Of a stretch of DNA of 64,000 nt, positions 1 through 64,000 are shown one piece after another (the stretch's first letter is position 1; every line of letters begins with the position of its first letter). The DNA lies in contig CACXXP010000002.1 in assembly GCA_902771695.1 (NCBI GenBank), forward strand, positions 1,958-65,957, given 5' to 3'. The DNA comes from an uncultured Pseudomonadota bacterium. Lineage in GTDB: Bacteria; Pseudomonadota; Alphaproteobacteria; Rs-D84. The notes beneath the pieces are model-generated. The model worked only from the letters and a program-made list of their open reading frames with translations. It was not told where the DNA came from and ran no database searches. The translations under genes were made by a program, and so were the position numbers.

Positions 1-1461
1 TCCGCCATTAGAAATAGCAGCATTAGAACCAGATTTTGCGGTATTTGTATTATTTTCAAATAAAACATCCCCCATATTTGCGAATGTGACCAAGTCTTGG
101 TTCCACAGTGCAATACCAGTATTACCACGGAATGTTGCATTTCCATCGGCAAACGCAATTGTATTATCTACATCAGCATTTGCAACATTAAATACTATTC
201 CTTCACCACTGGTCGCTGTATTATTTTCAAACAACGAATCACCATTTATATTTACAATACCTGCACGCTGATGGTTCAAACCATTATAAATTGCCGCCCC
301 ATTCGACGAAGCGGTATTACCATTAAATATTGCCCCATCATTAAATGTTGTTGTCGCACTTAAATTATGCAACGCCCCACCTTGACCAATACCTTCTGTA
401 CTGGTTACAGAATTATTATTAAATGTTGCCAAATCATTGAACGTCAAATCCCCATAATAATTCGCAATTGCACCACCAAACGCATTACCAGAATTGGACG
501 CGGTATTATTAGCAAATGTTACGGCATCACTAAATGTCAATGTTCCATTATTAAATATTGCACCACCTTCTGTTGCACTGTTTCCTACCAGGTCGCCTGT
601 TTGTGCATCAACACCACCAAATGTTGCGTTGGCAATAGTCATTGTACCTTCATTGAATACTGCACCACCCCTGTTAGCGGTATTATTAATAAACGTATAT
701 TCGCCATTATTCAAATTAACTGTGGCCGTTTTGCCATCACGTTGAACATTATAGATAGCACCACCGTTCATTGCCGCGGTATTGCTGTCGAACGTTGTTG
801 TTCCGTTAATGGTCAATGTCGCATTTCCGTCTGTGTCAAGCGCACGATTCATAATCGCGCCACCATTCATAGACGATGTATTGTTGCTGAACGTATTTTC
901 ACTGGTCCCATCTAACTTACCAATGACCATTGTGGCATCCAATGCAACCTTGGGTTCAGAATTTGATTCTGTTTCATAAGATTGGTTTGCAATCGCGCCA
1001 CCACCACGTTTAAACGGTTTTGTCCCATCCACGCCCGATATATGATTATTCGTAAATACATTGGTATCACCCAAAACAGAAACATCACCACCAGAATTAA
1101 ACAACGCGCCACCACTACTTTTATCGTAATTTGATGCATTGTTATTAAACGTTATACTGGTGGCATCCAATATAACCGACGAAGAAAGTCCGTCATCTGT
1201 TACTTTATAATAAAGCCCTGCACCATGTGACGTGGATGTATTGTTTTCAAATACCAATGCTTCACCACCAATATGCTCTGAACCATCTATAATGGCCAAT
1301 GCACCTTGACTCCCGTTATAATCAGAATATGTTATGGTTTCTGCACGTGCAGGAACCACAGCAATTAAACCAAGTGCGATTGCATTGCACAAAACAGCAT
1401 GACGTAATACCGCACGGTATGCAGCAGTTAATTCTTTGAGTGTGGTTTTAGATTGTTTCAT
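1..1461 (-). CDS. Pmp-repeat (FxxN / GGA[ILV]) surface protein, N-terminal 487 codons; the 3-prime end lies beyond the window start
   Basis: Absent from the ORF track because no stop lies in the window. Minus-strand ATG at 1461-1459 with AAGGAGAG just upstream. My own translation reads MKQSKTTLKELTAAYRAVLRHAVLCNAIALGLIAVVPARAETITYS, followed by repeated units. Two were checked by hand: ENTFSNNTSSMNGGAIMNRA (841-900) and NTAAMNGGAIYNVQRDGK (721-780). This is the polymorphic-membrane-protein repeat signature of autotransporter passengers. Confidence 0.7.
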   Translation of the reverse strand, partial: MKQSKTTLKELTAAYRAVLRHAVLCNAIALGLIAVVPARAETITYSDYNGSQGALAIIDGSEHIGGEALVFENNTSTSHGAGLYYKVTDDGLSSSVILDATSITFNNNASNYDKSSGGALFNSGGDVSVLGDTNVFTNNHISGVDGTKPFKRGGGAIANQSYETESNSEPKVALDATMVIGKLDGTSENTFSNNTSSMNGGAIMNRALDTDGNATLTINGTTTFDSNTAAMNGGAIYNVQRDGKTATVNLNNGEYTFINNTANRGGAVFNEGTMTIANATFGGVDAQTGDLVGNSATEGGAIFNNGTLTFSDAVTFANNTASNSGNAFGGAIANYYGDLTFNDLATFNNNSVTSTEGIGQGGALHNLSATTTFNDGAIFNGNTASSNGAAIYNGLNHQRAGIVNINGDSLFENNTATSGEGIVFNVANADVDNTIAFADGNATFRGNTGIALWNQDLVTFANMGDVLFENNTNTAKSGSNAAISNGG

Positions 1462-1586
1462 ATGGGCTCTCCTTTCTTTCCTGATGCTATTTACTTAACT
1501 ACATAAATCTCATATTTGCAAGTTTTTTTTCGTATAAAAAAAAACGGCAAAGACCGCAAAATCCATAGTGTTAAGCGAAATAAGAA

Positions 1587-2300
1587 TTATTTTTTATCCG
1601 CACCGCAACAAATTTTCAGATATTCGCGCAACAATGTAACCCGTGCCAAACCGTTCCCGGTTCCACCGGTAAAACATCCATGAAAATCATTAAATTTGGC
1701 ACCTTCCCAATCTACCATGGCGACCACATCAAAGGTTTTTGGATTCAATATGAAATTATCCCACAAATCATTTTGATTCCACCCATGCATAACCGACGGT
1801 TTATCATTTTTCTTCTTTTTCAAATCACGAATTTCACGCGGATCGGCCATACCGACAATATAAAAGAACCGTGCCAATTGTTTCGCAATCTTATCAATAT
1901 GTAGATTTTGTGTTTTACGATTCAAATGATGAAAACCAATCCCAGATACACATTCATATTTACGAACCACGCGCCCATCAAATTCCAACAATTCCATTTC
2001 TGGAATTTTAATTGGTGATATCGGCCGCAACGAATCGGTTATGCGTTTTTCACGAATCGCAACATCGCGCCCGTCGGTCCGTAAAGAAAATTTGAACACA
2101 TACTTATCATCAACATTTACAACAAAGTTTATACAGCGATGCCCACACGTATATTTGACACGCGGATGCCGGGCGGTGCTGAAACTTTTTGCGAATCGTG
2201 TCCAGCGACGCAATGGATAATTCATACGCATACGGAACATACGACGACGGCGACTGGTCGGGATAAACAGACACAAAAAATTTACCAATAATTTTTTCAT
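1587..2300 (-). CDS. protein-kinase-like fold protein (APH / choline-kinase-like), paralogue 1
   Basis: 237 aa and alignable over its full length with the next ORF. Catalytic-loop-like NQNDLWDNF and metal-site-like VDWEGAKF resemble the APH HxDxxxxN...D layout, but with Q in place of H. 4-nt ATGA overlap with the upstream gene. Confidence 0.45.
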   Translation of the reverse strand: MKKLLVNFLCLFIPTSRRRRMFRMRMNYPLRRWTRFAKSFSTARHPRVKYTCGHRCINFVVNVDDKYVFKFSLRTDGRDVAIREKRITDSLRPISPIKIPEMELLEFDGRVVRKYECVSGIGFHHLNRKTQNLHIDKIAKQLARFFYIVGMADPREIRDLKKKKNDKPSVMHGWNQNDLWDNFILNPKTFDVVAMVDWEGAKFNDFHGCFTGGTGNGLARVTLLREYLKICCGADKK

Positions 2301-3034
2301 TTTTTCTTGGCCCCAAAATAGAGTTTTGCATATTCTGCCATTAAATCTACGATTATGCCTTTGTAACCAAATTTATCCCAATTATGCGATGCCACGCGTA
2401 ACGAATCGCCAAAATCCATAAAGGCGGCACCTTCCCAATCTATAAAGAAATTTATATCAAATGTTTTCGTATCTAACATAAAATTCTGCCAAATATCACC
2501 TTGGAACCATCCATACATAAACCCAGGAACATCATTTGGTTTATTTTTCAAATCACGAATTTCCGCCGGATCAGATGTACCAATAACATACAAAAAGTTT
2601 GCAATTTGTCGTGCAATATGTGGACGATATTTGTTGATTATTTTTGGGTCTATGTCTGTTAACAATGTTCCATGTGCAAATTCATATTTACGAATATAAA
2701 CGCCCTTGTATTGAACCACACGCATTTCTGGAATTTTAATTGGGGAAATTTTACGAAATGCATCTGTTATACGCGTTTCACGCAACGCAACCGCAAATCC
2801 GTCATTCAGCAACGGAAACTTGAACACATGTTTGTCATTCAGAATAACAACAAAATTCTTACAACCATATCCAACAACTGTCTTTATCTTGTGATGTTTC
2901 ATATTACGCGCATAACGACGAACATAGCGAATATAGTCCCAAACCTGGGGGTAACGAATCATTGTACGCACTTTGTCACGCAAAGATTTTTTACGAATAA
3001 ACGCACTGATAATATTTGATAGTAAATGACGCAT
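2297..3034 (-). CDS. protein-kinase-like fold protein (APH / choline-kinase-like), paralogue 2
   Basis: 245 aa. Shares YGCKNFVVILNDKHVFKF, ITDAFRKISPIKIPEM, FQGDIWQNF and IDWEGAAF with the 1587-2300 product, so this is a tandem duplication. Confidence 0.45.
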   Translation of the reverse strand: MRHLLSNIISAFIRKKSLRDKVRTMIRYPQVWDYIRYVRRYARNMKHHKIKTVVGYGCKNFVVILNDKHVFKFPLLNDGFAVALRETRITDAFRKISPIKIPEMRVVQYKGVYIRKYEFAHGTLLTDIDPKIINKYRPHIARQIANFLYVIGTSDPAEIRDLKNKPNDVPGFMYGWFQGDIWQNFMLDTKTFDINFFIDWEGAAFMDFGDSLRVASHNWDKFGYKGIIVDLMAEYAKLYFGAKKK

Positions 3035-3109
3035 CCATTTTACCCCGAATTTAAGATTCTTTTCCCACCTTGGTCATAATATACCTTGCAAAAGCGCATA
3101 AAGCAAATA

Positions 3110-3137
3110 AAAAACAAACCGCCACAATTGGCGGTTT
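3110..3137 (-). terminator. intrinsic terminator after the GT8 gene
   Basis: Stem AAACCGCC / GGCGGTTT (3116-3137) with a 6-nt loop. On the minus strand it is followed by GTTTTTTATTT. Lies 6 nt after the stop at 3143. Confidence 0.6.
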
Positions 3138-3142
3138 ATAAA

Positions 3143-4066
3143 TTATTTGTCTTCGGGGAACAAACCTGTTTGCCGTGCCACATTCCACCACAGTTCTGAA
3201 AACACCGGCCGACAATCCGCATCATGCCATGGTTTCATGTAATCAGAATAATGCAACACGGTCAGATTATGTTTCAAATCATCCAATTCAATTGCACTGT
3301 ATATCTTGAAAATTCGCGACCCATGCGACAATTGAAAATTATACCGCAACGGTAAAAATTGAACACGTCCCTGCAACGTATAATTCAACACATCTTGGTC
3401 TGGATTTTTATATTGATGTGTTTTGGATTCTGTAACCCACTTTTCATACATGCCTTCACGACGAATACCCGCCAAATCCATAAGCAAGAATCCAGAATTG
3501 AAATATTTATTCGTTCGTGTTGGCACGGCGGCAATTAAATTATTTCCCAATTCTAATTCATATATATCTATTAAATCGCGACACAACAGTATATCAATAT
3601 CAGCATAAATTATACGGTCCACATTTGGCAATAATTTTGGCAACATTAACCTGTACCACATGGCAACCGGCCAATTTCCGCGCCAAGATTCATCAAAATC
3701 ATTATTTCCCAAGACAAAATTTACCACAGAATCCGTCCCCGCCGTCACGCCACGAATGATGTCACGCATTTTTTCATCAACGTCTGGGGTCACAACACAA
3801 TAAACATCGTAATCGCATCTGTCTTTAGATGCCAACAGCAAAGATTTTAATGTCACGGCCGCCATTTTACACCCACGCGCATCAAAGCAAAATGCCATTG
3901 GAATTTTTTCTGGATATTTTTTACGCGGTATCATCGTTTGCCCAACCGTAGATATCAATCCATGATACCGAACCCGATCACGATGCAACCGACGCGCCGC
4001 CCGCGTTTTACCAAAGCATCCCGCAACCGTGGCACAAATTTGACGAAACTTGCTGTATTTGTACAT
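3143..4066 (-). CDS. glycosyltransferase family 8 (LPS alpha-1,3-glycosyltransferase-like)
   Basis: Carries WYRLMLPKLLP, the DxD motif YADIDILL, FNSGFLLMDL, DQDVLN and HYSDYMKPW, all typical of GT8 RfaI/RfaJ-type enzymes. Start trimmed from 4213 to ATG 4066 (AAGGGG RBS), because the longer ORF would overlap the divergent gene at 4193. Confidence 0.75.
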   Translation of the reverse strand: MYKYSKFRQICATVAGCFGKTRAARRLHRDRVRYHGLISTVGQTMIPRKKYPEKIPMAFCFDARGCKMAAVTLKSLLLASKDRCDYDVYCVVTPDVDEKMRDIIRGVTAGTDSVVNFVLGNNDFDESWRGNWPVAMWYRLMLPKLLPNVDRIIYADIDILLCRDLIDIYELELGNNLIAAVPTRTNKYFNSGFLLMDLAGIRREGMYEKWVTESKTHQYKNPDQDVLNYTLQGRVQFLPLRYNFQLSHGSRIFKIYSAIELDDLKHNLTVLHYSDYMKPWHDADCRPVFSELWWNVARQTGLFPEDK

Positions 4067-4192
4067 ATGGCACCCCTTTTGTTCGTTATCATTCAAATCG
4101 TAAAGGAAATTTTTCCGCATAGCAAGATAAAACACTAGAATTTTCCGTCCACCAAGATTAACATATCTACAAACAATACAAAGGATACATAT

Positions 4193-4756
4193 ATGAACAT
4201 TATTTTCTGTCACGGCGTTATGGGACCAGATGAAGATTGGAACAATAAAACATATAATGAATCAAAAGGATGGAAAGATTGGTTGCAATTTACCGTGGAA
4301 TCTGAACATGATGTCGTGATGCAAATTCCACGATTCCCGCACGCACATGCATTGCTGATGAAATATTCAGAATGGGAAAAAATCATGGACACCCAAGATA
4401 TAAACAATGACACCATATTGATTGGGCATTCCGCCGGCGGTGGATTTATATTGAAATATATGGCAATGCATCCTGAATTGACGGTAAAACAAATCGTATT
4501 GGTTGCACCGTGGATTGACACCGAAGATTTTCAACCATTTGGTTTTTACAAGGGTGCAAATCTAGATAATAAAATCATATCGCATACAAAATGCGGCATG
4601 GATTTAATGATCTCGGACGACGACATGCCACACATAGTCAGCAGTTTTGATAAAATCACAAAAAACATACCCGACATCCGTGTTCATCGGTTTTCTGGGT
4701 ACGGACATTTCGTATTGCCTAAATTACCAGAAATCATGCCCATTATACATTTTTGA
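4193..4756 (+). CDS. alpha/beta serine hydrolase (YdeN/RBBP9-like)
   Basis: 187 aa. Begins IIFCHGVMG, has the nucleophile elbow GHSAGG and a C-terminal GYGHF. AAGGA RBS before the ATG. Confidence 0.55.
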   Translation: MNIIFCHGVMGPDEDWNNKTYNESKGWKDWLQFTVESEHDVVMQIPRFPHAHALLMKYSEWEKIMDTQDINNDTILIGHSAGGGFILKYMAMHPELTVKQIVLVAPWIDTEDFQPFGFYKGANLDNKIISHTKCGMDLMISDDDMPHIVSSFDKITKNIPDIRVHRFSGYGHFVLPKLPEIMPIIHF

Positions 4757-4813
4757 CATAAAACCACGACAATATTTTTGACATTTTTAGTATTTGTGAT
4801 AGCATAACACGCT

Positions 4814-6193
4814 ATGACACTATTCTTGGATAGAAACAATATTTTTTATCATGGCACCCGGGCAAAATTTGATACATTTCGTCCGCTGTCGCATTTTGGT
4901 TCATATTCCGCCGCCCAAGAATGTGTACTATTATGTCCATGCCAAAAAGACGAAACATTGGACATAAGACACGAATATTCCATACAAATGCCCCCGTCAT
5001 TCAAAAACGATTCAACATATAAAATTATTCCAGTGCAATTAAATCTGACCAACACATACGAAATTGATGATTTTGGTGGATCCTCAGATATCAACTATTT
5101 TCAATGCGTGGTTTTATACCACATTGTGCATGATCTAAAATTAAACAATATTCCATATTTTTATGATTATATTTTTACAGAACCATTTCATATACCAACA
5201 CCAGATGTAAAAAAAGAATTGCAAACAGATAATTTATACAATACCACGGCACAACAACATGCATGCCACACACCCGAACAAGTAAACCGATATCATCTAT
5301 ATCAACAACGTATGATTCAATACTTTGAACATCTGGGATACGACGGATTTAATTATACCAACCGTCGTGAAGACCGTGGTCACACATCATACATAGTATT
5401 TCGCCCAGAAAATATTGCCCGCATGGATCTGGGCCAAAAAATTACGCCACGTGAACCATTGGAAATCCATGCGGATTACCAAATATTTCCTTGTCGCAAA
5501 ATGGCCGAGTTTGAAAAAATATTATTACGTAAAGCAGAATCTTCTCATGCATGTTCAATGGATATCAAACAGACGATATGGTCGAACATTAACAATCTGC
5601 GGTCTCGTCCATCGGTCATAAAATCTGCGTATCGGGCACGCGAATATTACACAAAATTATTAACAACCGATATATTACCAAAAATTCAAGATATTGGCAC
5701 CCAGAAAAAATATGGATATCATGGTATATATACCCACACTTTTCAGGTTGCACAATTTGCGATTGAACTTGCCATATCTGTCGGCACAGACCCATTGCCT
5801 GTAATACTTGGTGCGGCACTTCACGATATTGCACGCACGCACGATGATGACGATTTTACACACGGCCCACGTGGTGCCGCAATTGCGCGTAATTTTTTAA
5901 CCCAGAATTATAACCATTTATTCCCAGAAACAATTGATAAAATTGTCTATGCGGTACAGTATCACACCCAAGGCACCATCGCCCCAGATTTAATTTCCGC
6001 ATGCGTATGGGATGCAGACCGTATTCGTCTGTCATGGGAAATGGGATACCATGAAAAATATTTTAATACCGCATACGGTAATTATATCGCCAGTTTACCG
6101 CCGCAAATGTCAGATAACGGTCGATTATCCCAAGAACAATATATGAAAAATCAAAATAAATTTCTAAGACGCCACAATATAAAAACACGTTAA
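4814..6193 (+). CDS. two-domain protein: N-terminal ART-like (polyvalent-protein type) domain fused to a C-terminal HD phosphohydrolase domain
   Basis: C-terminal half: HTFQV...AALHDIARTHDD...WDADRI, the HD-superfamily H..HD..D pattern. N-terminal half: NIFYHGTRAKFDTFRPLSHFGSYSAAQE ... GYDGFNYTNRREDRGHTSYIVFRPENI. From memory this resembles the H-Y-E ADP-ribosyltransferase-like domain of phage/plasmid polyvalent proteins. The N-terminal call is tentative. Confidence 0.5.
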   Translation: MTLFLDRNNIFYHGTRAKFDTFRPLSHFGSYSAAQECVLLCPCQKDETLDIRHEYSIQMPPSFKNDSTYKIIPVQLNLTNTYEIDDFGGSSDINYFQCVVLYHIVHDLKLNNIPYFYDYIFTEPFHIPTPDVKKELQTDNLYNTTAQQHACHTPEQVNRYHLYQQRMIQYFEHLGYDGFNYTNRREDRGHTSYIVFRPENIARMDLGQKITPREPLEIHADYQIFPCRKMAEFEKILLRKAESSHACSMDIKQTIWSNINNLRSRPSVIKSAYRAREYYTKLLTTDILPKIQDIGTQKKYGYHGIYTHTFQVAQFAIELAISVGTDPLPVILGAALHDIARTHDDDDFTHGPRGAAIARNFLTQNYNHLFPETIDKIVYAVQYHTQGTIAPDLISACVWDADRIRLSWEMGYHEKYFNTAYGNYIASLPPQMSDNGRLSQEQYMKNQNKFLRRHNIKTR

Positions 6194-6489
6194 CGACGGA
6201 TTTTTTTGCGTTTTTTATGTTTTTGATAAAATGCCGTTAATAAAAATACCAGCAACAAAAACACCAAATCCAATGTGCAAATAAATATGACACCAATTTC
6301 TGGACTTTCCAACAAGACATACGCCAAATAGCACAAATCTGCGGTAATCCATGTGAACCAAGATGTCAAACTTAAATCATCGGCTGATTTAGTTTTTAAT
6401 AATTTTATTATTTGTGGCATATACGCGATAAATTCCAACACGGTATAAATAGATAATAACACAAGCGCAATCGTGACTTTCATAAACAC
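6190..6489 (-). CDS. SemiSWEET / PQ-loop family transporter
   Basis: 99 aa with three hydrophobic helices and the PQ motif YMPQIIKLLKTKSADDLSL in helix 1. Confidence 0.75.
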   Translation of the reverse strand: MFMKVTIALVLLSIYTVLEFIAYMPQIIKLLKTKSADDLSLTSWFTWITADLCYLAYVLLESPEIGVIFICTLDLVFLLLVFLLTAFYQKHKKRKKIRR

Positions 6490-6618
6490 ACCTCTATGAG
6501 AATTATATCATAAAAATGCCCCTGTGTGCAAGTTTGGGAACTGTGGTTGCGCTGTCTGTGCAATTCGCGAGCCGACTTGTTAGAGGTAGGGCGAGAGATT
6601 GATAAATTTAAAGATAAT

Positions 6619-7254
6619 TTATTTCTGTCTTGATTGTGTTTTTAACAACCAGTCTGGCGGTTCTGGTAAACTGAAATTTTTTCCATCCCATTGCAATTTT
6701 ATATATTCTGCATTTGGCATACTACTAAAATTAAACTTAGTAAAACGCCGAACGAAAACACTAATTACGCCCGCATGTGTTGCAATTCCGACTGTATTAG
6801 CATCCGTATTTTTAGCAATATTCGTTATTGTGTCACAGACACGTTGAACGAACACATTATCGCTTTCACCATTTTCCGGCGCATAATCACCATTAAATAA
6901 AAGAGCTGCGGGCATATCTATCTTTTCTTTGGTCAAATCAACTGGCGTATCTGCAGGTGCATCTGTAAGGTTCATTATCTTGCCACACAGTACCCCAAGA
7001 TTCCTTTCGCGTAACCCCGGGTCTGTTATAATTTTGACCTTTCTGTCACCCAAAACAATTTTTGCAGTATCCAAAGCCCTGGATAATGTTGAACTATATA
7101 TACAATCAAATTGCACATTTGATAAATTTTTGGCCAAAGCCTGCGCTTGTGTAATTCCATTACTGTTTAGTGGTATATCCAAGAAACTTTGGACTCTCTT
7201 TTCTACATTGTAATCGGTCTGACCATGTCTAAATATATAGAAATCCTGTTTCAT
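6619..7254 (-). CDS. histidine phosphatase family protein (phosphoglycerate-mutase-like)
   Basis: Start moved to ATG 7254 (MKQDFYIFRHGQTDYN), which carries the RHG catalytic motif. A second His lies in IATHAGVI. Confidence 0.75.
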   Translation of the reverse strand: MKQDFYIFRHGQTDYNVEKRVQSFLDIPLNSNGITQAQALAKNLSNVQFDCIYSSTLSRALDTAKIVLGDRKVKIITDPGLRERNLGVLCGKIMNLTDAPADTPVDLTKEKIDMPAALLFNGDYAPENGESDNVFVQRVCDTITNIAKNTDANTVGIATHAGVISVFVRRFTKFNFSSMPNAEYIKLQWDGKNFSLPEPPDWLLKTQSRQK

Positions 7255-7385
7255 ATAAACCACCTTTGACATAAACAGTTCAAAAGCGCCAAAAAATTGC
7301 AATCTTTCAAATTAAAACTTTCGAACTCAGTGAAAGTATTACATTTCTAACACAAACCCGCCTTTATCGACGGGTTTGTCTATCT

Positions 7386-7459
7386 TGGTTGGGGCAACTG
7401 GATTCGAACCAATACTAGCGGAGTCAGAGTCCGATGTTCTACCATTAAACTATGCCCCA
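7386..7459 (-). tRNA. tRNA-Gln (anticodon CUG)
   Basis: Reverse complement TGGGGCATAGTTTAATGGTAGAACATCGGACTCTGACTCCGCTAGTATTGGTTCGAATCCAGTTGCCCCAACCA. It has a 7-bp acceptor stem, TTCGAAT T-loop, anticodon loop CTCTGAC and an encoded CCA. Confidence 0.85.
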
Positions 7460-7470
7460 ATGCGCGTGGT

Positions 7471-7499
7471 ATTATATACCGCAATATTTCCTTTTGCAA
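7471..7499 (-). promoter_or_regulatory. sigma70-type promoter for tRNA-Gln
   Basis: Minus strand TTGCAA (7499-7494), 17 nt spacer, TATAAT (7476-7471), about 11 nt before the mature tRNA 5-prime end. Shares the TTGCAAAAGGA -35 context with the tRNA-Pro promoter. Confidence 0.6.
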
Positions 7500-7529
7500 T
7501 GAAAAATATTATTTGGATTTTGCGTAAGC

Positions 7530-10500
7530 CTACAGGCCAACACAAGCCCCCTTGCGAACAACAGTCCGTATCATTGGACATTGTTCTGCGGTACACGAAG
7601 AATCATTTAATTCGGCATCATTGACCAAATATTGTAACCGCCCAGAACCGCCAAACCTTGATAAATTCTGTTCATACTGCGATTTTACCAGATCCGCGAA
7701 CTGTGACGGCCGCGAACGAACACTAATACAGAATCCCGATGGCGACGGCGCCCCAGAATCAATCAAATTCGATACTTGCTTCATATTGTCATCTAACACA
7801 TTTTTGGCACCAGATACATCGAAAGACTGTGATCTTGGCGTCATAAACAATTTGTTCCAATCCACATCAACAACACCAAGTGTGGTTCTATCATTGCTCT
7901 TGGCGAACCGAGAATTATCAACATTATTGTTCAGTTCCGTCGATTTATTTTTGTTGTTTTTCGAAACCAACAATCCAACCGCGCCACCGATTGCCAATGC
8001 ACCTGCGGTGATTGCTGTGGCCTTTAATCCGATATGATCATTCTTGGCCGGCTGTTGCGGATTTTCCTGGGGTGAACCAGTTATTACCGGTGTTTCGGTC
8101 CCCGTAACAGATGCACTTACCTGACCCGGAATCAGTTCTTCGTTATTATTTTGTTGTTGGTTACCAACACTCGGTTGATCTGGTGTGATAACAGTATTAC
8201 CCGGTGTCGTAACCGTATTACTTGGCGTTGTAACCGTGTTACCTGGTGTCGTAACCGTATTACTTGGCGTTGTAACCGTGTTACCCGGTGTCGTAACCGT
8301 ATTACTTGGCGTTGTATTATGCGATGTTGCTGGGACAACCGCAGGCGCACCACCAGCCGACGGATTCGGCACTTCTTCAGTATTTTCTGGTTCAACAATA
8401 GTGACTGTAACCTCCCCAGGAACAAATTCTTGTGGTTTTTCAAAGCAAATTGGTATTCTTAAACCATTGGTTGCGGTTTTGTTTAGATACTGTCCGTCGC
8501 GTGCCAATGCCAAAGCCGCGGCAACAGATGGAGCAACCGCCTTTTCAAAATCAAAGGTTATTTTTGTACCAACATTGAATGTTTTATATATCGGTTTGCT
8601 GCTTGTAATAACATCAAAAACTCCCGCCATTTTTGACCCATCCGCAAAAGTAACAACCGACTGATACCCTTTACCCGTAACAGATTTAACTGTTTGCAAT
8701 TTACTATAAACCTCTGCTTCGGTTTTTAAACCTTTAAATGCTGGTACATTTTCTGTCAGAATTTTAACCGTAGCCTCTTTCACGGTTCCTGGGCCTGTAC
8801 CAATTGGCGCAGTTCCCAACGAGGTAAAGCCAGCACCTCTTAATATAGAATTTCTACTGTATTGTCCACCACCATCTTCAACAACCATCTGTAAACTATT
8901 TTCTATCTTAAGGTTTCTTTTACCTGATCCCCAACTTGAAGACACAGCATACGTGTTTTTCTCGACATGTTCACCAATCTTTTTAGTTACCGTTTGTTCT
9001 GTTTTCTGTAATTTACCTGCCACCATCATCACTGTGCCGATTAATTGCAACGCAACACCAATCTGGCGAACATATTGCCATGGCATCTTTTTTGTTACCA
9101 ATGTGCAATTTACTGGATCAAATAATTTTTCATCTTGCATAAAATTCAACCAGAAATCTGACTCAGCAGGAATCATATTAAATATTCTACTTAATATTTC
9201 ATCTGTTGCGCTTTGCTCTGTCGGATTAAATTCCTTCTGATACGACTTCATTTCTTGTGCAAATGTATTGATAAAATCTACAGCACATTTTTCTTGGGCA
9301 CTGCCCGAAAGAGCCGCACACTTTTCCGCCGGTGGTACATATTTTTGATAAATCCATGTCATTCTAATGTCGGCCACAGTTTCCATTGTCGCACCAACTG
9401 CATAAATTAACATTGGTGCCGTTGCACCCTCACTAATAACCGTCAACACAACACCAGCACCAATCAATGCCGTAGTCTTGATAACTTTAATGGCTTTATC
9501 GGTATTGGTAACCCTGGCAGAATCTGGCAACAGGCATGTTTCACCCGTCCATTCTGGCAGTGTACAATCTGAACAAGCTTCTTTCAGCGCTGTGGCAAGT
9601 TTCTTGCAATTTTCTTCCCCAAGCATAACACAATTTGTACCGTCAAAAATACCTTGTTCAGTTATACATTCAAGTCCCGCCAACCCAGATTTCAATCTAC
9701 GTAACTCCGCAACAGCATCTGTGCTTAAACTGGTAAATACCATATCAACCTTTTTGCCGTCAACTGTACAACGTATAACATCATACCTATCGGCATTCAG
9801 GGTCACACTAGTTCCAGGTATTTGCATTCCACCAGACAACACACGTCTGGCCATCGTATCACATTCAACCTTGACATTTGGCGCATTTAATGTCGTACGC
9901 GCATATTCACGAATACGGTTTATAACTTCTTCATTATTACTTATCTGTACCCTAGCAAATGCGTAATTATTAAACCCATACGGTGCAAGTTCATTAACCA
10001 ACGAACTTTCTGATGTACTAAGCGCCGACACTACACAAAGATCGCGCATTGGTGCCGCATTTAAAAAATCACTCGCAGAGTCAATTTTTGACAAATCCAA
10101 TCGACGACGATTAGGATCGATGAGACTGTTTTCATCACCAACAGCATCCAAATTTTGTAAGAACGCGGCACCATCTCTGGCCACCCTAACAACAGACGTG
10201 TTTCTGGCACGGCCTGGAACCAATCCGGCTTGCACACCACCAAATTCTTTGGCCCAGGCGGTCATCTGATTACATGCAGATGTTCCATATTTAATATAAT
10301 CACGCATGGTAATAGTATTATTGTTATCACCATCTTTCACACAAACGGCCCCATGTCCAGAACCAGTATCAAACGTGGCAATCCATGCACCATGGTGCGC
10401 TTCACCAATTCTACACAAAATTTCCGCATTATTAAGAACCTCGTCATAACTGGTTTCCAAAAGTCCTTTGGCAACGGATATTCCGCCAAACTGTACGGTA

Positions 10501-11150
10501 AATGGTTTACCACCCGCAGAACACAAAATATATTTCTCAGATTTCTTTTCTAAAATTTTGCGATTTTGACACGTCAAAACGGTTTTTTTACCGGTTTTAT
10601 CCTTTGGTGCAAATATAGATTTTATAACGTTTTTACCAACCGCGTATTGAATATGGGCTCTATAAAAACGTTTTTCGCAAACCCCCCCTTCTATTTTGCT
10701 TGTGCATGCGTTTCTGTAATCCAACACATTACCCAAAACATCAACACATTTTCCCTTGCCACTGGCATCCACCGTCCATATACCATCAAACGTTTCTTTA
10801 CATTCTTTGGCGTCTGTGGCTGTGGCACCTGCGGCATACCCAGACAAATCCATCATCTTTTTTATCATGTTTTTGCAATCGGCTTCGCCACCACGTTTGG
10901 TCAAATCAAACCCTGCCGCATTGCACACATACAGTATTCCTTCGGAAGATATACGTCCTTGGGCATCCATATATGCTTCGTACACTGCTTTCACATTTTC
11001 TCGTTTTTCTGATGCGACCATACTAGAATTTATTACCTTTTCAACGGCATCGGATTTCACATAAATCCAACTTTCCGCAAATGCGGGTACGGATAAAAAC
11101 ATTGCCAAGATAACAGATATTATTTTTCTCACTGCAATATTCCCTCGCAC
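7530..11150 (-). CDS. giant (1206 aa) signal-peptide membrane/envelope protein of unknown family with glycine-zipper helices and TTP[SG]NTV repeats
   Basis: GTG start, then signal peptide RKIISVILAMFLSVPAFA. Hydrophobic segments: TTALIGAGVVLTVISEGATAPMLIYAVGA, VRQIGVALQLIGTVMMVAG and ITAGALAIGGAVGLLV. Six tandem TTP[SG]NTV heptads. 22-nt overlap with the upstream 316-aa gene. Confidence 0.6.
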   Translation of the reverse strand: MRGNIAVRKIISVILAMFLSVPAFAESWIYVKSDAVEKVINSSMVASEKRENVKAVYEAYMDAQGRISSEGILYVCNAAGFDLTKRGGEADCKNMIKKMMDLSGYAAGATATDAKECKETFDGIWTVDASGKGKCVDVLGNVLDYRNACTSKIEGGVCEKRFYRAHIQYAVGKNVIKSIFAPKDKTGKKTVLTCQNRKILEKKSEKYILCSAGGKPFTVQFGGISVAKGLLETSYDEVLNNAEILCRIGEAHHGAWIATFDTGSGHGAVCVKDGDNNNTITMRDYIKYGTSACNQMTAWAKEFGGVQAGLVPGRARNTSVVRVARDGAAFLQNLDAVGDENSLIDPNRRRLDLSKIDSASDFLNAAPMRDLCVVSALSTSESSLVNELAPYGFNNYAFARVQISNNEEVINRIREYARTTLNAPNVKVECDTMARRVLSGGMQIPGTSVTLNADRYDVIRCTVDGKKVDMVFTSLSTDAVAELRRLKSGLAGLECITEQGIFDGTNCVMLGEENCKKLATALKEACSDCTLPEWTGETCLLPDSARVTNTDKAIKVIKTTALIGAGVVLTVISEGATAPMLIYAVGATMETVADIRMTWIYQKYVPPAEKCAALSGSAQEKCAVDFINTFAQEMKSYQKEFNPTEQSATDEILSRIFNMIPAESDFWLNFMQDEKLFDPVNCTLVTKKMPWQYVRQIGVALQLIGTVMMVAGKLQKTEQTVTKKIGEHVEKNTYAVSSSWGSGKRNLKIENSLQMVVEDGGGQYSRNSILRGAGFTSLGTAPIGTGPGTVKEATVKILTENVPAFKGLKTEAEVYSKLQTVKSVTGKGYQSVVTFADGSKMAGVFDVITSSKPIYKTFNVGTKITFDFEKAVAPSVAAALALARDGQYLNKTATNGLRIPICFEKPQEFVPGEVTVTIVEPENTEEVPNPSAGGAPAVVPATSHNTTPSNTVTTPGNTVTTPSNTVTTPGNTVTTPSNTVTTPGNTVITPDQPSVGNQQQNNNEELIPGQVSASVTGTETPVITGSPQENPQQPAKNDHIGLKATAITAGALAIGGAVGLLVSKNNKNKSTELNNNVDNSRFAKSNDRTTLGVVDVDWNKLFMTPRSQSFDVSGAKNVLDDNMKQVSNLIDSGAPSPSGFCISVRSRPSQFADLVKSQYEQNLSRFGGSGRLQYLVNDAELNDSSCTAEQCPMIRTVVRKGACVGL
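8181..8316 (-). repeat. in-frame tandem repeat, three units of 42 bp (six of 21 bp)
   Basis: TTACC[CT]GGTGTCGTAACCGTATTACTTGGCGTTGTAACCGTG occurs at 8197, 8239 and 8281, plus a degenerate half-unit at 8181. It encodes the TTPSNTVTTPGNTV repeats of the 1206-aa protein. Confidence 0.9.
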
Positions 11151-12079
11151 TTTTCTGCAACCGCAACAACCTTTTTAATTGCGCTGATTTGTGTTGCATT
11201 AAACACAGTCGCCGTTGCAGATGCCGCCGTTGTCACACCGGCCATAACATTTGACGCCGTATTCAAATTCTTTTCTTTTTGCCGTCCATCATCGGTATTG
11301 TTATCACGCACAGAATCAGAATTTGCAACCGCACTTAGCACCGTTCCGGTTGCACCTGTCGCCGCACCAACGATGGATGCCGTCATTGCGCCACGCGCGC
11401 GCTTCGCAATTTTGGAAATATCCACCGAATTATATTCACGACATGCTGCAACAATTTGTTGCGCCTCGGTCACATCTTCGCCATTTAAACGCGCCTGGGC
11501 CACGGAACGATTCAGACTTTCAACGGTCTTACTACAATTACTAATCATATCTTCGACCAAACCATTTGTACCATTTGTTCCCGCAATAATTGCACCCGCC
11601 ACATTTGTTGCGGTCGCCCCAGCCATCAATCCGGTACGCCAATTACCCAACGATTTTGATTGTTTATTTAATTTGTCGCGCTCGGCTTCTTTCTTTTTGA
11701 TTTTTTCGACAATAGAATTCCAAGAAGTCTCAAGTTCTGCCATAAATCTGTCGGCATCATCGGCCGTTTGATCTGTTGGAACTTTATGCTGTTCTTCTAA
11801 TTCGCGGAGTTTTTCTAATTCGATTTCTACTGATTCTAATTGTTTATCTTTACTTGCCTTGACCAAACCAACCGCCGTCGCACCAACACCGACACCGGTT
11901 CCAACACCGGTTATCGCGGTATTTATTCCCGCCATTTTTTTCAAATCAGCTAATTTTTCATCGATACCAACACACGCCGTATATGTAGCACGCAATGCAT
12001 CATTTAATGACATAGTATCTGCCAAGGACGGCACCACACAACACATCCACCCTGCAAAAACTATTGATATTTTTTTCAA
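11129..12079 (-). CDS. secreted 316-aa glycine-zipper / coiled-coil protein, partner of the 1206-aa gene
   Basis: TTG start with a GAGAGGG RBS. Signal peptide MKKISIVFAGWMCCVVPSLA. GxxxG-rich segments: ITGVGTGVGVGATAVGLV, GLMAGATATNVAGAIIAG and SIVGAATGATGTVLSAV. A charged coiled-coil-like stretch lies between them. Confidence 0.6.
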   Translation of the reverse strand: MKKISIVFAGWMCCVVPSLADTMSLNDALRATYTACVGIDEKLADLKKMAGINTAITGVGTGVGVGATAVGLVKASKDKQLESVEIELEKLRELEEQHKVPTDQTADDADRFMAELETSWNSIVEKIKKKEAERDKLNKQSKSLGNWRTGLMAGATATNVAGAIIAGTNGTNGLVEDMISNCSKTVESLNRSVAQARLNGEDVTEAQQIVAACREYNSVDISKIAKRARGAMTASIVGAATGATGTVLSAVANSDSVRDNNTDDGRQKEKNLNTASNVMAGVTTAASATATVFNATQISAIKKVVAVAEKCEGILQ

Positions 12080-12101
12080 ACCAGACCCTCTCTTGCAGAA
12101 T

Positions 12102-12130
12102 ATTATATCACTTTTTGTATTTCATTCCTA
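12102..12130 (-). promoter_or_regulatory. extended -10 promoter candidate for the 12079-7530 gene pair
   Basis: Minus strand TGATATAAT (12110-12102). The -35 region is weak (TAGGAA). Confidence 0.35.
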
Positions 12131-12184
12131 ATGATTTTATATAAAAAAACACTTTATTATTCAAATAACTAAAAAGGGGGAACA

Positions 12185-13267
12185 ATGAACAAAAAGATTT
12201 CTATTATTACCGCAATTACTTGCATCGCGTCCATACCAAATGTAAATGCATGTACCGGAATAACAATGACCGCCAAAGATAATTCTGTGGTTGTTGCGCG
12301 CACCGTCGATTGGGCGGGTTCCAAAATGAATAATATGTATGTTATCGTTCCACGTGGGCACAGCGAAGAATCATTACTGCCAAACAATGCAACGGGCGGA
12401 ATGCCTTTTACTGCAAAATATGGATTTGTGGGCCTTGGGATGCAACAACCAGAATTCGTTGTTGATGGCACAAACGAAGCGGGACTGTCCGCCGCCCTGT
12501 TCTATTTTCCGGCATACGGCAAATACCAACCATATACCCCAATACTTAAAAATAATTCATTGGCCGATTTCCAGGTCGTATCATGGATACTGTCGCAATT
12601 TTCCACCATTGACGAAGTCAAAGAGGCAATTGACAATATAACCATCATTAACATTGACCCGACCGCGTCCACGGTGCATTGGCGCATAACCGAACCAAAC
12701 GGCCGCCAAGTCGTTCTAGAAATCATAGACGGCATGCCAACATTTTATGAAAACCCGTTGGGCGTAATTGCAAACTCGCCGGGGCTGCCTTGGCATTTAA
12801 CAAATTTGAATAATTATATCAATATTCGTTCCGGCACCGAAAATCCGGTGAAATTCGGCCCAATTACACTGCGGTCACTTAGCCATGGAACGGGGCTTCT
12901 CGGTCTGCCGGGGGATTTTTCGTCACCGTCGCGATTTATCCGTATGGCATTTTTCAAGAACTATGCAATACCGCAAGACACCGGTTTTGATACCGCAATG
13001 CAATCGTTCCATTTGTTGAACAATGTTGATGTTCCATTTGGTACCGCATATAAAACAGGTACAGCGAAATTTGATATGCCGTCATCAACCCAATGGACCA
13101 TCGCAACCGATATCACGAATAAAAAGATTTACTATCACACGATGTATAACCGCACAATCCGTCGCATAGACATAAATCAAATTGATTTTGCAACCGTACC
13201 ATTCCAATATCACCCATTGGATAAAACACAAAGCGAAACAATAATTGATGCACCAATGAATTTGTAA
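12185..13267 (+). CDS. choloylglycine hydrolase family Ntn-hydrolase (bile salt hydrolase / penicillin V acylase-like), secreted
   Basis: Signal peptide MNKKISIITAITCIASIPNVNA is followed immediately by CTGITMTAKDNSVVVARTVDW. This places the N-terminal nucleophile Cys with the downstream R and D of the family. About 340 aa mature size fits. Confidence 0.75.
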   Translation: MNKKISIITAITCIASIPNVNACTGITMTAKDNSVVVARTVDWAGSKMNNMYVIVPRGHSEESLLPNNATGGMPFTAKYGFVGLGMQQPEFVVDGTNEAGLSAALFYFPAYGKYQPYTPILKNNSLADFQVVSWILSQFSTIDEVKEAIDNITIINIDPTASTVHWRITEPNGRQVVLEIIDGMPTFYENPLGVIANSPGLPWHLTNLNNYINIRSGTENPVKFGPITLRSLSHGTGLLGLPGDFSSPSRFIRMAFFKNYAIPQDTGFDTAMQSFHLLNNVDVPFGTAYKTGTAKFDMPSSTQWTIATDITNKKIYYHTMYNRTIRRIDINQIDFATVPFQYHPLDKTQSETIIDAPMNL

Positions 13268-13284
13268 TATTCCGAAATGTATAG

Positions 13285-13312
13285 TTGCCTTTTTAAAATT
13301 TGGGTTTATAAT
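13285..13312 (+). promoter_or_regulatory. sigma70-type promoter for the DUF1015 gene
   Basis: TTGCCT (13285-13290), 16 nt spacer, TATAAT (13307-13312). AAGGAG RBS precedes ATG 13340. Confidence 0.55.
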
Positions 13313-13339
13313 CCATTGGCTTAAACATAAGGAGATATT

Positions 13340-14578
13340 ATGAAAATAAAACCATTTGCGGGCGTTCGTCCACCAAAAGAAATTGCATCAGAGGTTGCAT
13401 CACGTCCATATGATGTTCTGAATTCAGTGGAAGCCAAGGCCGAGGCTGGTGAAAAATCGTTACTGCATATTATCAAACCAGAAATAGATTTTGACCCAAT
13501 CGCCGATGAACACAGCCAACAGGTCTATGACAAGGCCGTTGAAAATTTCAAACTGTGGCAAGACCGCGGTTGGTTGGTCCAAGATGACAAAGAAATGTAT
13601 TATATCTATGCACAAACAATGGATGGTCGGACACAGTACGGTTTGGTTGCCGCGGCAAATGTTGATGACTATATGACCGGCAAAATTAAAAAGCACGAAT
13701 TGACCCGTAAAGACAAAGAAGATGATCGTATGATTCATGTTCGCATCCAAAATGCAAATATTGAACCGGTGTTCTTTGCATATCCAGATGTTGCCGAAAT
13801 GAACGAAATTGTTGAAAACTTTGTTAAAAACAATGCCCCTGAATATGACTTTGTTGCCGCCGATGGTTTCGGTCATAAATTCTGGGCTATTCGTGACGAT
13901 GCCATTAACGCACGCATAACCGAAATATTCAAGAATATTCCGGCAATGTATGTCGCAGACGGTCACCACAGAACCGCCGCCGCGGCACGTGTTGGTGCAG
14001 AAAAACGCGAACAAAATCCAAATCACACCGGTGCGGAAGAATATAACTATTTCTTGGCCGTTATATTCCCAGAAAGCCAATTGAAAGTTATTGACTATAA
14101 CCGCGTTGTCAAAGATTTGAACGGTCTGACCCCAGAAGAATTCTTGGCAAAATTGTCTGAATCTTTTGATGTTGTGGAAATGGGAACCGAAATATACAAA
14201 CCAACAAAATTGCATAACTTTGGAATGTATCTGGGTGGCAAATGGTATTCGTTGACCGCAAAGCCCGGCACATACAACGACAACGATCCAATTGGGGTTT
14301 TGGATGTGACCGTTCTGTCCAATTTGGTATTTGATAAAATATTGAACTTGGGCGATTTGCGTACCAGCAAACGTATAGATTTCGTTGGCGGTATTCGTGG
14401 TCTGGGTGAATTACAAAAGCGCGTAGATAGCGGCGAAATGGTCGCGGCATTTGCGCTGTACCCGGTGACAATGCGTCAGATTATTGACATCGCCGACACC
14501 GGTAACATCATGCCACCAAAGACAACATGGTTTGAACCAAAACTGCGCAGTGGTTTGGTCATTCACAAATTGTCGTAA
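13340..14578 (+). CDS. DUF1015 family protein
   Basis: 412 aa. N-terminus MKIKPFAGVRPPKEIASEVASRPYDVL and the internal YVADGHHRTAAA are the hallmark motifs of this family. Confidence 0.8.
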   Translation: MKIKPFAGVRPPKEIASEVASRPYDVLNSVEAKAEAGEKSLLHIIKPEIDFDPIADEHSQQVYDKAVENFKLWQDRGWLVQDDKEMYYIYAQTMDGRTQYGLVAAANVDDYMTGKIKKHELTRKDKEDDRMIHVRIQNANIEPVFFAYPDVAEMNEIVENFVKNNAPEYDFVAADGFGHKFWAIRDDAINARITEIFKNIPAMYVADGHHRTAAAARVGAEKREQNPNHTGAEEYNYFLAVIFPESQLKVIDYNRVVKDLNGLTPEEFLAKLSESFDVVEMGTEIYKPTKLHNFGMYLGGKWYSLTAKPGTYNDNDPIGVLDVTVLSNLVFDKILNLGDLRTSKRIDFVGGIRGLGELQKRVDSGEMVAAFALYPVTMRQIIDIADTGNIMPPKTTWFEPKLRSGLVIHKLS

Positions 14579-14634
14579 TTAGTGGTTAGTATTAGTGAAT
14601 AGTAAAAACGGTTGCAATCGCAACCGTTTTTTTT
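14579..14634 (+). terminator. 3-prime cassette copy a: TAGTG repeats plus AACGGTTGC hairpin terminator (bidirectional)
   Basis: TAA TTAGTGGTTAGTATTAGTGAATAGT AAAAACGGTTGC-AATC-GCAACCGTTTTTTTT. It also sits 5 nt from the stop of the convergent gene at 14637. Confidence 0.8.
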
Positions 14635-14636
14635 AT

Positions 14637-15035
14637 TTATCTTTTTTTGATTTTATTTACAAAATTTGGGAATAATACTGTACGCTTTCTTTGTGCGTAT
14701 TCCCGACAATATTTGGTGCGTTCGCTTTCGCTTGGATTTTCAATCAGGTGTCTTACATCCTTGATAAACTGTTGACCATTATTTGGAACACGAAATACAA
14801 AACATCTGTAATGACCACTTTTATGCGGTCGCAATATAACACCATTGGATGCGAATATATCAACCATATCATACAAATATCTTAAATCCGTTTTTGACGG
14901 AATAATATAATAATATCCATTTTCATGGTACTTGATTTCAAACACCTTGTTTGCGGCATCTAATGCCCCGGCCGCGTTTGGTTCCCAACGCGGAAATAAA
15001 CCTGTTTGCGATAAAACATACTTTGCATAACCCAT
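14637..15035 (-). CDS. hypothetical protein (132 aa)
   Basis: Start moved to ATG 15035, which has a strong AGGAGG RBS (MGYAKYVLSQTGLF...). No motif recognised. Confidence 0.5.
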   Translation of the reverse strand: MGYAKYVLSQTGLFPRWEPNAAGALDAANKVFEIKYHENGYYYIIPSKTDLRYLYDMVDIFASNGVILRPHKSGHYRCFVFRVPNNGQQFIKDVRHLIENPSESERTKYCREYAQRKRTVLFPNFVNKIKKR

Positions 15036-15098
15036 ATATTGCCTCCTGTGGCACAACAGCCGTGTATTCTTACATGGAAATGATTGCAAGTCAAGTGG

Positions 15099-18000
15099 TT
15101 AAATGCCCAACAAATGCGACACTTTCATCATAAATATGGATTCATTACCAAATTCATCGGTATTATTCGGATTTATACGATATATAAAACCAATTGCACC
15201 GTCCGTAAATGGCCCAAAGTTATGGCGATATGTCGCGTTCAAACGCAATTCACGACGTGACGAAGCCATATCAATATTTCTAATTCCTGTGTCACTTATC
15301 GCCAAATCATAATGCCCATCGCCCGCATCAACAATTTCATAACTTGCGCCATCGTATGTCATGTTACCACGAACAACCGCCAATGGCATTGACACACCCA
15401 AATTGATATTGCCAACATCCGCGCCCAATGCAAACGCATTTGAATCCAATTCAGACATTCCAAAAATAGTTCCCGATGTCATATCTGGGGTCGTGTGTGC
15501 AAACGTTGCACGGGCACGCAGTTTCAACATATCGCCAACTTTCCAGAATGCATCAACATCAACATATTCTGTATCTGCATTACCCACATCCATCAAACCT
15601 GTGGCATACGCCCCCAAAATTGTGTTGCTTTCACGCATTGCACCAAACGATGTATGGAAACCGAACTTTTCACCGCCCCACCCTATTTCTGATTGCGCCC
15701 CAGAAATCGTTCCCAAACGCATTGGTTCATTCAAAGACGAAATTGTTGGATCATTTTCCAATAAACCTTCGTCTGTTATTGCACCGGAAAATCCACGTGC
15801 ACCAAATGACCATTTATTCAGGTTATACGACACACCACCCGTTGTTGCACGTGATGCCAATGCCAATATTGGATTCGCCATTCCATAAAAACGTGATTCA
15901 TTGTCCGTCAAATAATGTTGATAATCTGCGGTCAGTTTCCAATCACCCAAAGAATAGCCAAACCGCATATTGTCTAATCCGCCCATACTGTCGTTATATG
16001 CACGTTCCGAACGAGAAAAACCGAACGACATATTACCAATATTCATTGTATTATCTTTTTCTGCACGCACATGTAAATCGCCCAACACATCGCCCATATA
16101 TAACGCACTGCGTGAATTATTACCAAACGAAACACTGTGTTCCCAGATACGCGGTAAACTCATAGACCCATCAACACTTTCCAACATATCGTATGCCGCC
16201 GTATTTATCGCCACACGTCCCAGGTTCAATGCCGATGACGCACGCAACCCAGTATTTACCGCCGCACGCCAATATGCATTTCCATTTGTTGAAACTATGC
16301 GGCCATTGGTATAGAAATACAGATTTGTTCCCGGCGTTGTCGCGCGTTCAAGATTTATAACCCCATAACCAAAAACCTCTTTAAACGCATCCAAATATGT
16401 CATCAAACCTTCATCTATTCTATACTGATATTCATCGGGCATATCATACAGGGATTGCAAGTGCGCGATTAACGCGGTCTGGGTCAACTGAGTTCCCGCC
16501 GTCAAACGATTTAAGTATGGACCGTCCGCGGTCAACGCCAACAATGTAAATATTTCTTGGGGGGTCATATAATAAAACGCTGAACGCAATGTCCCCGCCG
16601 CACCCGCCGCCGATGCAACCGCCATTTCATCGGTAATACCAACCGATGCGAAACACCACGGATCCATACTACTGGTGCCACGTCCTGCGATACCGCATAT
16701 ACGTGATTTATAATATTGCGTATCACCGTCAACATTACCCGACCATTGCGCCAAAGTGTATTGACTTGGGTTAGAATCTGAATTGGCGGCAATTGTTGTT
16801 TCGCCCTGGGTTGATGCACCAACCGCAACAATAGACATAAATGAATGTGACAAATTGTTAAATACCAATGGCGCCGCATTTTCAAACGTTGCCGGTTGTA
16901 ACGCATCTGCATATAACGCCCCGGTATTTTGTAACGATGCACCTGTTGAGAAAATAGTTAAAGGTTGATTTAACAATGCAATTCCACCAAGCGTGTTAAA
17001 GAATGTTTGTGCATTATTCAATGGTATTAAATTATTTACTGTTGATGCACCACCGTATGCACCTTCAATAAATCCCAAAAAATATGCCTGGGAAAAATTA
17101 TTTGCAACCATATCTTGAACCGTATATGCAGACCGACTGTGCAACGGTTCAATCACATCAGCATTCGCGATGATATCAACACGTGAACGACCGCCACTGG
17201 TATCATTTGCCAATCCCGTACGTGCCAACGCATTCACCAGTGCAGTGTAATTATAGTAATCTACATTTTCGCTGGATATCTGTTTTGCCAACAATAAACT
17301 GCCACCACTTGGCAAATATGCAACATCGGCCATTCCGTCGGCATCAAAATCAACATAATACAGACCACCGGTAAAATACCCATAATAATATTTTGTTTGA
17401 TCATTGGACTGATACGACCATGTTATGCTTTTTGTACCGTCACCCAATTCAGACGATACAACCGATGCAACCGTCGCCGTGACACCAGTACTGGTAAATG
17501 TCATTGTATCCCCAACCGCAACATTACTGGGGTCTGCAAAAGTATATGAACCTGCGACCGAATTATCACCCGCAATCATACGCCGCCCCCCACCGGTACG
17601 ATAAATCGTCATTTGGCCGTTTGGCATAAAACCTGCAAAGTCACCGTTATAGCCCGTTTCGAAATTTCCACCAACAATTTTTCCCAATAAATTATCATCA
17701 AATATCGCCGAACCATTATGTATTGCCGTCCCCGAATTAGACAAATCAAATTCAGATAAATGCACAATATCTTCGGCAGATGTATCATCGGTAATAGAAG
17801 CATTGTTTGCCCCAAGTATAACCGTATTGTTATAATACTTGCTTGAAAGCATACTGTTTGATGCTTCGTTTAAACTGGTTGGTCCAGAATTTGTTGTCCA
17901 AAGTAATAATCTATCCTGTAATGACGAACCATCAACCGCGTTTATCCCGTTCGCCGTTATCAACGCAACATTAACCGGACGCCCACCCATCACAGAATAA

Positions 18001-18836
18001 TCACCCAAATTATAAATTGGATTATCCAAGGAATCACGCAACACCAACGGTTCGTGTGTTGTTGTATTACGCAATGTACGCATTCCCAGGTACCCACGGG
18101 CCAAAGGTGAATATCCACGCATCAACAGCAAATAATTCTGTGACGCCGCACCCGCATAATTATTCATCAAGTAAAAATCTTTGTAATAAACCGTTTCTTC
18201 GTTTTCAGAATCATATTGCGTATAATACAACGCCAAATTATTTGCATAGTTCGCATTTTCCATTGTCGCATTCAACATTGCCGGACCATACGGCAACGCA
18301 CCCACGGACCACGCAGTACCATTACCCGATGGGTTATCACCACCGCCACCGGAACCGCCGCCCCCAGAACCACCACCGCCGGAACCAGAAGACGAAGAAC
18401 CATTATCGTTATCATGATCAAACACATCGGTTAATAAATAAAGTCCACCTACAATAACGGCGGCACCCGCCGCCGCCAATGTTAAACCCTGGGCGGTGGA
18501 TAGCCCACCGAACAGCCCCCCGGTCGTTCCGGGTGAATTTTGCGTTCTGTACCTTTTTATTTGTCGGTCACATTGTGACGCATCGGCACCATACATCTGT
18601 AAAATCTGGGCTGCACGCAAATCGTTATTCATTAACGCCGTACAAACCAGCGACAAACCCGTACTATCAACATAATTTATATTGGCGCCATTGTTGACCA
18701 AAACTTGGACCTGTTGAATATCGGCATTTTTGGCCGCCGCCAACAATTGTGCTGCAACGGTAAAATCACTGGGCGCCGCAAACGCACCGAACGGCGCAAG
18801 CAGTAACGACAAAACGATAAACCTAATGAATTTCAT
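15099..18836 (-). CDS. large surface protein: signal peptide, ankyrin repeats, hydrophobic segment, Gly/Ser linker, long passenger-like region, autotransporter-like C-terminal beta domain
   Basis: Start at ATG 18836 (MKFIRFIVLSLLLAPFGAFA). Ankyrin pattern: LLAAAKNADIQQVQVLVNNGANINYVDSTGLSLVCTALMNNDLRAAQILQMYGADA. Then LTLAAAGAAVIVGGLYLL and SGSGGGGSGGGGSGGGG. The last ~300 aa show alternating hydrophobic beta-strand periodicity (RFGYSLGDWKLTADYQHY ... LRLNATYRHNF ... FMMKVSHLLGI). Confidence 0.55.
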   Translation of the reverse strand: MKFIRFIVLSLLLAPFGAFAAPSDFTVAAQLLAAAKNADIQQVQVLVNNGANINYVDSTGLSLVCTALMNNDLRAAQILQMYGADASQCDRQIKRYRTQNSPGTTGGLFGGLSTAQGLTLAAAGAAVIVGGLYLLTDVFDHDNDNGSSSSGSGGGGSGGGGSGGGGDNPSGNGTAWSVGALPYGPAMLNATMENANYANNLALYYTQYDSENEETVYYKDFYLMNNYAGAASQNYLLLMRGYSPLARGYLGMRTLRNTTTHEPLVLRDSLDNPIYNLGDYSVMGGRPVNVALITANGINAVDGSSLQDRLLLWTTNSGPTSLNEASNSMLSSKYYNNTVILGANNASITDDTSAEDIVHLSEFDLSNSGTAIHNGSAIFDDNLLGKIVGGNFETGYNGDFAGFMPNGQMTIYRTGGGRRMIAGDNSVAGSYTFADPSNVAVGDTMTFTSTGVTATVASVVSSELGDGTKSITWSYQSNDQTKYYYGYFTGGLYYVDFDADGMADVAYLPSGGSLLLAKQISSENVDYYNYTALVNALARTGLANDTSGGRSRVDIIANADVIEPLHSRSAYTVQDMVANNFSQAYFLGFIEGAYGGASTVNNLIPLNNAQTFFNTLGGIALLNQPLTIFSTGASLQNTGALYADALQPATFENAAPLVFNNLSHSFMSIVAVGASTQGETTIAANSDSNPSQYTLAQWSGNVDGDTQYYKSRICGIAGRGTSSMDPWCFASVGITDEMAVASAAGAAGTLRSAFYYMTPQEIFTLLALTADGPYLNRLTAGTQLTQTALIAHLQSLYDMPDEYQYRIDEGLMTYLDAFKEVFGYGVINLERATTPGTNLYFYTNGRIVSTNGNAYWRAAVNTGLRASSALNLGRVAINTAAYDMLESVDGSMSLPRIWEHSVSFGNNSRSALYMGDVLGDLHVRAEKDNTMNIGNMSFGFSRSERAYNDSMGGLDNMRFGYSLGDWKLTADYQHYLTDNESRFYGMANPILALASRATTGGVSYNLNKWSFGARGFSGAITDEGLLENDPTISSLNEPMRLGTISGAQSEIGWGGEKFGFHTSFGAMRESNTILGAYATGLMDVGNADTEYVDVDAFWKVGDMLKLRARATFAHTTPDMTSGTIFGMSELDSNAFALGADVGNINLGVSMPLAVVRGNMTYDGASYEIVDAGDGHYDLAISDTGIRNIDMASSRRELRLNATYRHNFGPFTDGAIGFIYRINPNNTDEFGNESIFMMKVSHLLGI

Positions 18837-18900
18837 ACACAAACTCTCTCTGATATTCTGCATTTTAACACAGAACATTTACATGTGTCTAGCAAAAAAT

Positions 18901-18926
18901 AAACGGGGCAAACAATTGCCCCGTTT
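18901..18926 (-). terminator. intrinsic terminator after the 18949-19269 gene
   Basis: Stem AAACGGGGCA / TGCCCCGTTT with a 6-nt loop. A/T runs flank both sides. Confidence 0.7.
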
Positions 18927-18948
18927 ATTTTTGATTTTTGTGCCAACT

Positions 18949-19269
18949 TTACCGTGAAACACCATTTATTTTTTCATCCACAATTGGTGACGGTATTGGT
19001 TGATGTATGCTGTCCGCAGGAATTTCAATCCAACCATCTTCTTGTTTTTTATAGATTGGTGGATTTTTTGGTTTTGGACCAAATTTGATTTGTGGCGCCT
19101 GTTCAACACGATACAATTTCCAATTTTTTGGATTACGCATCGCATTTACAAAGGTGGTATCCACAACCTTTTTTGGTTCCTGCGTTTGTGCATTGGCACT
19201 TGCGATACCAACAAACAAAATCGCAAATAATGTCGCACCACGTAAAGAATTTAACAATTTCTTTTGCAT
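18949..19269 (-). CDS. small secreted protein (106 aa)
   Basis: Start at ATG 19269 (MQKKLLNSLRGATLFAILFVGIASANA). Lys/Pro-rich mature part. Confidence 0.5.
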   Translation of the reverse strand: MQKKLLNSLRGATLFAILFVGIASANAQTQEPKKVVDTTFVNAMRNPKNWKLYRVEQAPQIKFGPKPKNPPIYKKQEDGWIEIPADSIHQPIPSPIVDEKINGVSR

Positions 19270-19285
19270 TGTGTACACCTTTATA

Positions 19286-20101
19286 TTATCTGCCTCGGTC
19301 ATTTGGATTGCCACCAAACTGATATGTTTGCCGTTCCACAGTTACATCACCATTTGGATTTGTGGTTTTTTTGGTTGTGATTGTCGCACGACCACTCATA
19401 TGAACGTGAATATGTGTGTGGCATTCCTCGGATTCTTGTTGACACGGACAAGGATCTTGTGGTTTGTCATTCTGTGGTTTATCATCCTGTGGTTTCGTCG
19501 GCTTGGTCGGCTTTGTTGGTTTTGTCGGCTTGGTCGGCTTGGTCGGCGTTGTAGTTGTTGGTGTCGTCGGTTCAGTCACAACATTGTTATTGTTACCATT
19601 AACCGTGGTGTTACCATTGTTGCTGCTGTTGTTATTTGTATTAGAATTATTATTGGTACTGGTATTATTCACTGTTTGGCTATTGTTATTCTGCTGACTA
19701 TTATTTTGTGTATTGCTAACATTTGAATTACCAGAATTGGTTACATTTCCAACGTTGTTGATGATTACACCATTATTGATTATTGTCATACAATCCGTGC
19801 ATGTTGTATCAGGCAACACAATTGTGTCATGCACAACCACTGTGTCACATGGCATTGTGATAGTATCATAAAAATATACTGTATCACATGGCAATTGTAA
19901 TGTATCTGGACTGACTGAATCCGCAGTATCCATTGCGAAATGGACATCAGCCATCACTGGCAATCTTTCCACTGTCGGTTTTGCCTGATAATCATAAACT
20001 GCACGACCCGGTTGTTCTTGTTTTTGACCACACGCGGTCAAGAACTTTGCAATTATAACCATTTCTAGTATATGTATTATGTTTTTCTTACGCATTTTCA
20101 A
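19286..20101 (-). CDS. lipoprotein with Asn-rich low-complexity region and PTKP repeats
   Basis: Lipobox AKFLTAC-GQ. Asn-rich run NNSQQNNNSQTVNNTSTNNNSNTNNNSSNNGN, then (PTK)n PTKPTKPTKPTKPTKP and DKPQN/DKPQD repeats. Confidence 0.65.
   Translation of the reverse strand: MKMRKKNIIHILEMVIIAKFLTACGQKQEQPGRAVYDYQAKPTVERLPVMADVHFAMDTADSVSPDTLQLPCDTVYFYDTITMPCDTVVVHDTIVLPDTTCTDCMTIINNGVIINNVGNVTNSGNSNVSNTQNNSQQNNNSQTVNNTSTNNNSNTNNNSSNNGNTTVNGNNNNVVTEPTTPTTTTPTKPTKPTKPTKPTKPTKPQDDKPQNDKPQDPCPCQQESEECHTHIHVHMSGRATITTKKTTNPNGDVTVERQTYQFGGNPNDRGR
19460..19550 (-). repeat. in-frame short tandem repeats (12-bp and 15-bp units)
   Basis: Reiterated GGCTTGGTCGGC / GGTTTTGTCGGC and TGTGGTTT(G/A)TCAT(T/C)C units. 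They encode the PTKP and DKPQx repeats. Confidence 0.8.
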
Positions 20102-20173
20102 CCTCCTTTGGCTGTTTCTTTACTATGATTATAGACAAAATTTTTACATTGTCAATAGATAAATAAAAATATT

Positions 20174-20202
20174 TTGCAACAGGCGTCTTTTTTTGATATA
20201 AT
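20174..20202 (+). promoter_or_regulatory. sigma70-type promoter for the 20224-23638 operon
   Basis: TTGCAA (20174-20179), 17 nt spacer, TATAAT (20197-20202) preceded by TGA (extended -10). GAGGGG RBS before ATG 20224. Confidence 0.6.
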
Positions 20203-20223
20203 CAAAATATTGGATTAGAGGGG

Positions 20224-21087
20224 ATGAAGTATTTTAATCTGTTTTTCATCGCTGTGTTTGGCGCGTTTACTGCATTCTGCGGTCATGCCGCTGTAAGCAA
20301 ATGTTCCAAAACAAATCTTGCGCGATGCCTTGATTCTGCATGCGCCATCAACGCCAGTATGAATCCTGCGGCGCGTTGCCAATATTGCGGGACATCTGGG
20401 GCCGGCGAACCACCATCGCAAAAAGGATTAAACAACATTACCGCCGGTCAATCCACCAAATATGCACTCAGCGAAAAAGATTTGAAAGTTGCGCCATCTG
20501 ATCCCGGAAAACGCTATATTTGGGCCACAACCGAATGTATTAAAAAATTACCGGATTGTACCCCAGACGATGCATCGGCCGCATATGATAAATTGATTGA
20601 ACAATCTTGTAAAGCCGCCGGTGTTACAATGCAAATCCAAAATGCCGCAACCAAACTTAATACAAAAAAGACGAAAACAAGTTGCAATAACACATTTACG
20701 ACGTGTATGGATAAAAAATGTGGCACGGCATTTGAATTGTGCGAAACGGATTCTGATTTTGATCGTGTCATTGCCGAATGTGGTGCCGATGCCACGGGGT
20801 GTGATGATTATATTGCCGAATTCAAAAAGACATTTGGAAATGCGCGCACGAATGCAATGAACAATCGTGAAAATCTTGTTAAAACAATCGCAGAAAATTA
20901 TCAAAAAAGTCGCAAAACAAAATTGGAAAACATACAAAAAGGTTGCACCAAAGGAACCGCTGCGGATGCATGCATTGAAAGTGTATGTGCAAACAACATG
21001 CGTGGTAAATGCAAAGAATCAAAAGAAAAATCAATGGCAAAACAATTATGCAAATTCTATGACAATGCATGTACGGTGTTGAAATAA
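20224..21087 (+). CDS. secreted cysteine-module protein (287 aa), unknown family
   Basis: Signal peptide MKYFNLFFIAVFGAFTAFCGHA. About 24 Cys, including CNNTFTTCMDKKCGTAFELC and CSKTNLARCLDSAC. Confidence 0.65.
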   Translation: MKYFNLFFIAVFGAFTAFCGHAAVSKCSKTNLARCLDSACAINASMNPAARCQYCGTSGAGEPPSQKGLNNITAGQSTKYALSEKDLKVAPSDPGKRYIWATTECIKKLPDCTPDDASAAYDKLIEQSCKAAGVTMQIQNAATKLNTKKTKTSCNNTFTTCMDKKCGTAFELCETDSDFDRVIAECGADATGCDDYIAEFKKTFGNARTNAMNNRENLVKTIAENYQKSRKTKLENIQKGCTKGTAADACIESVCANNMRGKCKESKEKSMAKQLCKFYDNACTVLK

Positions 21088-21088
21088 A

Positions 21089-23638
21089 ATGAGACAGAAG
21101 ATTGGAATTTTTTCTAAGATTTGTGTAATGGCAACAGCCGCGTGCATGTGCTTTGCTTTTAATTCTTATGCCGCCACAAAAACGAAACAAACGAAATCAA
21201 ACACATCAACGAAACCTGTTGTCGTTAACAACAAAACATCACAATTTGACGAAGTATTTTCTGATTTAGGCGCGAAAACCGCCGATACAACCAGTGCTGA
21301 TTTGGCGGAACGCGTTCGTCAGCAACGCGCATTATTGGATGGGAAAGGCAACAGTCAATCTGTGGCCAAGGCATCCGGCGTCACAGGTGCAAACGCATGT
21401 GATGCAACATTGCGTAAATGTATGGCAGAAAAATGCGGTTCTGATTTTACAAAATGTGCCAAAGACAGCACTGCTATTTGGGGCGACAAAATGGATTCTT
21501 GCCGTCGTAAAACCAAATGCACCGGACATGAATATTCACTGCTGGCCCCGGAAATATTGGCAGACCGTGATTTCAACGAACGCATGTCATATTACAATTC
21601 TGTGATTTCATGCGGGAACAGATACAATTCATGTATCTTTGCTGAATGTGGCATAATGTTGGAAAAATGTTTATCTAAATCCGATGGCGACCGTGCCGTT
21701 TCCAAATGCGCACCTGTTGCAAAAGATTGCAAAGAACAAGATAGTGGTATGGCCGCACGTGTAATGTCGGTATTTGGCGATTTACGAACCGTTGCCATGG
21801 CCCAGGCCGAAAAGGACGAAAAACGTTTGTATGAACTGCGTGATTTAATGCGTAACCAATGCAATCGATTGGGTGCAGTGTTTGATGAACGCACATTGGA
21901 TTGTGTTTATACGGTTAACTTCTTTGCCGGTGATAATACCAGTACCCCAACATCATCCAAAAAATTGTATGCCGGCGACAGTTTCCAATGCAATGCAAAC
22001 TGGTTTGGCATAGACGTCACAACATTCAAAGAAAACGCATATCGTCGGACACGTGCACAAACATCAGCATCATCTGCAATGATGGGGGCGGGTGTCGGTG
22101 TCGCCGCAGGATTACTGTCATCGGGTGCAATCGATCGCGCATTAGACACCCAAAGGGCAGAAAAAGCCGCAAAAGAAGAATGCCAAAATTCTGGATATAC
22201 CTGGGAAAAAGGTACGTGCAATAAAGATAAACCATACACAGGCAACAAGAATAATAATGACGACGACGATGAAGAAACAGGTGAAGAAGTCACCGACGAT
22301 AGTGGCAATAACGACCAAAGTGGGAACGAGAACCAGCAGAATTTAGAACAAGAATGCACTGAAAAAGGCCGTAAATATGCCAATGGTTCCTGCACCACAG
22401 AATGTCTTGCCGAAGGGTACGAATATGATTCAACCAGCCAAACCTGTAACGAACATTCAAATGCAAACGAACTGTTCCTTTATTGCAGTGGATTTGAAGA
22501 AGAATCTACATGTGATACCGACAAATGCGAATGGAACGATAATTGTGTTCCAAAATCTGCACCAAGACAAAATATTTCAACTGATGAAACCCCAACCCAA
22601 ACCCCTGTTGCCCCAGGCAAGAATGTCAACATATCTCTGCAGGTAACAGACAAAACCCAAACAGTCAAACTTATGGCAGAAATAAAATGTGGTACAAAAA
22701 CCGCAAAAACGCCGGCACTTGGAAAGAAAATCACCTTGAAAAATATTGCCAGCACCGAAACCTGTGTTATATCGGCCACAGATTGTGAATCAAAGAAATT
22801 CCAGGCAGGTGTTTTAGCACAAGGTTCACAGAAGTTTTTGGTATGTCCAAAAATCGACGAATGTATCACCAATGGCGGTAAATGGAAAAACAACAAATGT
22901 TCGGGGGCGAATGTCACGGCGACAAATTCATGTGAACTGACACCACAGGCAATATGTGGTCAAGGTATCCAACGCGGCAAATGCGAATGGAACGGCACAA
23001 AGTGCGTAGAAAAAAAAAATAGTTCCGTAACACCACCAAATGGAAATTCTAATCGACAAAATGGTTCTGCGAACGGCGGCGGTGCACAATCATGTAATTT
23101 AGATTTTACAAGTTTGGCAAAGAATTTAAAATTGGATACCCCAATATCATTGTCAAACTGTAACGAAAATACCGCTCAATACATAACTGGCACGCGCGCA
23201 TTAGAAAAAGCCTGCTATAACTACCAGGGTATATTAGTATTACGCAGCGACAATACAACGGTATCCGAATACCGTGTAGAACCAAAAATAGAAAATAATT
23301 CTTTTGTATGCAAATTCAAAAACTGGTGGGATGTTAAAGATCCCAATGGTAGATTCAAAACACCAGATGAATGGGATACAGAAACACACCCCAGTGACAC
23401 AGAATGTGCAACTACATGCAATCAAATAAAATCTGTTACAGATCCGACCAAAAACATACTTGCTTTCCCTGGAGAAAAACAATGTTTAAAAGTGTGCACA
23501 TCAAACATTCAAACGGCCTGCGAAGGACTTATTGGTAAAAAAGATGGTGACGCACCTATTACGAAAATATATGTTCAATATCACGTAAACAATCAAAATA
23601 ACTTGATGTATCATTGTCAATATGGTTATCAGCGATAG
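21089..23638 (+). CDS. secreted cysteine-module / glycine-zipper protein (849 aa), unknown family
   Basis: Start lies 1 nt after the upstream stop (TAA-A-ATG). Signal peptide present. Modules CDATLRKCMAEKCGSDFTKC and CGNRYNSCIFAECGIMLEKC. Hydrophobic MMGAGVGVAAGLLSSGAI, an acidic NNNDDDDEETGEE linker, and C-terminal KCEWNDNC and KCEWNGTKC. Confidence 0.65.
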   Translation: MRQKIGIFSKICVMATAACMCFAFNSYAATKTKQTKSNTSTKPVVVNNKTSQFDEVFSDLGAKTADTTSADLAERVRQQRALLDGKGNSQSVAKASGVTGANACDATLRKCMAEKCGSDFTKCAKDSTAIWGDKMDSCRRKTKCTGHEYSLLAPEILADRDFNERMSYYNSVISCGNRYNSCIFAECGIMLEKCLSKSDGDRAVSKCAPVAKDCKEQDSGMAARVMSVFGDLRTVAMAQAEKDEKRLYELRDLMRNQCNRLGAVFDERTLDCVYTVNFFAGDNTSTPTSSKKLYAGDSFQCNANWFGIDVTTFKENAYRRTRAQTSASSAMMGAGVGVAAGLLSSGAIDRALDTQRAEKAAKEECQNSGYTWEKGTCNKDKPYTGNKNNNDDDDEETGEEVTDDSGNNDQSGNENQQNLEQECTEKGRKYANGSCTTECLAEGYEYDSTSQTCNEHSNANELFLYCSGFEEESTCDTDKCEWNDNCVPKSAPRQNISTDETPTQTPVAPGKNVNISLQVTDKTQTVKLMAEIKCGTKTAKTPALGKKITLKNIASTETCVISATDCESKKFQAGVLAQGSQKFLVCPKIDECITNGGKWKNNKCSGANVTATNSCELTPQAICGQGIQRGKCEWNGTKCVEKKNSSVTPPNGNSNRQNGSANGGGAQSCNLDFTSLAKNLKLDTPISLSNCNENTAQYITGTRALEKACYNYQGILVLRSDNTTVSEYRVEPKIENNSFVCKFKNWWDVKDPNGRFKTPDEWDTETHPSDTECATTCNQIKSVTDPTKNILAFPGEKQCLKVCTSNIQTACEGLIGKKDGDAPITKIYVQYHVNNQNNLMYHCQYGYQR

Positions 23639-23723
23639 TTTTATCTAAAAAATTATCAGTTTGACAAACTGAAATAAGTTCTTATAATTGCACCTCGGTG
23701 TAAAAACAACGGGGGTATATTTT

Positions 23724-24593
23724 ATGAATTTCTGTCCAAAAATTGCACGTGAAAGTTATGATATACATGGCAACTATGTCCCGGCATGGCGTAAATATGT
23801 ACGGACACACCCAGGTGCAAAAATTAACAATTCAGCAGACATTAGCAATTTTGGTCCTTATTCACCCGCATACCCAACAACAAACGAAGATTGGCGTTTC
23901 GCAATGCAGAAATTACAACCCCAAAATAAATCTATCCTTACCGTTGCAGGCAGCGGGGATCAGGCCATCGCATTTGCTATTTCGGGTGCAAAAGATATCG
24001 ATACTTTTGACAAGACGGTTTTCGCAAACATAATCATGCAAATGAAATTTTCTGCGATTCCGACATTGGATTATACCCAATACAAAGATTTTGTTAATGG
24101 AATTGTCAATGCGAAATCTGTACGCGATATTCCGTCATTCGATAAAATTGCACCAAAATGCCCACGTGATATAATCACAACAACCAAACAAATGCACGGT
24201 TGCAAGATATTTCATAATGGATGCGGGGTACGACATGAATATATGCCAACCGAATCGGAATACAATATTGCCCAACAAGTAATCAGTACAAAACAGGTGA
24301 ATTTTATTTGGACAGATTTGCAAGACCTGCACACCCATTTGGACAAATCATACGACATAATATACCTGTCTAATATTTTTGAAGATTTTTACCAAGGTAG
24401 TAAAATTACCGCGACACTTAATAATCTGCGTCCATTTCTAAACATAAACGGTCAAATAATGCTTTATACATCATGGGTTCACACGCAAACATCTGAAAAC
24501 ATTGTTGCGGCGGCAAGTAAATGCGAATGGGCAAAAATAGAATCACGCGAAAAACAAAATGCGGTCATGCTGTTGTTAACCCGCGTGCATTAA
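23724..24593 (+). CDS. DUF3419/BtaA-like SAM-dependent methyltransferase-fold protein (tentative)
   Basis: Start moved to ATG 23724 (GGGGGT RBS). YPTTNEDWRFAMQKL...ILTVAGSGDQAIAFAISGAKDIDTFD resembles the WED ... SAG(C/D)N ... D Rossmann N-terminus of that family. Confidence 0.4.
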   Translation: MNFCPKIARESYDIHGNYVPAWRKYVRTHPGAKINNSADISNFGPYSPAYPTTNEDWRFAMQKLQPQNKSILTVAGSGDQAIAFAISGAKDIDTFDKTVFANIIMQMKFSAIPTLDYTQYKDFVNGIVNAKSVRDIPSFDKIAPKCPRDIITTTKQMHGCKIFHNGCGVRHEYMPTESEYNIAQQVISTKQVNFIWTDLQDLHTHLDKSYDIIYLSNIFEDFYQGSKITATLNNLRPFLNINGQIMLYTSWVHTQTSENIVAAASKCEWAKIESREKQNAVMLLLTRVH

Positions 24594-25639
24594 GATTTCG
24601 GCTGAATCAGTTTTAATAATTCATCTTGATTGGTGACAACGGTAACACCTGCTTGTTTCCACTCATTTGACACTTTATCAAAATCCATAATATTTGTTTC
24701 ACCCAGATATAATATTGGTGTCACACCTTTTTCTTGGGCGATCTTTTTCAATTCTACAATTGGTGACGGTTTTTGACGACCCGATGCAAACCAATCTAAT
24801 TCATCTGCGACCCAGAAATCACTATCACTGTGGACCGCAACCGCACAATTATTAACAACAATCAAATTACCAACGATTTCTGTGCTGTGCCCTGCCCCCG
24901 ATATAATATCACGCAGGTTCGTGTATTCTGGGACATTTGTGTCATTATCTGGGGTGTCATCATCGTCCGTATCATCACCAAAGTTTATATCAGAAAACAC
25001 TGGGACATCAAAATCTTGGGCGGGCGGCGTATCAAAATCAGTTGGAATTGGAAATTCGGGATTTTCAGAAGTATTCTCTGGTGCTGATTTTTGGGTTTCA
25101 ACCGGGGCCGAATTACCCGATGGTGCCACCACTGGCACAGGTTCCGCCGGCACATCTTTACTGGTTGTTGCAATCGGACTGTTATCAAATTTAGATGGAC
25201 GATTAAACACAGACATTTGACGAACGCCATAATTTTTATGCGCCCGCATAAATACTTCACGCATTTCGGCCGGCACACCCTTTGGCAAATCCACCAAGAC
25301 CTCTTGTTCAGTCACAACGGGCTTTGGTTTTTCTGGTTCCGGTTTCTTTGGTTTTTCGGCCAAACACTTTGGCAGGGGAATCTTAACCGGCATTTCCTGA
25401 GTCCGACATACAAATACTGTTGTCGCAATATACAATGGAACCGCCGCCAAAATCATTATTCCAAAAACAAAACCTGGAAATCCATGCAATTCCACATGCA
25501 ACATCTTTAACCAGTGTGCCGCCGAAAACATATTGAAATTGAACAGACCACGCAAAATCAACCACATTACAAAAATGTAGCACGCCGTCCACACTAATAC
25601 ATGACGCCATTTTTTATAAAAATCCTTTGCATCCGCCAC
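24590..25639 (-). CDS. membrane protein (349 aa) with Pro/Lys-rich and acidic linkers and an unknown C-terminal domain
   Basis: N-terminal helices VLVWTACYIFVMWLILRGLF and FVFGIMILAAVPLYIATTVFV. Then KPKKPEPEKPKP and DDTDDDDTPDND linkers. Its stop overlaps the convergent gene's stop in TTAA. Confidence 0.5.
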   Translation of the reverse strand: MADAKDFYKKWRHVLVWTACYIFVMWLILRGLFNFNMFSAAHWLKMLHVELHGFPGFVFGIMILAAVPLYIATTVFVCRTQEMPVKIPLPKCLAEKPKKPEPEKPKPVVTEQEVLVDLPKGVPAEMREVFMRAHKNYGVRQMSVFNRPSKFDNSPIATTSKDVPAEPVPVVAPSGNSAPVETQKSAPENTSENPEFPIPTDFDTPPAQDFDVPVFSDINFGDDTDDDDTPDNDTNVPEYTNLRDIISGAGHSTEIVGNLIVVNNCAVAVHSDSDFWVADELDWFASGRQKPSPIVELKKIAQEKGVTPILYLGETNIMDFDKVSNEWKQAGVTVVTNQDELLKLIQPKS

Positions 25640-25798
25640 TTTTATAATCCATTTATCACTAAATAATTATAGACATTTTTTATAATCTGTCAACCACAAG
25701 ATAAAAATTATTCATATATTCAATATTTTTTGTAAAAAAAACTTTTTTATATGCCTTTTCTGTGATATACTACTAGGGATAGAAAAGGAGGGTTTTTC

Positions 25799-28138
25799 AT
25801 GCAAAAACTGCTGAAAACATTGGGAAAAAGTATAATTTGTTTGTCTGTTATTGCAGTGACCGACGCATGTTTTGGTGCCGACAGTCCGCGTGGTGTGGCA
25901 AATAATAATCGTGGTCGTGGTGCCGTCAGCACCGCCCGTATGCCATCTATTCCAGTATTACCGGTAAGTGCCGTTGGACATATCACAACCAGCAGCAATA
26001 CCGTTAATCCAACGCCTACGCCGGAACCAGAACCTGGTCCGGGACCAACACCTCCGCCGGGGCCAACGCCTCCGCCGGGACCAACCCCACCTCCTCCTCC
26101 AGGCCCACAGCCAGATCCAGACACCCCTGTCACCCCAGGATGTCCAGACGGTGGCGTTGAAAATTCCGCGTACACGGTTGACAACTGTATGACCGAAGTT
26201 CTGGGCTGTGTAAACGGTGGTGCGTTACCAAATGGTATAAATTCACTGTTTAACCAAGATTTGCGTGAATCTATCATAAACGGCATGAGTTTATGCTTGA
26301 CCCAGGTTGAAAAGTGTATATCAACCGTTCGTAAGAATTGCCAATATGTCTATGCATCGGCATCTGACGTGTGGTTGGATTTTAACGCACGCAAGGTTCA
26401 ACCTGAATATTACAGATTTGTGCTTGCACAAACTGGTTTGACACCAACCCAGGCAGAAAACACATGCCTGTTGCTGGATCGTAACACGTATGGTGCATCA
26501 TTTAATGCGATTTCAAGCAGTGATACAACAACATCTGAATATGCCCAAAACGTTGGTGCATACAATGGTGCATTAAACAATTCATTGCGCAAAGCAAATC
26601 CGCTTGGTGCAACAGTAAACAGTTCTGGTATTGACGGCAAACGTGGATACTATGCCCGTTGGGATGCCGAAAAGGCAGAATGCTTGTTACGTGTTGCGGC
26701 ATACAACAAGGATACACCAATTAAAAACAGTTGGTTATTCGGCATTGTTGGAAATGATGACCCGGCCGAAGTATGGCAAGCCACTGGTTCAACATTTACC
26801 TGTAACAAAGATTTGTTCGGATTTTCGTTGATGAACAAAACCAAAACCACCGCAGTGGTTGGGATTGGTGGCGGAACCTTGGTTGGTGCCGGTGTCGGTG
26901 CATTGGCCGGACACGGTGACCGCAAATTTGATTGTTCCGTAAAATCTATGCGTGACGAATTGTTAAAGCAGATTCAGAACAATCAAAAAACTGGTGTAAT
27001 TAACCAATTCTTGGAAACCCAGATTGCAACAACTGATAAAACCATGACCCAGGCCCAGTGCAATGAAATCATGGAATTGTACGACACGTGGCAAATGGGT
27101 AAAGATGCGGTCAAGACCTGTGAAACCAAAGAACAGGTATTGGTAGAAATAGAGGCCGACTTTGATATTGACGTGGTCACCACTGCAATTCGCAATAATT
27201 GCAAGACGGGCGCATGCATATCAGATGTCCAAATGGACCAGATTGTTGCGGCAATACAAACACCGTTCCAACAATTGGCAAACGACTATGCGGCACAAAT
27301 CCAAGATGCGTTGAAATATTGTACTTTCCGTGCATTGAATTTGGCACGTCGTGATGGCACCGGCGTATATTGCCAAGGCCATAACAACGAATGTATCAGC
27401 CGTAAAGAATTCCAGGCCGAATTGTCCGCATTAACCAAAGTGTTCAATTCGTTGGATATCTTGAATGGCCAAGAATCAAATCGTCTGAAAACCACATTGA
27501 TTGGTGCCGGCATTGGTGCGGCGGCCGGTGGTACAGCGACGGCGATTACGGCATTTGTTGAACGCAATAACATTAACTGTCGTGTGGCTGATGGTTTGGC
27601 CAAGGTCGGATTTGGCAAATCGCATACAATCGACCGTTTGCGTGATTTCTATGTCAAATGGGCATTGAATTTGCCAGAAAACGTTGCACCGACCGCGGTT
27701 GTCACAAATTGTGAAAACTGGGGATTGACATGCGCACTGTATTCCGACTTGAATGAATGTCGTGCGGCACAATTCAATTACCGTCCGGGCAACTTGGCAA
27801 GTACAACATTGATTCAAAACGCATGTACCCCATCGGGCAGCGCATGTATTGCGAATGTTCCTGTGGCACAGGCAAATGGTGAATGCTTGTTAAGTCCAAA
27901 TCCAAACGATAATGATGAAGAAGCACCAAACGTAGCAACATGTGTAGAATGGAATGATCAGTGTGAAAAAATTACCAGTCCAGATGCCTGTGCCAAGGCC
28001 AAGGTAGTTTATACACCAAGTTCTATGTTGGTTGCCAATGCATGCAAGTATCAAGAAAGAATACATACATGCCGCGCAAGTGCACAAAAGGTAAAGGTGT
28101 ATATGGACATAAACAATTGTCCAATGCGCCTTGAATAA
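25799..28138 (+). CDS. secreted cysteine-module / glycine-zipper protein (779 aa), unknown family
   Basis: AAGGAGGG RBS. Signal peptide MQKLLKTLGKSIICLSVIAVTDA. Pro-rich PTPEPEPGPGPTPPPGPTPPPGPTPPPPPGP. Modules CMTEVLGC and CLTQVEKCISTVRKNC. Zippers VVGIGGGTLVGAGVGALAG and LIGAGIGAAAGGTATAITAF. C-terminal CVEWNDQC. Confidence 0.65.
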   Translation: MQKLLKTLGKSIICLSVIAVTDACFGADSPRGVANNNRGRGAVSTARMPSIPVLPVSAVGHITTSSNTVNPTPTPEPEPGPGPTPPPGPTPPPGPTPPPPPGPQPDPDTPVTPGCPDGGVENSAYTVDNCMTEVLGCVNGGALPNGINSLFNQDLRESIINGMSLCLTQVEKCISTVRKNCQYVYASASDVWLDFNARKVQPEYYRFVLAQTGLTPTQAENTCLLLDRNTYGASFNAISSSDTTTSEYAQNVGAYNGALNNSLRKANPLGATVNSSGIDGKRGYYARWDAEKAECLLRVAAYNKDTPIKNSWLFGIVGNDDPAEVWQATGSTFTCNKDLFGFSLMNKTKTTAVVGIGGGTLVGAGVGALAGHGDRKFDCSVKSMRDELLKQIQNNQKTGVINQFLETQIATTDKTMTQAQCNEIMELYDTWQMGKDAVKTCETKEQVLVEIEADFDIDVVTTAIRNNCKTGACISDVQMDQIVAAIQTPFQQLANDYAAQIQDALKYCTFRALNLARRDGTGVYCQGHNNECISRKEFQAELSALTKVFNSLDILNGQESNRLKTTLIGAGIGAAAGGTATAITAFVERNNINCRVADGLAKVGFGKSHTIDRLRDFYVKWALNLPENVAPTAVVTNCENWGLTCALYSDLNECRAAQFNYRPGNLASTTLIQNACTPSGSACIANVPVAQANGECLLSPNPNDNDEEAPNVATCVEWNDQCEKITSPDACAKAKVVYTPSSMLVANACKYQERIHTCRASAQKVKVYMDINNCPMRLE

Positions 28139-28159
28139 AAAAGTTTCGCATGGTGTCCC

Positions 28160-28189
28160 AACGCCGTCCGTCCTGGGCGGCGTTTTTTA
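28160..28189 (+). terminator. intrinsic terminator after the 779-aa gene
   Basis: Stem ACGCCGTCC / GGGCGGCGT (one G-U pair) with a 5-nt loop, followed by TTTTTT. Confidence 0.7.
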
Positions 28190-28259
28190 TTTCATCATGC
28201 CGATGCAAATCGTTATCCCATCATACACAAATTCATAAAGTACTTTTTTATTTTTATTC

Positions 28260-28288
28260 TTGGTGAACAGCATTTTTTATGATAAAAT
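28260..28288 (+). promoter_or_regulatory. sigma70-type promoter for the 1001-aa gene
   Basis: TTGGTG (28260-28265), 17 nt spacer, TAAAAT (28283-28288) preceded by TGA. The core TTTTTATGATAAAATAT is identical to the one at 36276-36292. Confidence 0.55.
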
Positions 28289-28313
28289 ATAGGGGATAAT
28301 AAGGGGAATTCCA

Positions 28314-31300
28314 TTGAAAAATATATTGCTGATACTGGCATTTTTAATTGGTGGTTTTGATGCGCACGCGGCGCGTGTTGGTGGCACAAATTTGCGCGGT
28401 TCCGCAGGTTCTTCGGCGGAAATGCAACCAGGTACAACCAGTGCCAGATCAGCCGTACGCGGTTCTTCGGTCAAAGGTGTGGCCGGACGCAGCAATTTAT
28501 CCAATACATCATCATCGTCCACGGCGCCAAAAAATCTTGGTTCACGCGGACGCAGTGCAACTGCCCAAACTACACCAACCGTCAAGGCGCGCGCGGGCAC
28601 AAAACAAAGCGTTATCAGTTCCGGAACCAAGGTCGCAACCGCGGCACAAAATACTGTTGTTGATGAAGAATGCTGGAATAAATTCAGTGGGTGTATGGAT
28701 TCTTTCTGTATGTTGGATAATGCGACCGGTGGCCGTTGTATCTGCAGTGACAAGAACGCCGAATACGATTCGATTTTGGCTGAAATTCAAGAATTGGATA
28801 ATCAATCATACCAAATGGCGACCGTTGGTGTTGAACGTATTGAAATGGGCGACGATGCCGATGCAGTTATGGCAAGAACCAAGGCGATTACAAACAGTAT
28901 TGAAAAAGACGCCGAAAAAGCAAAATCAAAACGCCAATCGCTTGATTTATCCGCATGGAATACTGACAGTGGCATAGATTTTGACGAAGATGTAGAAGAT
29001 ATTTTCTCGCTGTCATCTGATGGTGTTTCGGTTGCAAACAAAAAAGGTGACGCACTGTATCGTGCATCTGCAAAACTTTGCACCGCCCAGTTGAAAGAAT
29101 GCAGCGCACAACACAAAATGATGGAATTGATGTATCAACAACGCATTCGTTCTGATTGCACGGCATATGAAAACAGTTTGCGTCAACAACGCACACAAAG
29201 CGCACAAAAATTGGCGGCGGCACAAAGTGCGATGCGCGAAGCGGCATTGGAGCAATATCGTAATGCAAACAAATACGATTTGGGACAATGCACCGTTGAA
29301 TTCAAAAAGTGTATGCAAACAACCGGCGGATGCGGCGATGACTTTACGGGTTGCGTGACACAACAAACAACACGTGAAACATTGCAGGGCGGCAAAATCA
29401 AAATGAAAAAGATTAAGGGTGCATCAACCACCATTGAAATTGCCGCATGGACATACGATGCATTGGAATCTAAAAAGCCATTGTGTATGACGGTTACGCA
29501 ACAATGCGTTAATGTTAAAGACCAGGTTTGGGATACATTCCTGCGCGAAGTTGCACCGCAAGTGAAATCTGCGGAATTGGCGGCGGAATCTGATTTGCGT
29601 ATGTCGTGTATTTCAACAATTTCCGACTGTTTCCAAAAGGCATGTAAAGAAAATATGGATCCAAATAATCCAGACGGTTCGTACGATATGTGTTTAACAC
29701 GTCCGGAAACATTACGTTCTTTCTGTAAAGTGCAAATAGACCCATGCGAAGCCGCGGAACCAAAAATCATGGATTACGTTCGTGCACGTTTGGCATCTAT
29801 GCGTGTTGATTCATGTACCAAAGAATTCAAGGAATGTTTGCAATCCGAAGACCGTTGTGGTGCCGATTATTCACAATGCGTTGGTTTGGATACCGATACA
29901 ATTGTTCGTATGTGCCCGGCCGAAAAGTTGGTTGGTTGCCAATATGACGATGCAGGGTCGGACGGTTCCGCCCGAACCAATAAAAGTGCCCAGGTTAAAA
30001 CCGATGACGAAATATACGATGAATTGGCACGCATCGCCCAGGGTATATTCTTGAACATAGATAACAACATGTTAACCACATGTCAAAAGGCCGCCGATGC
30101 CGCCATGATAAAGGTCTGCGGCAGCACCGAAGATTGTGATGATTTGGCAATTGACGAAACTGCTGGCACACGCAGTTTCAAATACCAAGTATGCCAGTTT
30201 GATGGTTTAAGTGATGGAAAATCTGCAGGTGTTGCCAGTGCAGATGGTGCAGCCGGGATGCCAAAATGGACGGGACAATGTTATGATTCATTGGATGCAA
30301 TTTCCAATGCGCAATTACAACAAGACGGTCAAAAAGGTTGGGCCGGGAAATTATCTGGCTTAGTATATTGGGGCGAAATTGCATATGATGTTGAGAAGAA
30401 TTCGTTCACCACAGAAAAAGAGTATATGAACTCCCTGGCTAAACTCGGGTATGAACTGACCGAAGATGAAAAACAAATCGTTCACGAACGTGTATTTGGA
30501 ACAGAAATTCGTGCAATGACACGTGCAGTTGAGCAAGCCATATCGGCAATTGAATCAGACCCCAAGGTTCAATATTGTATGTCGGGGCGCACTTTCCAAG
30601 GCATGCGTGATAAAGATGGTCAATTGGCAAAATTGGGTACACAAAATAAAGATGAGGCCCGTTTTCCGAAATTAACGGAACAAATGCGACGTATTATTGC
30701 TACATCGGCATTAAGAAATGCACGTAATAATTATATGAAAAAATATGATGATGAAATTATGCGTATGATGAAAGATCAAGTCAAAGCGGCAGAACGTCTG
30801 GATGAACAAGCTTCTAAGGAATTAGCTATTAAACAAGCCGAACAATCATGTGCCGATTGGGCAAAGAATACCACATTGCCTGCATCACAGGCGCCAAAGG
30901 CGAGCAACGTTGGTCGTTGGATTGCTGTTGGGGTAATCGCTGCCGCTGCGATTGTTGCATCCATATTTACTTTTGGAGCAGCCGCTGCTGGTGGTGCCGT
31001 AGCCATTGCATCCATTGTTGGAACAAGTATAACTGCCACCACAATATCAGCGGGTACCATAGCCGCAGGTGTCGCAGTTGCCGCGGCGGGAACTGCGGCA
31101 GGACTGGCCGCAACGACTAAACCTGTGGGGCAATCCAATATTGATCAATGGAACTATAAAGAAAGCGTGTCCACAATATTTAATTATCAAACAGGCGAAT
31201 GTTTCAAGACAAAAGTAACCCAGAATTGCAAAAAAATCAAAAAGAATTATTGCAAAGAATGGGACGAAGAAGTTGAAGAAACAACCAGTATCAATCTGTT

Positions 31301-31319
31301 GGATACTAATAAAGAATAA
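28314..31319 (+). CDS. secreted cysteine-module protein (1001 aa) with C-terminal triple glycine-zipper hydrophobic region, unknown family
   Basis: TTG start with an AAGGGG RBS. Signal peptide MKNILLILAFLIGGFDAHA. Modules CWNKFSGCMDSFC, CTVEFKKCMQTTGGCGDDFTGC, CISTISDCFQKAC and CTKEFKECLQSEDRCGADYSQC. Hydrophobic run WIAVGVIAAAAIVASIFTFGAAAAGGAVAIASIVG...AAGVAVAAAGTAAGLAA, then CKEWDEE. Confidence 0.65.
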   Translation: MKNILLILAFLIGGFDAHAARVGGTNLRGSAGSSAEMQPGTTSARSAVRGSSVKGVAGRSNLSNTSSSSTAPKNLGSRGRSATAQTTPTVKARAGTKQSVISSGTKVATAAQNTVVDEECWNKFSGCMDSFCMLDNATGGRCICSDKNAEYDSILAEIQELDNQSYQMATVGVERIEMGDDADAVMARTKAITNSIEKDAEKAKSKRQSLDLSAWNTDSGIDFDEDVEDIFSLSSDGVSVANKKGDALYRASAKLCTAQLKECSAQHKMMELMYQQRIRSDCTAYENSLRQQRTQSAQKLAAAQSAMREAALEQYRNANKYDLGQCTVEFKKCMQTTGGCGDDFTGCVTQQTTRETLQGGKIKMKKIKGASTTIEIAAWTYDALESKKPLCMTVTQQCVNVKDQVWDTFLREVAPQVKSAELAAESDLRMSCISTISDCFQKACKENMDPNNPDGSYDMCLTRPETLRSFCKVQIDPCEAAEPKIMDYVRARLASMRVDSCTKEFKECLQSEDRCGADYSQCVGLDTDTIVRMCPAEKLVGCQYDDAGSDGSARTNKSAQVKTDDEIYDELARIAQGIFLNIDNNMLTTCQKAADAAMIKVCGSTEDCDDLAIDETAGTRSFKYQVCQFDGLSDGKSAGVASADGAAGMPKWTGQCYDSLDAISNAQLQQDGQKGWAGKLSGLVYWGEIAYDVEKNSFTTEKEYMNSLAKLGYELTEDEKQIVHERVFGTEIRAMTRAVEQAISAIESDPKVQYCMSGRTFQGMRDKDGQLAKLGTQNKDEARFPKLTEQMRRIIATSALRNARNNYMKKYDDEIMRMMKDQVKAAERLDEQASKELAIKQAEQSCADWAKNTTLPASQAPKASNVGRWIAVGVIAAAAIVASIFTFGAAAAGGAVAIASIVGTSITATTISAGTIAAGVAVAAAGTAAGLAATTKPVGQSNIDQWNYKESVSTIFNYQTGECFKTKVTQNCKKIKKNYCKEWDEEVEETTSINLLDTNKE

Positions 31320-31337
31320 TGTATAAAGATAATATAA

Positions 31338-31363
31338 CCCCGCCCACAAATGTGGGCGGGGTA
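31338..31363 (+). terminator. hairpin terminator after the 1001-aa gene
   Basis: Perfect 11-bp stem ACCCCGCCCAC / GTGGGCGGGGT with an AAAT loop. The U-tract is weak. Confidence 0.55.
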
Positions 31364-31424
31364 ATTATAATCTTATTATAGCGAGTGATGTTCGAAACTC
31401 TTTATATCAACGCAATATAATCGC

Positions 31425-31488
31425 AAAAAAACGGTTGCGATTGCAACCGTTTTTACTAATCACTTACACTAACCACTATCACTAATGA
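31425..31488 (-). terminator. 3-prime cassette copy b after rplQ
   Basis: Gene-sense read: TAA TCATTAGTGATAGTGGTTAGTGTAAGTGATTAGT AAAAACGGTTGC-AATC-GCAACCGTTTTTTT. The hairpin is identical to copy a. Confidence 0.8.
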
Positions 31489-32064
31489 TTATTTGCCTGT
31501 GGCACGGCGTTTAACCGCAACGGTCTTTTTTTCCGCTGTGGCCTTTTTGGCCGCCGGTTCTTTTGCTGTGGCTTTCGTGGCCGTTGGCTTAGCCGCCTTT
31601 GGCGCCTTGGTTGCTTTTTTATCTGCTGCTTCGGTTGCAACCGCTTCTTCGGCCTTGGCCGCGGCTACTTCGGCCTTGGGTGCCGCTTTCTTGGCATTAA
31701 CATCACGGTCAATAAATTCAATGATTGCCATTGGTGCCGCATCACCATAACGGAAACCCGCCTTCAGAACGCGTGTATAACCACCTGGGCGTTTTGCATA
31801 ACGTGGTCCCAATACAGTGAACAATTTTTTAACGGCCGCCGCGCTGGCATTGCCCAATTCAGACGCAACAAGGCGACGATTTGCAACGCTATCAACTTTG
31901 GCACGTGTAACCAATTTTTCTACGACACTGCGCAGATCTTTGGCCTTTGGCAACGTTGTTTTGATTTGTTCTTTTTCAATTAAATTCTTCGCCAGGCCTA
32001 TAAACAACGCCTTGCGAGCATTTGTATCGCGATTAAATGTGCGACCTGCTTTTTGGTGTCTCAT
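31489..32064 (-). CDS. rplQ: 50S ribosomal protein L17 with Ala/Lys-rich C-terminal extension
   Basis: [21 protein letters not shown]... follows rpoA. The last ~70 aa are [16 protein letters not shown]...[31 protein letters not shown]. Confidence 0.95.
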
Positions 32065-32286
32065 CGGTTACTCCTTTATTTTGTTTCCGCCCTGCTCTAT
32101 CACGAGTGGGATTTCACCATATTTTCGTGTCCCAAAATTTTCATCCCGGTAACACGCATTTTCTCATTTAAACTGCCACTGTTAAGAAAACAATTTAGAT
32201 GAGGTTATTGGATGCGATTGACGGTTCGCAGTGTAGTTGACCTGCATAAGAACCGGCAATCGCGACAAGAGCCCATATAAATTGTT

Positions 32287-33315
32287 TTATTTGTATGGGT
32301 CTTCGTATTTCTTGGCCAACTCCGCAATATTTTCTGGTGGCCAACCTGGGACTTCCATACCCAACCCAAGGCCCATCGCTTCCAATTGAATCTTGATTTC
32401 ATTAAGCGATTTACGACCAAAGTTTGGTGTTTTCAACATGTCGGCTTCGGTCTTTTGGACCAATTCGCCAAGCCAGTTGATTTTGTCGTTTTTCAAGCAA
32501 TTGTTTGCACGGACAGACAATTCCAATTCATCAACGCGTTTCAACAGTTTCGGATCAAATTGCAATGCGTCCTTGGCCGCTTCTTCTTCGGCTGGCGCAC
32601 TGATTTGTGCCGGATCTTCAAAGTTGATGAACAATGTCAATTGGTCGGTCAAAATACGTGCCGCAAATGCGATTGCATCTTCGGGTGTGACACTGCCGTT
32701 TGTTTTGACGACCATTTCCAATTTATCAAAGTCGGTTGATTGACCAACACGTGTTTCTGAAACATTGCTGGCCACGTTCAAGATTGGTGAAAAGATAGAA
32801 TCAACCGGAATCACGCCCAACGGCAAACCGTCTGCATGTGCCGTTGCCGGAACATACCCACGGCCACAGCCCAATGTGATTTCCATATCAAATTGTGCAC
32901 CTTTGTCCAACGTGCAGATTTCTGCATCTGGGTTCATAATTTCAATTGCACTGGTTGTTTCAATCATGCCCGCCTTTACAACCGCCGGACCAGAAACATG
33001 CAATGATGCCTTGTGCTGACCTTCGCTGTTCGCCTTGAAATAAACGCCTTTCAGGTTCAGCAATATATCCGCAACGTCTTCGTGAACGCCCTGGATACTG
33101 GAAAATTCGTGTTGAACACCATCAATTTTAACATACAATGGTGCGCATCCCTGCAACGATGACAACAGAACGCGACGCAACGCGGTACCCAATGTCAAAC
33201 CAAAACCCTTTTCCAATGGTTCGGCAATCAGGGTCGCCTGGTTAGGATTATGTTCATCTGGGATGATATTCAGTTTTTTTGGCTTAATCAAAGCCATCCA
33301 ACTTTTTTCAATCAT
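32287..33315 (-). CDS. rpoA: DNA-directed RNA polymerase subunit alpha
   Basis: 342 aa. Carries [15 protein letters not shown] and the C-terminal-domain motif [12 protein letters not shown]...[15 protein letters not shown]. Confidence 0.96.
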
Positions 33316-33387
33316 TTATGTTCCCTTTTAGCTTAGTTTATCATTTTCGCCAATCGGCCACACACAAATTCCTTTGTGCGCCGGGGT

Positions 33388-33416
33388 ATTTTATAGCGTT
33401 TTTTACGGAAAGTCAA
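33388..33416 (-). promoter_or_regulatory. sigma70-type promoter for rpoA-rplQ
   Basis: Minus strand TTGACT (33416-33411), 17 nt spacer, TAAAAT (33393-33388). Lies just downstream of the terminator at 33447-33474. Confidence 0.55.
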
Positions 33417-33446
33417 GGAATTTACTAGCCACAACGCGGATTCAGT

Positions 33447-33474
33447 AAAAAAACACCCACACAATGTGTGGGTG
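33447..33474 (-). terminator. intrinsic terminator after the 251-aa gene, upstream of rpoA
   Basis: Stem CACCCACAC / GTGTGGGTG with a 3-nt loop. On the minus strand it is followed by TTTTTTT. Confidence 0.75.
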
Positions 33475-33490
33475 AAATAGAAAATACAGA

Positions 33491-34246
33491 TTAATATCTT
33501 GAACCACGTGCCTTGGCTTCTTCTCTGTCATAATTGGTCTTGGCCTGGCGGACTTTAACCTGTAGGTATTGAACGCACTTTTTGATGGCATTCTTATTGG
33601 CATATTCCGCGCTTTCGCAATCGTCCTTATCTACATTAGCAAACTGTTTACCTTCGGCATCGGCATACGCTTTCATTATAGCTATATCATTCACCAACTG
33701 TTTACGCGCATTTACCGTATCTTTATCTGCCGCCTGCGAAATCTTGTTAAGGTTACGCGTAAAGCAGTCGTAAACGTCCGCCTGGGATGTTACAGCATAA
33801 CAATCTTCTGCATTGGCCAGGCCAGCATTGTTGGACGAAGAACCACCCGATGATGAAGACGATGAAGAAGATGAACCGCCGGTCATAACTTCTATCTTGC
33901 TTTTTAAAACAGATTTTTCTAATTGTGTCTTGAACCGTTTAACCATCGCATTCAAGACATCATATTGCTGTTTCATTTGCTGGGCAATAACGGTTGATTT
34001 CAGGGCGATAATATTGTTCATCTCGGAAATTTGTCCGGAATCAGATGGATTTTTCAGCATACCATAATTATACGCGTGCGTACTGCACAATGCATACGCC
34101 GGCGAAAAATATTGGCAATCATTGTAATCATCATCGTCATATCCACCCGAATATGCATACGCACCAACGGACATGCCGCACAGCACCACCACCGCACAAA
34201 CGCGGATTAAATTTTTGGTACTAAAAATTTTCATTTTTGTTGTCAT
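33491..34246 (-). CDS. secreted protein (251 aa), partner of the 669-aa cysteine-module protein
   Basis: Signal peptide region MKIFSTKNLIRVCAVVVLCGMSVGAYA, poly-Ser GGSSSSSSSSSGGSSS, and paired Cys (DCYAVTSQADVYDC, DDCESAEYANKNAIKKC). 3-nt gap from the upstream gene. Confidence 0.55.
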   Translation of the reverse strand: MTTKMKIFSTKNLIRVCAVVVLCGMSVGAYAYSGGYDDDDYNDCQYFSPAYALCSTHAYNYGMLKNPSDSGQISEMNNIIALKSTVIAQQMKQQYDVLNAMVKRFKTQLEKSVLKSKIEVMTGGSSSSSSSSSGGSSSNNAGLANAEDCYAVTSQADVYDCFTRNLNKISQAADKDTVNARKQLVNDIAIMKAYADAEGKQFANVDKDDCESAEYANKNAIKKCVQYLQVKVRQAKTNYDREEAKARGSRY

Positions 34247-34249
34247 TTA

Positions 34250-36259
34250 CTAAAAGAAATTTCCACATGTTTCTCTTGCATCCGCTTCTGACCCAAAATA
34301 TTCTGTCATACCTTTGATACAATCTGCTTTATTACTAAATCGCGATAAATCATCGGGATTGTTCGCCATATTACCATTACTCAACACATTACCAACACTA
34401 AACTTTTGGGCAATTTTGTCTATTGTGTTTACAGACTGAGCCGACCGTGCTGGCAATACATTAATAGGAACCGCACCAACAGGGATACACTTATTCTGAT
34501 ACCATGCACAATTATCATCTTTATTACACGGGTCAGAAGTTTTATATTCTGCACACTTCTCACGATATTGTGGTGCATCCGCAAGAGCCCCCCCCTTGTA
34601 CGTGCACTTACCAGAAACCCACTGACAAACTGGGTCCAAGCCACAATTTACAACCCCTTTACCTGCACAATTACCGATCTTATTCTCTATTACCACAGTT
34701 TCAACATCTTCGCCATCACGACCCATTGCCTTTTCATCGGCAAAACAGTAATCTTTACGTTTACCCAATTTCTTGGTTCGGGCGGCGGTTTCCAATTTCT
34801 TTAAACGTTGGCTGCTGGTATCGGGGACCGCACAGAAATTTGCACCACAATCTTTCAAATCATAACCATCAGCATTCTTGCTCTTACGACATGATGGGAA
34901 AGAATCTTGGTTAATTAAATTACGCAATGTTTCAATATCCAATGTTGCATTTTTCTTCATACCACGGAATAACGAAACATTCATAACCACGTCGGACGCA
35001 CATGCAACCTGGGTCGAACCAGTCATACCAGAATTCGCATCAACCCATTCGCGTTGAACTTCTTCCCCATCGTTTATTATTCCGACCAAACGGCAATGCG
35101 GTTGATTTTTTGATACTTTACCGTCACTGGTAGTTATAACGCGATAGTAACAATTCTTCTTGTCACCATAACATTCGCAACAACCTTCTGTATCACTGCA
35201 CGTTCCAGCCTTACCACTGGGACAAGTATTACACATATACTTACCCCACATGTTGCATGACCCAGATAACAACATAATAACGTCACTGACATCGATACCA
35301 ACCGTCATTGCCAATATCAATGCATCATACATATTTTCAACAACAGATTCATACGGGTCAAAGAATTCATTTGCCAGGTCTTTGAATTTCTTCACACGTT
35401 TTGGCCCCGTACAATTATTCACACCCGCATCACAACCCGCATATTCCAACACGCGATCCAATGTTTCTTTCATTTTCTTCATTTCGGTGACGGCATCTTC
35501 CACGGCGGTTTCAATTTGTCCGCCAATTTGTTCACGCACCAAAATATCAGGATTTATCCCATTTTTCGCCGCAATCTTTTCGGCAACCCCCATGTCTTCT
35601 AAACCTTCAACATCCGGTCCCAATTCAGATGTCACAATCGCGGCATTTGCGCGACTTTCTTCCAATGCACTCTGAATCTGGGCGGCCTGGGATTCATTTT
35701 GTGCCGCCATTTGCGCCTGCATATTGGCCATAGATTCTGCCATTTGTTGTTGCATTGCCGCCATTTGTGATTGCATTTGTTGCATCTGGGCGTTGCTCTG
35801 TTCGGCGGCCGCAGATGCCGCGGCGGCTTGGGCCTGGGCTTGGGCCTGGGCAATTGCAACCGCATTTTGTTGTTCTTGAACCTTGGCATTAGATTTCGCA
35901 ACCAATTGCCCCGTCAAAGAATCTATCAAGGCATCACCATGCTTTTTACATGTGGCGTTGGAATTCACGCATCCCGCAACAATCGGACGCGCAACCGATG
36001 CATCATTACACCCAGATGAACATTTGGGCGTTGCACAACGCAGAATTATGGCCTCGCAATTACCAAAATTCGCCTCGGCCACGTTGGCGGTCATTCCCCC
36101 ACGGGCGTTCATCATACTGTTCCATTTGTTATTATTCGTGGCACCCGTGCCATTATACGCGGTCAGGTTAGAACCCGCCGTTGTCGCAACATTGGCCACC
36201 GCCGGCGTTAGAAACGCGGCGCACAATACACCACACAAGACCTTTAATGGAATATACAT
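34250..36259 (-). CDS. secreted cysteine-module protein (669 aa), same family as the 20.2-31.3 kb genes
   Basis: Start set to ATG 36259 (MYIPLKVLCGVLCAAFLTPAVA). Module CEAIILRCATPKCSSGC, a Gln/Ala coiled coil (AQAQAQAQAAAA...MQQMQSQMAAMQQQMAESMANMQAQMAAQ), and C-terminal CQWVSGKC and CAWYQNKC. Confidence 0.65.
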   Translation of the reverse strand: MYIPLKVLCGVLCAAFLTPAVANVATTAGSNLTAYNGTGATNNNKWNSMMNARGGMTANVAEANFGNCEAIILRCATPKCSSGCNDASVARPIVAGCVNSNATCKKHGDALIDSLTGQLVAKSNAKVQEQQNAVAIAQAQAQAQAAAASAAAEQSNAQMQQMQSQMAAMQQQMAESMANMQAQMAAQNESQAAQIQSALEESRANAAIVTSELGPDVEGLEDMGVAEKIAAKNGINPDILVREQIGGQIETAVEDAVTEMKKMKETLDRVLEYAGCDAGVNNCTGPKRVKKFKDLANEFFDPYESVVENMYDALILAMTVGIDVSDVIMLLSGSCNMWGKYMCNTCPSGKAGTCSDTEGCCECYGDKKNCYYRVITTSDGKVSKNQPHCRLVGIINDGEEVQREWVDANSGMTGSTQVACASDVVMNVSLFRGMKKNATLDIETLRNLINQDSFPSCRKSKNADGYDLKDCGANFCAVPDTSSQRLKKLETAARTKKLGKRKDYCFADEKAMGRDGEDVETVVIENKIGNCAGKGVVNCGLDPVCQWVSGKCTYKGGALADAPQYREKCAEYKTSDPCNKDDNCAWYQNKCIPVGAVPINVLPARSAQSVNTIDKIAQKFSVGNVLSNGNMANNPDDLSRFSNKADCIKGMTEYFGSEADARETCGNFF

Positions 36260-36275
36260 CTCTCTTCTTATCAAG

Positions 36276-36292
36276 ATATTTTATCATAAAAA
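36276..36292 (-). promoter_or_regulatory. extended -10 promoter core for the 669-aa gene
   Basis: Minus strand TTTTTATGATAAAATAT, i.e. TGA-TAAAAT at 36286-36278. The same 17 nt occur at 28274-28290. Confidence 0.45.
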
Positions 36293-36320
36293 CAGACCAA
36301 ATAAAAGGTAAAAGTTTACT

Positions 36321-36351
36321 AAAAAAAGCATCCGGACAAAGCCGAATGCTT
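36321..36351 (-). terminator. intrinsic terminator after the 106-aa gene
   Basis: Stem AAGCATCCGG / CCGAATGCTT (9 of 10 bp). On the minus strand it is followed by TTTTTTT. Confidence 0.6.
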
Positions 36352-36382
36352 AAACAACATAACAAACAAGGAGAAAAAAGAA

Positions 36383-36703
36383 TTATCCGTTGCAGCGGTT
36401 GCAATTGTTATTGCGAACCACGCGGCGTTCTGAATATGTGCCTGCTGGTTCATAAACCGTTACCGGACGATATACCTGGTAATGATCAATTACTTCGGTA
36501 TGTGTTTTAACACGAACTGGTTGTGCACAAGAATTGCATGGTGCAGAAACTGTGCGAGCCGGTGCAGCATAGTTAACAGCTGCTGTGTTATAACGAACGT
36601 GATTTGTGTATGTTTCTGTTTCGGTATAAACCCCACCATCAGATGCATTTGCACTGACCGCAACCATCGCAGCAAACAAACCAGACAAAATTGTTTTTTT
36701 CAT
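36383..36703 (-). CDS. small secreted protein with two CxxC pairs (106 aa)
   Basis: Signal peptide MKKTILSGLFAAMVAVSANA. Contains CNSC and CNRC. Confidence 0.55.
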   Translation of the reverse strand: MKKTILSGLFAAMVAVSANASDGGVYTETETYTNHVRYNTAAVNYAAPARTVSAPCNSCAQPVRVKTHTEVIDHYQVYRPVTVYEPAGTYSERRVVRNNNCNRCNG

Positions 36704-36806
36704 ATTTGACCCTTTTGGTTATTCGTCAATATTATAGGACACAAAAATTCGTTGTCAAGCATTATTGACAAATTTTTTTATTAGTGGTTTACAACCCAAT
36801 TTTCGA

Positions 36807-37136
36807 CTAAAACTTTAGAACAATTCCCAACACACCGTCTTGTTTGTCTGACGGGCAGAACTGATCTATGATACGGATTGCGGTATCTGTATCAGGAAAC
36901 CCACATTTTGTAACCGGGATTATATCAAACAATTCCTTGAATGTTTTGGCACAAACCAATCCCGAAACCCTCATGACAAAACTTTCGGATTCATTTTCAT
37001 TGCAAATAAAACGAATCGCATCACCCAATTGGATTTTTTTGCGTTTTTCATCCAGCAGACGCAATTCTATGGTTTTGGTTCCACGCAAAAACATGTCAAA
37101 ATAGATTTTTTTCAGATGCATTGTATGTTCAATCAT
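36807..37136 (-). CDS. ASCH (PUA-like) domain protein
   Basis: Start at ATG 37136 with an AGGAGGA RBS. HLKKIYFDMFLRGTKTIELRLLDEKRKKIQLGDAIRF fits the ASCH N-terminal pattern. The longer ORF-track version would overlap rpsK and its terminator. Confidence 0.55.
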   Translation of the reverse strand: MIEHTMHLKKIYFDMFLRGTKTIELRLLDEKRKKIQLGDAIRFICNENESESFVMRVSGLVCAKTFKELFDIIPVTKCGFPDTDTAIRIIDQFCPSDKQDGVLGIVLKF

Positions 37137-37160
37137 AAAATCCTCCTGGGGGTGGTACGA

Positions 37161-37185
37161 AAAAACGCCCAAACGGGCGTTTTTA
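37161..37185 (-). terminator. intrinsic terminator directly after rpsK
   Basis: Stem AAAAACGCCC / GGGCGTTTTT with an AAAC loop, 7 nt after the rpsK stop. A T-run follows on the minus strand. Confidence 0.75.
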
Positions 37186-37191
37186 TTATCT

Positions 37192-37569
37192 TTAGACACG
37201 ACGCACTTTCTTTGGACGGCATCCATTGTGTGGAATACGGGTTGTATCAGTAATGCTTTGCACAATCAATCCAGCATTTGCCAAACCACGAACCGCAGAT
37301 TCACGACCTTGGCCAATACCACGCATCAAAACATCAACGGTCTTCATCCCCATTTCCGCGACCTTTTTACCAACCGCATCTGCCACAACTGTTGCAGCAT
37401 AAGGTGTAGATTTCTTGGCACCTTTGAAATTATTTGCACCCGCGGTTGCCCATGTTAACACGGCACCCGATTGGTCGGTAATTGTAATACGTGTGTTATT
37501 GTTAGTGGCAACGACATGTGCAATGCCGTGCGATACTTTTTTTACAACTTTCTTTTTATTAATTGCCAT
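37192..37569 (-). CDS. rpsK: 30S ribosomal protein S11
   Basis: GIAHVVATNNNTRITITDQSG...STPYAA... matches the S11 family. Follows rpsM. Confidence 0.96.
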   Translation of the reverse strand: MAINKKKVVKKVSHGIAHVVATNNNTRITITDQSGAVLTWATAGANNFKGAKKSTPYAATVVADAVGKKVAEMGMKTVDVLMRGIGQGRESAVRGLANAGLIVQSITDTTRIPHNGCRPKKVRRV

Positions 37570-37634
37570 TTTTATTTTTTCCTTTGATTAGATGTCTTCA
37601 ATTAACTATCGTGTTAATCTCTACCCAATTTTTA

Positions 37635-38012
37635 TTATTTACCCTTGACCGCAGAACCCGCGACGACAACACGTTTACCCTTACGTGTACGTGCATTTGT
37701 CTGCGTGCGTTGACCACGAACGGGCAAACGGTTACGATGACGAATGCCACGATACGTTTTCAAATCTTGCAAACGTTTGATATTCATTGCAACTTCACGA
37801 CGAACGTCACCTTCTACCTTAAAGTTCTGTTCAATATAGTTAGAAATTTTGATAACATCTTCGTCGGTCAAATCTTTTGTACGCAACCCGTCTTTCAATT
37901 TCAGGGCCTTGCAGATTTGGGCGGCCCGTGTTGGACCAATACCATGAATATACTGCAATGACGCTTCTATACGTTTTTCCGCGGGGATGTTTACACCTGC
38001 TATACGTGCCAT
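37635..38012 (-). CDS. rpsM: 30S ribosomal protein S13
   Basis: [26 protein letters not shown]... Confidence 0.96.
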
Positions 38013-38091
38013 TTTTACTTTTCCTTTTTATTTTCACTGGACACCCTGCTCTGCGGCAAAATGCCCTGTCCTATTAAACCTTTGCGGAATA

Positions 38092-38119
38092 ATTTTATAT
38101 AAATTATCGCAAAAGTCAA
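38092..38119 (-). promoter_or_regulatory. internal promoter candidate between secY and rpsM
   Basis: Minus strand TTGACT (38119-38114), 16 nt spacer, TAAAAT (38097-38092). A ~75-nt leader follows, containing GGACA...TGTCC pairing. Confidence 0.4.
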
Positions 38120-38145
38120 ACCTTGTTTCACGCCGCTAATTTTAC

Positions 38146-39465
38146 TTAACTGCGGAAACGACCTTTCTTTGCGGCGGCGCCCATAACGCCATGATATTGT
38201 TTTGCCACCAAATAGGATTGAACCTGGTTCATGGTATCTAAAACAACACCCGCAACGATTAAAACACTTGTTCCACCGATAACCAGTGGCATACCAAAAT
38301 GCGTATTCAGTATGATTGGAATCACACAAACCACAATCAAATACAGAACGCCGATTGCCGTTACCTTGGAAACCATAGAATCCAAGAAAGTGATTGTTTG
38401 TTCACCCGGACGAACCCCTGGAATATACCCACCGGCATTACGCAAGTTGTTGCTGGTTTCTTCGGAATTAAACACGACGGCTGTTTGGAAATACGCAAAG
38501 AACGCAATCAAAATTGTATATAAAATGATATATGACCACGCACCATACGTAAAGAACGCCATAATATTTTGGACAACCAAATTTTCGCTTTGTGCGAATC
38601 GCTGAATAAACGCCGGTAACATCATAATAGACGATGCAAACACCGGTCCCATAACACCCGACATATTAACCTTGATTGGTAAATATGACGCATTTGTATT
38701 CACAACACCATTCGCCATAACTTGACGCGGATACAAAATCTGAACACGACGCTGGGCCATTTCAAAGAACGCGATAAGCGCAACAATACCTACAACGAAT
38801 GCGATAATTAACGCAATCATCGCCGGTGACATCTGACCAACCGATCCCAACGATACGACCTTGGCAATGCCTTCGGGAACCTGGGCGATGATACCCGCAA
38901 AGATAAGCAGTGATGCGCCCTGACCTATGCCACGTGCAGTAATCTGTTCCGCCAACCACATAACAAATACAGTTCCACCAACCAATGCGATAATCGCAGA
39001 CAATTCAAACGAAAATCCAGGGTTCACAACCGCACGCACACCATTTACCGGTGCCATAGATTCCAATCCACGAACCACGGCCCAACCTTGAACCACGGCC
39101 AGCAACACCGCCAAATAACGTGTATATTGGTTGATTTTGATACGACCCGATTCGCCTTCTTTACGCAAATCATTCAACGATTTGCTGGTTGCCGTCAATA
39201 ACTGCAACACGATAGATGCCGATATGTACGGGAAAATGTTCAACGCCAACACCGACATACGCGACAACGAACCGCCGGTGAACATATCAAACATACCCAT
39301 CATACCACTGCCTTCGCCCTGAAACAGATGCAGAACCGCAGACGCGTTAACACCCGGCAACGGAATAAACGAACCGATACGATAGATAACCAACGCACCC
39401 AAAGTAAACAAAATACGTTTTTGCAAATCGGTTAACTTACCAAAATATTTTGAAAAGATTTTCAT
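38146..39465 (-). CDS. secY: preprotein translocase subunit SecY
   Basis: Start moved to ATG 39465 (MKIFSKYFGKLTDLQKRILFTLGALVIYRIGSFIPLPG). Multi-TM SecY pattern throughout. Confidence 0.95.
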   Translation of the reverse strand: MKIFSKYFGKLTDLQKRILFTLGALVIYRIGSFIPLPGVNASAVLHLFQGEGSGMMGMFDMFTGGSLSRMSVLALNIFPYISASIVLQLLTATSKSLNDLRKEGESGRIKINQYTRYLAVLLAVVQGWAVVRGLESMAPVNGVRAVVNPGFSFELSAIIALVGGTVFVMWLAEQITARGIGQGASLLIFAGIIAQVPEGIAKVVSLGSVGQMSPAMIALIIAFVVGIVALIAFFEMAQRRVQILYPRQVMANGVVNTNASYLPIKVNMSGVMGPVFASSIMMLPAFIQRFAQSENLVVQNIMAFFTYGAWSYIILYTILIAFFAYFQTAVVFNSEETSNNLRNAGGYIPGVRPGEQTITFLDSMVSKVTAIGVLYLIVVCVIPIILNTHFGMPLVIGGTSVLIVAGVVLDTMNQVQSYLVAKQYHGVMGAAAKKGRFRS

Positions 39466-39491
39466 GCGTTGTTCTCTCTTTTTATCCCAAA

Positions 39492-39950
39492 TTATTTGTT
39501 TTTGATACTGCCACCTGCTTTTACAATCGCAGCTTCTGCGGCCTTGGACCATTTATCTGCGACAACGTTAACAGCTGTTTTGATTTCACCTTTGGCCAAA
39601 ACCTTCAACCCCGACAAACGACGATTGATGATTTTTGCAGCCAACAAAGAATCAATTGTAATTTCTTTTGTGGCATCAATTTTACCCGATGCGATGAATT
39701 TTTCAATATCGCCCAAATTGATTGTCACATAATGTTTGGCAAATGGATTTTGGAATCCAAATTTTGGGAAACGACGCATAATTGGCATCTGACCACCTTG
39801 GAAAGTTGCCTGTTTACGTGAACCCGCACGCGCCTTTTGACCCTTGGTACCACGACCGGCGGTTTTACCATAACCAGACGCCATACCACGACCAACGCGT
39901 TTAATTCCTTTGCGTGCGCCCAAATTATCCATCAAAGCATTTAATTTCAT
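39492..39950 (-). CDS. rplO: 50S ribosomal protein L15
   Basis: Start moved to ATG 39950 (MKLNALMDNLGARKGIKRVGRGMASGYGKTAGRGTKGQ). Confidence 0.95.
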   Translation of the reverse strand: MKLNALMDNLGARKGIKRVGRGMASGYGKTAGRGTKGQKARAGSRKQATFQGGQMPIMRRFPKFGFQNPFAKHYVTINLGDIEKFIASGKIDATKEITIDSLLAAKIINRRLSGLKVLAKGEIKTAVNVVADKWSKAAEAAIVKAGGSIKNK

Positions 39951-40021
39951 TTCTTTACTCCTATGAACTCTATATAGTTCTGTTTCGCATACGGACAAGT
40001 ATCCGCATACTCGGTTTCTTG

Positions 40022-40345
40022 TTAAAATTCTCGCCCTAATACCGGATGATATGTTGTCGGATATGTGTTGAACAAAAATTTTCTTGTTTCAAAATCATCA
40101 CAATTCCCGATGAAATAACCGATATTCTGATTTGCGATATATTCTGCCCTTTCTTGTTTTTGTGATTCAGCAACACGCCGAACCATTTCATTGTTATTGC
40201 GAATAAAATCAACGTATTTATCAAACAAAGCCCGCGCTAAATTTGGATACACATTGGCTACTTCAACAAAAACCTCAAAAACCCTATGTTGCCTTACAAC
40301 CTCGGCCATATCCAAATGCGCAATATAATTTTCTTTGTTTAACAT
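40022..40345 (-). CDS. hypothetical protein (107 aa) embedded in the spc operon between rpmD and rplO
   Basis: Complete ORF MLNKENYIAHLDMAEVVRQHRVFEVF... with an AAAGGA RBS. Begins 8 nt after the rpmD stop and ends 71 nt before rplO. No promoter or terminator seen on either side. No motif recognised. Confidence 0.5.
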   Translation of the reverse strand: MLNKENYIAHLDMAEVVRQHRVFEVFVEVANVYPNLARALFDKYVDFIRNNNEMVRRVAESQKQERAEYIANQNIGYFIGNCDDFETRKFLFNTYPTTYHPVLGREF

Positions 40346-40353
40346 ACTATCCT

Positions 40354-40536
40354 TTATTCTTCCACAACACTTATTAAATGTGCGACCTTGGCAATCATAC
40401 CACGAATTGCGGCACTGTCCGCAAATTCATGTGTTTTACCGATACGACCCAAACCCAACGTCGCCAAGATTTTGCGTTGCGATTCCGGACGACCAATAAC
40501 ACTTTTGATTTGTTTTACAATTATTTTCTTTGCCAT
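40354..40536 (-). CDS. rpmD: 50S ribosomal protein L30
   Basis: MAKKIIVKQIKSVIGRPESQRKILATLGLGRIGK. Start set to ATG 40536. Confidence 0.93.
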   Translation of the reverse strand: MAKKIIVKQIKSVIGRPESQRKILATLGLGRIGKTHEFADSAAIRGMIAKVAHLISVVEE

Positions 40537-40551
40537 AACAATCACCTTTTA

Positions 40552-41112
40552 TTATTTATCTTCCGTTGCCGCTTCTTCGGTCATCTTTCTGCCGTCACGA
40601 CCAGCGACAATTTCTGCAACCGTTTTACCACGACGCGCCGCCACTGTTTTTGGCGAATTCATCTTAGAAAATGCCAAGAACACTGCGCGAATCATATTGT
40701 TTGGATTGTTTGCACCTTGGGATTTTACAACGACGTCTTGAACGCCCAAGCAATCAAACACCGCACGCAACGCACCACCTGCAATGATACCGGTCCCAGG
40801 AACCGCACTGCGCAAAACCAATTTACTTGCACCGTATTTAACAGAAACATCATGATGCAATGTGCGCCCTTCTTTCAACGGAACGCGAATCATTTTTGCC
40901 TTGGCGGCCTTGGTTGCTTTCTGAACTGCGGCTTGAACTTCCAATGCTTTACCCTTACCAAAACCAACTTTGCCGGCCTTGTCTCCAACGACAACCAATG
41001 CCGAGAAAGACATGTTTTTACCGCCCTTAACGGTTTTGGAAACGCGATTGACAGAAACAAGTTTATCTACCAAATTATCTGTCTGTAATTTTTTATCATC
41101 AAAACGTGCCAT
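40552..41112 (-). CDS. rpsE: 30S ribosomal protein S5
   Basis: [24 protein letters not shown]...[13 protein letters not shown]. Confidence 0.96.
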
Positions 41113-41143
41113 TTATATACTCCGTATATTTACAATGTTCTTT

Positions 41144-41500
41144 TTATATTCTAACGCCACCCGCACGAATCGCTTCGCACAATGCTTTGACGCGCCCATG
41201 ATAGCGATACGCACCGCGATCAAAATAGCAATTATCCGTCAATTTCGCTTTGACCATACGTTCTGCAAATGCCTTGCCTACCAATTCAGCACCCGCGACG
41301 TTCCAACCTTTGCCCTTGAAATCTTTTTCCTTGGATGATGCGCTGCACAATGTGTGACCTTTGACATCATCTATGGCCTGGATTTCAATATGACGACCAC
41401 TGCGGAACACAGACAGACGGATTTTCCCAGGATTTCTCTTTTTCAACGCAACGCGTGTCACCAATTTGCGTCTTTCTTCTGTAGATAAATGTTTCAACAT
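41144..41500 (-). CDS. rplR: 50S ribosomal protein L18
   Basis: [17 protein letters not shown]...[23 protein letters not shown]. Confidence 0.95.
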
Positions 41501-41547
41501 TTGTTTTTCCTTTTTTACAATTCCCGTAACAGCGGAAATTTTATTGA

Positions 41548-42099
41548 TTATTTCTTTTTACCTTCTTTGTGACGAACTCTTTCGCCCTTATAGAAAATAC
41601 CTTTGGCTTTGTACGGATCCATTTTGCGAATCTTGTGGATTTTGTCTGCAAACAGACCAACCGCACATTTATCGTTACCACTGATGGTAAATTCTGTTGG
41701 TTGTTCACCCATCGTTACGGTAATACCATCTGGGATTTCCATAACAACATCATGTGAAAATCCAACAACCAAAGTAAACTTTTTACCACTGACAGATGCC
41801 TTGTAACCAACACCTTTCATGTACATTGCCTTGGAAAAACCTTTGGTCACGCCTTCAACCGCGTTGCGAATGCTGCGTGTCATGGTTCCCCACATTGCAC
41901 GTGATGCTTTGTCTTCTGCATCTTTTGGTGTAACGGCAACATGCCCGTCTTCAATTTTAACTTCTACCAAGCTGGCATTTTTTGTGTTCATTGGCACGGT
42001 CAATTCGCCCTTTGGTCCCTTGATGACCAATTTGTTGTCTGCGATAGATGCGACCACACCGTCTATTAACTTAACTGGATATTTTCCTGCACGAGACAT
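41548..42099 (-). CDS. rplF: 50S ribosomal protein L6
   Basis: Start moved to ATG 42099 (MSRAGKYPVKLIDGV...). Carries GYKASVSGKKFTLVVGFSH. Confidence 0.95.
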   Translation of the reverse strand: MSRAGKYPVKLIDGVVASIADNKLVIKGPKGELTVPMNTKNASLVEVKIEDGHVAVTPKDAEDKASRAMWGTMTRSIRNAVEGVTKGFSKAMYMKGVGYKASVSGKKFTLVVGFSHDVVMEIPDGITVTMGEQPTEFTISGNDKCAVGLFADKIHKIRKMDPYKAKGIFYKGERVRHKEGKKK

Positions 42100-42118
42100 A
42101 ATTACATCCTTATTTCTA

Positions 42119-42517
42119 TTAGATAACCTTGCACAACACTTCACCGCCGATATTCATCAGACGTGCCTTGTGATCTGTCATAACACCTTGTGGTGTGGAA
42201 ACAATCGCGATACCAAGTCCGTTTAACACACGTGGCATCTTGGCAGACCCAGAATATACGCGACGTCCTGGTTTGGACACAACGGATATTTCTTGGATTG
42301 CACCATTTCCACCAACATACTTTAATGTGACGACCAAATTAGAACGATGTTCGTCAATTTCCTGTTTTTTGAAATCTTCAATGAAACCTTCGTCCTTTAA
42401 CACAGCCAAAACTGCGGCACGCAATTTGCTGTTTGGAACGGTAACTGTTTCTTTACCTGCATTTTGCCCATTACGAATGCGGGCAACCATATCCCCAATC
42501 GGGTGTGATAATGACAT
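42119..42517 (-). CDS. rpsH: 30S ribosomal protein S8
   Basis: MSLSHPIGDMVARIRNGQNAGKETV... Confidence 0.96.
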   Translation of the reverse strand: MSLSHPIGDMVARIRNGQNAGKETVTVPNSKLRAAVLAVLKDEGFIEDFKKQEIDEHRSNLVVTLKYVGGNGAIQEISVVSKPGRRVYSGSAKMPRVLNGLGIAIVSTPQGVMTDHKARLMNIGGEVLCKVI

Positions 42518-42593
42518 CTTTTACTCCTCTTTTGATGCGGACCATTCCGCGCCAATTTTACACCGACTGCATTGTCCACAATCGGCGGTTTCT

Positions 42594-42896
42594 TTACCAA
42601 CTTGACTTGCGAACACCTGGCAATTTGCCTTCGGATGCCTGGGTTCTGACCTGTTGACGGCAAAGACCGAACATTCTGGAATACCCACGTGCACGTCCAG
42701 TGATAGAACAGCGGTTACGCAAACGTGTCGGATTAGAATTACGCGGCAACTTTGCACGTTTCAGCATTGCTTCTTTGCGTTCTTCTGGGGTTGCATTCAC
42801 AGACATTTTTTCGTCCAACGCCGCCCATTTCTTGGCGTACTTGGCAACCATCTTTTCACGTTTTTTCTGTTTATTTATCAGTGCTAACTTAGCCAT
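42594..42896 (-). CDS. rpsN: 30S ribosomal protein S14 (long form)
   Basis: [20 protein letters not shown]...[13 protein letters not shown]...LPGVRKSSW. Confidence 0.95.
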
Positions 42897-42910
42897 TTTT
42901 TATCCCTTTA

Positions 42911-43456
42911 TTATTTCAATACTAACGGCAGGCCGATTTTTGTCAGCAATGCGCGTGCTTCGTCATCTGTTTTTGCGGTTGTAGCAATCACAATATCCAT
43001 ACCGCGAATTGAATCAATTTTATCAATTGATATTTCCGGGAATATCAAATGTTCTTTGATACCAAACGCATAATTTCCACGACCATCAAATTTTGATTTA
43101 GACAACCCACGGAAATCTTTGACACGTGGTAAAGCAACCGTTATCAATTTGTCCAAGAAATCATACATACGTTTACCACGCAATGTGACCTTGGTACCAA
43201 TGGCCTGGCCTTCGCGCAAACGATATGTTGCAATAGATTTCTTTGCATGCGTAACAACTGGTTTCTGGGCTGCAATCGCCGTCAAATCAGTCACAGCCGC
43301 ATCCAATTTCTTTTTATCGGCCACTGCTTCACCAACACCCATATTCAACACAATTTTGGACAGTTTTGGAACCGCCAATGCATTTTTGTACCCAAATTCT
43401 TTAACCAATTCAGGCACAATTTCTTTTTCATAAATTTCACGCAATCTGCTTTGCAT
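42911..43456 (-). CDS. rplE: 50S ribosomal protein L5
   Basis: [25 protein letters not shown]...[18 protein letters not shown]. Confidence 0.96.
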
Positions 43457-43496
43457 TTTTTTATCCTTTTATTTCCCGTAACAGCGGGACAGTTTT

Positions 43497-43799
43497 TTAT
43501 AATTCAGCCCCAGATTTTTTGGCCACGCGAACCTTTTTACCATCCGCGACTTTGTATCCTACACGCGTTGGTTTTTTGGTTTTTGGATCAACCAATGCGA
43601 CATTAGATACGTGAATTGGTGCTTCGCGATCAACAATGTGACCTGGTTCATCACGTGTTGGTTTAACATGCCACTTGTGACGATTTACACCGGCGACAAC
43701 AACTCTGGATTCTGCTGGACGCGCCTCAAGTACTTTACCTTTGACGCCTTTGTATTTTCCTGAAATTACTACGACTTCATCGTCTTTCTTAATTTTCAT
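43497..43799 (-). CDS. rplX: 50S ribosomal protein L24
   Basis: [24 protein letters not shown]. Confidence 0.95.
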
Positions 43800-43825
43800 C
43801 TTACACGCCTTTATTTTCGTAATTA

Positions 43826-44200
43826 TTATAATACTTCCGGTGCCAGCGAGACAATCTTTTGAACATCATATTTACGACGTACTTCACGTGCAATTGGCCC
43901 AAAGATACGTGTACCAATCGGTTCAAAATTGTTCTTGTTAATCAGAACGACCGCATTGTCGTCAAAGCGAATTATAGAACCATCCGGACGTTTAATTGGG
44001 AATTTTGTCCGAACAATAATCGCACGTTGTACGGTTCCTTTCTGAACCTTACCACGTGGAATCGCTTCTTTGATGGCGACAACTATTTTATCACCAACGG
44101 TGGCATAACGACGATGTGAACCGCCCAAAACTTTGATGCACATTGCCTTACGTGCACCACTGTTGTCTGCAACCGTCATAACTGCTTCATTTTGTATCAT
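43826..44200 (-). CDS. rplN: 50S ribosomal protein L14
   Basis: Start moved to ATG 44200 ([33 protein letters not shown]...SLAPEVL). Confidence 0.96.
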
Positions 44201-44309
44201 AACCTTATCCTCGTCCTGCATCTGGGGCAATTCCCCGATGCTTTGTTATGGAACCCGACTGACCCACCAGTCCAAAGACCGACAAGCCCTCAAAGGCCCC
44301 TGGGTTGAT

Positions 44310-44579
44310 TTAGTCAACTATTTCAACATCGTTATCTTTTGATACCCCGACCAAACCCTTGACAACCCAAGTTTTTGTTTTGGATATCGGACGATGTTCT
44401 TCTATTGCAACGATGTCGCCAACTTTATATTTGTTTTCTTCATCGTGCGCCTTGTACTTTTTATTATGCTTCACGAATTTTCCATACAACGGATGACGAA
44501 AGCGGCGTTCTACTTCTACAACAACCGTTTTATCATTCGCAGTACTTCTAACCGTTCCTTGCAGTATACGTCTTGGCAT
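44310..44579 (-). CDS. rpsQ: 30S ribosomal protein S17
   Basis: Start moved to ATG 44579 ([32 protein letters not shown]). Confidence 0.94.
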
Positions 44580-44676
44580 AACATTATCCCTTATATACTT
44601 TCTTGTTCTACTTTTGCCCAACCTGGTATATGATAACTATTTTTTTAGAAATCTCAACCAAAAAAGGCACTTTTTT

Positions 44677-44859
44677 TTAGTCCGCAGCGTTCAATTGCGT
44701 TTTAACACGCGCAATTTCACGACGGGTCTTGCGAATAACATGCGTTTTCGGCAATTGACCCGCTGCAAGCTGGAAACGTTGATTCATCCGTTCTTTTTTC
44801 AGATCAACCAACTTGCTCTGCAATTCTTCTTTTTTCAAAGATTCTTTCTTTTCTGCCAT
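44677..44859 (-). CDS. rpmC: 50S ribosomal protein L29
   Basis: 60 aa. LKKEELQSKLVDLKKERMNQRFQLAAGQL. Position between rplP and rpsQ. Confidence 0.93.
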   Translation of the reverse strand: MAEKKESLKKEELQSKLVDLKKERMNQRFQLAAGQLPKTHVIRKTRREIARVKTQLNAAD

Positions 44860-44886
44860 CTTTTATACCCTTATCGTCCAAAAATT

Positions 44887-45300
44887 TTAGTTTACTTTGC
44901 GTTCAACAATTTTTGTCTTTACCGGTAATTTGGCGGCGGCCAACGCAAATGCTTCCATTGCAACATCTGGTTTAACACCGTCCAATTCAAACATGATGCG
45001 TCCCGGTTTTACACGACAAATCCAGTATTCAACAGCCCCCTTACCTTTACCCATACGAACCTGGGCTGGCTTAACGGTGACAGGAACATCCGGAAATACA
45101 CGAATCCAAAGTTTACCCATACGTCTCATACGACGTGTAATTGCACGACGGGCGGCTTCTATTTGACGGGCCGTAATACGTTCCGGAGACATGGCCTTAA
45201 GACCAAAAGAACCGAACGCCAATTCACTGCCACCTTTGGCGACGCCGTGAATACGACCTTTGTGCTGTTTGCGATATTTCGTCTTATTTGGCATTAACAT
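44887..45300 (-). CDS. rplP: 50S ribosomal protein L16
   Basis: [19 protein letters not shown]... Confidence 0.96.
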
Positions 45301-45315
45301 AGTACAACCTCAACT

Positions 45316-46014
45316 TTATTTTCTTTTGTCGCTTGTTCCGGCATATTCGGTTGGACGCGCCATTTCCGATGCCAATTTTTCTTTATTAACGACGTCACCA
45401 GTGTAAATCCAAACCTTTACACCAACAACACCGTATGTTGTTTTGGCCTGAACCGCCGCATAGTCAATATCCGCACGCAAAGTGTGCAATGGGATACGAC
45501 CTTCACGAATTTGTTCACTACGTGCAATTTCTGCACCATTCAAACGACCACTGCACATAACCTTAACCCCTTGGGCGCCGGCTTTCTGGGCATTCTGAAC
45601 AGCTTTCTTCATTGCGCGTTTATAGGAAACACGACCTTCAATTTGTTGTGCAATACCTTGGGCGACCAATTGTGCGTTCAAATCAGGACGACGTACTTCG
45701 TAAATGTTAACAACGACCTGATCATTCTTCACTAACTTTTTGATTTCGTTACGCAGTGCTTCTATATCTGCACCGTTTTTACCGATAATCATACCTGGGC
45801 GCGAAGTGTGAACAGTTATCACAACCTTTTTTGCAATACGATCAATAACGATCTTTGCCACACCGGCCTTTTTCAGTTTCTTTTCAATAAACTTGCGAAT
45901 CGTGTTATCTTCCGCAAGACATGCCCCATAGTGTTTTTTATCAACAATCCAACGTGAATCTGGAACTTTGTTGATAGACAAACGCTGTGCAATTGGCGAT
46001 ACTTTTTGTCCCAT
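45316..46014 (-). CDS. rpsC: 30S ribosomal protein S3
   Basis: MGQKVSPIAQRLSINK...GRLNGAEIARSE. Confidence 0.96.
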   Translation of the reverse strand: MGQKVSPIAQRLSINKVPDSRWIVDKKHYGACLAEDNTIRKFIEKKLKKAGVAKIVIDRIAKKVVITVHTSRPGMIIGKNGADIEALRNEIKKLVKNDQVVVNIYEVRRPDLNAQLVAQGIAQQIEGRVSYKRAMKKAVQNAQKAGAQGVKVMCSGRLNGAEIARSEQIREGRIPLHTLRADIDYAAVQAKTTYGVVGVKVWIYTGDVVNKEKLASEMARPTEYAGTSDKRK

Positions 46015-46096
46015 TTTTTTTCCTTACTGTTTGTGTGTGGTGTTCTTGAAACCTTGCGGTTTTATTCAGGGTTTCCCCATACCACCATACACGGTT

Positions 46097-46513
46097 TTAT
46101 TTTGCCTTTTTGGCTGTTTTTTCTGTCTTTTCCGTTTTTTCTTTCTTGGTTGGTGCAACGCCTGATTCCAAAACAATTGTCAAATTGGAAAAAGGTTTCA
46201 AAATTGGACGCGCACTGCCACGTGGTCCCGGCATAATACGTTTCATTGTCAACGCTTTGCCACACCAGATTTCTTTGACGAATAATGTTTCAACCGCCAA
46301 ATTTTTGTTGTGTTCCGCATTGGCAATTGCCGACAGCAAAGTTTTCAGAACTTCACCTGCAACACGTTTTTTTGAAAACTTCAAGACATCAACCGCACGG
46401 TCAACCGGCAATCCACGAACCATGGCACAAACCAGATTCAATTTCTGGGTGCTGATGCGTATCATTTTGTTGAACGCACGAACTTGATTATCTTTGACTC
46501 CATATCTTGTCAT
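46097..46513 (-). CDS. rplV: 50S ribosomal protein L22 (Lys/Glu-rich C-terminal tail)
   Basis: RISTQKLNLVCAMVRGLPVDRAVDVLKFS... with the tail KKEKTEKTEKTAKKAK. Confidence 0.95.
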   Translation of the reverse strand: MTRYGVKDNQVRAFNKMIRISTQKLNLVCAMVRGLPVDRAVDVLKFSKKRVAGEVLKTLLSAIANAEHNKNLAVETLFVKEIWCGKALTMKRIMPGPRGSARPILKPFSNLTIVLESGVAPTKKEKTEKTEKTAKKAK

Positions 46514-46529
46514 AATCTACACCTTTTGA

Positions 46530-46811
46530 TTACTTACCTGCCGCCGCTTTTTTATTCGCAGCATGTCCTTTGAACGTACGTGTCGGAGCAAATTCACCAA
46601 GTTTATGCCCAACCATATCTTCTACGATAGATACAGGAATAAACTTGTTACCGTTGTGAACTTCAAATGTCAAACCGACCATTGGGGGAACAATCGTGCT
46701 GCCCCGGGACCAAGTTTTAATTGGCTTATGGTCGTCTTTTTCATTTGCCACCGCTACCTTTTTCAAGATAGAGGGATGTACATAAGGACCTTTCCAAACT
46801 GAACGAGACAT
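46530..46811 (-). CDS. rpsS: 30S ribosomal protein S19
   Basis: [18 protein letters not shown]...[16 protein letters not shown]. Confidence 0.96.
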
Positions 46812-46831
46812 ATACTAACTCCTAACCTATT

Positions 46832-47665
46832 TTATTTTTTCTTTGCCAAATGTCTGCTACGAATAATCATCTTGGCTGTGCGTTTATTTCTGCGGGTACG
46901 ATATCCCTTGGCTGGAATACCAGTGCGTGACACTGGTTCGTGGCCCTTGGAATGACCATTACCACCACCCATCGGATGATCCACAGGGTTTTGTGCCATA
47001 CCACGTGTTGATGGACGAACCCCCAACCAACGCGCACGACCGGCCTTGCCCAGATTAACGTTTCTTTGGTCTTGGTTAGAAACCGCACCAACTGTCGCCA
47101 GACAGTCAGAATGAACTTTGCGCAACTCGCCACTGTTCATTTTAATCTGTGCATAAACACCATCTTTACCCATCAACTGGGCATAGCAACCTGCACTGCG
47201 GGCCAATTGACCACCCGCCCCAGGTTTCAATTCAACATTATGTACAATTGTACCAATTGGCATGTTTTTCAACGGCATCGCGTTACCTGGTTTAATATCT
47301 TGACGTGCCCCAGATATAACAACATCACCTGCTTTTAAATCACGTGGTGCCAATATGTATGAACGCATACCATCTTTGTATTCAATCAACGCTATAAATG
47401 CCGTACGATTCGGATCGTATTCCAACCGAACAACCGTTGCCGGCACATCAAACTTTTTACGTTTAAAATCAATCAAACGATATTTACGTTTGTGTCCACC
47501 ACCTTGGTGTGGAACAGTCACATGACCGAAATTATTACGGCCACCCTTGGATTTCAAACCAACCGTCAACGCCTTTTCTGGCGCACCACGATGCAGTTCA
47601 CTGTGATCAATCAAAACCAGACCACGTGTTCCTGCGGTAATTGGTTTATAACTTTTTAATGCCAT
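46832..47665 (-). CDS. rplB: 50S ribosomal protein L2
   Basis: [15 protein letters not shown]...GGGHKRKYR...[12 protein letters not shown]. Confidence 0.97.
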
Positions 47666-47736
47666 ATCTTTTATCCTTTGTTCATCTTGACACTAACGTC
47701 TGGAATTTCCAGATTCTCTGCCAAGACCATTTATCA

Positions 47737-48057
47737 TTACAGGTCCAATTTCGCGTCTGCTGGCAATGAAACATAGGCCTTTTTAACCGTACGTTGTGTG
47801 CCACTGCTGCGACCACGGAATTGTTTAACCTTGCCTTTTGCAACAACAATGTTAATTTTTGTTGGCTTAACATTGTATATCGCCTGAACCGCACGTGCAA
47901 TATCTTGTTTTGTCGCACATGCAGAAACCTCAAATGCAACCGCATTACCTTCGGACAGCTTTACCGCCTTTTCAGAAACAATCGGGCGACGCAGCACATC
48001 ATAGACATTTGCTGTTACAACTGGTTTCTTACCTTCGCTAACTTTCTTTTCTGCCAT
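47737..48057 (-). CDS. rplW: 50S ribosomal protein L23
   Basis: YDVLRRPIVSEKAVKLSEGNAVAFEV. Start placed at ATG 48057; the ORF-track start at 48078 is a TTG and remains possible. Confidence 0.9.
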   Translation of the reverse strand: MAEKKVSEGKKPVVTANVYDVLRRPIVSEKAVKLSEGNAVAFEVSACATKQDIARAVQAIYNVKPTKINIVVAKGKVKQFRGRSSGTQRTVKKAYVSLPADAKLDL

Positions 48058-48094
48058 ATCTACAACCTTTTTTTGCAATCAGTTCCGATTGATA

Positions 48095-48718
48095 TTACGC
48101 CCCAAGGCGTGCCTCTATGGCCTTGACAGCATCGGCGGTCAAAACCAATTTGTCATGATTCAAAATGTCCAAAACATTCAACCCAATTGTTGGCAATACG
48201 TCAACATTGTTAATATTTGCAGCGGACTTTCTGAAGTTTTCATCCAATTTATCGGCACCAACAAACAATGCAGATGCAATATTCAATTTCTTTAATTGTT
48301 TTGCAAATGTTGCTGTTTTTGCCGCAGACATTTTTTCAGAATCTACAATAATCAACGCGTCTTCTTTTGCCTTGGATGACAATGCCATCTTTAAACCTAA
48401 GCTGCGAATCTTTTTTGGCAAATCAATGCTGTGGTCGCGAACAACCGGCCCGTGAACCACACCACCACCACGCATATGAACATTGTAACGTTCACCTTGA
48501 CGTGCATTACCTGTCTTTTTCTGTTTGAATGCCTTTTTACCACTGCCGGCGACATCAGAAACAGTTTTAACTGCATGCGTCCCTGCACGTGATTTTGCAC
48601 GTTGCCATGTCACAACACGATGCAAAATATCTGCACGTGCATCCAAACCAAAAATAGAATCTTGCAAATCAATCTTGCCGACCGCTTTGCCATCAAAATT
48701 TATAACATTTACTTGCAT
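48095..48718 (-). CDS. rplD: 50S ribosomal protein L4
   Basis: MQVNVINFDGKAVGKIDL...GSGKKAFKQKKTGNARQG. Confidence 0.95.
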   Translation of the reverse strand: MQVNVINFDGKAVGKIDLQDSIFGLDARADILHRVVTWQRAKSRAGTHAVKTVSDVAGSGKKAFKQKKTGNARQGERYNVHMRGGGVVHGPVVRDHSIDLPKKIRSLGLKMALSSKAKEDALIIVDSEKMSAAKTATFAKQLKKLNIASALFVGADKLDENFRKSAANINNVDVLPTIGLNVLDILNHDKLVLTADAVKAIEARLGA

Positions 48719-48743
48719 TTTAATTCACCTTCGTTTTCAAAAC

Positions 48744-49460
48744 CTATTCTGCAACAGATTCTGATTTGGTTTCTGTTTGTTCCGCATCTTTCTTGGCTGA
48801 TGTTGGAACGGGCAAATCTTTCTGTTCTTTCTTGATTGCGTCAGTAATCAAAACAAATGTGCCATTGCAACCCGGAACTGCGCCTTCTACGAAGATCAAA
48901 TTTTCTGCTTCGTCTGTTCCGAACACTTTCAAGTTCTGAACGGTCACTGTTTCATTACCCATTTGACCGGACATCTTTTTGCCTTTTAAAACGCGTCCTG
49001 GCCATTCACGCATACCCGTACCACCCAAAGAACGATGAGCTTTCAATACACCGTGTGTGGCTTCTTTACCGCCAAAGTTATGGCGTTTCATTGCGCCTTG
49101 GAATCCCTTACCTTTGCTTGTCGCTTGGACATCAACAAATTGTCCGGCAACGAAATGAGATGCAGACAGTGCTGTACCAACTGGAATCACACAATCGTCA
49201 GTAACACGAAATTCTGCAATTTTACGATATGGTTTTACACCCGCTTTTTCCGCCGCAACCGCTTGTGGTTTTGCGACATGCTTTGCCTTGGCTTCACGAA
49301 CACCAAGAACATTTGCGACATATCCGTTTTTTTCCGCCGTACGATTGCCAATAACCGTGCAATCACCAACCGACAAAACCGTCACTGCGTGTGCAACGCC
49401 GGCATCGTCATACAGACGTGTCATTCCCATTTTTGTTGTTATCAATCCGCTACGTTTCAT
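48744..49460 (-). CDS. rplC: 50S ribosomal protein L3
   Basis: MKRSGLITTKMGMTRLYDD...TSKGKGFQGAMKRHNFGG. Confidence 0.96.
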   Translation of the reverse strand: MKRSGLITTKMGMTRLYDDAGVAHAVTVLSVGDCTVIGNRTAEKNGYVANVLGVREAKAKHVAKPQAVAAEKAGVKPYRKIAEFRVTDDCVIPVGTALSASHFVAGQFVDVQATSKGKGFQGAMKRHNFGGKEATHGVLKAHRSLGGTGMREWPGRVLKGKKMSGQMGNETVTVQNLKVFGTDEAENLIFVEGAVPGCNGTFVLITDAIKKEQKDLPVPTSAKKDAEQTETKSESVAE

Positions 49461-49537
49461 TTCTTATGCCTTTTTTTATGTCAGAGGTTAGAATATTATG
49501 CCGAAAAGTCAACAAATATCTAACGCTAACAACCCTT

Positions 49538-49849
49538 TTACAATTTAATTTTTACATCAACACCAGATGCCAAATCCAACTTCATCAGTGCATCAACTGT
49601 CTGAGGGGTTGGGTTAACAATATCTACGACCGCTTTGTGATTGCGGATTTCGAATTGTTCACGTGATTTTTTATCAACGTGTGGTGAACGGTTGACTGTA
49701 AATTTCTGAACCAGTGTCGGCAAGCGAACAGGCCCAACGACATCTGCGCCGGTGCGCTTTGCAGTTTTGACAATCTCCTCCACTGATTCCACCAAAATTC
49801 TGTGGTCAAAAGCCGTCAATTTGATGCGAATTTTTGATGCTGGTACCAT
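49538..49849 (-). CDS. rpsJ: 30S ribosomal protein S10
   Basis: [21 protein letters not shown]...[16 protein letters not shown]. Confidence 0.96.
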
Positions 49850-49933
49850 TTTGCTTGTTTCCCTTATTTATTGTCATACTCACATTTATTGGCCGCCCAA
49901 CAGTTTCCTGCGGGCGACCAACAAACGTCGTTA

Positions 49934-51121
49934 TTATTTGATAATCTTTGACACAACACCTGCGCCGACTGTACGTCCACCTTCGCGGATAGCGAAACGG
50001 CGACCTTCGTCCATAGCAATAGGTGCAATCAATGCAACTGTGATACGAACGTTATCACCTGGCAAGACCATTTCTTTGTCTGCTGGCAATGTGATTGTAC
50101 CGGTTACATCGGTTGTGCTAAAGAAGAACTGTGGACGATAGTTGCTAAAGAACGCTGTGTGACGTCCGCCTTCTTCTTTGGTCAAGATATAAACTTCGGC
50201 TTCGAAATCTGTGTGTGGGGTAATAGAACCCGGTTTGCAGATAATCTGGCCACGTTCCACATCTTCTTTCTTGGTTCCACGTAACAACAAACCAATGTTA
50301 TCACCCGCTTCACCTTGATCCAACAATTTACGGAACATTTCAACACCCGTAACTGTTGTTTTCTGTGTTGGACGCAAACCAACGATTTCGCATTCGTCAC
50401 CGACTTTGATAACACCGGCTTCAACACGACCCGTCACAACGGTTCCACGACCAGTGATGCTGAACACGTCTTCGATTGGCATCAAGAACGGTTTATCAAC
50501 TGGACGTTCTGGCATTGGGATGTATTCATCGCAGGCCTTTAACAAAGCATCAATTGATTCTTTGCCCAGACCGTCGTTTTTGCCTTCCAATGCGGAAATA
50601 GCAGAACCACGGATGATTGGCACATTTTCACCGTCAAAGTCATTTGCAGACAACAATTCACGGATTTCCATTTCAACCAATTCCAACAATTCTGGATCGT
50701 TTGCCAAATCACATTTGTTAAGGTAAACAACGATTTTCGGAATACCAACCTGACGAGCCAACAAGATGTGTTCACGGGTCTGGGGCATTGGACCATCAGT
50801 TGCCGCAACCACCAAAATCGCACCGTCCATCTGGGCCGCACCAGTAATCATGTTTTTAACATAGTCCGCGTGTCCTGGGCAGTCAACGTGTGCATAGTGA
50901 CGGTTGGCTGTTTCGTATTCAACGTGTGCAGTATTAATTGTTATACCACGTGCCTTTTCTTCTGGGGCGCTATCAATTTCGTTAACACCTTTCTGTGCAT
51001 CGGCACCGACGCCATAGTAATGAACGATAGCAGCAGTTAATGTCGTTTTACCGTGGTCAACGTGACCAATAGTACCGATATTAACATGCGGTTTGGTTCT
51101 TACATATTTTTCTTTTGCCAT
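49934..51121 (-). CDS. tuf: elongation factor Tu
   Basis: [32 protein letters not shown]...DCPGHADY...NKCD. Confidence 0.98.
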
Positions 51122-51218
51122 GGTTTTCTCCTTGGGCTTGGGTTAATTTATTTTTGTTTCTTTTTTTGACTTCTGGAATCTGATATTACACCAAAAAATC
51201 CAAAAATCTAAACTTTTT

Positions 51219-53300
51219 TTATTTTGTCAGCTTTTTAATAACCTCATCTGCGACATTTTGCGGAACTTCGTCATAGTGCGACAATTCCATATACGGATTT
51301 GCACGACCCTGGGACAAAGAACGCAGTGTTTTGACATATCCAAACAGATTAGCCAATGGTACATACGCAGAAATCAATTGGTTACCAAACTGAGTTTCAA
51401 TACCATTAATCTGTCCACGACGACTGTTCAAATCGCCGATAATGTCACCGACATATTCTTCCGGTGTATTAACCGAAAGTTTCATAATCGGTTCCAACAA
51501 TTTTGGCGATGCCTTCTTCATAGCTTCGCGGAAGCAGGCACGTGCCGCAATTTCAAAGCAAAGTACATTAGAGTCAACTTCGTGATATTTACCATCAACC
51601 AATGTTGCCTTGAAATCCACCGTAGGATAGCCAATCAGAACACCTGTCTGTTGTGCTATCTTCAATCCTTTTTCTACCCCGGGGATGTATTCTTTTGGAA
51701 TCGCACCACCGACAATCTTGTTTTCGAATTCGTAACCGGCACCCGGTTCCAATGGTTCAAATTCAATTTTTACTTGGGCATATTGACCCGAACCACCGGA
51801 CTGTTTCTTGTGAGTATATTCTTCGGTCACTGGTTTACGGAATGTTTCACGATATGCGATACGTGGTTCACCAACATTAACGTCAACCTTGAATTCACGT
51901 AACAAACGATCAACCAAAATTTCCAGGTGCAATTCACCAACACCCGCCAAAATTGTTTGACCTGATTCTTCGTCTACAGATACACGGAAAGACGGATCTT
52001 CTTTGGCCAATGCCTGCAGACCCAATGACATCTTTTCGATATCTGCCTTGGTCTTTGGTTCAACCGCGATAGAAATAACCGGTTCTGGGACATGGATGTT
52101 TTCCAAAATAATCGGATTATTTTCATCACACAATGTATCGCCGGTAATTGTTTCCTTCATACCAACCAATGTGATAATGTCACCGGCCGACGCTTCTTTG
52201 ATTTCTTCACGTTGATTAGAATGCATTAACAACATACGGCCAACACGTTCACGTTTATCACGGTTAGAATTATAGATGTATGAACCTGCCGTCAATTTAC
52301 CAGAATAAATACGGATGAACATCAAGTTTCCAACAAACGGATCATTTGCGACCTTAAACGCCAAGGCGCTAAATGGTTCTTTTGGATCCGGATGACGTTC
52401 AATAACGGTTTCTTTATCCATTGCTGTTCCCTTAATTGCCGGAACATCCAATGGCGATGGCAAGTAATCAACAATTGCATCCAACAATGGTTGAACGCCC
52501 TTGTTTTTAAATGCAGTTCCGCAAAGGACCGGCACAAAGTTCTGTGCGATAACGCCCTTGCGCAATAATTTCTTGATTGTGTCGTGATCTGGGATTGTGC
52601 CTTCCATATATGCTTCCATAACGGCATCATCCAATGTCACAACTTCTTCAATCAATTTGTTATGTAATTCTTCGGCCTTTGCCTTTAATTCTTCTGGGAT
52701 TTCAATAGTCACAGGATGGGAACCTGTTTCGTCTTCCCAAATCAGACCCTTCATTTCCAAAACATCCACAACACCCTTGAAATCTGCTTCGGCACCAATT
52801 GGGAAATTCAAGACCAATGGATTTGCACCCAAACGTTCACGAATCATATCAACACAACGGAAGAAATTTCCACCAACACGGTCCATTTTGTTAATAAAGC
52901 AAATACGTGGAACATTGTAACGGTCTGCCTGGCGCCATACTGTTTCTGTTTGTGGTTGAACACCCGACACAGATTCAAAAACCGCAACCGCACCGTCCAA
53001 AACACGCAAAGAACGTTCAACTTCCATTGTAAAGTCAACGTGTCCCGGTGTATCAATCAAGTTAATACGGTGATCACGCCAAAAGCATGTTGTCGCCGCA
53101 GATGTAATTGTAATACCACGTTCCTGTTCTTGTTCCATCCAGTCCATAGTGGCGGCACCATCGTGCACTTCACCGATTTTATATGTTTTACCGGTATAGA
53201 ACAAAATACGTTCAGATGTTGTTGTTTTACCGGCATCAATGTGTGCCATAATGCCGATGTTACGATACATATGTAATGGGGCGGTTTTTCCAACAGACAT
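51219..53300 (-). CDS. fusA: elongation factor G
   Basis: [22 protein letters not shown]...DTPGHVDF...NKMDR. 693 aa. Confidence 0.98.
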
Positions 53301-53324
53301 TTTCTTTCCTTTTCTCTTTCTATA

Positions 53325-53801
<477 letters not shown>

Positions 53802-53871
53802 TTATATTCCTTTTTTGTTCTTCACCCGCAGATGCGGATTACTCAGATGGACATGCGTCCATATGTTTTAA

Positions 53872-54243
53872 TTATTTTGCTTTCTTTGCACCATACAAAG
53901 AACGACCTTGTTTTCTGCTTTCAACACCTTTGGTATCCAAGACACCACGGATGATGTGATATTTAACACCGGGCAAGTCCTTTACACGACCGCCACGAAT
54001 CATAACCACACTGTGTTCCTGAAGGTTATGACCTTCGCCCGGAATGTATGCGGTAACTTCGCGACCGTTTGCAAGTTTAACACGGGCAACTTTACGTTGC
54101 GCAGAATTAGGCTTTTTGGGTGTGGTTGTGTAAACACGAGTGCACACACCACGTTTTTGCGGATTTTCCATCATATCCGGTGCCGTAGATTTTACGACGA
54201 CCTTTTTACGTGGTTTCCGAATCAGTTGGTTCACTGTTGGCAT
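53872..54243 (-). CDS. rpsL: 30S ribosomal protein S12
   Basis: [14 protein letters not shown]...[15 protein letters not shown]... Confidence 0.97.
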
Positions 54244-54393
54244 TCAAAATCTCTTTGTTTCTTTTTGTGTCCTTTTTTACACCAAACCCCGTATCAGACT
54301 TATTTTAACGGCGGTCCCGCAATTATAAATCTGCCAGATTTACGGCGTTTTTCTGTGTTTTTCACTTTCCTTGCTTACACGGAAAGCGCAATT

Positions 54394-54422
54394 ACTATAA
54401 TTCCAAAGGTGCCAGTTGTCAA
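54394..54422 (-). promoter_or_regulatory. sigma70-type promoter of the str/S10/spc supercluster
   Basis: Minus strand TTGACA (54422-54417), 17 nt spacer, TATAGT (54399-54394). This gives a leader of roughly 140 nt before rpsL. Confidence 0.6.
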
Positions 54423-54502
54423 GGAAAATTCCATAAAAAATGCGGGATTTTTCGTGTTTGGCGGCAACAATTCGCCCCACCCCAATACAACAACAACAAA
54501 AA

Positions 54503-54524
54503 ACACCGACCGAACGGTCGGTGT
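54503..54524 (-). terminator. intrinsic terminator after the 257-aa OMP gene
   Basis: Stem ACACCGACC / GGTCGGTGT with a GAAC loop. On the minus strand it is followed by TTTTTGTTG. Confidence 0.75.
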
Positions 54525-54544
54525 TTTCAATTTCGGTTAGATGA

Positions 54545-55318
54545 TTAGAATTGGATACCGAATTTCAGGCCATAGCCGAAACCGTCTGCCCATTCCCATT
54601 CGTCTGCGGCATCGCCACCACGGTGATCCATACCTGCGCTAACATATGCACCAACGAATTTTGTTGCATCAAAGTTGTAGTTAACGCCCAGGTAACCTTC
54701 CCATGTGCCAGCGTTTTTACCTTCATCCTTGCGGCCTGTGTATTCTGCACCAGCAGTCAAGTTCCAGTTACGATCAATTACATATTGACCATCAACACCC
54801 AATTTCAAAGCATGTGCACCATCATCATTCCAGTTAAATGATTCTGAATTGCCATATACGAACATTGCGTGACCTGCAACTGTCCATTGTGCGGTTGCAT
54901 AACCACCACGAACACCGGCCATCCATGCATAACCCGTATCTTCTTCATCCAAGAACGGACGATGATCGCCCCATACTGGTGTTACACCGTATGCGCCAAC
55001 CAAATCCAATTTCCATGCACCACGATCCAATACACGATATTTTGCATCAAATGTCATATCGCCCCATGCCATGTTATCAAATTCTTCGTCTTCCATAACA
55101 GCGGTCTTAACGCTGATTGCCAATTGGTCTGTTACACCATAACCAAATTCTTCACCAAGAGTGAACATGTTTGTGTTCTCGGAATGAGAAGACAAATCTG
55201 TTACACTATAGAAATTACCCTTTGTCGGCATATATAATGGGTTACCATCAATAACGTTTGCCTGTGCACCCGCCGCAGCGAATACAGCCAATAAAGATGT
55301 CAAAGCAATTTTTTTCAT
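54545..55318 (-). CDS. outer-membrane beta-barrel protein (257 aa)
   Basis: Signal peptide MKKIALTSLLAVFAAAGAQA. Alternating aromatic/Gly beta-strand pattern. C-terminal ...GLKFGIQF ends in Phe. Confidence 0.65.
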   Translation of the reverse strand: MKKIALTSLLAVFAAAGAQANVIDGNPLYMPTKGNFYSVTDLSSHSENTNMFTLGEEFGYGVTDQLAISVKTAVMEDEEFDNMAWGDMTFDAKYRVLDRGAWKLDLVGAYGVTPVWGDHRPFLDEEDTGYAWMAGVRGGYATAQWTVAGHAMFVYGNSESFNWNDDGAHALKLGVDGQYVIDRNWNLTAGAEYTGRKDEGKNAGTWEGYLGVNYNFDATKFVGAYVSAGMDHRGGDAADEWEWADGFGYGLKFGIQF

Positions 55319-55486
55319 GACTAATCCTTTTCCTTTTGTTTATTAAACTAGATTATTTTTTCTAGCTGTATGAATTTTATCTCATAAAAATATATTTTAT
55401 CAAGCAAAAAATTATAATAAACGATAACAAAACGTATTTTAATTATTGTTATTCGAATAATCTCACATTACACAACGTAATAAAAA

Positions 55487-55508
55487 ATCCCAACCAAACG
55501 GTCGGGAT
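55487..55508 (-). terminator. intrinsic terminator after the 195-aa OMP gene
   Basis: Stem ATCCCAACC / GGTCGGGAT (one mismatch) with an AAAC loop. On the minus strand it is followed by TTTTTTATT. Confidence 0.65.
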
Positions 55509-55525
55509 TTTTTATACATTTATAT

Positions 55526-56113
55526 TTAGAAGTTATAAATAAATCCGATTTGGAAATCGCCAGTATTCATAACATCGTTGGAATCTGCAATTGCCCCCAT
55601 ATTCCAACTTTCTTTCATACCCAAATCTTCGTTTTCAAATGTGTATCCTGCGTACACACCCAAGAAGTTTAGATTTGCATACAATGTAAATGATTCGGAA
55701 ATATCGTATGTTACCATCGGTATGATTGCTGCTCTAATAGATGTGAATGTTTCACCATCAATCGCATCATCTTCGGAAGATACTGTTCCAAATTCAACCT
55801 CTGCACCACCTTTCAATAACAATTTGGCACGACCCGCCTGGGCAACCTTGTAACGGGCAAATGCACCGGCACCATATTGGTACAAACCGTCATCAGTACC
55901 CTCATAATGATGATCATAACCAAAGTTTGCCATCACACCCAAATCCCAATTAGAATTCAGTTTCCAACCAAATTCTGGTGTTAACAACAAAGAAGAATCG
56001 TGTTCGTTGTCGGTCATCATGGCCAATCCACCACCGACAAAATAATTTGTTGCCGCGTTTGCACTGGAAATTGCAAATACCGCCAATAAAGATGTCAAAG
56101 CTATTTTTTTCAT
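55526..56113 (-). CDS. outer-membrane beta-barrel protein (195 aa), paralogous leader with the neighbouring OMP gene
   Basis: The first 14 residues (MKKIALTSLLAVFA) are identical to the 54545-55318 product. C-terminal ...QIGFIYNF. The 5-prime leader and RBS region are also similar. Confidence 0.65.
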   Translation of the reverse strand: MKKIALTSLLAVFAISSANAATNYFVGGGLAMMTDNEHDSSLLLTPEFGWKLNSNWDLGVMANFGYDHHYEGTDDGLYQYGAGAFARYKVAQAGRAKLLLKGGAEVEFGTVSSEDDAIDGETFTSIRAAIIPMVTYDISESFTLYANLNFLGVYAGYTFENEDLGMKESWNMGAIADSNDVMNTGDFQIGFIYNF

Positions 56114-56233
56114 GATATATCCTTTCCTTTTGTTTGTTGAACTAGATTACTATGGTCTAGCTATATAAATTCTATCTCACAAAAATTAGATTATGCAATT
56201 AAAAAATTATAACGAATAATAACAAATGTATTG

Positions 56234-57277
56234 TTAATTATTATTTTCAAAATCTATATTCGGATTATTCTGTTTCTTGATTTCACGCCAATCTGCATGA
56301 TTTTTCAGATGCGTTTCATAATCATTGGAAAATTTATGACCACCCTTGCCGTCCGCAACAAAATACAGGTATTTTGTATCTGCTGGTTCCAACACCGCGC
56401 GAATCGCATGTGAACCAACATTGGCAATTGGTGCTGGTGGCAATCCCGCATTTCTGTATGTGTTATATGGACTGTCTATTTTAAGATGGCCACGCAACAA
56501 TGGTTCACCACGCATATCGCCATACCCATCTGTTAATGCATATATGACCGTTGGATCGGCCTGTAACCTCATCCCTTTACGCAGACGATTCAAATAAACA
56601 CTGGCAACAATTTTCATCTCACTCGTTTTTGGTGTTTCGCGTTGCACAATAGACGCCAATGTTATTACATCATCCCAACCACGCAATGGTGCCGGCGGAT
56701 TACGACGTGTGCGAATCCAATTATTTTTTATATCTTGCATTTTTTTACGTGCCAAATCCAACACGGCAAGTCGCGATGTGCCACGTGCAACATAATATGT
56801 GTCGGGAAACACATCACCATCGGCCAAATCACAAACCGCACCCCAATCACGTATGCCACTGCATTCAACATCGCCGGTTAAATCAGACGATGCCGCCAAT
56901 AAATCTTTGATTTGTAAAATGGTTAAACCTTCGGGGATAACAACTTTTATGGTTGCGATTTTTCCACGTGATAGCATTCCAGCGATTCGCCACACCGATG
57001 CACCGGCGGGTATTTCATAATCACCACTTTGTACCGCCCCGCCACGAAAACGAATCGCGAATTTAAACGCCATGTCCGATATAACCAATTTTTGTTTATC
57101 CAAACGTGACGCCACCGCCGTAACCGTATCCCCAGAATTCACGACAAATTTCACTGGCGATGACACAGGCGAATAAACACGCATCGCGAAATATATGACC
57201 GCGAAAAGCCCAATGGCAATAAGAACAAGGTATTTTCTAAAAAGCTGTTTTGAACGTCTGCGCATAACGAAAAACAT
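56234..57277 (-). CDS. mltG: endolytic murein transglycosylase MltG (YceG family)
   Basis: N-terminal TM helix, LASIVQRETP, and SPYNTYRNAGLPPAPIANVG. 347 aa. Confidence 0.85.
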   Translation of the reverse strand: MFFVMRRRSKQLFRKYLVLIAIGLFAVIYFAMRVYSPVSSPVKFVVNSGDTVTAVASRLDKQKLVISDMAFKFAIRFRGGAVQSGDYEIPAGASVWRIAGMLSRGKIATIKVVIPEGLTILQIKDLLAASSDLTGDVECSGIRDWGAVCDLADGDVFPDTYYVARGTSRLAVLDLARKKMQDIKNNWIRTRRNPPAPLRGWDDVITLASIVQRETPKTSEMKIVASVYLNRLRKGMRLQADPTVIYALTDGYGDMRGEPLLRGHLKIDSPYNTYRNAGLPPAPIANVGSHAIRAVLEPADTKYLYFVADGKGGHKFSNDYETHLKNHADWREIKKQNNPNIDFENNN

Positions 57278-57312
57278 TATTACAAATAAAATTCAATTTG
57301 CAAATGTTGATA

Positions 57313-58170
57313 TCACATTTTCCGACCGCCCTGCCCGTATATTTGTTGCGGACCTTGTTGATCAGGTGTCTGACGTTTTATGCCATCCGCGCTTCTGCGA
57401 CGCCAAACATGATTGTCGATATCATCTGATTCAAAACCATATAACCAACATGACCCGACATTATAAATATCAGACGTTTCCAGATATGCAAAACCGCCCC
57501 CATCTGCGACCGACATATTCAATAAATCTCTGAACCCGCGTCTGTCTTTGAATGATATTTTTGCATATGACATTATCCGCGGGACGCTTGGCACACCACG
57601 TGTATCCAACATAGGATTTGCCGGATCATAAATATATTGTTTACCGCCCAGCATAACAACCAAATATGCATGTGCATCGCCACCAAATTCTATTTTCGGG
57701 TTTTGACTAAAAAATGTATTACCACAACAAATCCGCGATTCAATTCCACAATGTTGCAAATATAATTGTGCCAACAAAGAACATTCTATACATGCTGCAA
57801 TCTTGTACTTATTAAATGCCTCTGACAACCACATTGGATTATCTTTGCCACGATGACTTTGTTGGAATGTTTCTCTTCTGTACGGCCGATTTGCCGCATG
57901 ATCAGGCCACATCATATGAATATAACATTGCAGATTAAATAATGTTATAAATTCATCCGCACTGATTTTTATACCACACGAATCCAGAAACTTTTTTATA
58001 TTTTCGCGAACAAATAATTTCCGACGTTCATCTATCTGTTGAAAATTGAAATTTTCCATATCCAATTTATAGTATGCGTATTCTTCCGAAAACACTTCAT
58101 TCGGTTCTAAATCCCACACCATAAATTTTTTATCTGGGTCTGCCCACCTAAAAACAGGATTCTTTTTCAT
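57313..58170 (-). CDS. transglutaminase-like cysteine peptidase-fold protein (tentative)
   Basis: AACIECSLLAQLYLQHCGIESRICCG ... GGDAHAYLVVMLGGKQYIYDPANP fits the Cys...His...Asp transglutaminase-core spacing. No signal peptide. Confidence 0.45.
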   Translation of the reverse strand: MKKNPVFRWADPDKKFMVWDLEPNEVFSEEYAYYKLDMENFNFQQIDERRKLFVRENIKKFLDSCGIKISADEFITLFNLQCYIHMMWPDHAANRPYRRETFQQSHRGKDNPMWLSEAFNKYKIAACIECSLLAQLYLQHCGIESRICCGNTFFSQNPKIEFGGDAHAYLVVMLGGKQYIYDPANPMLDTRGVPSVPRIMSYAKISFKDRRGFRDLLNMSVADGGGFAYLETSDIYNVGSCWLYGFESDDIDNHVWRRRSADGIKRQTPDQQGPQQIYGQGGRKM

Positions 58171-58257
58171 AGCATATATTATATCACAAATTAGTGTCAG
58201 CAGGTAGTATTAGTGTGGTAAATTAAAACCGCCGGATAAACCAGCGGTTTAAATTTA

Positions 58258-58334
<77 letters not shown>

Positions 58335-58373
58335 AACACACACAACAAACAAACGTTCCAAAGGAACACGCCG

Positions 58374-58401
58374 ATTATAGAACACGAATATCCTTTTGCA
58401 A
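58374..58401 (-). promoter_or_regulatory. sigma70-type promoter for tRNA-Pro
   Basis: Minus strand TTGCAA (58401-58396), 16 nt spacer, TATAAT (58379-58374). Confidence 0.55.
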
Positions 58402-58507
58402 CTTTTTTTTAATTTTTTTGTTTTTTTATTGTATTTCTGCTTGTTTTTTCCGCAGAATATTGCATTATTTATCAGTGATAAAATTTAAAATAAAAAAGAG
58501 ATTGAAT

Positions 58508-60196
58508 ATGTTCGCAACAAAGTTTTTATCAAAAGAAAAATTTACGGACTATGCGGATTATATCGCAAACGCACGGCCAATTGTCCCGGAACACTTTAAT
58601 TTTGCGTATGATGTTATTGACGAAATCGCCCGCGAAACCCCGGATAAATTGGCTATTTTATGGGTGGACGATTCGGATACAAAAATCAAGTTTACTTTTT
58701 CCGACCTGTCACGCATGTCAAATGCGGCGGCAAATTTTTTGACGTCACGCGGATTAAAGAAAGGTGACACAGTTCTGTTATTCTTGCGTCGCAGATGGGA
58801 ATATTGGATTTTAATGATGGCAATGCACAAAATCGGTGTGATTCCAATCCCATCAACCAATCAATTAAAATCCGAAGATATTAAATATCGAATTGATACC
58901 GCAGAATCGCGTGCAATTATCGCATTTGATGATGGGCATATTATAAACGAAATTAAAACCGCAATTGGCGATTCGGACGTGATGCTGATTTCCAATGACG
59001 AAGTGGCAAATTCCCTTAAGACCATGCCAGAAACATTGGAACGCATACCAAATGAAAATACAGATACCATGGTAATTTATTTTACATCGGGAACAACTGA
59101 TATGCCTAAAATGGTTGCACATAATTATATGTATCCATTGGGGCATATAAACACTGCACTGTTCTGGCAACGCCTGCATGATGGTGATATTCATTTTACA
59201 CTTTCCGAATCAGGTTGGGCAAAATGTTCATGGGGAAAAATGTACGGTCAATGGTTGGCGGGTGCAACAGTGTTTGTATTTGATGTTGCGGGTATCTTTA
59301 CTGCGCATGATTTATGGCATGTAATTTCTGACAATCATGTCACGTCTTTCTGTGCGCCACCAACAGTGTATAAAATGCTGATTCACGCAGACGTATCAAA
59401 ATATGATATTTCATCATTGGTCAAGGCAGATGTCGCGGGCGAAGCATTAAACCCCGAAGTTTACGAACGTTTCTTTAATATGACGGGAATAAAATTACAC
59501 GAAGGTTTTGGACAAACGGAAACAACAATTCAATTGTTTACAAACGAATGGATTGAACCCAAACCAGGCAGCATGGGTATGCCTGCGGCGGGATGGGATA
59601 TAAAATTACTGGACGAAGGCGGCCGTCCAATTACCGAAGACGGCAAAGTCGGTGAAATTTGTATATCATTAGAAAAAGGCCGTCCGGTTGGTATGTTTCA
59701 AAAGTATCACAAAAACGAAAAACTGACTGAACAGGCATTTCGTGACGGATATTATCACACTGGCGATGTTGCATATCGCGATGCCGATGGGTATTATTGG
59801 TTTGTTGGCCGTAATGACGATTTGATTAAATCATCTGGGTATCGTATCAGTCCGTTCGAGGTTGAAAGTGTATTGATGGAACATCCGGCGGTTCGCGAAG
59901 TTGCGGTAACGGGTATCCCCGACCCATCACGTGGCCAGGCCGTCAAGGCAACAATCGTTCTGAACAAATATTTCCAAGGAAACGATATTTTAATTCGCCA
60001 ATTACAAGATCATGTTCGCAATCGCACCGCGGCATATAAATACCCGCGTGTAATTGAATTTGTGGACAGTTTGCCAATGACAATATCAGGCAAGATTCGC
60101 CGTGCACTGATACGAACATTGGACAGTGCAAAGAAGTCAATTATTGAACCGGTGAAAAACACTATCGGTTTAGGTAAAGACGAAGAAGAAAAATAA
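58508..60196 (+). CDS. AMP-forming acyl-CoA synthetase (medium-chain/ACSM-like)
   Basis: Start moved to ATG 58508 (MFATKFLSKEKF...). AMP-binding motif YFTSGTTDMPK, YHTGDVAYRDADGYYWFVGRNDDLIKSSGYRISPFEVES, and GKIRR. Confidence 0.85.
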   Translation: MFATKFLSKEKFTDYADYIANARPIVPEHFNFAYDVIDEIARETPDKLAILWVDDSDTKIKFTFSDLSRMSNAAANFLTSRGLKKGDTVLLFLRRRWEYWILMMAMHKIGVIPIPSTNQLKSEDIKYRIDTAESRAIIAFDDGHIINEIKTAIGDSDVMLISNDEVANSLKTMPETLERIPNENTDTMVIYFTSGTTDMPKMVAHNYMYPLGHINTALFWQRLHDGDIHFTLSESGWAKCSWGKMYGQWLAGATVFVFDVAGIFTAHDLWHVISDNHVTSFCAPPTVYKMLIHADVSKYDISSLVKADVAGEALNPEVYERFFNMTGIKLHEGFGQTETTIQLFTNEWIEPKPGSMGMPAAGWDIKLLDEGGRPITEDGKVGEICISLEKGRPVGMFQKYHKNEKLTEQAFRDGYYHTGDVAYRDADGYYWFVGRNDDLIKSSGYRISPFEVESVLMEHPAVREVAVTGIPDPSRGQAVKATIVLNKYFQGNDILIRQLQDHVRNRTAAYKYPRVIEFVDSLPMTISGKIRRALIRTLDSAKKSIIEPVKNTIGLGKDEEEK

Positions 60197-60256
60197 GTGA
60201 ACAGTGGTTAGTGTTAGTGGTTAGTAAAAACGGTTGCGTTTGCGACCGTTTTTTTG
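60197..60256 (+). terminator. 3-prime cassette copy c after the acyl-CoA synthetase gene
   Basis: TAA GTGAACAGTGGTTAGTGTTAGTGGTTAGT AAAAACGGTTGC-GTTT-GCGACCGTTTTTTT. Confidence 0.8.
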
Positions 60257-60272
60257 TTCCAGATTGAACCAT

Positions 60273-60387
60273 CCCCTTCTTACAAAGAAGGGGTGGACGC
60301 GAAGCGGACGGGGTAGTTGTTGTGGGCATGTTATATTAACCACTACCCCCCGGCATGCTATGCCGTACCCCTTCGCAGGCGAAGGGG
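60273..60387 (-). repeat. G/C-stem structured repeat, copy 1 (about 115 nt)
   Basis: Hairpin 1: CCCCTTCTT-ACA-AAGAAGGGG. Hairpin 2: GGGGTAGT...ACTACCCC. Hairpin 3: CCCCTTCG-CAGG-CGAAGGGG. Alignable with 61364-61514. Confidence 0.7.
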
Positions 60388-60409
60388 ATGAAATTGCCAT
60401 GACAAAAAG

Positions 60410-60435
60410 GAACGGTTGCATTCCCGCAACCGTTC
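60410..60435 (-). terminator. bidirectional hairpin terminator after the 275-aa gene
   Basis: GAACGGTTGC-ATTCCC-GCAACCGTTC, flanked by A-runs and T-runs. Same stem sequence as the cassette hairpins. Confidence 0.7.
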
Positions 60436-60503
60436 TTTTTTTCTGTTGCCCCGATAAAATCGGAGAACCCACCACATCCAGTGTCAATAAAGGGATTCCA
60501 ACA

Positions 60504-61331
60504 CTAGTGAAAGATAGGCACAAGCCCACCACTTACACAATTACCATTCGAACACGTCTTGCCACTACCACAATCGCTATTTTTTGCACAACCACATTCA
60601 CCCGCACCGGTAAGCACACCGGCACAACATTCCGATGGCACCGTTGCACTTGCTCCCATTGGTTTACACATATACGCCGTTTGATCAACTATTGTCCATA
60701 ACGTGCAACCATCATCTTGATTTGCACATTGCAATTTTGTCGTATCCGTTGTTGGTAAATTTGTAAATCTCTCGTTCAATGCCGATGCGGTTATTAATTT
60801 ATTCGCATCATCCACACTATAACTTCCACCAGTATATAATTGGCGTTCACCAATTACACCCCCTCCCGCCACATTTGTATATGTTATTACCGTATTACCA
60901 ATATTCGTGTTCGACGGGTTCGCCGCAGGAATTTTTACCTGGCGCGTGGCGATTTGATCATCCACATACGGTTTTGATGTCGTTGCAGCATTCGATACGA
61001 ATACCGCCGTAAAAGTCAACCTATTATTCTCATCACAACCACCCACGTTATATGACTCACCAGGATATGCAACTGGACTAAACATGGTTTCGTTACTCAC
61101 ATTTGCTGTTACCGCCCAATGGCTAAATCGACTGCCTGACTTGCTGCATACTGTATTTTCTGGAATTGTTCTTATATAATAATCAGTGTTATAAACAATT
61201 TCATAATGACCAGCTACTCCACTCCCATCATCACAATCATAGTCTACATAACATGTATACTGAAACCCGCCAAACGCCCCCGTTGTATGAATCAGGGCAA
61301 CCACGCCGAATAACATTAATAATTTTTTCAT
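60504..61331 (-). CDS. secreted protein (275 aa) with Cys-rich C-terminus, paralogue of 61522-61947
   Basis: Signal peptide MKKLLMLFGVVALIHTTGAFG. Shares the core YVDDQIATRQVKIP...GERQLYTG...DANKLITASAL...KLQCANQDDGCTLWTIVDQTAY. Ends with CCAGVLTGAGECGCAKNSDCGSGKTCSNGNC. Confidence 0.6.
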   Translation of the reverse strand: MKKLLMLFGVVALIHTTGAFGGFQYTCYVDYDCDDGSGVAGHYEIVYNTDYYIRTIPENTVCSKSGSRFSHWAVTANVSNETMFSPVAYPGESYNVGGCDENNRLTFTAVFVSNAATTSKPYVDDQIATRQVKIPAANPSNTNIGNTVITYTNVAGGGVIGERQLYTGGSYSVDDANKLITASALNERFTNLPTTDTTKLQCANQDDGCTLWTIVDQTAYMCKPMGASATVPSECCAGVLTGAGECGCAKNSDCGSGKTCSNGNCVSGGLVPIFH

Positions 61332-61363
61332 CTCTCGTTCCTTTTATTTATCTTTTCCGCCGT

Positions 61364-61514
61364 CCCCTTCTTATCGGGCCCCGCAAAATTTGAAAAATTT
61401 TGTGGGTGATTTTAAAGAAGGGGTGGCACACGTAGGGTGGCGGGGTAGTTATCCATAGCCCTTTTACCACTACCCCGCAACATGCTATGCCGCACCCCTT
61501 CGCCAGCGAAGGGG
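61364..61514 (-). repeat. G/C-stem structured repeat, copy 2 (about 150 nt, with an extra nested hairpin)
   Basis: Same three stems as copy 1. The hairpin-1 loop is expanded by CCCGCAAAATTT-GAAA-AATTTTGTGGG. Ends 8 nt from the stop of the upstream gene (61522). Confidence 0.7.
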
Positions 61515-61521
61515 ATAGAAA

Positions 61522-61947
61522 TTAATTTCCATTATTATTACTGCTGTTCCCGTATACAGTTTGGTCGTCAATTGTCCACAATGTGCAATCTTGGTTCGCA
61601 CATGTTAGTTTTGATGTCTCGATGGTTGGCAAATGGTTCGCACGATAATCCAATGCATCCGCCGTCACCAATTTATTCGCATCCCCCGATGTATAGGTAC
61701 TTGAACCCGTAAATAACTGGCGTTCACCAATTGTACCCGCCGTTCCAGTGTACATAACAACCGATGTACCCGTGTTTGACGAGTTCGTACCCGATACAGG
61801 TATCTTTGCCTGGCGTGTCGCAATTTGGTCTGTGACATAGTTCACAGATGTCACCGTTTTACGCTGTGCCGGCGTTGGATCCGCCGCAAAAGATGGTAAT
61901 GTGATAATCGCGCCAACAATTGCCGCAATCGTTAATTTTGTATTCAT
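61522..61947 (-). CDS. secreted protein (141 aa), paralogue of the 60504-61331 core
   Basis: Signal peptide MNTKLTIAAIVGAIITLPSFA. Core YVTDQIATRQAKIP...GERQLFTG...DANKLVTADAL...KLTCANQDCTLWTIDDQTVY. An extended -10 TGATATAAT lies at 61990-61982. Confidence 0.6.
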   Translation of the reverse strand: MNTKLTIAAIVGAIITLPSFAADPTPAQRKTVTSVNYVTDQIATRQAKIPVSGTNSSNTGTSVVMYTGTAGTIGERQLFTGSSTYTSGDANKLVTADALDYRANHLPTIETSKLTCANQDCTLWTIDDQTVYGNSSNNNGN

Positions 61948-62058
61948 GGATTGTCCCTCTTACATTTGTTTGTTCATAAGAATTATATCAAATTTTGGGG
62001 TGGCGGGACAAGGGGAAAAAAATTATTGTCAATCAACGTTTCCTATTCGGATTTTTTT

Positions 62059-62114
62059 GGAAAAAAACGGTTGCAAACGCAACCGTTCTTACTAACCACT
62101 AACACTAACCACTA
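62059..62114 (-). terminator. 3-prime cassette copy d after fabF (the fabF TAG stop is part of it)
   Basis: Gene-sense read: TAGTGGTTAGTGTTAGTGGTTAGT AAGAACGGTTGC-GTTT-GCAACCGTTTTTTT. Confidence 0.8.
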
Positions 62115-63362
62115 TTTAACCTTTTTCATAACCAATGATGCATTGGTTCCGCCAAATCCAAATGAATTGGACAATGCGACATCAACCTTGCGTTTTTTCG
62201 CAACGTTTGGAACCAAATCGAAATCACCGACCTCGTCCACTGGGTCATGCAAATTGATTGTCGCCGGAACAATGCCATCACGTATGGCCAATGTACAGAA
62301 TATGGCCTCTACGGCACCGGCCGCCCCCAACAAGTGTCCCGTCATAGATTTCGTGGATGACATACATGCACCCGTTCCACCGAACATATTTTTGACCGCG
62401 GTCAATTCACCCATATCGCCCAGACCTGTCGATGTTCCATGTGCATTAATATAATCGACATCCGCTGGTTTTAATCCCGCATCATTCAATGCCGCCATCA
62501 TTGCACGTGCACCACCTTCGCCACCTTCGGCCGGGGCGGTTATATGATATGCATCACCCGACAGGCCGTATCCGGCAACTTCGGCATAAATTTTGGCACC
62601 ACGGGCAACCGCGTGTTCGTATTCTTCCAGAACCAATATACCCGCACCTTCGGACATAATGAAACCATCACGACCCTTGTCCCATGGACGCGATGCACTT
62701 TCAGGATCATCGTTACGTGTGCTTAACGCCTTCATGGCGGAAAATCCTGCGATACCGATTTTACCAACGGCACCTTCACATCCACCGCAAACCATTATGT
62801 CGGCATCACCATGTTGAATTAAACGGACACCTTCGCCGATACTGTGTGCACCGGTCGCACATGCCGTAACCGTTGCGATATTTGGCCCCTTGAATCCATA
62901 TTTAATAGATATATGCCCCGCCGCCATATTGATAATACATTTTGGAATAAAGAACGGACTGATATGGCGTGGACCATTGTTTGCCAATTCAATACAGTTT
63001 TCATAAATCGTATTCAAACCGCCGATACCACTGCCGACGGAAACACCAATTCTTTCTTTATCGCCGGTATATGTATCCAGCCCTGCATCACGAACGGCTT
63101 CGTCTGCGGCGACAACGCCATACAAAATACATTTGTCCATTTTGCGTTGATCACGTGGTTCAACCACCGCATCCGGATTAAACATTCCCGGTTCATCACC
63201 ACGCACCGGAACACCGGCAATTTGGCACGCCATATCGGCCTCTACTAATTCGTCAACTCTACGAACACCAGATTTTCCGGCCAAAATATTTTTCCATGCG
63301 TATTCAATTCCACACCCCACAGGTGATACAATTCCCATACCCGTGATAACGACTCTTCTCAT
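62112..63362 (-). CDS. fabF: 3-oxoacyl-ACP synthase II
   Basis: Start moved to ATG 63362 (MRRVVITGMGIVSPVG...). Active-site context ATVTACATGAHSIG, INAHGTSTGLGD, and NSFGFGGTNASLV. Confidence 0.93.
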   Translation of the reverse strand: MRRVVITGMGIVSPVGCGIEYAWKNILAGKSGVRRVDELVEADMACQIAGVPVRGDEPGMFNPDAVVEPRDQRKMDKCILYGVVAADEAVRDAGLDTYTGDKERIGVSVGSGIGGLNTIYENCIELANNGPRHISPFFIPKCIINMAAGHISIKYGFKGPNIATVTACATGAHSIGEGVRLIQHGDADIMVCGGCEGAVGKIGIAGFSAMKALSTRNDDPESASRPWDKGRDGFIMSEGAGILVLEEYEHAVARGAKIYAEVAGYGLSGDAYHITAPAEGGEGGARAMMAALNDAGLKPADVDYINAHGTSTGLGDMGELTAVKNMFGGTGACMSSTKSMTGHLLGAAGAVEAIFCTLAIRDGIVPATINLHDPVDEVGDFDLVPNVAKKRKVDVALSNSFGFGGTNASLVMKKVK

Positions 63363-63491
63363 TTTATAAATCCTTTGTAAAGTTAAACTGATGCCCCAAT
63401 CATAATATTTTTTTATGAAAAAATACAGTAAAAAAACCGCCACGCCAAGATAACACAATCGCGTGACGGTACATCTAAAATTCAGATACTA

Positions 63492-63749
63492 TTATGCAGC
63501 TTTCTTCGCATCTGCTTTTTTGGCATGTGCATCAATATATTTTACTGCATCACCCACTGTTGCCAATTTTGCAGCTTCTTCATCTGGAATTGTAATATCA
63601 AATTCTTGTTCAACGGCCATTACAAATTCAACGACGTCCAAAGAATCTGCGCCCAAATCGTTCACAAAGGCGGCCTTTTCTGTAACCTTGGATTCATCTA
63701 CGCCCAATTTTTCTACGACCAATTTTTTTACTTTTTCAAAAGTTGACAT
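63492..63749 (-). CDS. acpP: acyl carrier protein
   Basis: [22 protein letters not shown]...[20 protein letters not shown], carrying the DSL phosphopantetheine site. Has an Ala/Lys-rich C-terminal tail. Confidence 0.93.
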
Positions 63750-63866
63750 TTCATATCCTTTATTTATGTTAAACTTTTTGTCATACTTTAATGACGTTCA
63801 TGGCTAAAAATTACCATTTTATGACATCAATGTCAAGAAATTATAACAAACGATAACAAACCGACA

Positions 63867-64000
63867 TTATTCAATAATGAACAATTCTTCCAATAAATCG
63901 TTCATGTTATTACGTAAATCCTCCTTGTCACCGGCCCATACCAGATGTCGCATCATGAATTTATAAACATCATCCATCGTTAAATTTGGAATACCCGCAT
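63867..64000 (-). CDS. C-terminal 43 codons of an unidentified gene (5-prime end outside the window)
   Basis: My own translation of the open minus frame reads ...AGIPNLTMDDVYKFMMRHLVWAGDKEDLRNNMNDLLEELFIIE, with the stop at 63869-63867. It does not resemble a FabG C-terminus. Confidence 0.35.
   Translation of the reverse strand, partial: AGIPNLTMDDVYKFMMRHLVWAGDKEDLRNNMNDLLEELFIIE

Follow-up and report, generated by a model that had tools for sequence, protein, structure and literature searches.

Four genes of the window, which is the whole 64,000-nt stretch of DNA analysed here (C2:1958-65957), are each followed by a short tandem array that runs into a hairpin. The source genome, G000, is 969 kb long in 23 contigs, has about 41% G+C and is 93% complete. 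Copy a follows a PF06245/DUF1015 gene, copy b follows the L17 gene rplQ, copy c follows the gene of an AMP-binding enzyme (acyl-CoA synthetase-like, ACS), and copy d follows fabF, a ketoacyl synthase gene (PF00109/PF02801) whose true start is at 63362. The original prediction had given coordinates and orientations for these four copies, and all four are present as described; its gene names (DUF1015, rplQ, acyl-CoA synthetase and fabF) also hold. In each copy, TAGTG(G/A)(T) units without any C form an array, the arm, that leads from the stop codon into a hairpin with a 12-bp AACGGTTGC stem and a U-tract. The four hairpins share the general form AAAAACGGTTGC-loop-GC(A/G)ACCGTTTTTTT, and the arm-hairpin junction, GTTAGTAAAAACGGTTGC, is identical among the copies.

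Arm a (14580-14604, plus strand) reads TAGTGGT TAGTAT TAGTGAA TAGTA and starts 1 nt past the DUF1015 stop codon TAA at 14576-14578. It runs into hairpin a (14603-14634, plus strand), which consists of an A-tract, the stem AACGGTTGC / GCAACCGTT, the loop AATC at 14616-14619 and a T8 tail, and which is terminator-like read either way. The RNA of the 66-nt window that covers array, hairpin and tail folds at -22.2 kcal/mol (z -6.2). Arm b (31454-31484, minus strand) reads TAGTGA TAGTGGT TAGTGTAAGTGAT TAGTA and lies 4 nt past the rplQ stop at 31491-31489. Hairpin b (31425-31455, minus strand) has the stem and AATC loop of hairpin a, here with the loop at 31442-31439, and a T7 tail; the 73-nt window of this module folds at -22.7 kcal/mol (z -5.2). 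Arm c (60195-60226, plus strand) reads (T)AAGTGAAC AGTGGT TAGTGT TAGTGGT TAGTA and overlaps the stop codon TAA of the AMP-binding gene at 60194-60196. Its hairpin, hp1 (60225-60255, plus strand), is formed by AACGGTTGC GTTT GCGACCGTT and T7, and the 70-nt window of the module folds at -20.8 kcal/mol. Arm d (62090-62114, minus strand) reads TAGTGGT TAGTGT TAGTGGT TAGTA. As had been read from the sequence earlier, the first unit of array d supplies the stop codon of fabF, the TAG at 62114-62112. Its hairpin, hp3 (62061-62090, minus strand), is AAGAACGGTTGC GTTT GCAACCGTT followed by T7, with a fold of -18.4 kcal/mol over a 67-nt window. Read in the sense of the arm, the loops fall into the two subtypes claimed for them: copies a and b have AATC, copies c and d have GTTT.

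Together, the four modules have 12-bp stems, 4-nt loops and U7-8 tails, and their hairpins lie 25-40 nt past the stop codons. The four module windows of 66-73 nt fold at -18 to -23 kcal/mol with z-scores of -3.8 to -6.2. Judged by this anatomy, the module hairpin is probably a bidirectional intrinsic terminator. The arms had also been credited with stop codons in all three frames within about 30-40 nt of the gene's own stop. Ahead of the stem, copies a, b and d do have them, and copy c has stops in two of the three frames. Stops in every frame arise because the 7-nt unit contains TAG and are an arithmetic by-product of that unit.

Two further features of the window had been named and are present. 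A hairpin of the AACGGTTGC stem family, hp2 (60410-60435; GGAACGGTTGC ATTCCC GCAACCGTTCC), stands without an arm downstream of a 275-aa gene, and its 46-nt window folds at -22.9 kcal/mol (z -6.6). The degenerate copy (58191-58250, plus strand) has an arm at 58191-58219 that runs into the hairpin AAAACCGCCGG..CCAGCGGTTT at 58226-58250. This hairpin lies just downstream of tRNA-Pro, which is on the minus strand; the arm is not placed behind a stop codon, and the copy folds weakly (z -2.5). Both sequence components are enriched in the window, which holds 11 copies of AACGGTTGC (1.06 in shuffles) and 10 of TAGTGNTTAGT with at most one mismatch allowed (2.1 in shuffles); in neither case did any shuffle score as high. 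A search of the window against Rfam returned two tRNAs and nothing else.

Genome-wide census and polarity of the arrays

A strict pattern finds six arrays in G000, and a looser k-mer scan with hits judged by eye brings the number to about 22. The reversed-sequence control outnumbered the real k-mer hits because reversal produces k-mers (GGTGAT...) that coding DNA often contains. Therefore, the hits were reviewed by hand and polarity was tested by folding energy. Arrays are 18-31 nt long and contain 2-5 units, with the 7-nt TAGTGGT and TAGTGAT mixed with the 6-nt TAGTGT. In nearly all of them (19/22), the start lies -28 to +16 nt from where a long sense ORF stops. At least seven arrays supply the stop codon of the gene with their first TAG, and TAG terminates 10 of 20 array-adjacent genes compared with 14% of the approximately 892 genes of the genome. 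Of the 63 arms counted in the closest relative, G055, 38 likewise abut a stop codon, which is TAG in 23 cases.

The arrays, read as TAGTG, always run into the hairpin. The G-rich arm lies 5' of the hairpin, and the reverse was never seen. Folding energy follows this polarity. A 50-nt window that folds at -10 kcal/mol or below is found downstream of 12 of 14 arrays in G000 and upstream of 2 of 14 (p = 0.002); the corresponding numbers for G055 are 50 of 65 downstream and 23 of 65 upstream (p = 2e-6). The identity of the hairpin is less constant than its position. About half of the G000 arrays are followed by AACGGTTGC-type stems and about half by unrelated stems. Hence, the description of an array fused to one conserved hairpin fits the four copies, where the two do form a unit, but not the half of the arrays that precede other stems. 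Conversely, the AACGGTTGC stem is common to about 17 hairpins in G000, and eight of these have no array. AACGGTTGC stems form the largest family among 133 perfect hairpins, narrowly, with eight members versus six and six for the families that follow. The genome contains 55 copies of AACGGTTGC, 20 of them in perfect hairpin pairs, and the rest are near the shuffle expectation of about 16. A DNA uptake sequence (DUS/USS-like) was considered for AACGGTTGC and rejected, as 55 copies in 969 kb are not the hundreds to thousands that such a sequence has, scattered over genes and spacers.

Some elements of G000 have two arms, with a complementary arm beyond the hairpin (C5:33466-33543 and C19:8353-8430). 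A two-armed element is a palindrome that is TAGTG-first on both strands, and therefore any gene that abuts it sees an arm in the sense orientation. The sense orientation reported for the four copies, and seen in the 19 of 22 arrays at sense stops, is what such a geometry of inward-pointing arms produces.

The strand opposite to the array (CACTAAC) is C-rich and G-free, and it could serve as an antisense Rho loading (rut) site that stops convergent or antisense transcripts, leaked through the bidirectional terminator, before they enter the gene. The sense arrays are essentially without C, G000 has a rho gene, and convergent gaps, which make up 18% of all gaps in G000, hold at least 13 of the 22 arrays. 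E. coli rut sites are roughly 70-80 nt. The arrays, at 18-31 nt, fall far below the known length of a rut site. Units of congeners such as CAAAGTA are C-rich on neither strand, and arrays are dispensable at orthologous sites. We regard Rho loading as highly improbable.

Strain alleles and comparison with relatives

Alleles of other strains were taken from rumen and other gut metagenome contigs that encode identical proteins. Array a has the same sequence in two other strains. The rplQ array exists as a 5-unit and a 3-unit allele, with identical L17, hairpin and flanks, and the fabF array has 4-unit and 5-unit alleles among strains, again between identical flanks. The strain L256 has a different layout between fabF and ACS. 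There, fabF is followed by a TAGTG arm, a single AACGGTTGC hairpin and a CACTA arm, on the far side of which the convergent ACS gene ends. The 30-nt hairpin of L256 aligns to hairpin c and to hairpin d, and the 1.81 kb that intervene between them in G000 are missing. fabF and ACS are directly convergent on a single terminator in G052, G010 and G047, and this layout is therefore taken to be ancestral. The 1.81-kb strain-specific segment between modules c and d (60254-62062) contains two small genes on the minus strand (60504-61331 and 61522-61947), GC-rich structured repeats and hp2. A Pfam search with both small genes gave no match. Judged from these layouts, c and d are the arms of a single two-armed element that lies between convergent genes and that an insertion has split in G000. 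The four copies had been presented as a reused module behind four unrelated genes; all four exist, but c and d are not independent of each other, as they form one element in L256.

The module is patchily distributed in the genus. Of 25 congeners, 8 have the 12-mer TAGTGRTTAGTG, in copy numbers that range from 1 to 58, and none of 16 genomes from other genera of the order has it. Among 30 species of the genus, G000 alone has an array after rplQ and G000 alone has one after fabF. All 30 species have an rplQ terminator 4-40 nt past the stop, with stems that vary among species, a few of which have one in common. The stop codon of fabF is TAA in 26 of 30 orthologues, and in G000 it is the array's TAG.

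G055 allows the closest comparison. Its rplQ is 88% identical to that of G000, and nearly the whole genome was compared at 18 array sites. At about 11 of these, both genomes have an array; the number of units nearly always differs between the two and the stem usually differs. Six or seven array sites are found in G000 only. Array a is among those missing at the orthologous site of G055. At a, b, d, C6:25545 and C19:8353, G000 has an arm with a AACGGTTGC hairpin, and G055 has an unrelated terminator directly past the stop. The loop is always oriented the same way relative to the arm: copies a, b and C6:25545 read AATC, copies c and d GTTT. The original prediction had named comparison with related genomes as a way to see whether the module comes and goes as a unit, and at no fewer than five sites it was gained as one where G055 has a different terminator. 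Read from these orthologous sites, the comparison shows that arm and hairpin have been gained as a unit several times in the G000 lineage. Copy c has a more composite history. Its first units are orthologous to an array of G055, and its 3' units and hairpin match copy d. This mosaic suggests ectopic conversion through the homology of the arms. Between G000 and G055, conservation reaches about 93% in the two-armed C5:33466 element, more than the 87% of the genes on either side. Elements are also located at synteny breaks, and old arrays have decayed to TAATG and AAGTG variants.

The original prediction interpreted the module as a dispersed repeat that combines a translation stop with a transcription terminator. 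Taken as an adaptive 3'-end cassette, the module would be maintained by selection: the array would catch read-through or frameshifted ribosomes before these melt the terminator, and the hairpin would end transcription. The arrays do lie exactly between the stop codon and the terminator, gains at gene ends are repeated, and copies a, b and d have three-frame stops within about 30 nt, compared with 12% of all genes. However, 29 of 30 congeners have no array at these gene ends and cope with a terminator 4-40 nt past the stop. Unit number differs among strains, copy c lacks a stop in one frame, and old copies have been left to decay. Any 7-nt unit with a TAG in it gives all-frame stops automatically, and arrays of CAAAGTA, AACAGAG and GTTACTC units hold equivalent positions in congeners. 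The absence of the array from the same gene ends in relatives and the variable number of units speak against selection of the combination, and we consider an adaptive cassette quite improbable. The arm is dispensable, polymorphic and decaying, and its stops in all frames are presumably a by-product and not a conserved safety device.

We favor a different explanation and think it rather likely: the module is a modular, fast-evolving intergenic repeat of an arm and a hairpin, which is copied as a unit and whose arm has no selected role. This explanation starts from what was observed of the module: its anatomy and polarity, where it lies, how it is gained and lost, how it varies among strains and which class it belongs to. 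The arm would be a short, slippage-prone array of 6-7-nt TAGTG(G/A)(T) units. The hairpin, mostly with a AACGGTTGC stem, a 5' A-tract and a 3' T-tract, would have the anatomy and presumably the activity of a bidirectional intrinsic terminator. In this very compact genome, the slot between the stop codon and the resident terminator may be the sole place where such a repeat is tolerated, above all between convergent genes. The module would be harmless in this slot, as transcription would end at its hairpin and translation, in whichever frame, within its arm; it would therefore often overwrite the last bases of a gene and donate a TAG stop. Arm and hairpin would be copied as a unit to new 3' ends, namely those of rplQ, fabF, DUF1015 and at least two more sites. 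The arms would afterwards expand, contract and decay, and the hairpins behind shared arms would probably be swapped via ectopic conversion with arms and stems as portable homology. We infer that the repeat spreads by conversion through arm or stem homology or by non-autonomous mobility.

Arms in other phyla and around PF05635 genes

The exact 24-mer TAGTGGTTAGTGTTAGTGGTTAGT was searched in a 596-Gb genome collection; the resulting list of taxa is a lower bound. The search returned 103 stretches; by our own estimate, chance would give about 0.004. Enterousia-like MAGs account for most of them. The others are in Planctomycetota, Stigonema (Cyanobacteria), Acidobacteriota (Terriglobales), Latescibacterota, Bacteroidota (Prevotellaceae and Tannerella) and a delta-proteobacterium, and the TAGTGGT unit is thus present in at least six phyla. 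The repeat is multi-copy in these hosts; Stigonema, for example, has 1276 matches to a 12-mer with controls near zero. Several of the loci outside Enterousia have two arms around a core. In the congeners G006 and G055, the arms form part of larger repeat families. G006 carries, along with mosaic repeat families, a palindrome some 110 nt long with arms and with a GC hairpin at its center. G055 has nine elements of a type not found in G000, in which two arms enclose a 34-nt AT-rich palindromic core, and it has GC-rich hairpins nested within arrays.

Some arms enclose genes. Genes for PF05635 (Avd-like four-helix-bundle) proteins are found in 6 of 41 Enterousia genomes (G006, G044, G020, G042, G014 and G052), and all full-length copies examined in congeners lie between inverted heptamer arms. 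The arm unit is TAGTGGT in G006 and G044, and it is CAAAGTA, AACAGAG, AGAGCAT or GTTACTC in other congeners, where arrays of such other units (CAAAGTA, AACAGAG, GTTACTC) also occupy the same kind of position as the arrays of G000. A Prevotellaceae genome has a PF05635/bAvd-like gene flanked by inverted TAGTGGT arms. A PF05635 profile match is found in neither G000 nor G055. The PF05635 protein is ruled out as the driver of the arrays, as the gene is missing from the array-bearing G000, G055, G010, G012 and G016; its absence from G000 and G055 marks the gene as cargo. Our literature search, which was incomplete, found no published link between heptamer arms and four-helix-bundle genes.

These observations raise the question of whether the arm is recognized by something. 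One reading takes the arm for a sequence-specific DNA or RNA recognition array of an Avd-like protein or a host factor, with termination as a secondary property. The arm would mark hairpin-bounded units for processing, recombination or mobilization. The compound unit TAGTGGT TAGTGT is multi-copy in the phyla in which it occurs (at least six), inverted arm pairs flank PF05635 genes, and the chirality from arm to hairpin is strict. Furthermore, the PF05635 protein of the TAGTGGT-armed copies in G006 and G044 is 40% identical to the Prevotellaceae protein and 25-29% identical to Enterousia copies with other units. Against this reading, G000 with 22 arrays and G055 with about 60 have no PF05635 gene, three different units accompany three PF05635 proteins with 56-61% identity, and both unit number and unit sequence are loose within a genome. 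On this balance we judge a recognition array distinctly unlikely.

A broader idea, which we hold to be unlikely, is that an undescribed system, spread across phyla, moves hairpin-bounded units and uses the heptamer arms as its handles, either for recognition or for homology. If this is true, the arms of Enterousia delimit slots that exchange terminators and small gene cassettes among sites and strains, and the 1.8-kb two-gene insert between c and d is one such event. Terminators, MITE-like cores, small GC-rich hairpins and Avd-like genes would then all be enclosed by the same arms, and the strict chirality and the cross-phylum unit would reflect a conserved machinery specific for both sequence and structure. 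The near-identity of TAGTGGT and TAGTGT in at least six phyla is hardly explained by neutral drift and hints at sequence-specific recognition. The fixed chirality, the identity of the unit across phyla and the conservation of the C5:33466 element keep the arm-recognition reading alive beside the favored one, and the arm may have a function outside the by-product explanation.

The arrays matter for annotation. At core genes such as fabF they change the final codons and the stop; they also take the place of terminators, cause breaks in assemblies and differ from strain to strain. They should therefore be recognized and masked when genomes are annotated. Stop-adjacent heptamer repeats have been noted since 1990 and are still unexplained. 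The roughly 22 copies of G000 make a manageable set in which gains are dated, strains differ in allele and the polarity from arm to hairpin is clear, and congeners of G000 have arms that flank Avd-like genes. With this small set and the Avd-associated arms of congeners, the arms are therefore testable as inert slippage products, recombination handles or recognition sites.

Comparison with known systems

Module hairpins resemble bidirectional Rho-independent terminators. They have an A-tract, a 9-12 bp stem, a 4-6 nt loop and a T-tract, and they lie between convergent stops. Unlike in ordinary terminators, the stem sequence is common to about 17 sites and travels with a repeat arm.

The module is also reminiscent of REP, BIME and REPIN elements, which are short extragenic palindromes at gene 3' ends that are able to supply a stop codon and whose stems come in families. 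REPs can act as terminators or mRNA stabilizers. Those tagged with GTAG donate TAG stops to flanking ORFs (PMC3733652, PMC3116915), and the palindrome of a REP by definition has a conserved tetranucleotide, GTAG or CGTC, at its foot (PMC3733652). The foot junction of the module is GTTAGTA-AAAACGGTTGC, with neither GTAG nor CGTC. Its copy number is in the tens and not in the hundreds, and the tandem-repeat arm has no REP counterpart. Neither G000 nor 39 of 40 congeners have the Y1 (RAYT) transposase PF01797, and the array-rich G006, G055, G010 and G012 are among those that lack it.

A transposase-driven miniature element, either a REP/REPIN moved by a RAYT or a MITE moved in trans by an IS, would account for the patchy distribution and copy number among congeners and for the location of elements at synteny breaks, and REPs are known donors of TAG stops (PMC3733652). 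MITE features are found in G055 and not in G000, namely arm-like terminal inverted repeats around a conserved 34-nt core in the nine two-armed copies, and the mosaic families of G006 have arms as well. However, no RAYT gene accompanies the arrays, the hairpin foot has no tag, and the arms vary in length, unlike the terminal inverted repeats of MITEs. A comparison of seven two-armed G055 elements with G000 recovered neither a target-site duplication nor a clean empty site, and no autonomous partner was identified. For four of the seven, the flanks have no collinear pair of matches in G000 (one flank is unmatched, or the two match different contigs); for the remaining elements, the flanks match inconsistently or other DNA occupies the G000 site. 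We therefore rate transposase-driven movement as very improbable.

Heptamer-armed PF05635 units are a further point of comparison. They include 23S rRNA intervening sequences that carry a PF05635/TIGR02436 (Avd-like) ORF. The module shares its TAGTGGT inverted arms with the PF05635 units of G006, G044 and the Prevotellaceae MAG. It differs from them in that the arms of G000 enclose a terminator-like hairpin alone and that most copies are one-armed.

The closest likeness is to heptameric intergenic repeats. Mazel et al. reportedly described the STRR heptamers of cyanobacteria in 1990. Rehm et al. (2015) reported the heptamer repeats GGGAATC in Xanthomonas and GGGGA(C/T)T in Nostoc, which are intergenic and lie up to 50 bp past stop codons (PMC4692102). 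These repeats have many copies, carry the G-rich strand in the sense of the gene, overlap stops, form convergent inverted pairs and have no known function; the authors stress G-quadruplex formation, and the paper makes no mention of four-helix genes (PMC4692102). The module shares with this class and with STRR the tandem head-to-tail units of about 7 nt, here 2-5 per array, and the unstable number of units (3 vs. 5 at rplQ, 4 vs. 5 at fabF, and the G055 sites). With the families of Rehm et al. it also shares the post-stop intergenic placement with a G-rich sense strand (19/22 arrays in G000; 38/63 in G055) and the convergent inverted pairs (C5:33466-33543, C19:8353-8430, and c with d in L256; there are more in G055 and G006). 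The TAGTG unit contains at most GG and no G-tract, which places it outside the G-quadruplex subclass. Also unlike those families, the arrays are short, mix 6- and 7-nt units, and are fused to and copied with a terminator-like hairpin, and they reside in a bacterium whose genome measures about 1 Mb. The original prediction did not recognize the module as a described REP or MITE family. It does fail the tests for a REP, but it belongs to a published class (PMC4692102). Judged by its units and positions, the module is a local family of the known class of heptamer repeats that occupy intergenic positions next to stop codons.

A strain-specific segment between two hairpins

Comparison within the species sets the study genome apart from another strain (L256), which lacks a 1.81-kb segment found at window 60254-62062. 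This segment is bracketed by two copies of one 30-nt hairpin. Inside it are two small genes, a third hairpin that shares their stem, and structured repeats rich in GC, of which there are two. Neither of the small genes has a Pfam match. The segment resembles a cassette that has been inserted at a terminator. Elsewhere in the study genome, hairpin pairs with a common inner stem are found on contigs C5 (63568-63591 and 64629-64652) and C7 (7373-7398 and 8153-8177). They enclose segments of 0.8-1.1 kb that may be further hairpin-bounded single-gene units.

Repeats associated with the arrays in related genomes

In the closest relative (G055), GC-rich hairpins interrupt the TAGTG arrays and are flanked on both sides by direct arms. 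Examples are located at C6:26434, C17:46694 and C8:77077, and the hairpin sequences are ccgtcacgaccgcg...gcgacggg and tcccacttcg...gtggga. They appear to be a second small repeat family that targets TAGTG arrays. A conserved element follows the AACGGTTGC hairpins at four sites of the same genome (C1:160071, C1:133257, C4:80953 and C15:21079, positions that refer to the assembly of loci L155-L218). The element contains ...ATAATATTTTCGCATTGGTTGAC.., is at least about 110 nt long, has internal hairpins and is absent from the study genome. Its opposite strand reads like TTGTCA-16-TATAAT, which would fire into the hairpin. In the congener G006, a 365-nt non-coding unit is present in three tandem copies (C8:45500-46900, locus L005), each of which terminates with a CACTA array and the 'house' terminator of that species, aaaaatccccc-N4-gggggattttt.

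Assemblies end within or beside arrays. Locus L253 breaks off in the rplQ array, and G055 carries fabF and the acyl-CoA synthetase gene each at the end of a contig (C6 and C16). The contiguity of the metagenome-assembled genomes is therefore limited by these repeats.

Start and stop signals

One of the commonest 12-mers genome-wide is ATTATATCA(C/T)AAA, with 15 copies. Its reverse complement, TTTGTGATATAAT, is an extended -10-like box. Because an example at window 58171-58190 lies a few bases upstream of a start codon, leaders are suggested to be very short or absent.

PF05635 (Avd-like) open reading frames of G006 (L147:1465-1842) and a Prevotellaceae genome (L054:3149-3518) run into their own flanking arm and end in ...TTCTNH and ...TTKTNR, so that the CACTAA repeat encodes their last residues and the stop codon.

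Follow-up and report, generated by a model that had tools for sequence, protein, structure and literature searches.

A cluster of cysteine-rich, putatively exported proteins with conserved cores and hypervariable ends in Ca. Enterousia

What are the large Cys-rich proteins encoded side by side in the window, a 64-kb stretch of DNA from Ca. Enterousia (order Rs-D84, Alphaproteobacteria), and what could they do for this uncultured bacterium of gut and rumen? A sequence-only reading of this DNA had taken them for one envelope-protein family that fills a large share of the window. The share is indeed large, the six Cys-rich genes occupying 11.5 kb, or 18%, of the window (Table 1). Genomes of the Ca. 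Enterousia lineage are smaller than 1 Mb, lack most biosynthesis and encode many hypothetical membrane proteins, and dependence on a partner is probable (PMC12306168). One circular genome among the relatives carrying the locus measures 958 kb. The source is a reduced-genome, putative obligate symbiont, in keeping with the host-associated setting supposed earlier. The cell probably has an outer membrane and peptidoglycan, since the window encodes an OMP_b-brl match (54545-55318; 27.9 bits, slightly below the cut-off of 28.7) and YceG (56234-57277). Peptidoglycan and rod-shape genes are kept in the lineage (PMC12306168).

Table 1. Genes of the Cys-rich cluster and its surroundings (positions within the window).
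Gene	Position	Strand	Product and features
p287	20224..21087	+	287 aa; small, exported by heuristic, all-helical (AF2), 20 conserved mature Cys
p849	21089..23638	+	849 aa; signal sequence, Cys-rich N-domain, Gly zipper, hypervariable C-terminal half
p301	23688..24593	+	DUF3419 / methyltransferase-fold protein, PF11899
p349	24590..25639	-	lineage-specific membrane protein; hydropathy
p779	25799..28138	+	779 aa; signal sequence, Cys-rich N-domain, two Gly zippers
p1001	28314..31319	+	1001 aa; signal sequence, helical Cys-rich core, hydrophobic anchor, beta-rich C-terminal domain
p251	33491..34246	-	small exported protein, 6 conserved Cys
p674	34250..36274	-	exported, Cys-rich; C-x6-C six times, two C-x-W mini-modules

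The four ORFs of 287, 849, 779 and 1001 aa are present as described earlier, and the Sec-type signals ascribed to them are recognisable in all four on a heuristic reading, as a basic and hydrophobic N-terminal stretch followed by an A-x-A-like site. These sites have no Cys at +1, and a lipobox (L-x-x-C) is absent at the signal-peptide ends; an LTAC lipobox occurs only in the neighbouring p271. Cys makes up 3.6-7.3% of the Cys-rich proteins of the cluster. In orthologues from about 80 genomes, nearly all mature Cys in the conserved parts are invariant, being 95-100% conserved against a mean column identity of 0.47-0.57. Conservation covers 20 of the 21 Cys of p287 (at 0.95 or above; 44 orthologues, alignment A2), 33 of the 36 of p1001 (all 36 in the 23-sequence alignment A1), 22 of the 32 of p779, and all 15 within residues 104-301 of p849, each at 100%. 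None of the Cys of the two non-exported neighbours, p301 (five Cys) and p349, is conserved. The cluster proteins are presumably disulfide-bonded. A role as c-type cytochrome or thiol-disulfide oxidoreductase was ruled out, given no CxxCH, 0-2 CxxC per protein (none in p849, p779 and p1001) and a His content of 0.3-0.6%.

The spacing of the Cys is far from random, as the sequence-only reading had it. Across the six Cys-rich proteins, neighbouring Cys are separated by exactly six residues 35 times against 5.9 ± 2.4 in shuffled sequences, a count reached by 0 of 2000 shuffles, and C-x6-C-x4-C occurs 6 times against 0.22 expected. Homology between the proteins was assessed with leave-one-family-out HMMs, with E-values that refer to the window's 432 six-frame ORFs, and with hhalign. 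A 4-Cys module, C-x6-C-x4-6-C-G-x5-C, is demonstrably common to p287, p849 and p1001 only, and follows the pattern C-x3-[FLY]-x2-C-[MIL]-x3-5-C-G-x2-[FY]-x2-C, each time found by an HMM built from another family. The p287 HMM matches p1001 at 507-529 (E 3.2e-7) and p849 at 103-128 (E 1.2e-6), the combined p287 and p849 HMM matches p1001 (E 7.3e-6), the p1001 HMM matches p849 (iE 0.0015), and hhalign pairs p287 with p849 at a probability of 88% (E 3e-6). On this sequence evidence we propose the 4-Cys module as a new family. The equally Cys-rich p779 and p674 were matched neither by the module HMMs among the 432 ORFs nor by hhalign, and have only the spacing style in common with the module proteins. 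The idea of a single family thus shrinks to three members, and the recurrence of the modules in p674 to its C-x6-C spacing and a C-x-W motif. The second module claimed earlier, C-x-E-W-[ND], is present, though heterogeneous and minor (C-E-W-N in p849, C-V-E-W-N in p779, C-K-E-W-D in p1001); a C-x3-8-C-x-W-x3-5-C motif is present in two copies each in p849 and p674, and is conserved in only 3 of 27 and 7 of 12 of their orthologues, respectively.

One module lies in p287 (C154-C161-C166-C173), two in the p849 N-domain of residues ~100-301 (104-123 and 175-194) and two in p1001 (326-347 and 501-522). They are irregularly placed, each holding four Cys in ~20-22 residues, with no regular ~36-residue repeat. 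In the AlphaFold (AF2) models, a single uninterrupted helix carries the first C-x6-C pair of each module, while the second half begins in a loop (C-G) rather than forming a full second helix. The p287 model is confident at residues 150-287 (pLDDT 85-90); overall, confidence in the AF2 models is moderate (pLDDT 60 and 70; pTM 0.39 and 0.33), and that of p1001 (pLDDT 60) consists mostly of long helices.

No known family emerged for the Cys-rich proteins from Pfam, NCBIfam or PDB sequence profiles, in agreement with the earlier reading; at E ≤ 1, Pfam and NCBIfam returned only unrelated weak matches, and Foldseek gave no known-family match for two AlphaFold models. When 1.84 billion proteins were searched exhaustively with HMMER, only 64 relatives of p287 came up, and p1001 has more than 1079 homologues. 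Two known architectures nevertheless resemble the module in logic. In Helicobacter Hcp, C-x7-C pairs staple helix pairs by disulfides. Like Hcp (Sel1-like) and Legionella EnhC, the Enterousia proteins would be secreted or periplasmic and alpha-helical with Cys pairs at a fixed short spacing; unlike them, they show a spacing of x6, a four-Cys module, membrane segments and a much larger size. Membership of the Sel1 repeats (PF08238) was rejected, with no match at E ≤ 1, irregular modules and no PDB fold match. In CHCH proteins, which are folded oxidatively into a helix-loop-helix in the oxidising mitochondrial intermembrane space, Cys pairs on a helix face are disulfide-bonded to a second element. 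The twin Cx9C and twin Cx3C hairpins thus share with the Enterousia module the bonding of helical Cys pairs to a second element, whereas the module has spacings of x6, then x4-6, then x6, a second half that starts in a loop (AF2), and bacterial, giant, multi-module carriers; no homology was detected.

Beyond their N-domains, the large proteins carry Gly/Ala-rich hydrophobic stretches, as noted before, at 325-348 in p849, 350-371 and 565-585 in p779 and 870-935 in p1001; the ORFs at 7530-12079 encode comparable stretches. Few parts of p849 and p779 are conserved as well as their zipper blocks, whereas the hydrophobic run of p1001, an anchor followed by a low-complexity tail, is poorly conserved and does not amount to a conserved zipper. 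In p849 the zipper follows a conserved F-x-C-N-x3-F-G motif (298-348 in all). In p779 a signal sequence and a Pro-rich linker lead to a conserved Cys-rich N-domain (115-335), and its first zipper, a variable middle (380-560) and its second zipper are followed by a conserved domain (586-700) and a variable C-terminus (701-779). The region preceding the p779 zipper matches p849 (hhalign 75%, HMM iE 0.018), and the two proteins share the F-x-C-N-x3-F-G motif, its invariant Cys included, just before their zippers. G-x-G-x-G-A-x-x-G-type segments liken p779 and p849 to SlyB/Pcp, the Rickettsia 17-kDa antigen and YiaD. In contrast to those lipoproteins, the zipper lies in mid-protein, in chains of 780-850 aa that are Cys-rich and have no lipobox. 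Matches of p779 to zipper profiles stay below threshold (PF13488, E 0.016, 15.6 bits against a curated cut-off of 25; PF13441, E 0.023, 14.9 against 28.9; NF053611 YiaD_Gzip_OmpA, E 0.0034), and p849 and p1001 have no Pfam match to PF13488, PF13441 or PF05433. Membership of the Gly-zipper outer-membrane lipoproteins was rejected, with scores below the curated cut-offs and no lipobox.

The p1001 protein is organised differently. A basic, Ser/Thr/Ala-rich, disordered stretch (20-115) precedes a highly conserved helical Cys-rich core (116-600), a variable region (600-860), the hydrophobic anchor with its Ala/Gly tail (865-935) and a small, beta-rich C-terminal domain with three invariant Cys and W946/W983. 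Giardia VSPs consist of a signal peptide, a large Cys-rich ectodomain with CxxC motifs, a C-terminal hydrophobic anchor and a short conserved tail. By analogy, p1001 has a signal, a Cys-rich part, an anchor and a conserved tail, together with strong partial diversification; unlike the VSPs, however, the Enterousia proteins are bacterial, p849, p779 and p1001 are devoid of CxxC, and their genes do not form a switching multigene family but are core genes, syntenic and present in single copy.

Do these genes belong together? The gene order of the cluster is kept across the genus Enterousia. In 40 of 40 loci, p287 lies directly upstream of p849 in the same orientation, with 1 bp between the two genes here, and p349 and p779 are divergent neighbours in 57 of 58. 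Among the 45 loci with full flanks, p779 (38), p849 (37), p287 (33) and p301 (26) lie within 10 kb of p1001. The alternative is that the genes are unrelated neighbours, independent lineage-specific secreted or periplasmic proteins held together by slow gene-order change in a small genome, their common Cys spacing being a generic way of keeping helices stable outside the cytoplasm. In its favour, no more than three of the six Cys-rich proteins can be shown to be homologous, p674 and p251 (neighbours in 11 of 11 loci) are found within 10 kb of p1001 at just 8 of the 45 loci, and a very stable ribosomal-protein operon borders the cluster. Yet the cluster has been rearranged many times between species, by inversions and changes of order, and despite this p287-p849, p349/p779 and p1001 stay within ~12 kb in most species; the pre-zipper motif and zipper common to p849 and p779 likewise argue against mere neighbourhood, which we regard as quite improbable.

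The large proteins are split into conserved and variable parts. Between species, residues 100-360 of p849 are 55-86% identical, and residues 361-849, with 30 Cys and two C-x-W-type mini-modules, only 3-15% at low occupancy. The C-terminal parts are hypervariable between species and mosaic between close strains. Against the close strain L083, which served as the comparator for dS and dN/dS, the background dS is 0.02-0.1 and rises to 0.7-1.7 in p849 659-849 (1.3-1.7 between close strains) and in p1001 1-119 and 600-957. Residues 659-779 of p779 are 38-75% identical between close strains, with a dS of 0.36 at 659-718 and too much divergence for an estimate at 719-778. In the divergent blocks of p849 and p1001, dN/dS is 0.05-0.25, with higher values in p1001 1-119 (0.49-0.52), p779 659-718 (0.55) and p849 830-849 (0.94). 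Most of the divergent blocks have a dN/dS well below 1, and for these nothing points to positive selection acting on point mutations. The genus-wide gene order, the conserved zipper blocks of p849 and p779, the hypervariable C-terminal parts and the strain mosaicism are new with respect to the earlier reading.

We propose, at about an even chance, that the locus encodes a lineage-specific, Sec-exported, disulfide-stabilised and mainly alpha-helical envelope set whose variable parts form a contact surface towards a partner or host. The proposal builds on Cys invariance, module homology, gene order, the conserved/variable split, mosaic divergence and the lack of any known family, all directly observed, and on export as read heuristically; from these we infer disulfide bonding and an envelope or surface location, with membrane insertion of the zippers, the identity of the membrane, surface exposure and the contact function. 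The core of each large protein, unchanged across the genus, would consist of helices with Cys pairs at i/i+7, to which p287, p849 and p1001 would add the shared 4-Cys helix-loop-helix module. The Gly zippers of p849 and p779 would attach the protein to, or oligomerise it in, a membrane, an ordinary hydrophobic anchor taking their place in p1001. The parts beyond zippers and anchor, which differ strongly between species and are swapped between strains by recombination, would be the exposed face of the cell, where they would mediate and diversify its contact with a host or another partner cell or, alternatively, escape recognition by phage or immunity. The host-contact half of an earlier suggestion thus gains from the conserved core, the hypervariable ends and the mosaic recombination, and the pore that went with it finds no specific support.

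Several points count against this contact-surface proposal. The hydrophobicity of the zippers is borderline (Kyte-Doolittle 1.56-1.72); instead of spanning a membrane as helices, they may dip into it as hairpins or serve as soluble elements of oligomerisation. Crossing of the outer membrane by an alpha-helix is unusual; should it be the inner membrane that the zippers span, the variable Cys-rich parts would end up in the cytoplasm, a poor fit. No Dsb-type oxidoreductase is encoded within the 64-kb window. The lack of evidence for positive selection in most of the divergent blocks also counts here; recombination by itself takes place at neutral loci too, and p301, which is probably cytoplasmic, likewise diverges from L083.

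A different role would be mechanical. In Chlamydia, Cys-rich, Sec-exported envelope proteins use disulfides for envelope stability. An equivalent in Enterousia would be a structural lattice, in which intermolecular disulfides build a rigid outer-envelope layer as in the chlamydial complex (OmcB, OmcA, MOMP). Both organisms are host-dependent with reduced genomes and have Cys-rich, Sec-exported envelope proteins whose disulfides may stabilise the envelope. The Enterousia genes are core, conserved and syntenic, and intermolecular bonding would suit the invariant Cys of the pre-zipper motif of p849 and p779 and the odd numbers of invariant Cys (15 in the p849 N-domain, 9 in the p779 N-domain, 33 + 3 in p1001), which leave at least one Cys unpaired per domain; the unpaired Cys could equally be free thiols or metal ligands. 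The parallel is nevertheless one of analogy only. There is no sequence or fold relation to the chlamydial proteins, the Enterousia proteins being mostly helical by prediction with C-x6-C periodicity, and membership of OmcB (Chlam_OMP6), OmcA or MOMP was rejected, with no Pfam or NCBIfam match at E ≤ 1. The Pmp-type repeats reported earlier in the window were not found: GGA[ILV] occurs 0-1 times per protein, no large ORF of the window has a Chlam_PMP or autotransporter Pfam match, and membership of the Pmp autotransporters was rejected. With its peptidoglycan and rod-shape genes, the lineage does not obviously need a wall substitute, and a purely structural role leaves the large hypervariable, recombining parts unexplained. 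We consider a lattice unlikely as the main function, though it is compatible with a contact surface and the two may coexist.

The strict pairing of p349 with p779, with p1001 staying close, raises a further alternative, a new trans-envelope machine in which p349 at the inner membrane, p779, p1001 with its long coiled coils and C-terminal anchor, and p287/p849 would draw metabolites or macromolecules from a partner cell or serve secretion. By hydropathy, p349 starts with two hydrophobic helices, which are followed by a Pro-rich linker and a C-terminal domain that is conserved; its 168 homologues are all unnamed, and it has no Pfam or NCBIfam match. The two ~58-residue helices predicted in p1001 (148-205 and 261-318, AF2) could bridge much of the periplasm. 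Standard sugar, amino-acid and peptide transporters are missing from the lineage, and metabolites have been proposed to come from a partner (PMC12306168). Nevertheless, neither in nor beside the cluster, in the window and in L083, was an ATPase, a known secretion-system component or a channel-forming domain found; nothing resembling a solved secretion or transport machinery came to light, and the order around the cluster is rearranged between species. Such a machine therefore seems rather improbable. The remaining gene in the middle of the locus, p301, does match PF11899 (DUF3419) as had been suggested, with 43.2 bits against a cut-off of 28.2 (E 3.8e-11).

The four cysteine-rich proteins named in the sequence-only reading, p287, p849, p779 and p1001 (ORF products are designated by their length in residues), are all present in the ORF list, and together with p251 and p674 the six unannotated Cys-rich exported genes make up about 18% of the 64-kb window. 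p287 and p849 lie on the same strand, 1 bp apart in the window and adjacent in 40 of 40 loci, and p349 and p779 are divergent neighbours in 57 of 58. For 45 loci the sequence reaches at least 9 kb to either side of p1001; 38 of them contain p779 and p349, 37 contain p849, 33 p287 and 26 p301. The three units (p287-p849, p349/p779 and p1001) differ in relative order and orientation from species to species; they are rearranged, yet remain near one another, and across the genus the cluster is core, syntenic and very strongly constrained. That gene order is kept suggests a functional set. p251 and p674, always found as a pair, are less than 10 kb from p1001 in just 8/45 loci and may be independent neighbours; the style of their Cys spacing is all that they have in common with the other Cys-rich proteins.

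Positions, strands and cysteine conservation of the cluster genes, with other features of the window
Feature	Position	Strand	Conserved Cys	Remark
p287	20224-21087	+	20/21	ORF list; sole exception within the signal peptide
p849	21089-23638	+	15/48	ORF list; those 15 (residues 104-301) all 100%; 30 Cys of the C-terminal half not conserved
p301	23688-24593	+	0	ORF list, between Cys-rich genes; DUF3419 methyltransferase fold
p349	24590-25639	-	0	ORF list, between Cys-rich genes
p779	25799-28138	+	22/32	ORF list
p779 post-zipper domain and internal repeat	27554-28051			
p1001	28314-31319	+	33/36	ORF list; remaining three at 0.88-0.89; 36/36 invariant in the 23-sequence alignment
p251	33491-34246	-		second block, past rplQ and rpoA
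p674	34250-36274	-	22/34	second block, past rplQ and rpoA
p106	36383-36703	-		second block, past rplQ and rpoA
p271	19286-20101	-		lipobox (…FLTAC)
Ribosomal protein L17	31489-32064	-		191 aa
ART-PolyVal and HD domains	4814-6193	+		
Choloylglycine hydrolase family	12185-13267	+		
Ankyrin-repeat protein	15099-18878	-		1259 aa, exported
Candidate small beta-barrel OMP	54545-55318			
YceG/MltG	56234-57277			

A close strain (GCA_017543505.1) with otherwise the same gene order has an additional gene between p1001 and rplQ (13046-14311 of that locus, minus strand), whose 421-aa product matches no Pfam family. In the window just 170 bp separate p1001 from rplQ (~31320-31488), so the two strains differ by an insertion or deletion at the cluster edge. 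The neighbouring ribosomal protein L17 carries a long Ala/Lys-rich C-terminal extension, which puts it far above the usual bacterial length.

The N-termini of all the Cys-rich proteins, read by eye, are basic and hydrophobic with an A-x-A-like end, in agreement with the export proposed for them. Their Cys content is 3.2-7.3%, versus 1.2-1.7% in the neighbouring p301 and p349. The spacing of the Cys residues is well above chance: when gaps between neighbouring Cys in the six proteins were compared with composition-preserving shuffles (n=2000), a gap of six residues was found 35 times against 5.9 +/- 2.4, with 0/2000 shuffles reaching 35. Likewise, C-x6-C-x4-C was observed 6 times with 0.22 expected, and the four-Cys form C-x6-C-x4-6-C-x6-C 5 times with 0.02 expected. 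CxxCH is absent, CxxC is almost absent and His is scarce, which makes heme, thioredoxin-type and metal-cluster readings unattractive; a heme, redox-enzyme or metal-cluster identity was ruled out on these motifs and the His content.

The Cys positions are conserved in orthologues, a check that the sequence-only reading had asked for. Orthologues from 79 loci were scored in window coordinates, with a Cys regarded as conserved at 0.9 or above (see the table), and the mean column identity of these alignments is merely 0.30-0.58; p301 and p349 served as internal controls. Invariant Cys amid such low identity is the signature expected of structural disulfides formed in an oxidising compartment. No Dsb genes were found within the window.

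p287, p849 and p1001 share a module of about 22 residues with the consensus C-x3-[FLY]-x2-C-[MIL]-x3-5-C-G-x2-[FY]-x2-C, present once in p287 (154-173) and twice in p849 (104-123, 175-194) and p1001 (326-347, 501-522). By profile-profile comparison (hhalign) and leave-one-family-out HMMs searched against the 432 ORFs from six-frame translation of the window, it was found that an HMM built from p287 orthologues alone matches p1001 (E 3.2e-7) and p849 (E 1.2e-6), that a p287+p849 HMM matches p1001 (E 7.3e-6), and that hhalign links p287 to p849 with 88% probability. p779 and p674, although equally Cys-rich, were never matched by the module HMMs, so the match is no artefact of composition. Accordingly, the earlier proposal of one family was overstated, as the module joins p287, p849 and p1001, not p779 or p674. 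A different element links p849 and p779: in both, the Gly zipper is preceded by an invariant [ST]-F-x-C-N-x3-F-G motif (hhalign 75%, HMM iE 0.018 for the pre-zipper link). HMMs were also made from N-terminal Cys motifs (p287 22-60, p1001 112-150, p674 68-115, p779 110-185) and gave no cross-family matches, even though p287 and p1001 carry look-alike C..C[LM]DS.C strings. The strings of a second proposed module, C-x-E-W-[ND], do exist, but they do not make a uniform module, those of p779 and p1001 standing in differing contexts. A C-x3-8-C-x-W-x3-5-C motif occurs in two copies each in p849 and p674 and is retained in just 3/27 and 7/12 of their orthologues, respectively.

None of the Cys-rich proteins could be assigned to a known family, as had been supposed. 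Pfam and NCBIfam scans gave nothing for them or for p349, the sole significant family being DUF3419 in p301, and no significant family was obtained for the 23 members of the p1001 alignment; weak matches to DUF5693 and DUF2207_C fell on the hydrophobic or low-complexity tail and were dismissed. The sole sub-threshold leads are Gly-zipper families in p779 (PF13488, E 0.016; PF13441, E 0.023; YiaD_Gzip_OmpA, E 0.0034), all under their curated cut-offs. PDB sequences searched with the p1001 and p287 alignment profiles yielded no match. Run exhaustively with HMMER over 1.84 billion representatives, the p287 profile recovered just 64 proteins, each of p287 size or a fragment, and no bridge to further lineages or families; the 168 relatives of p349 are all unnamed and lineage-specific, with no link to known biology. 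The literature searched for Enterousia and Rs-D84 contains no description of these proteins. The cluster is real and no artefact, and no catalogued family accounts for it; what is new is several lineage-restricted protein families, including a four-Cys helical module.

AlphaFold2 models were built with the family alignments of p1001 and p287. The p1001 model (pLDDT 60, pTM 0.39) is mostly helical, its longest helices reaching ~58 residues; a small segment at 623-690 and the C-terminal domain are rich in beta structure. The p287 model is all-helical, with a pLDDT of 70 overall and 85-90 across residues 150-287. Both models place the first C-x6-C pair of each module within one unbroken helix. 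The C-G Cys falls in a loop, and the fourth Cys sits where the following helix begins. This arrangement suggests that the module would fold as a disulfide-stapled helix-loop-helix. Foldseek found no match with E < 1 for either model in the PDB, or for p287 in BFVD.

Conservation across orthologues is block-wise, with sharp boundaries. In p849, residues ~100-360, including the zipper at 325-348, are 55-86% identical, and the part from residue 361 onwards is 3-15% identical, in orthologues of 514-1079 aa. In p779, residues 100-380 and 560-700 are conserved, the second zipper being the best-conserved block of the protein, and 380-560 and 700-779 are variable. A weak internal repeat of the post-zipper domain (586-700) was detected at residues 711-751 (HMM iE 1e-3), and the variable C-terminus may have arisen through duplication of this domain. 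p1001 is very conserved at 100-540 and variable in parts of 540-860; its hydrophobic stretch at 865-935 consists of a conserved first helix and an Ala/Gly/Thr tail of variable length, and is reduced to one helix in some orthologues.

Against the close strain, the background dS is 0.01-0.1 and identity is 99.7% for RpoA and 99.0% for p287. dS rises to 1.3-1.7 in p849 (659-849) and 0.7-1.6 in p1001 (1-119 and 600-957), and identity drops to 38-75% in p779 (659-779). In most diverged blocks dN/dS is 0.05-0.25, with higher values in p1001 1-119 (0.49-0.52), p779 659-718 (0.55) and p849 at its 20 C-terminal residues (0.94). The blocks look like divergent alleles brought in by recombination rather than bursts of point mutation. 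p301, with 80% identity and a dS of 0.55, lies in a recombined block too, though probably cytoplasmic; its orthologues have 289 aa, so the true start is probably 12 codons downstream of the annotated TTG. At the cluster border, the lipobox of p271 is followed by a low-complexity stretch rich in Asn and Thr and by tandem PTK repeats; the protein is just 75% identical between the two strains (housekeeping genes >98%); it looks like a further variable surface lipoprotein.

The view that the set consists of disulfide-stabilised extracytoplasmic proteins is supported by its conserved Cys, its export signals and the helical models, and we infer its function at the level of an envelope or surface set only. 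The Gly zippers noted earlier are present, and Gly/Ala-rich hydrophobic segments recur in ORFs of 1206 and 316 aa. Zipper hydropathy in p849 and p779 is borderline, and the conserved Cys on all zipper flanks argue against any flank being cytoplasmic. An outer membrane is likely present: the window encodes a candidate small beta-barrel outer membrane protein (27.9 bits, slightly under the Pfam cut-off), and YceG/MltG points to peptidoglycan. The invariant cores, highly conserved zippers and distal parts that are hypervariable, Cys-containing and recombining fit the idea of proteins each partly exposed and under diversifying pressure, with partner specificity, phage or immunity as its possible sources. 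A disulfide lattice like the chlamydial cysteine-rich outer membrane complex is possible by analogy, and the odd number of invariant Cys per domain would leave thiols unpaired for it; however, the analogy is one without homology, and the variable parts would be left unexplained. The Pmp-type repeats once read in the window did not hold up, with no Chlam_PMP or autotransporter match and GGA[ILV] only 0-1 times per protein, the products of 7530-12079 (-) and of the ankyrin-repeat gene included. A machine that spans the envelope and includes p349 is a weaker possibility.

Beyond an envelope or surface set, the cluster might form an unknown kind of bacterial surface coat, in which disulfide-stapled alpha-helical proteins would be anchored in the outer membrane by Gly-zipper oligomers and recombining exposed domains would choose the partner cell of this obligate gut symbiont, which would make it the key host-range or attachment determinant of the whole Rs-D84 lineage. 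We regard this as improbable. The oligomerising zipper helices would then provide alpha-helical, not beta-barrel, anchoring in the outer membrane. If the set is a contact surface, it would give a first concrete handle on the lifestyle of Ca. Enterousia, possible targets for antibodies or FISH-coupled sorting, possible strain-level markers of host specificity from the mosaic C-terminal regions, and candidate proteins for structural study of the new disulfide-stapled helical module. If the proteins are merely periplasmic and structural, they are still new families meriting a Pfam entry, with modest wider interest.

The families belong to a little-known yet widespread gut symbiont. Ca. Enterousia (Rs-D84) is widespread in the guts of humans, ruminants, pigs, horses and birds; Rs-D84 genomes are described as smaller than 1 Mb and devoid of amino-acid, nucleotide and lipid biosynthesis and of standard uptake transporters, and the lineage is probably partner-dependent (PMC12306168). 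The exact p287 sequence and close p1001 relatives are present in gut and rumen metagenomes, and when one genome of each GTDB species was scanned, 316 stretches proved to encode p1001 relatives. The 79 retrieved loci, which originate from ruminants, humans and birds, are labelled Candidatus Enterousia, 'Alphaproteobacteria bacterium' or 'uncultured Rickettsiales'; among them is a circular genome of 958,618 bp. One contig labelled Bacteroides fragilis (CAVGNU010000007.1) carries an Enterousia-type p1001 gene with 46% identity, most likely because the public record was wrongly binned or labelled. IMG/VR viral contigs contain no p1001 relatives; a prophage or mobile origin was rejected on this ground and because the genes are core and syntenic.

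Ankyrin repeats are a eukaryote-like domain typical of host-interacting symbionts. By tblastn, the gene of the ankyrin-repeat protein (PF13637, E 5e-5) is conserved close to the cluster in 38 loci. Elsewhere in the window, one gene encodes the ART-PolyVal ADP-ribosyltransferase domain of polyvalent proteins (under the cut-off) together with an HD domain, and another a member of the choloylglycine hydrolase family (CBAH, bile-salt hydrolase; E 2.8e-61), which is notable for a gut bacterium of minimal metabolism.

Follow-up and report, generated by a model that had tools for sequence, protein, structure and literature searches.

Organization of the rpsK-rpoA junction

In the window, the 64,000-nucleotide stretch of DNA analysed here, rpsK and rpoA are held apart by four minus-strand genes, which encode an ASCH-domain protein and the proteins p106, p669 and p251. 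The gene for ribosomal protein S11, rpsK (37192..37569, minus strand; Pfam PF00411, E 3.9e-38), is the last of the upstream rpsM-rpsK transcription unit and has its stop codon at 37192-37194; rpoA (32287-33315, minus strand; Pfam RNA_pol_A_bac and RNA_pol_A_CTD) and rplQ (31489-32064, minus strand; Pfam Ribosomal_L17) make up the downstream unit (31489..33315). A first-pass annotation of this DNA had reported a junction interrupted by ~3.7 kb of separately punctuated genes; we confirmed the order and the signals, and recovered every gene, hairpin and promoter it had listed at its coordinates. A second small ORF, p107, is squeezed between rpmD and rplO. All promoters and terminators described here are sequence predictions whose backing is conservation.

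The rpsK stop codon is followed after 7 nt by a hairpin, AAAAACGCCC-GTTT-GGGCGTTTTT, and a T-run, which together resemble an intrinsic terminator (37161..37185, minus strand; -14.1 kcal/mol, z = -4.0). The position of the hairpin is kept in relatives and its stem changes are compensatory; a hairpin and T-run close rpsK in 56 of 61 relatives, the other five having longer hairpins, and to judge from these alignments the structure is ancestral in the clade. Directly behind it lies the gene for a stand-alone ASCH-domain protein of 109 aa (36807..37136, minus strand; AGGAGGA ribosome-binding site). ASCH domains are predicted RNA-binding modules. The window protein falls below the cut-off of Pfam PF04266 (18 versus 21.2 bits), which 35 of 37 homologs exceed; it matches phrog_19935 'RNA-binding protein' (E 2e-14), and the profile of its orthologs matches PDB 2z0t (E 2e-23) and 1s04 (E 2e-20). 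The gene has no promoter of its own. Its ribosome-binding site begins 15 nt past the rpsK T-run and its start codon lies 24 nt past it, which leaves no room for one, so that ASCH expression must depend on read-through past the rpsK hairpin. The hairpin is probably leaky, because a promoterless gene sits behind it, and the idea that it isolates the cargo completely finds no support.

The next gene, p106 (36383..36703, minus strand), encodes a small, predicted Sec-exported protein (signal peptide ending ...SANA, followed by SDGG) with two CxxC motifs and, in the family alignment, a conserved C-terminal VKTHTEVIDHYQVYxPV; none of the libraries searched contained a family match. Its promoter, TTGACA-16-TATAAT (36731..36758, minus strand), is identical to consensus at 12 of 12 positions, was absent from the first-pass description and is, together with the 5' UTR, almost invariant in six aligned relatives. 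The p106 terminator (36326..36351, minus strand; -13.2 kcal/mol) keeps its position in relatives with differing stems.

Downstream of p251 a further terminator (33447..33474, minus strand; -14.8 kcal/mol) is variable, being present in loci L002 and L081 and absent from L003 and L005, where cargo transcription could therefore enter rpoA. A terminator scan over a 10-kb region gave 15 sites where shuffled sequence predicts 12, a total that is not enriched; the four top-scoring matches were exactly the intergenic sites, and the three of these that were folded each outdid at least 199 of 200 shuffles.

The p669-p251 pair

The third gene encodes p669 (34250..36259, minus strand), which has 34 cysteines and a signal peptide predicting Sec export. 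An extended -10 element, TGATAAAAT (36278..36286, minus strand), would serve both p669 and p251; TGnTAnAAT followed by AGAAGAGAGATG is kept in all 10 relatives examined, close variants counted, and in L002, L005 and L090 the variant after the extended -10 ends AGAGAGATG. The start codon, ATG at 36259 preceded by AGAAGAGAG, is likewise kept in relatives. Residues ~21-460 are conserved, with many invariant cysteines, a Q/A-rich coiled coil (120-200) and a variable cysteine loop (residues ~341-370), and the C-terminal third (residues ~460-669, nt 34250-34882) is hypervariable. We found no relatives of p669 in PDB, Foldseek or Pfam. Its profile matches only 170 clusters among 1.84 billion representatives, and the family is an orphan confined to metagenome-assembled alphaproteobacterial genomes. 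The first-pass annotation had placed p669 in a cysteine-module family shared with other proteins of the window, an assignment we abandon: BLASTP and profile-profile comparison with the window's other Cys-rich proteins detected signal-peptide similarity only. The invariant cysteines might bind metal rather than form disulfides; Enterousia, the group to which the bacterium of the window belongs, reportedly lacks a respiratory chain, which bears on how periplasmic disulfides would form.

The p251 gene (33491..34246, minus strand) starts 3 nt past the p669 stop and encodes a predicted Sec-exported, all-helical protein with conserved cysteine pairs. It has 266 homologs, every named one from Alphaproteobacteria MAGs. 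AlphaFold2 models of p669 (pLDDT 63.5) and p251 (pLDDT 64) deserve little confidence (pTM 0.27-0.43) and gave no informative matches. By profile comparison, p251 recurs as a C-terminal domain in p669-like proteins (hhalign 99.9%, E 6e-35), such fusions accounting for 58 of 265 proteins and 42 of 145 representative clusters (~29%). Moreover, p669- and p251-family genes are found together on contigs across the family, and the pair also stands downstream of rplQ in L011 and L017 and adjoins ftsK in L089. Since the two genes are 3 nt apart, have contigs in common and are fused in some proteins, we take p669 and p251 to form one unit, and the fused forms and adjacency bear out the earlier description of p251 as the partner of p669.

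The junction across the clade

RpoA of the window is 82-99% identical to that of 80 species-level MAGs whose labels read Enterousia or Alphaproteobacteria, which places the bacterium of the window in Candidatus Enterousia; these 80 loci, each with at least 82% RpoA identity, formed our comparison set. Candidatus Enterousia (Alphaproteobacteria, order Rs-D84) comprises gut and rumen bacteria with reduced genomes (PMC12306168). Among 51 colinear loci the rpsK-rpoA gap measures 109-9715 nt with a median of 1527, and only four gaps are under 250 nt; rpsK is inverted in four further loci, and in nine there is no rpsK within 10 kb. The junction is thus broken in 60 of 64 judgeable species. Near-universal as the interruption is, its cargo is varied and unannotated rather than one fixed arrangement: the contents differ between species, the ORFs in the gaps sort into dozens of clusters with no relation to one another, 58% of these ORFs have at least 3% cysteine and ~56% have signal-peptide-like N-termini. 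The gap of L088 holds a gene with a DUF559 endonuclease fold, and some relatives' gaps carry REP/MITE-like GC-rich palindromes, which were not found in the window.

The commonest resident of the gap is p106, the sole occupant in many loci; of its 26 family ORFs in colinear gaps, 18 have the opposite orientation and 8 the same one. The ASCH gene is absent from all 80 GTDB loci. It occupies the same site in L081-L086, and L002, L003, L005 and L008 carry non-homologous filler in its place; a homolog with 45% identity is found on another contig (L087), in a prophage-like region, and tblastn of the ASCH protein against 50,697 phage records returned no match. The order rpsK-(ASCH)-p106-p669-p251-rpoA nevertheless recurs in other species-level genomes and in metagenome contigs, down to 47% p669 identity. 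The arrangement is therefore old, as the first-pass annotation had supposed, and not recent.

The signals that restart transcription at rpoA are more widespread than the cargo. The rpoA-rplQ promoter, TTGACT-17-TAAAAT (33388..33416, minus strand), aligns across relatives, with TTGACT and TAnAAT in 51 of 52 related loci, insert-free ones included. Beyond it lies a 16-nt leader motif, GAAAAT(G/A)ATAAACTAA (33333..33348, minus strand), with a closing stem of 3 bp. In 52 of 52 aligned loci the motif varies only at the G/A position, and the stem undergoes G-C/G-U/A-U exchanges; the motif occurs once in the window and gave no match in an Rfam search. Three loci with gaps within 109-204 nt (L077, L032 and L015) keep the terminator, TTGACT-17-TATAAAAT and the leader, and a fourth, L075 (199-nt gap), keeps the hairpins and leader with no recognisable TTGACT promoter. 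Terminator, promoter and leader are therefore clade-wide, most short-gap loci among them, which indicates that the rpoA promoter is ancestral and not fresh.

Divergence and composition of the cargo

The cargo diverges far faster than its flanks. Identity to the window among relatives is 92-99% for RpoA and 97-100% for RpsK, as against 75-95% for p106, 55-85% for p669 and 42-66% for p251. Values of dN/dS are 0.12-0.21 for p669 and p251 and 0.01-0.07 for rpsM, rpsK, secY and rpoA; by this measure the pair is under purifying selection overall, yet it diverges far faster than the flanking genes. The cargo dS is 3-10 times that of the flanks, an excess to which constrained codon usage in the ribosomal genes, and errors in aligning sequences of 45-65% identity, could contribute in part. 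Divergence is also mosaic, the nearest relative differing gene by gene within the block. Between L081 and L082 the flanks are 97-100% identical, the p669 3' end 43-52% identical at the nucleotide level, the p669 cysteine loop 73% and p251 ~99%. Recombination would account for this pattern; a search of +/-10 kb turned up neither a donor nor a silent cassette that could have supplied the swapped p669 segments.

The insert has a GC content of 0.38-0.45, which compares with a mean of 0.423 +/- 0.032 for the window, and its codon distance falls within the window range, so that in both respects it matches the rest of the window. Protein-family searches of the window gave no match to integrase or transposase families, flanking repeats at the insert did not exceed chance and no tRNA was found near it, in agreement with the lack of mobile-element hallmarks noted at first pass.

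Discussion

We consider it probable that this locus descends from an alpha operon ancestrally divided into two units by a permissive gap, in which cassettes turn over and encode variable surface cargo. The ancestral Enterousia arrangement would comprise one unit of promoter, rpsM-rpsK and terminator and a second of promoter (TTGACT-17-TAnAAT), conserved leader and rpoA-rplQ, the spacer from the rpsK terminator to the rpoA promoter acting as a permissive landing site where self-contained gene cassettes accumulate, invert and are swapped or lost, lineage by lineage. In about one-fifth of species the rpsK and rpoA halves would later have been inverted or unlinked. The island in the window would then be one state of this process, built in at least three steps: p106, the most widespread resident, with its consensus promoter and its terminator, would be the oldest, and the p669-p251 operon with its extended -10 promoter, and the ASCH gene wedged behind the rpsK hairpin and expressed by read-through only, would be separate assembly steps. 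The rpsK and rpoA flanks may serve as homology arms for allele exchange. The polarity of these events, split first and cargo later, we infer from general bacterial synteny and the four scattered species with short gaps, gaps that could themselves be secondary losses.

The first-pass annotation had proposed instead that a lone ancient 3.7-kb insertion split a co-transcribed rpsK-rpoA, the block being domesticated whole and the terminator and a new promoter evolving later. The recurrence of the four-gene order in several species and contigs, the native composition and the absence of mobile-element marks all fit such an event. Against it, most insert-free relatives (109-204-nt gaps) share this terminator, promoter and leader, and the promoter and leader are homologous in nearly all related loci; moreover, p106 occurs alone and in either orientation, the pair has other locations in L011, L017 and L089, and the distribution of ASCH is patchy. 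We regard a single insertion as unlikely. The comparisons indicate that the block is composite, with contents that turn over between species.

It is still less likely that the cargo is sited there to act on the translation or transcription machinery or its expression, with ASCH as an RNA-modification or RNA-binding factor and the other genes exploiting read-through. The promoterless ASCH gene with its predicted RNA-binding module lies directly behind rpsK, cargo transcription in L003 and L005 can run on into rpoA, and p107 is a second small ORF within the ribosomal cluster; yet p106, p669 and p251 have signal peptides and promoters of their own, the cargo is wholly different from species to species, ASCH is dispensable in the closest relatives and the pair appears to work at unrelated loci.

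We find it hard to credit that p669-p251 is a polymorphic toxin and its immunity protein, in which p669 would couple a conserved N-terminal delivery region to an exchangeable C-terminal toxin, with p251 as its cognate antidote. The conserved N-terminal two-thirds and hypervariable C-terminal third of p669, the replacement of its 3' end between near-identical strains and the small gene directly downstream are all features expected of such systems. Cognate immunity genes, however, co-vary with their toxin, whereas p251 is ~99% identical between L081 and L082 although the p669 C-terminus is swapped. In addition, p251 carries a signal peptide and is itself predicted to be exported, it is fused C-terminally to the p669 N-domain in ~29% of family clusters, and none of the libraries searched yielded toxin, Rhs, CDI or secretion-system domains. 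Recent acquisition of the block as a mobile element or as the remains of a phage, to which the PHROG relative of ASCH (E 2e-14), its homolog in the prophage-like region of L087 and the palindromes and DUF559 gene (L088) of some relatives' gaps might point, is barely credible given native composition, the blank phage tblastn, an arrangement common to species with p669 down to 47% identity, a window without GC-rich palindromes, and searches that found no integrase, transposase, tRNA or flanking repeat.

Several elements of the two-unit reading have counterparts elsewhere. The E. coli rplL-rpoB attenuator and the internal terminator of rpsU-dnaG-rpoD are internal attenuators in ribosomal and RNA polymerase operons; like them, the rpsK hairpin and T-run lie between a ribosomal-protein gene and a gene needing expression (here ASCH), but partial termination is here deduced from gene layout, and rpoA, with a conserved promoter to itself, is independent of read-through. 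The ASCH protein resembles PH0355 (PDB 2z0t) and PF0455 (1s04), of ~110 aa, which its ortholog profile matches end to end, although these are archaeal structural-genomics targets and the window protein alone is below the Pfam cut-off. Hypervariable surface-structure loci, among them pneumococcal cps, flanked by dexB and aliA, and the O-antigen cluster, flanked by galF and gnd, likewise hold variable, fast-diverging cargo between conserved flanks, with mosaic divergence and cargo dS far above that of the flanks; here, however, the cargo consists of orphan secreted proteins in place of genes for polysaccharide synthesis, rpsK and rpoA form the flanks, and recombination is read from mosaic divergence. 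Giardia VSPs and chlamydial OmcA/OmcB are cysteine-rich variable coat or envelope proteins of host-associated microbes. The cargo may be compared with them in its abundant, apparently exported Cys-rich proteins, its small and large partners, its rapid variation and its gut or host setting, an analogy of possible role and not of membership, since neither sequence nor structure resembles any known family.

The entry of genes into the spacers between operons, and the later decay of linkage, has been described as a general process for this operon cluster, with 67% of the events traced to gene insertions, in a survey of gammaproteobacteria and bacilli that covers neither Alphaproteobacteria nor the rpsK-rpoA junction (PMC8046335). 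As in that process, a few genes enter a spacer between core units, selection for linkage relaxes and inversion or separation follows, and Enterousia has the whole series at one junction, from 109 nt through 0.5-9.7 kb to inverted and unlinked. Unlike it, the Enterousia break lies inside the alpha operon, a single operon in that paper's taxa, and is near-universal in one clade with cargo turning over. We read the island as a further instance of that process, with a break point and cargo of its own. The most likely role for the secreted cargo would be as a variable envelope or surface protein complex that engages a host, a partner organism or phage.

Organization of the rpsK–rpoA interval

The adjacency of rpsK and rpoA is among the most stable gene neighbourhoods of bacteria. 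In the window the two genes are 3.9 kb apart, the minus-strand ribosomal cluster running rpmD, a 107-aa ORF, rplO, secY, rpsM (37635–38012) and rpsK (37192–37569), with rpoA (32287–33315) and rplQ (31489–32064) beyond the interval, hereafter the gap. The same-strand order rpsM–rpsK ... rpoA–rplQ of an alpha operon is present; rpsD is missing from the locus, as is usual in Alphaproteobacteria. All elements of the gap lie on the minus strand. A hairpin plus T-run 7 nt past the rpsK stop (37161–37185) precedes a 109-aa ORF resembling ASCH proteins (36807–37136, with an AGGAGGA ribosome-binding site), after which a promoter matching the consensus at 12 of 12 positions (TTGACA-16-TATAAT, 36731–36758) leads into p106, an ORF of 106 aa (36383–36703), and a second hairpin plus T-run (36326–36351). 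Then come p669, of 669 aa with its ATG at 36259 (34250–36259), and p251, of 251 aa (33491–34246), which starts 3 nt past the p669 stop. A third hairpin plus T-run (33447–33474) separates p251 from the rpoA promoter, TTGACT-17-TAAAAT (33388–33416). Fold energies of the three hairpins lie between −13.2 and −14.8 kcal/mol, and their z-scores are about −4. The hairpins, ORFs, ribosome-binding site and rpoA promoter all lie where the first-pass annotation of this DNA had located them; the p106 promoter had gone unmentioned.

Upstream of the gap, adk, infA and rpmJ are missing between secY and rpsM. The rpsM leader (37980–38073, minus strand), just downstream of a TTGACT-16-TAAAAT promoter (38092–38119), gives a sub-threshold match to the Rfam family Alpha_RBS (E 5e-4, its 30.9 bits falling short of the gathering score, 38); it may be an S4-type translational operator before rpsM that was kept despite the absence of rpsD from the operon. 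The only other match in the Rfam scan of 31000–41000, at E 0.69, overlapped the p251 terminator hairpin, and the scan found nothing credible in the insert or in the rpoA leader.

The junction across Candidatus Enterousia

Searching with RpoA returned 80 species-representative loci of 82–99% identity, labelled Candidatus Enterousia or uncultured Alphaproteobacteria and originating from rumen and gut. Enterousia belongs to the order Rs-D84 and has genomes of ∼0.75–1.0 Mb that are without the TCA cycle and respiratory chain and encode many hypothetical membrane proteins (PMC12306168). We mapped the cargo genes together with rpsK and rpoA by running tblastn on each of the 80 loci; these loci, and related metagenome contigs such as L081–L090, are referred to by L-numbers. 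Sixteen of the 80 were not judgeable because their upstream DNA is too short. The two genes are colinear in 51 loci, with gaps of 109–9715 nt (median 1527) that fall below 250 nt in only four; the rpsK block is inverted with respect to rpoA in another four, and in nine rpsK is not within 10 kb upstream of rpoA. The interruption first noticed in the window therefore recurs in 60 of the 64 judgeable species, but the cargo differs among them, the gap ORFs forming dozens of unrelated clusters. More than half of the gap ORFs of at least 100 aa contain at least 3% cysteine, and a similar share has a signal-peptide-like N terminus. The commonest resident is the p106 family (26 ORFs, of which 18 are in the opposite orientation), which is often alone in gaps of 600–900 nt.

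Neighbouring parts of the cluster also vary. The 107-aa ORF, p107 (40022–40345, minus strand), is embedded in the spc operon, since it lies between rpmD and rplO only 8 nt past rpmD and without a terminator or promoter; it has no family match, occurs in L003, L005 and L084 at 67–73% identity, is missing in most relatives and is replaced in L090 by a different ORF of 122 aa. The 3′ third of rplQ encodes a ∼70-aa C-terminal extension of L17, rich in Ala, Lys, Glu and Thr, that is strongly variable among close relatives (whole-protein identity of 81–98% where RpoA is 98–99% identical). Adjoining rplQ in the window is a gene on the plus strand for a 1001-aa cysteine-rich protein (28314–31319) that has a signal peptide and is hydrophobic in its C-terminal region. 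Homologs of this protein, 39–76% identical in the relatives tabulated, adjoin rplQ in the majority of the 80 loci, frequently as two or three tandem paralogs and in either orientation, so that rpoA–rplQ is bordered on both sides by fast-evolving, putatively exported proteins.

The predicted rpsK terminator and the promoter and leader of rpoA

The first-pass annotation held that a 3.7-kb insertion had split the operon and that a 'fresh' promoter restarted rpoA. The loci with short gaps contradict both points. In L077 (109-nt gap) the rpsK stop, a hairpin plus T-run, the promoter TTGACT-17-TATAAAAT, the leader and rpoA follow one another with nothing else between, and L032 (134 nt) and L015 (204 nt) have the same layout; in L075 (199 nt) the hairpins and leader are retained, with no recognizable TTGACT promoter. 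Alignment of 52 rpoA upstream regions placed the −35 and −10 elements in register in 51, the exception being L075. Within the leader (33316–33387) is a 16-nt motif, GAAAAT(G/A)ATAAACTAA (33333–33348, minus strand), that occurs once in the window and is invariant in all 52 loci save for the G/A position; the 3-bp stem closing it shows exchanges among G-C, G-U and A-U pairs. The transcript start before the motif forms a species-specific hairpin that does not align, and RNAalifold recovered the 3-bp stem only. The motif has no Rfam match and may represent an unrecognised regulatory leader of rpoA and rplQ. At the rpsK end, a hairpin plus T-run is found in 56 of 61 loci, the other five having longer hairpins.

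Taken together, the short-gap loci, the 52-locus alignment and the rpsK-end hairpins indicate that the sampled clade inherited the predicted terminator, promoter and leader from its ancestor, irrespective of what cargo a locus carries, and that the cassettes (the genes inside the gap) entered a terminator–promoter spacer that predates them. The clade-wide retention of these predicted signals also argues against rpsK and rpoA lying on one transcript. Insulating rpoA from its cargo is not obligatory, since in L003 and L005 no hairpin separates p251 from the promoter of rpoA.

The ASCH gene

Taken alone, the ORF at 36807–37136 scores 18 bits against the PF04266 cut-off of 21.2. We nevertheless accept it as a predicted ASCH protein, because 35 of 37 aligned homologs pass PF04266, the family profile matches over its full length the ASCH structures 2z0t (E 2e-23) and 1s04 (E 2e-20), both of stand-alone proteins, and 1xne (E 2e-13), and phrog_19935 matches the ORF end to end (E 2e-14). 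The gene is in none of the 80 RpoA loci. It is not unique to the window genome, being found at the identical position in L081–L086 (77–80% identity), and in relatives without it the same interval, bounded by the terminator T-run and the conserved promoter of p106, consists of 130–270 nt of non-homologous sequence. Its start lies 24 nt past the T-run in the window and ∼30 nt past it in L081 and L084, which leaves no room for a promoter, and expression would have to come from read-through of the rpsK hairpin; given this dependence, the hairpin is best read as an attenuator. A tblastn search of 50,697 phage genomes with the ASCH protein gave no match. A homolog of 45% identity is present on a Hadza gut contig (L087, 7001–7336), surrounded by numerous small ORFs that lack annotation and by a head-fibre-like gene; this looks like a prophage context, which fits the PHROG match of the window protein.

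The putatively secreted cargo

Sec-type signal peptides can be read from the sequences of p106, p669 and p251. Searches of these three proteins and p107 against Pfam, NCBIfam and PHROGs returned only coiled-coil or low-complexity noise (tape-measure, ProA and CotO-type), and profiles of p669 and p251 found no credible match among PDB sequences (HORMA at E 0.008 over 90 aa, CSM1 at E 0.06). AF2 models were modest and mostly helical (pLDDT 63.5 and pTM 0.27 for p669, 64.1 and 0.43 for p251); Foldseek against the PDB matched them to generic helical bundles only, at E 0.75 or worse. Among 1.84 billion representative proteins the p669 profile retrieved just 170 clusters, with a sharp cut-off and no remote annotated relatives, and Pfam on ten weaker matches was uninformative. 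Residues 21–460 of p669 are mostly 50–90% conserved, with short dips at 201–220 and 341–360, and contain six invariant cysteines (68–104), a Q/A-rich coiled coil (120–200), an invariant core (275–340) and a variable Cys loop (341–370); residues 460–669 are hypervariable (5–38% conserved).

p669 had earlier been placed in a 'cysteine-module family' with other proteins of the window, an assignment that the comparisons do not bear out. BLASTP of p669 against the 1001-aa neighbour reached a best E of 0.55, no cross-matches at E≤0.01 linked p669 or p251 to other cysteine-rich ORFs of the window, and hhalign against the families of four such proteins (28314–31319, 25799–28138, 21089–23638 and 20224–21087) gave probabilities of ≤10%, for p669 over signal peptides only. 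Among these proteins only p669 and p251 are related to each other. The proposal that p251 is the partner of p669 has held up well: beyond their 3-nt spacing, homologs of both share contigs throughout the family, and longer p669-like proteins end in a p251 domain (in P0109, one such fusion, hhalign 99.9%, E 6e-35). Such fusions make up 58 of the 265 p669-like proteins (42 of the 145 representative clusters), and on these genomic grounds p669 and p251 are one unit.

Divergence and probable segment replacement

Protein identity to the window is 97–100% for RpsK, 92–99% for RpoA and 94–98% for SecY; for the cargo it is 75–95% (p106), 55–85% (p669) and 42–66% (p251). The dN/dS values of p669 and p251, 0.12–0.21, mark them as functional genes, those of rpsM, rpsK, secY and rpoA being 0.01–0.07. 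Cargo dS is 3–10 times that of the adjacent rpsK and rpoA in the same genome pairs, and the nearest relative differs from gene to gene. The near-identical strains L081 and L082 are 97–100% identical in nucleotide sequence across rpsK, ASCH, p106, p251, rpoA and rplQ, yet 73% identical over the p669 Cys loop and 43–52% over the last ∼300 nt of p669. This is the pattern expected of recombinational segment replacement in an exposed, diversifying protein.

A polymorphic toxin–immunity module would likewise combine a conserved N-terminal region with a swappable C-terminal part, as p669 does. Pfam, NCBIfam and PHROGs revealed neither a toxin nor a delivery domain, however, and p251 makes a poor immunity protein: where a cytoplasmic protein that co-varies with the toxin would be expected, p251 carries a signal peptide, stays unchanged when the p669 C terminus swaps between L081 and L082, and is fused to the p669 N-domain in the 58 proteins noted above. 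A diversity-generating retroelement (DGR) is disfavoured as the origin of the variable end because the divergence, at 43–52% identity, includes indels and is not adenine-specific, and silent cassettes because there are no partial copies within ±10 kb. Judging from their export signals and conserved cysteines, the fusion and the mosaic hypervariability, p106, p669 and p251 would most likely form a variable complex of the envelope or surface.

A composite island

Among the 80 loci the p669–p251 pair occupies the gap only in the closest species (L002–L005 and L008, RpoA identity of at least 94%). Metagenome contigs with p669 homologs have the same order at greater divergence, p669 identity being 63% in L088 and 47% in L090, where a fused p669–p251 gene stands between p106 and rpoA. 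Elsewhere the pair lies downstream of rplQ (L011, L017) or beside ftsK (L089). As the first-pass annotation had reported, there is no sign of an integrase, transposase or flanking repeats: the four gap ORFs have no integrase, transposase or recombinase match in Pfam, NCBIfam or PHROGs, a repeat scan for element borders found only short imperfect matches at chance level, and no tRNA adjoins the gap (the nearest are at 7386 and 58258). Nor do GC, GC3 and codon usage look foreign, and in GC and codon usage the four genes fall within the spread of the window's 64 genes. An integron-like cassette array does not fit: neither the gap nor the DNA beside it carries an integrase, and p106 and p669 have their own promoters. 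The earlier description of an 'old, domesticated insertion' is therefore right as to age and lack of mobility, and the composition is native, but it is not right as to a single event: the 3.7 kb are a multi-step, still-changing island in an ancestral terminator–promoter spacer rather than one operon-breaking insertion.

Two kinds of repeat occur in intergenic DNA of these genomes. The sequence (C/T)ACTAACCACTAA is found at 14579–14591 (minus strand), 31467–31479 (plus), 60201–60226 (minus) and 62090–62115 (plus), with a half-copy at ∼36770–36795 upstream of the p106 promoter; often in two or three degenerate tandem copies, it sits directly beside intrinsic terminators or before promoters. The window has seven matches where 1.0 is expected, a count that none of 100 shuffles reached. 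The repeat brackets gap cassettes in L003, L004, L011, L084 and L090 and is nearly restricted to the subclade with RpoA identity of at least 92%. These short tandem motifs beside terminators are not attC-like imperfect palindromes. They may serve recombination as a substrate or act as an insulator. The second kind, GC-rich palindromic REP/MITE-like units such as GTCCCCCCCTTCACAATGTGAAGGGGACTT and GAAGTCCCCTTCTTATAAAGAAGGGG, is absent from the window and present in L088 (8650–9620) and in gap spacers of L084, L090 and L004; in L088, ∼150-nt direct copies of a palindrome composite border a DUF559 (endonuclease-fold) gene between p251 and rpoA.

A more speculative proposal, which we consider unlikely, is that the Enterousia gap is a dedicated exchange site for cassettes of variable surface proteins. 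Strains and species would exchange alleles through the near-invariant rpsK and rpoA, used as universal homology arms, and the terminator-adjacent ACTAACCACTAA arrays and GC-rich palindromes at cassette borders would provide internal recombination points. Were this so, a gut symbiont with a genome of <1 Mb would be swapping segments of an orphan p669/p251 coat complex, and population-level antigenic or receptor variation would be built into the most conserved operon cluster of bacteria.

Implications

In other phyla the same operon cluster has been described as losing its integrity when a few genes enter an inter-operon spacer and later rearrangements part the units (PMC8046335). The Enterousia gap resembles that process in the invasion of a spacer by genes; it differs in that the break falls inside an otherwise single alpha operon, is near-universal and holds cargo that is turning over. 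Enterousia is thus a whole clade in which rpsK–rpoA adjacency is routinely broken. Because a bare terminator–promoter spacer, kilobase islands, inversion and unlinking can all be seen side by side, it offers a natural test bed for the decay of core operon clusters, and it suggests that the decisive precondition for such decay is an internal terminator–promoter pair rather than the inserted genes. The cargo itself supplies candidate proteins of the envelope or surface in a gut lineage that is uncultured and has a reduced genome (PMC12306168); of these, p669/p251, split or fused and with strain-level segment replacement, and the widespread p106 would be the first targets for antibodies, localisation and strain typing in rumen and gut metagenomes.
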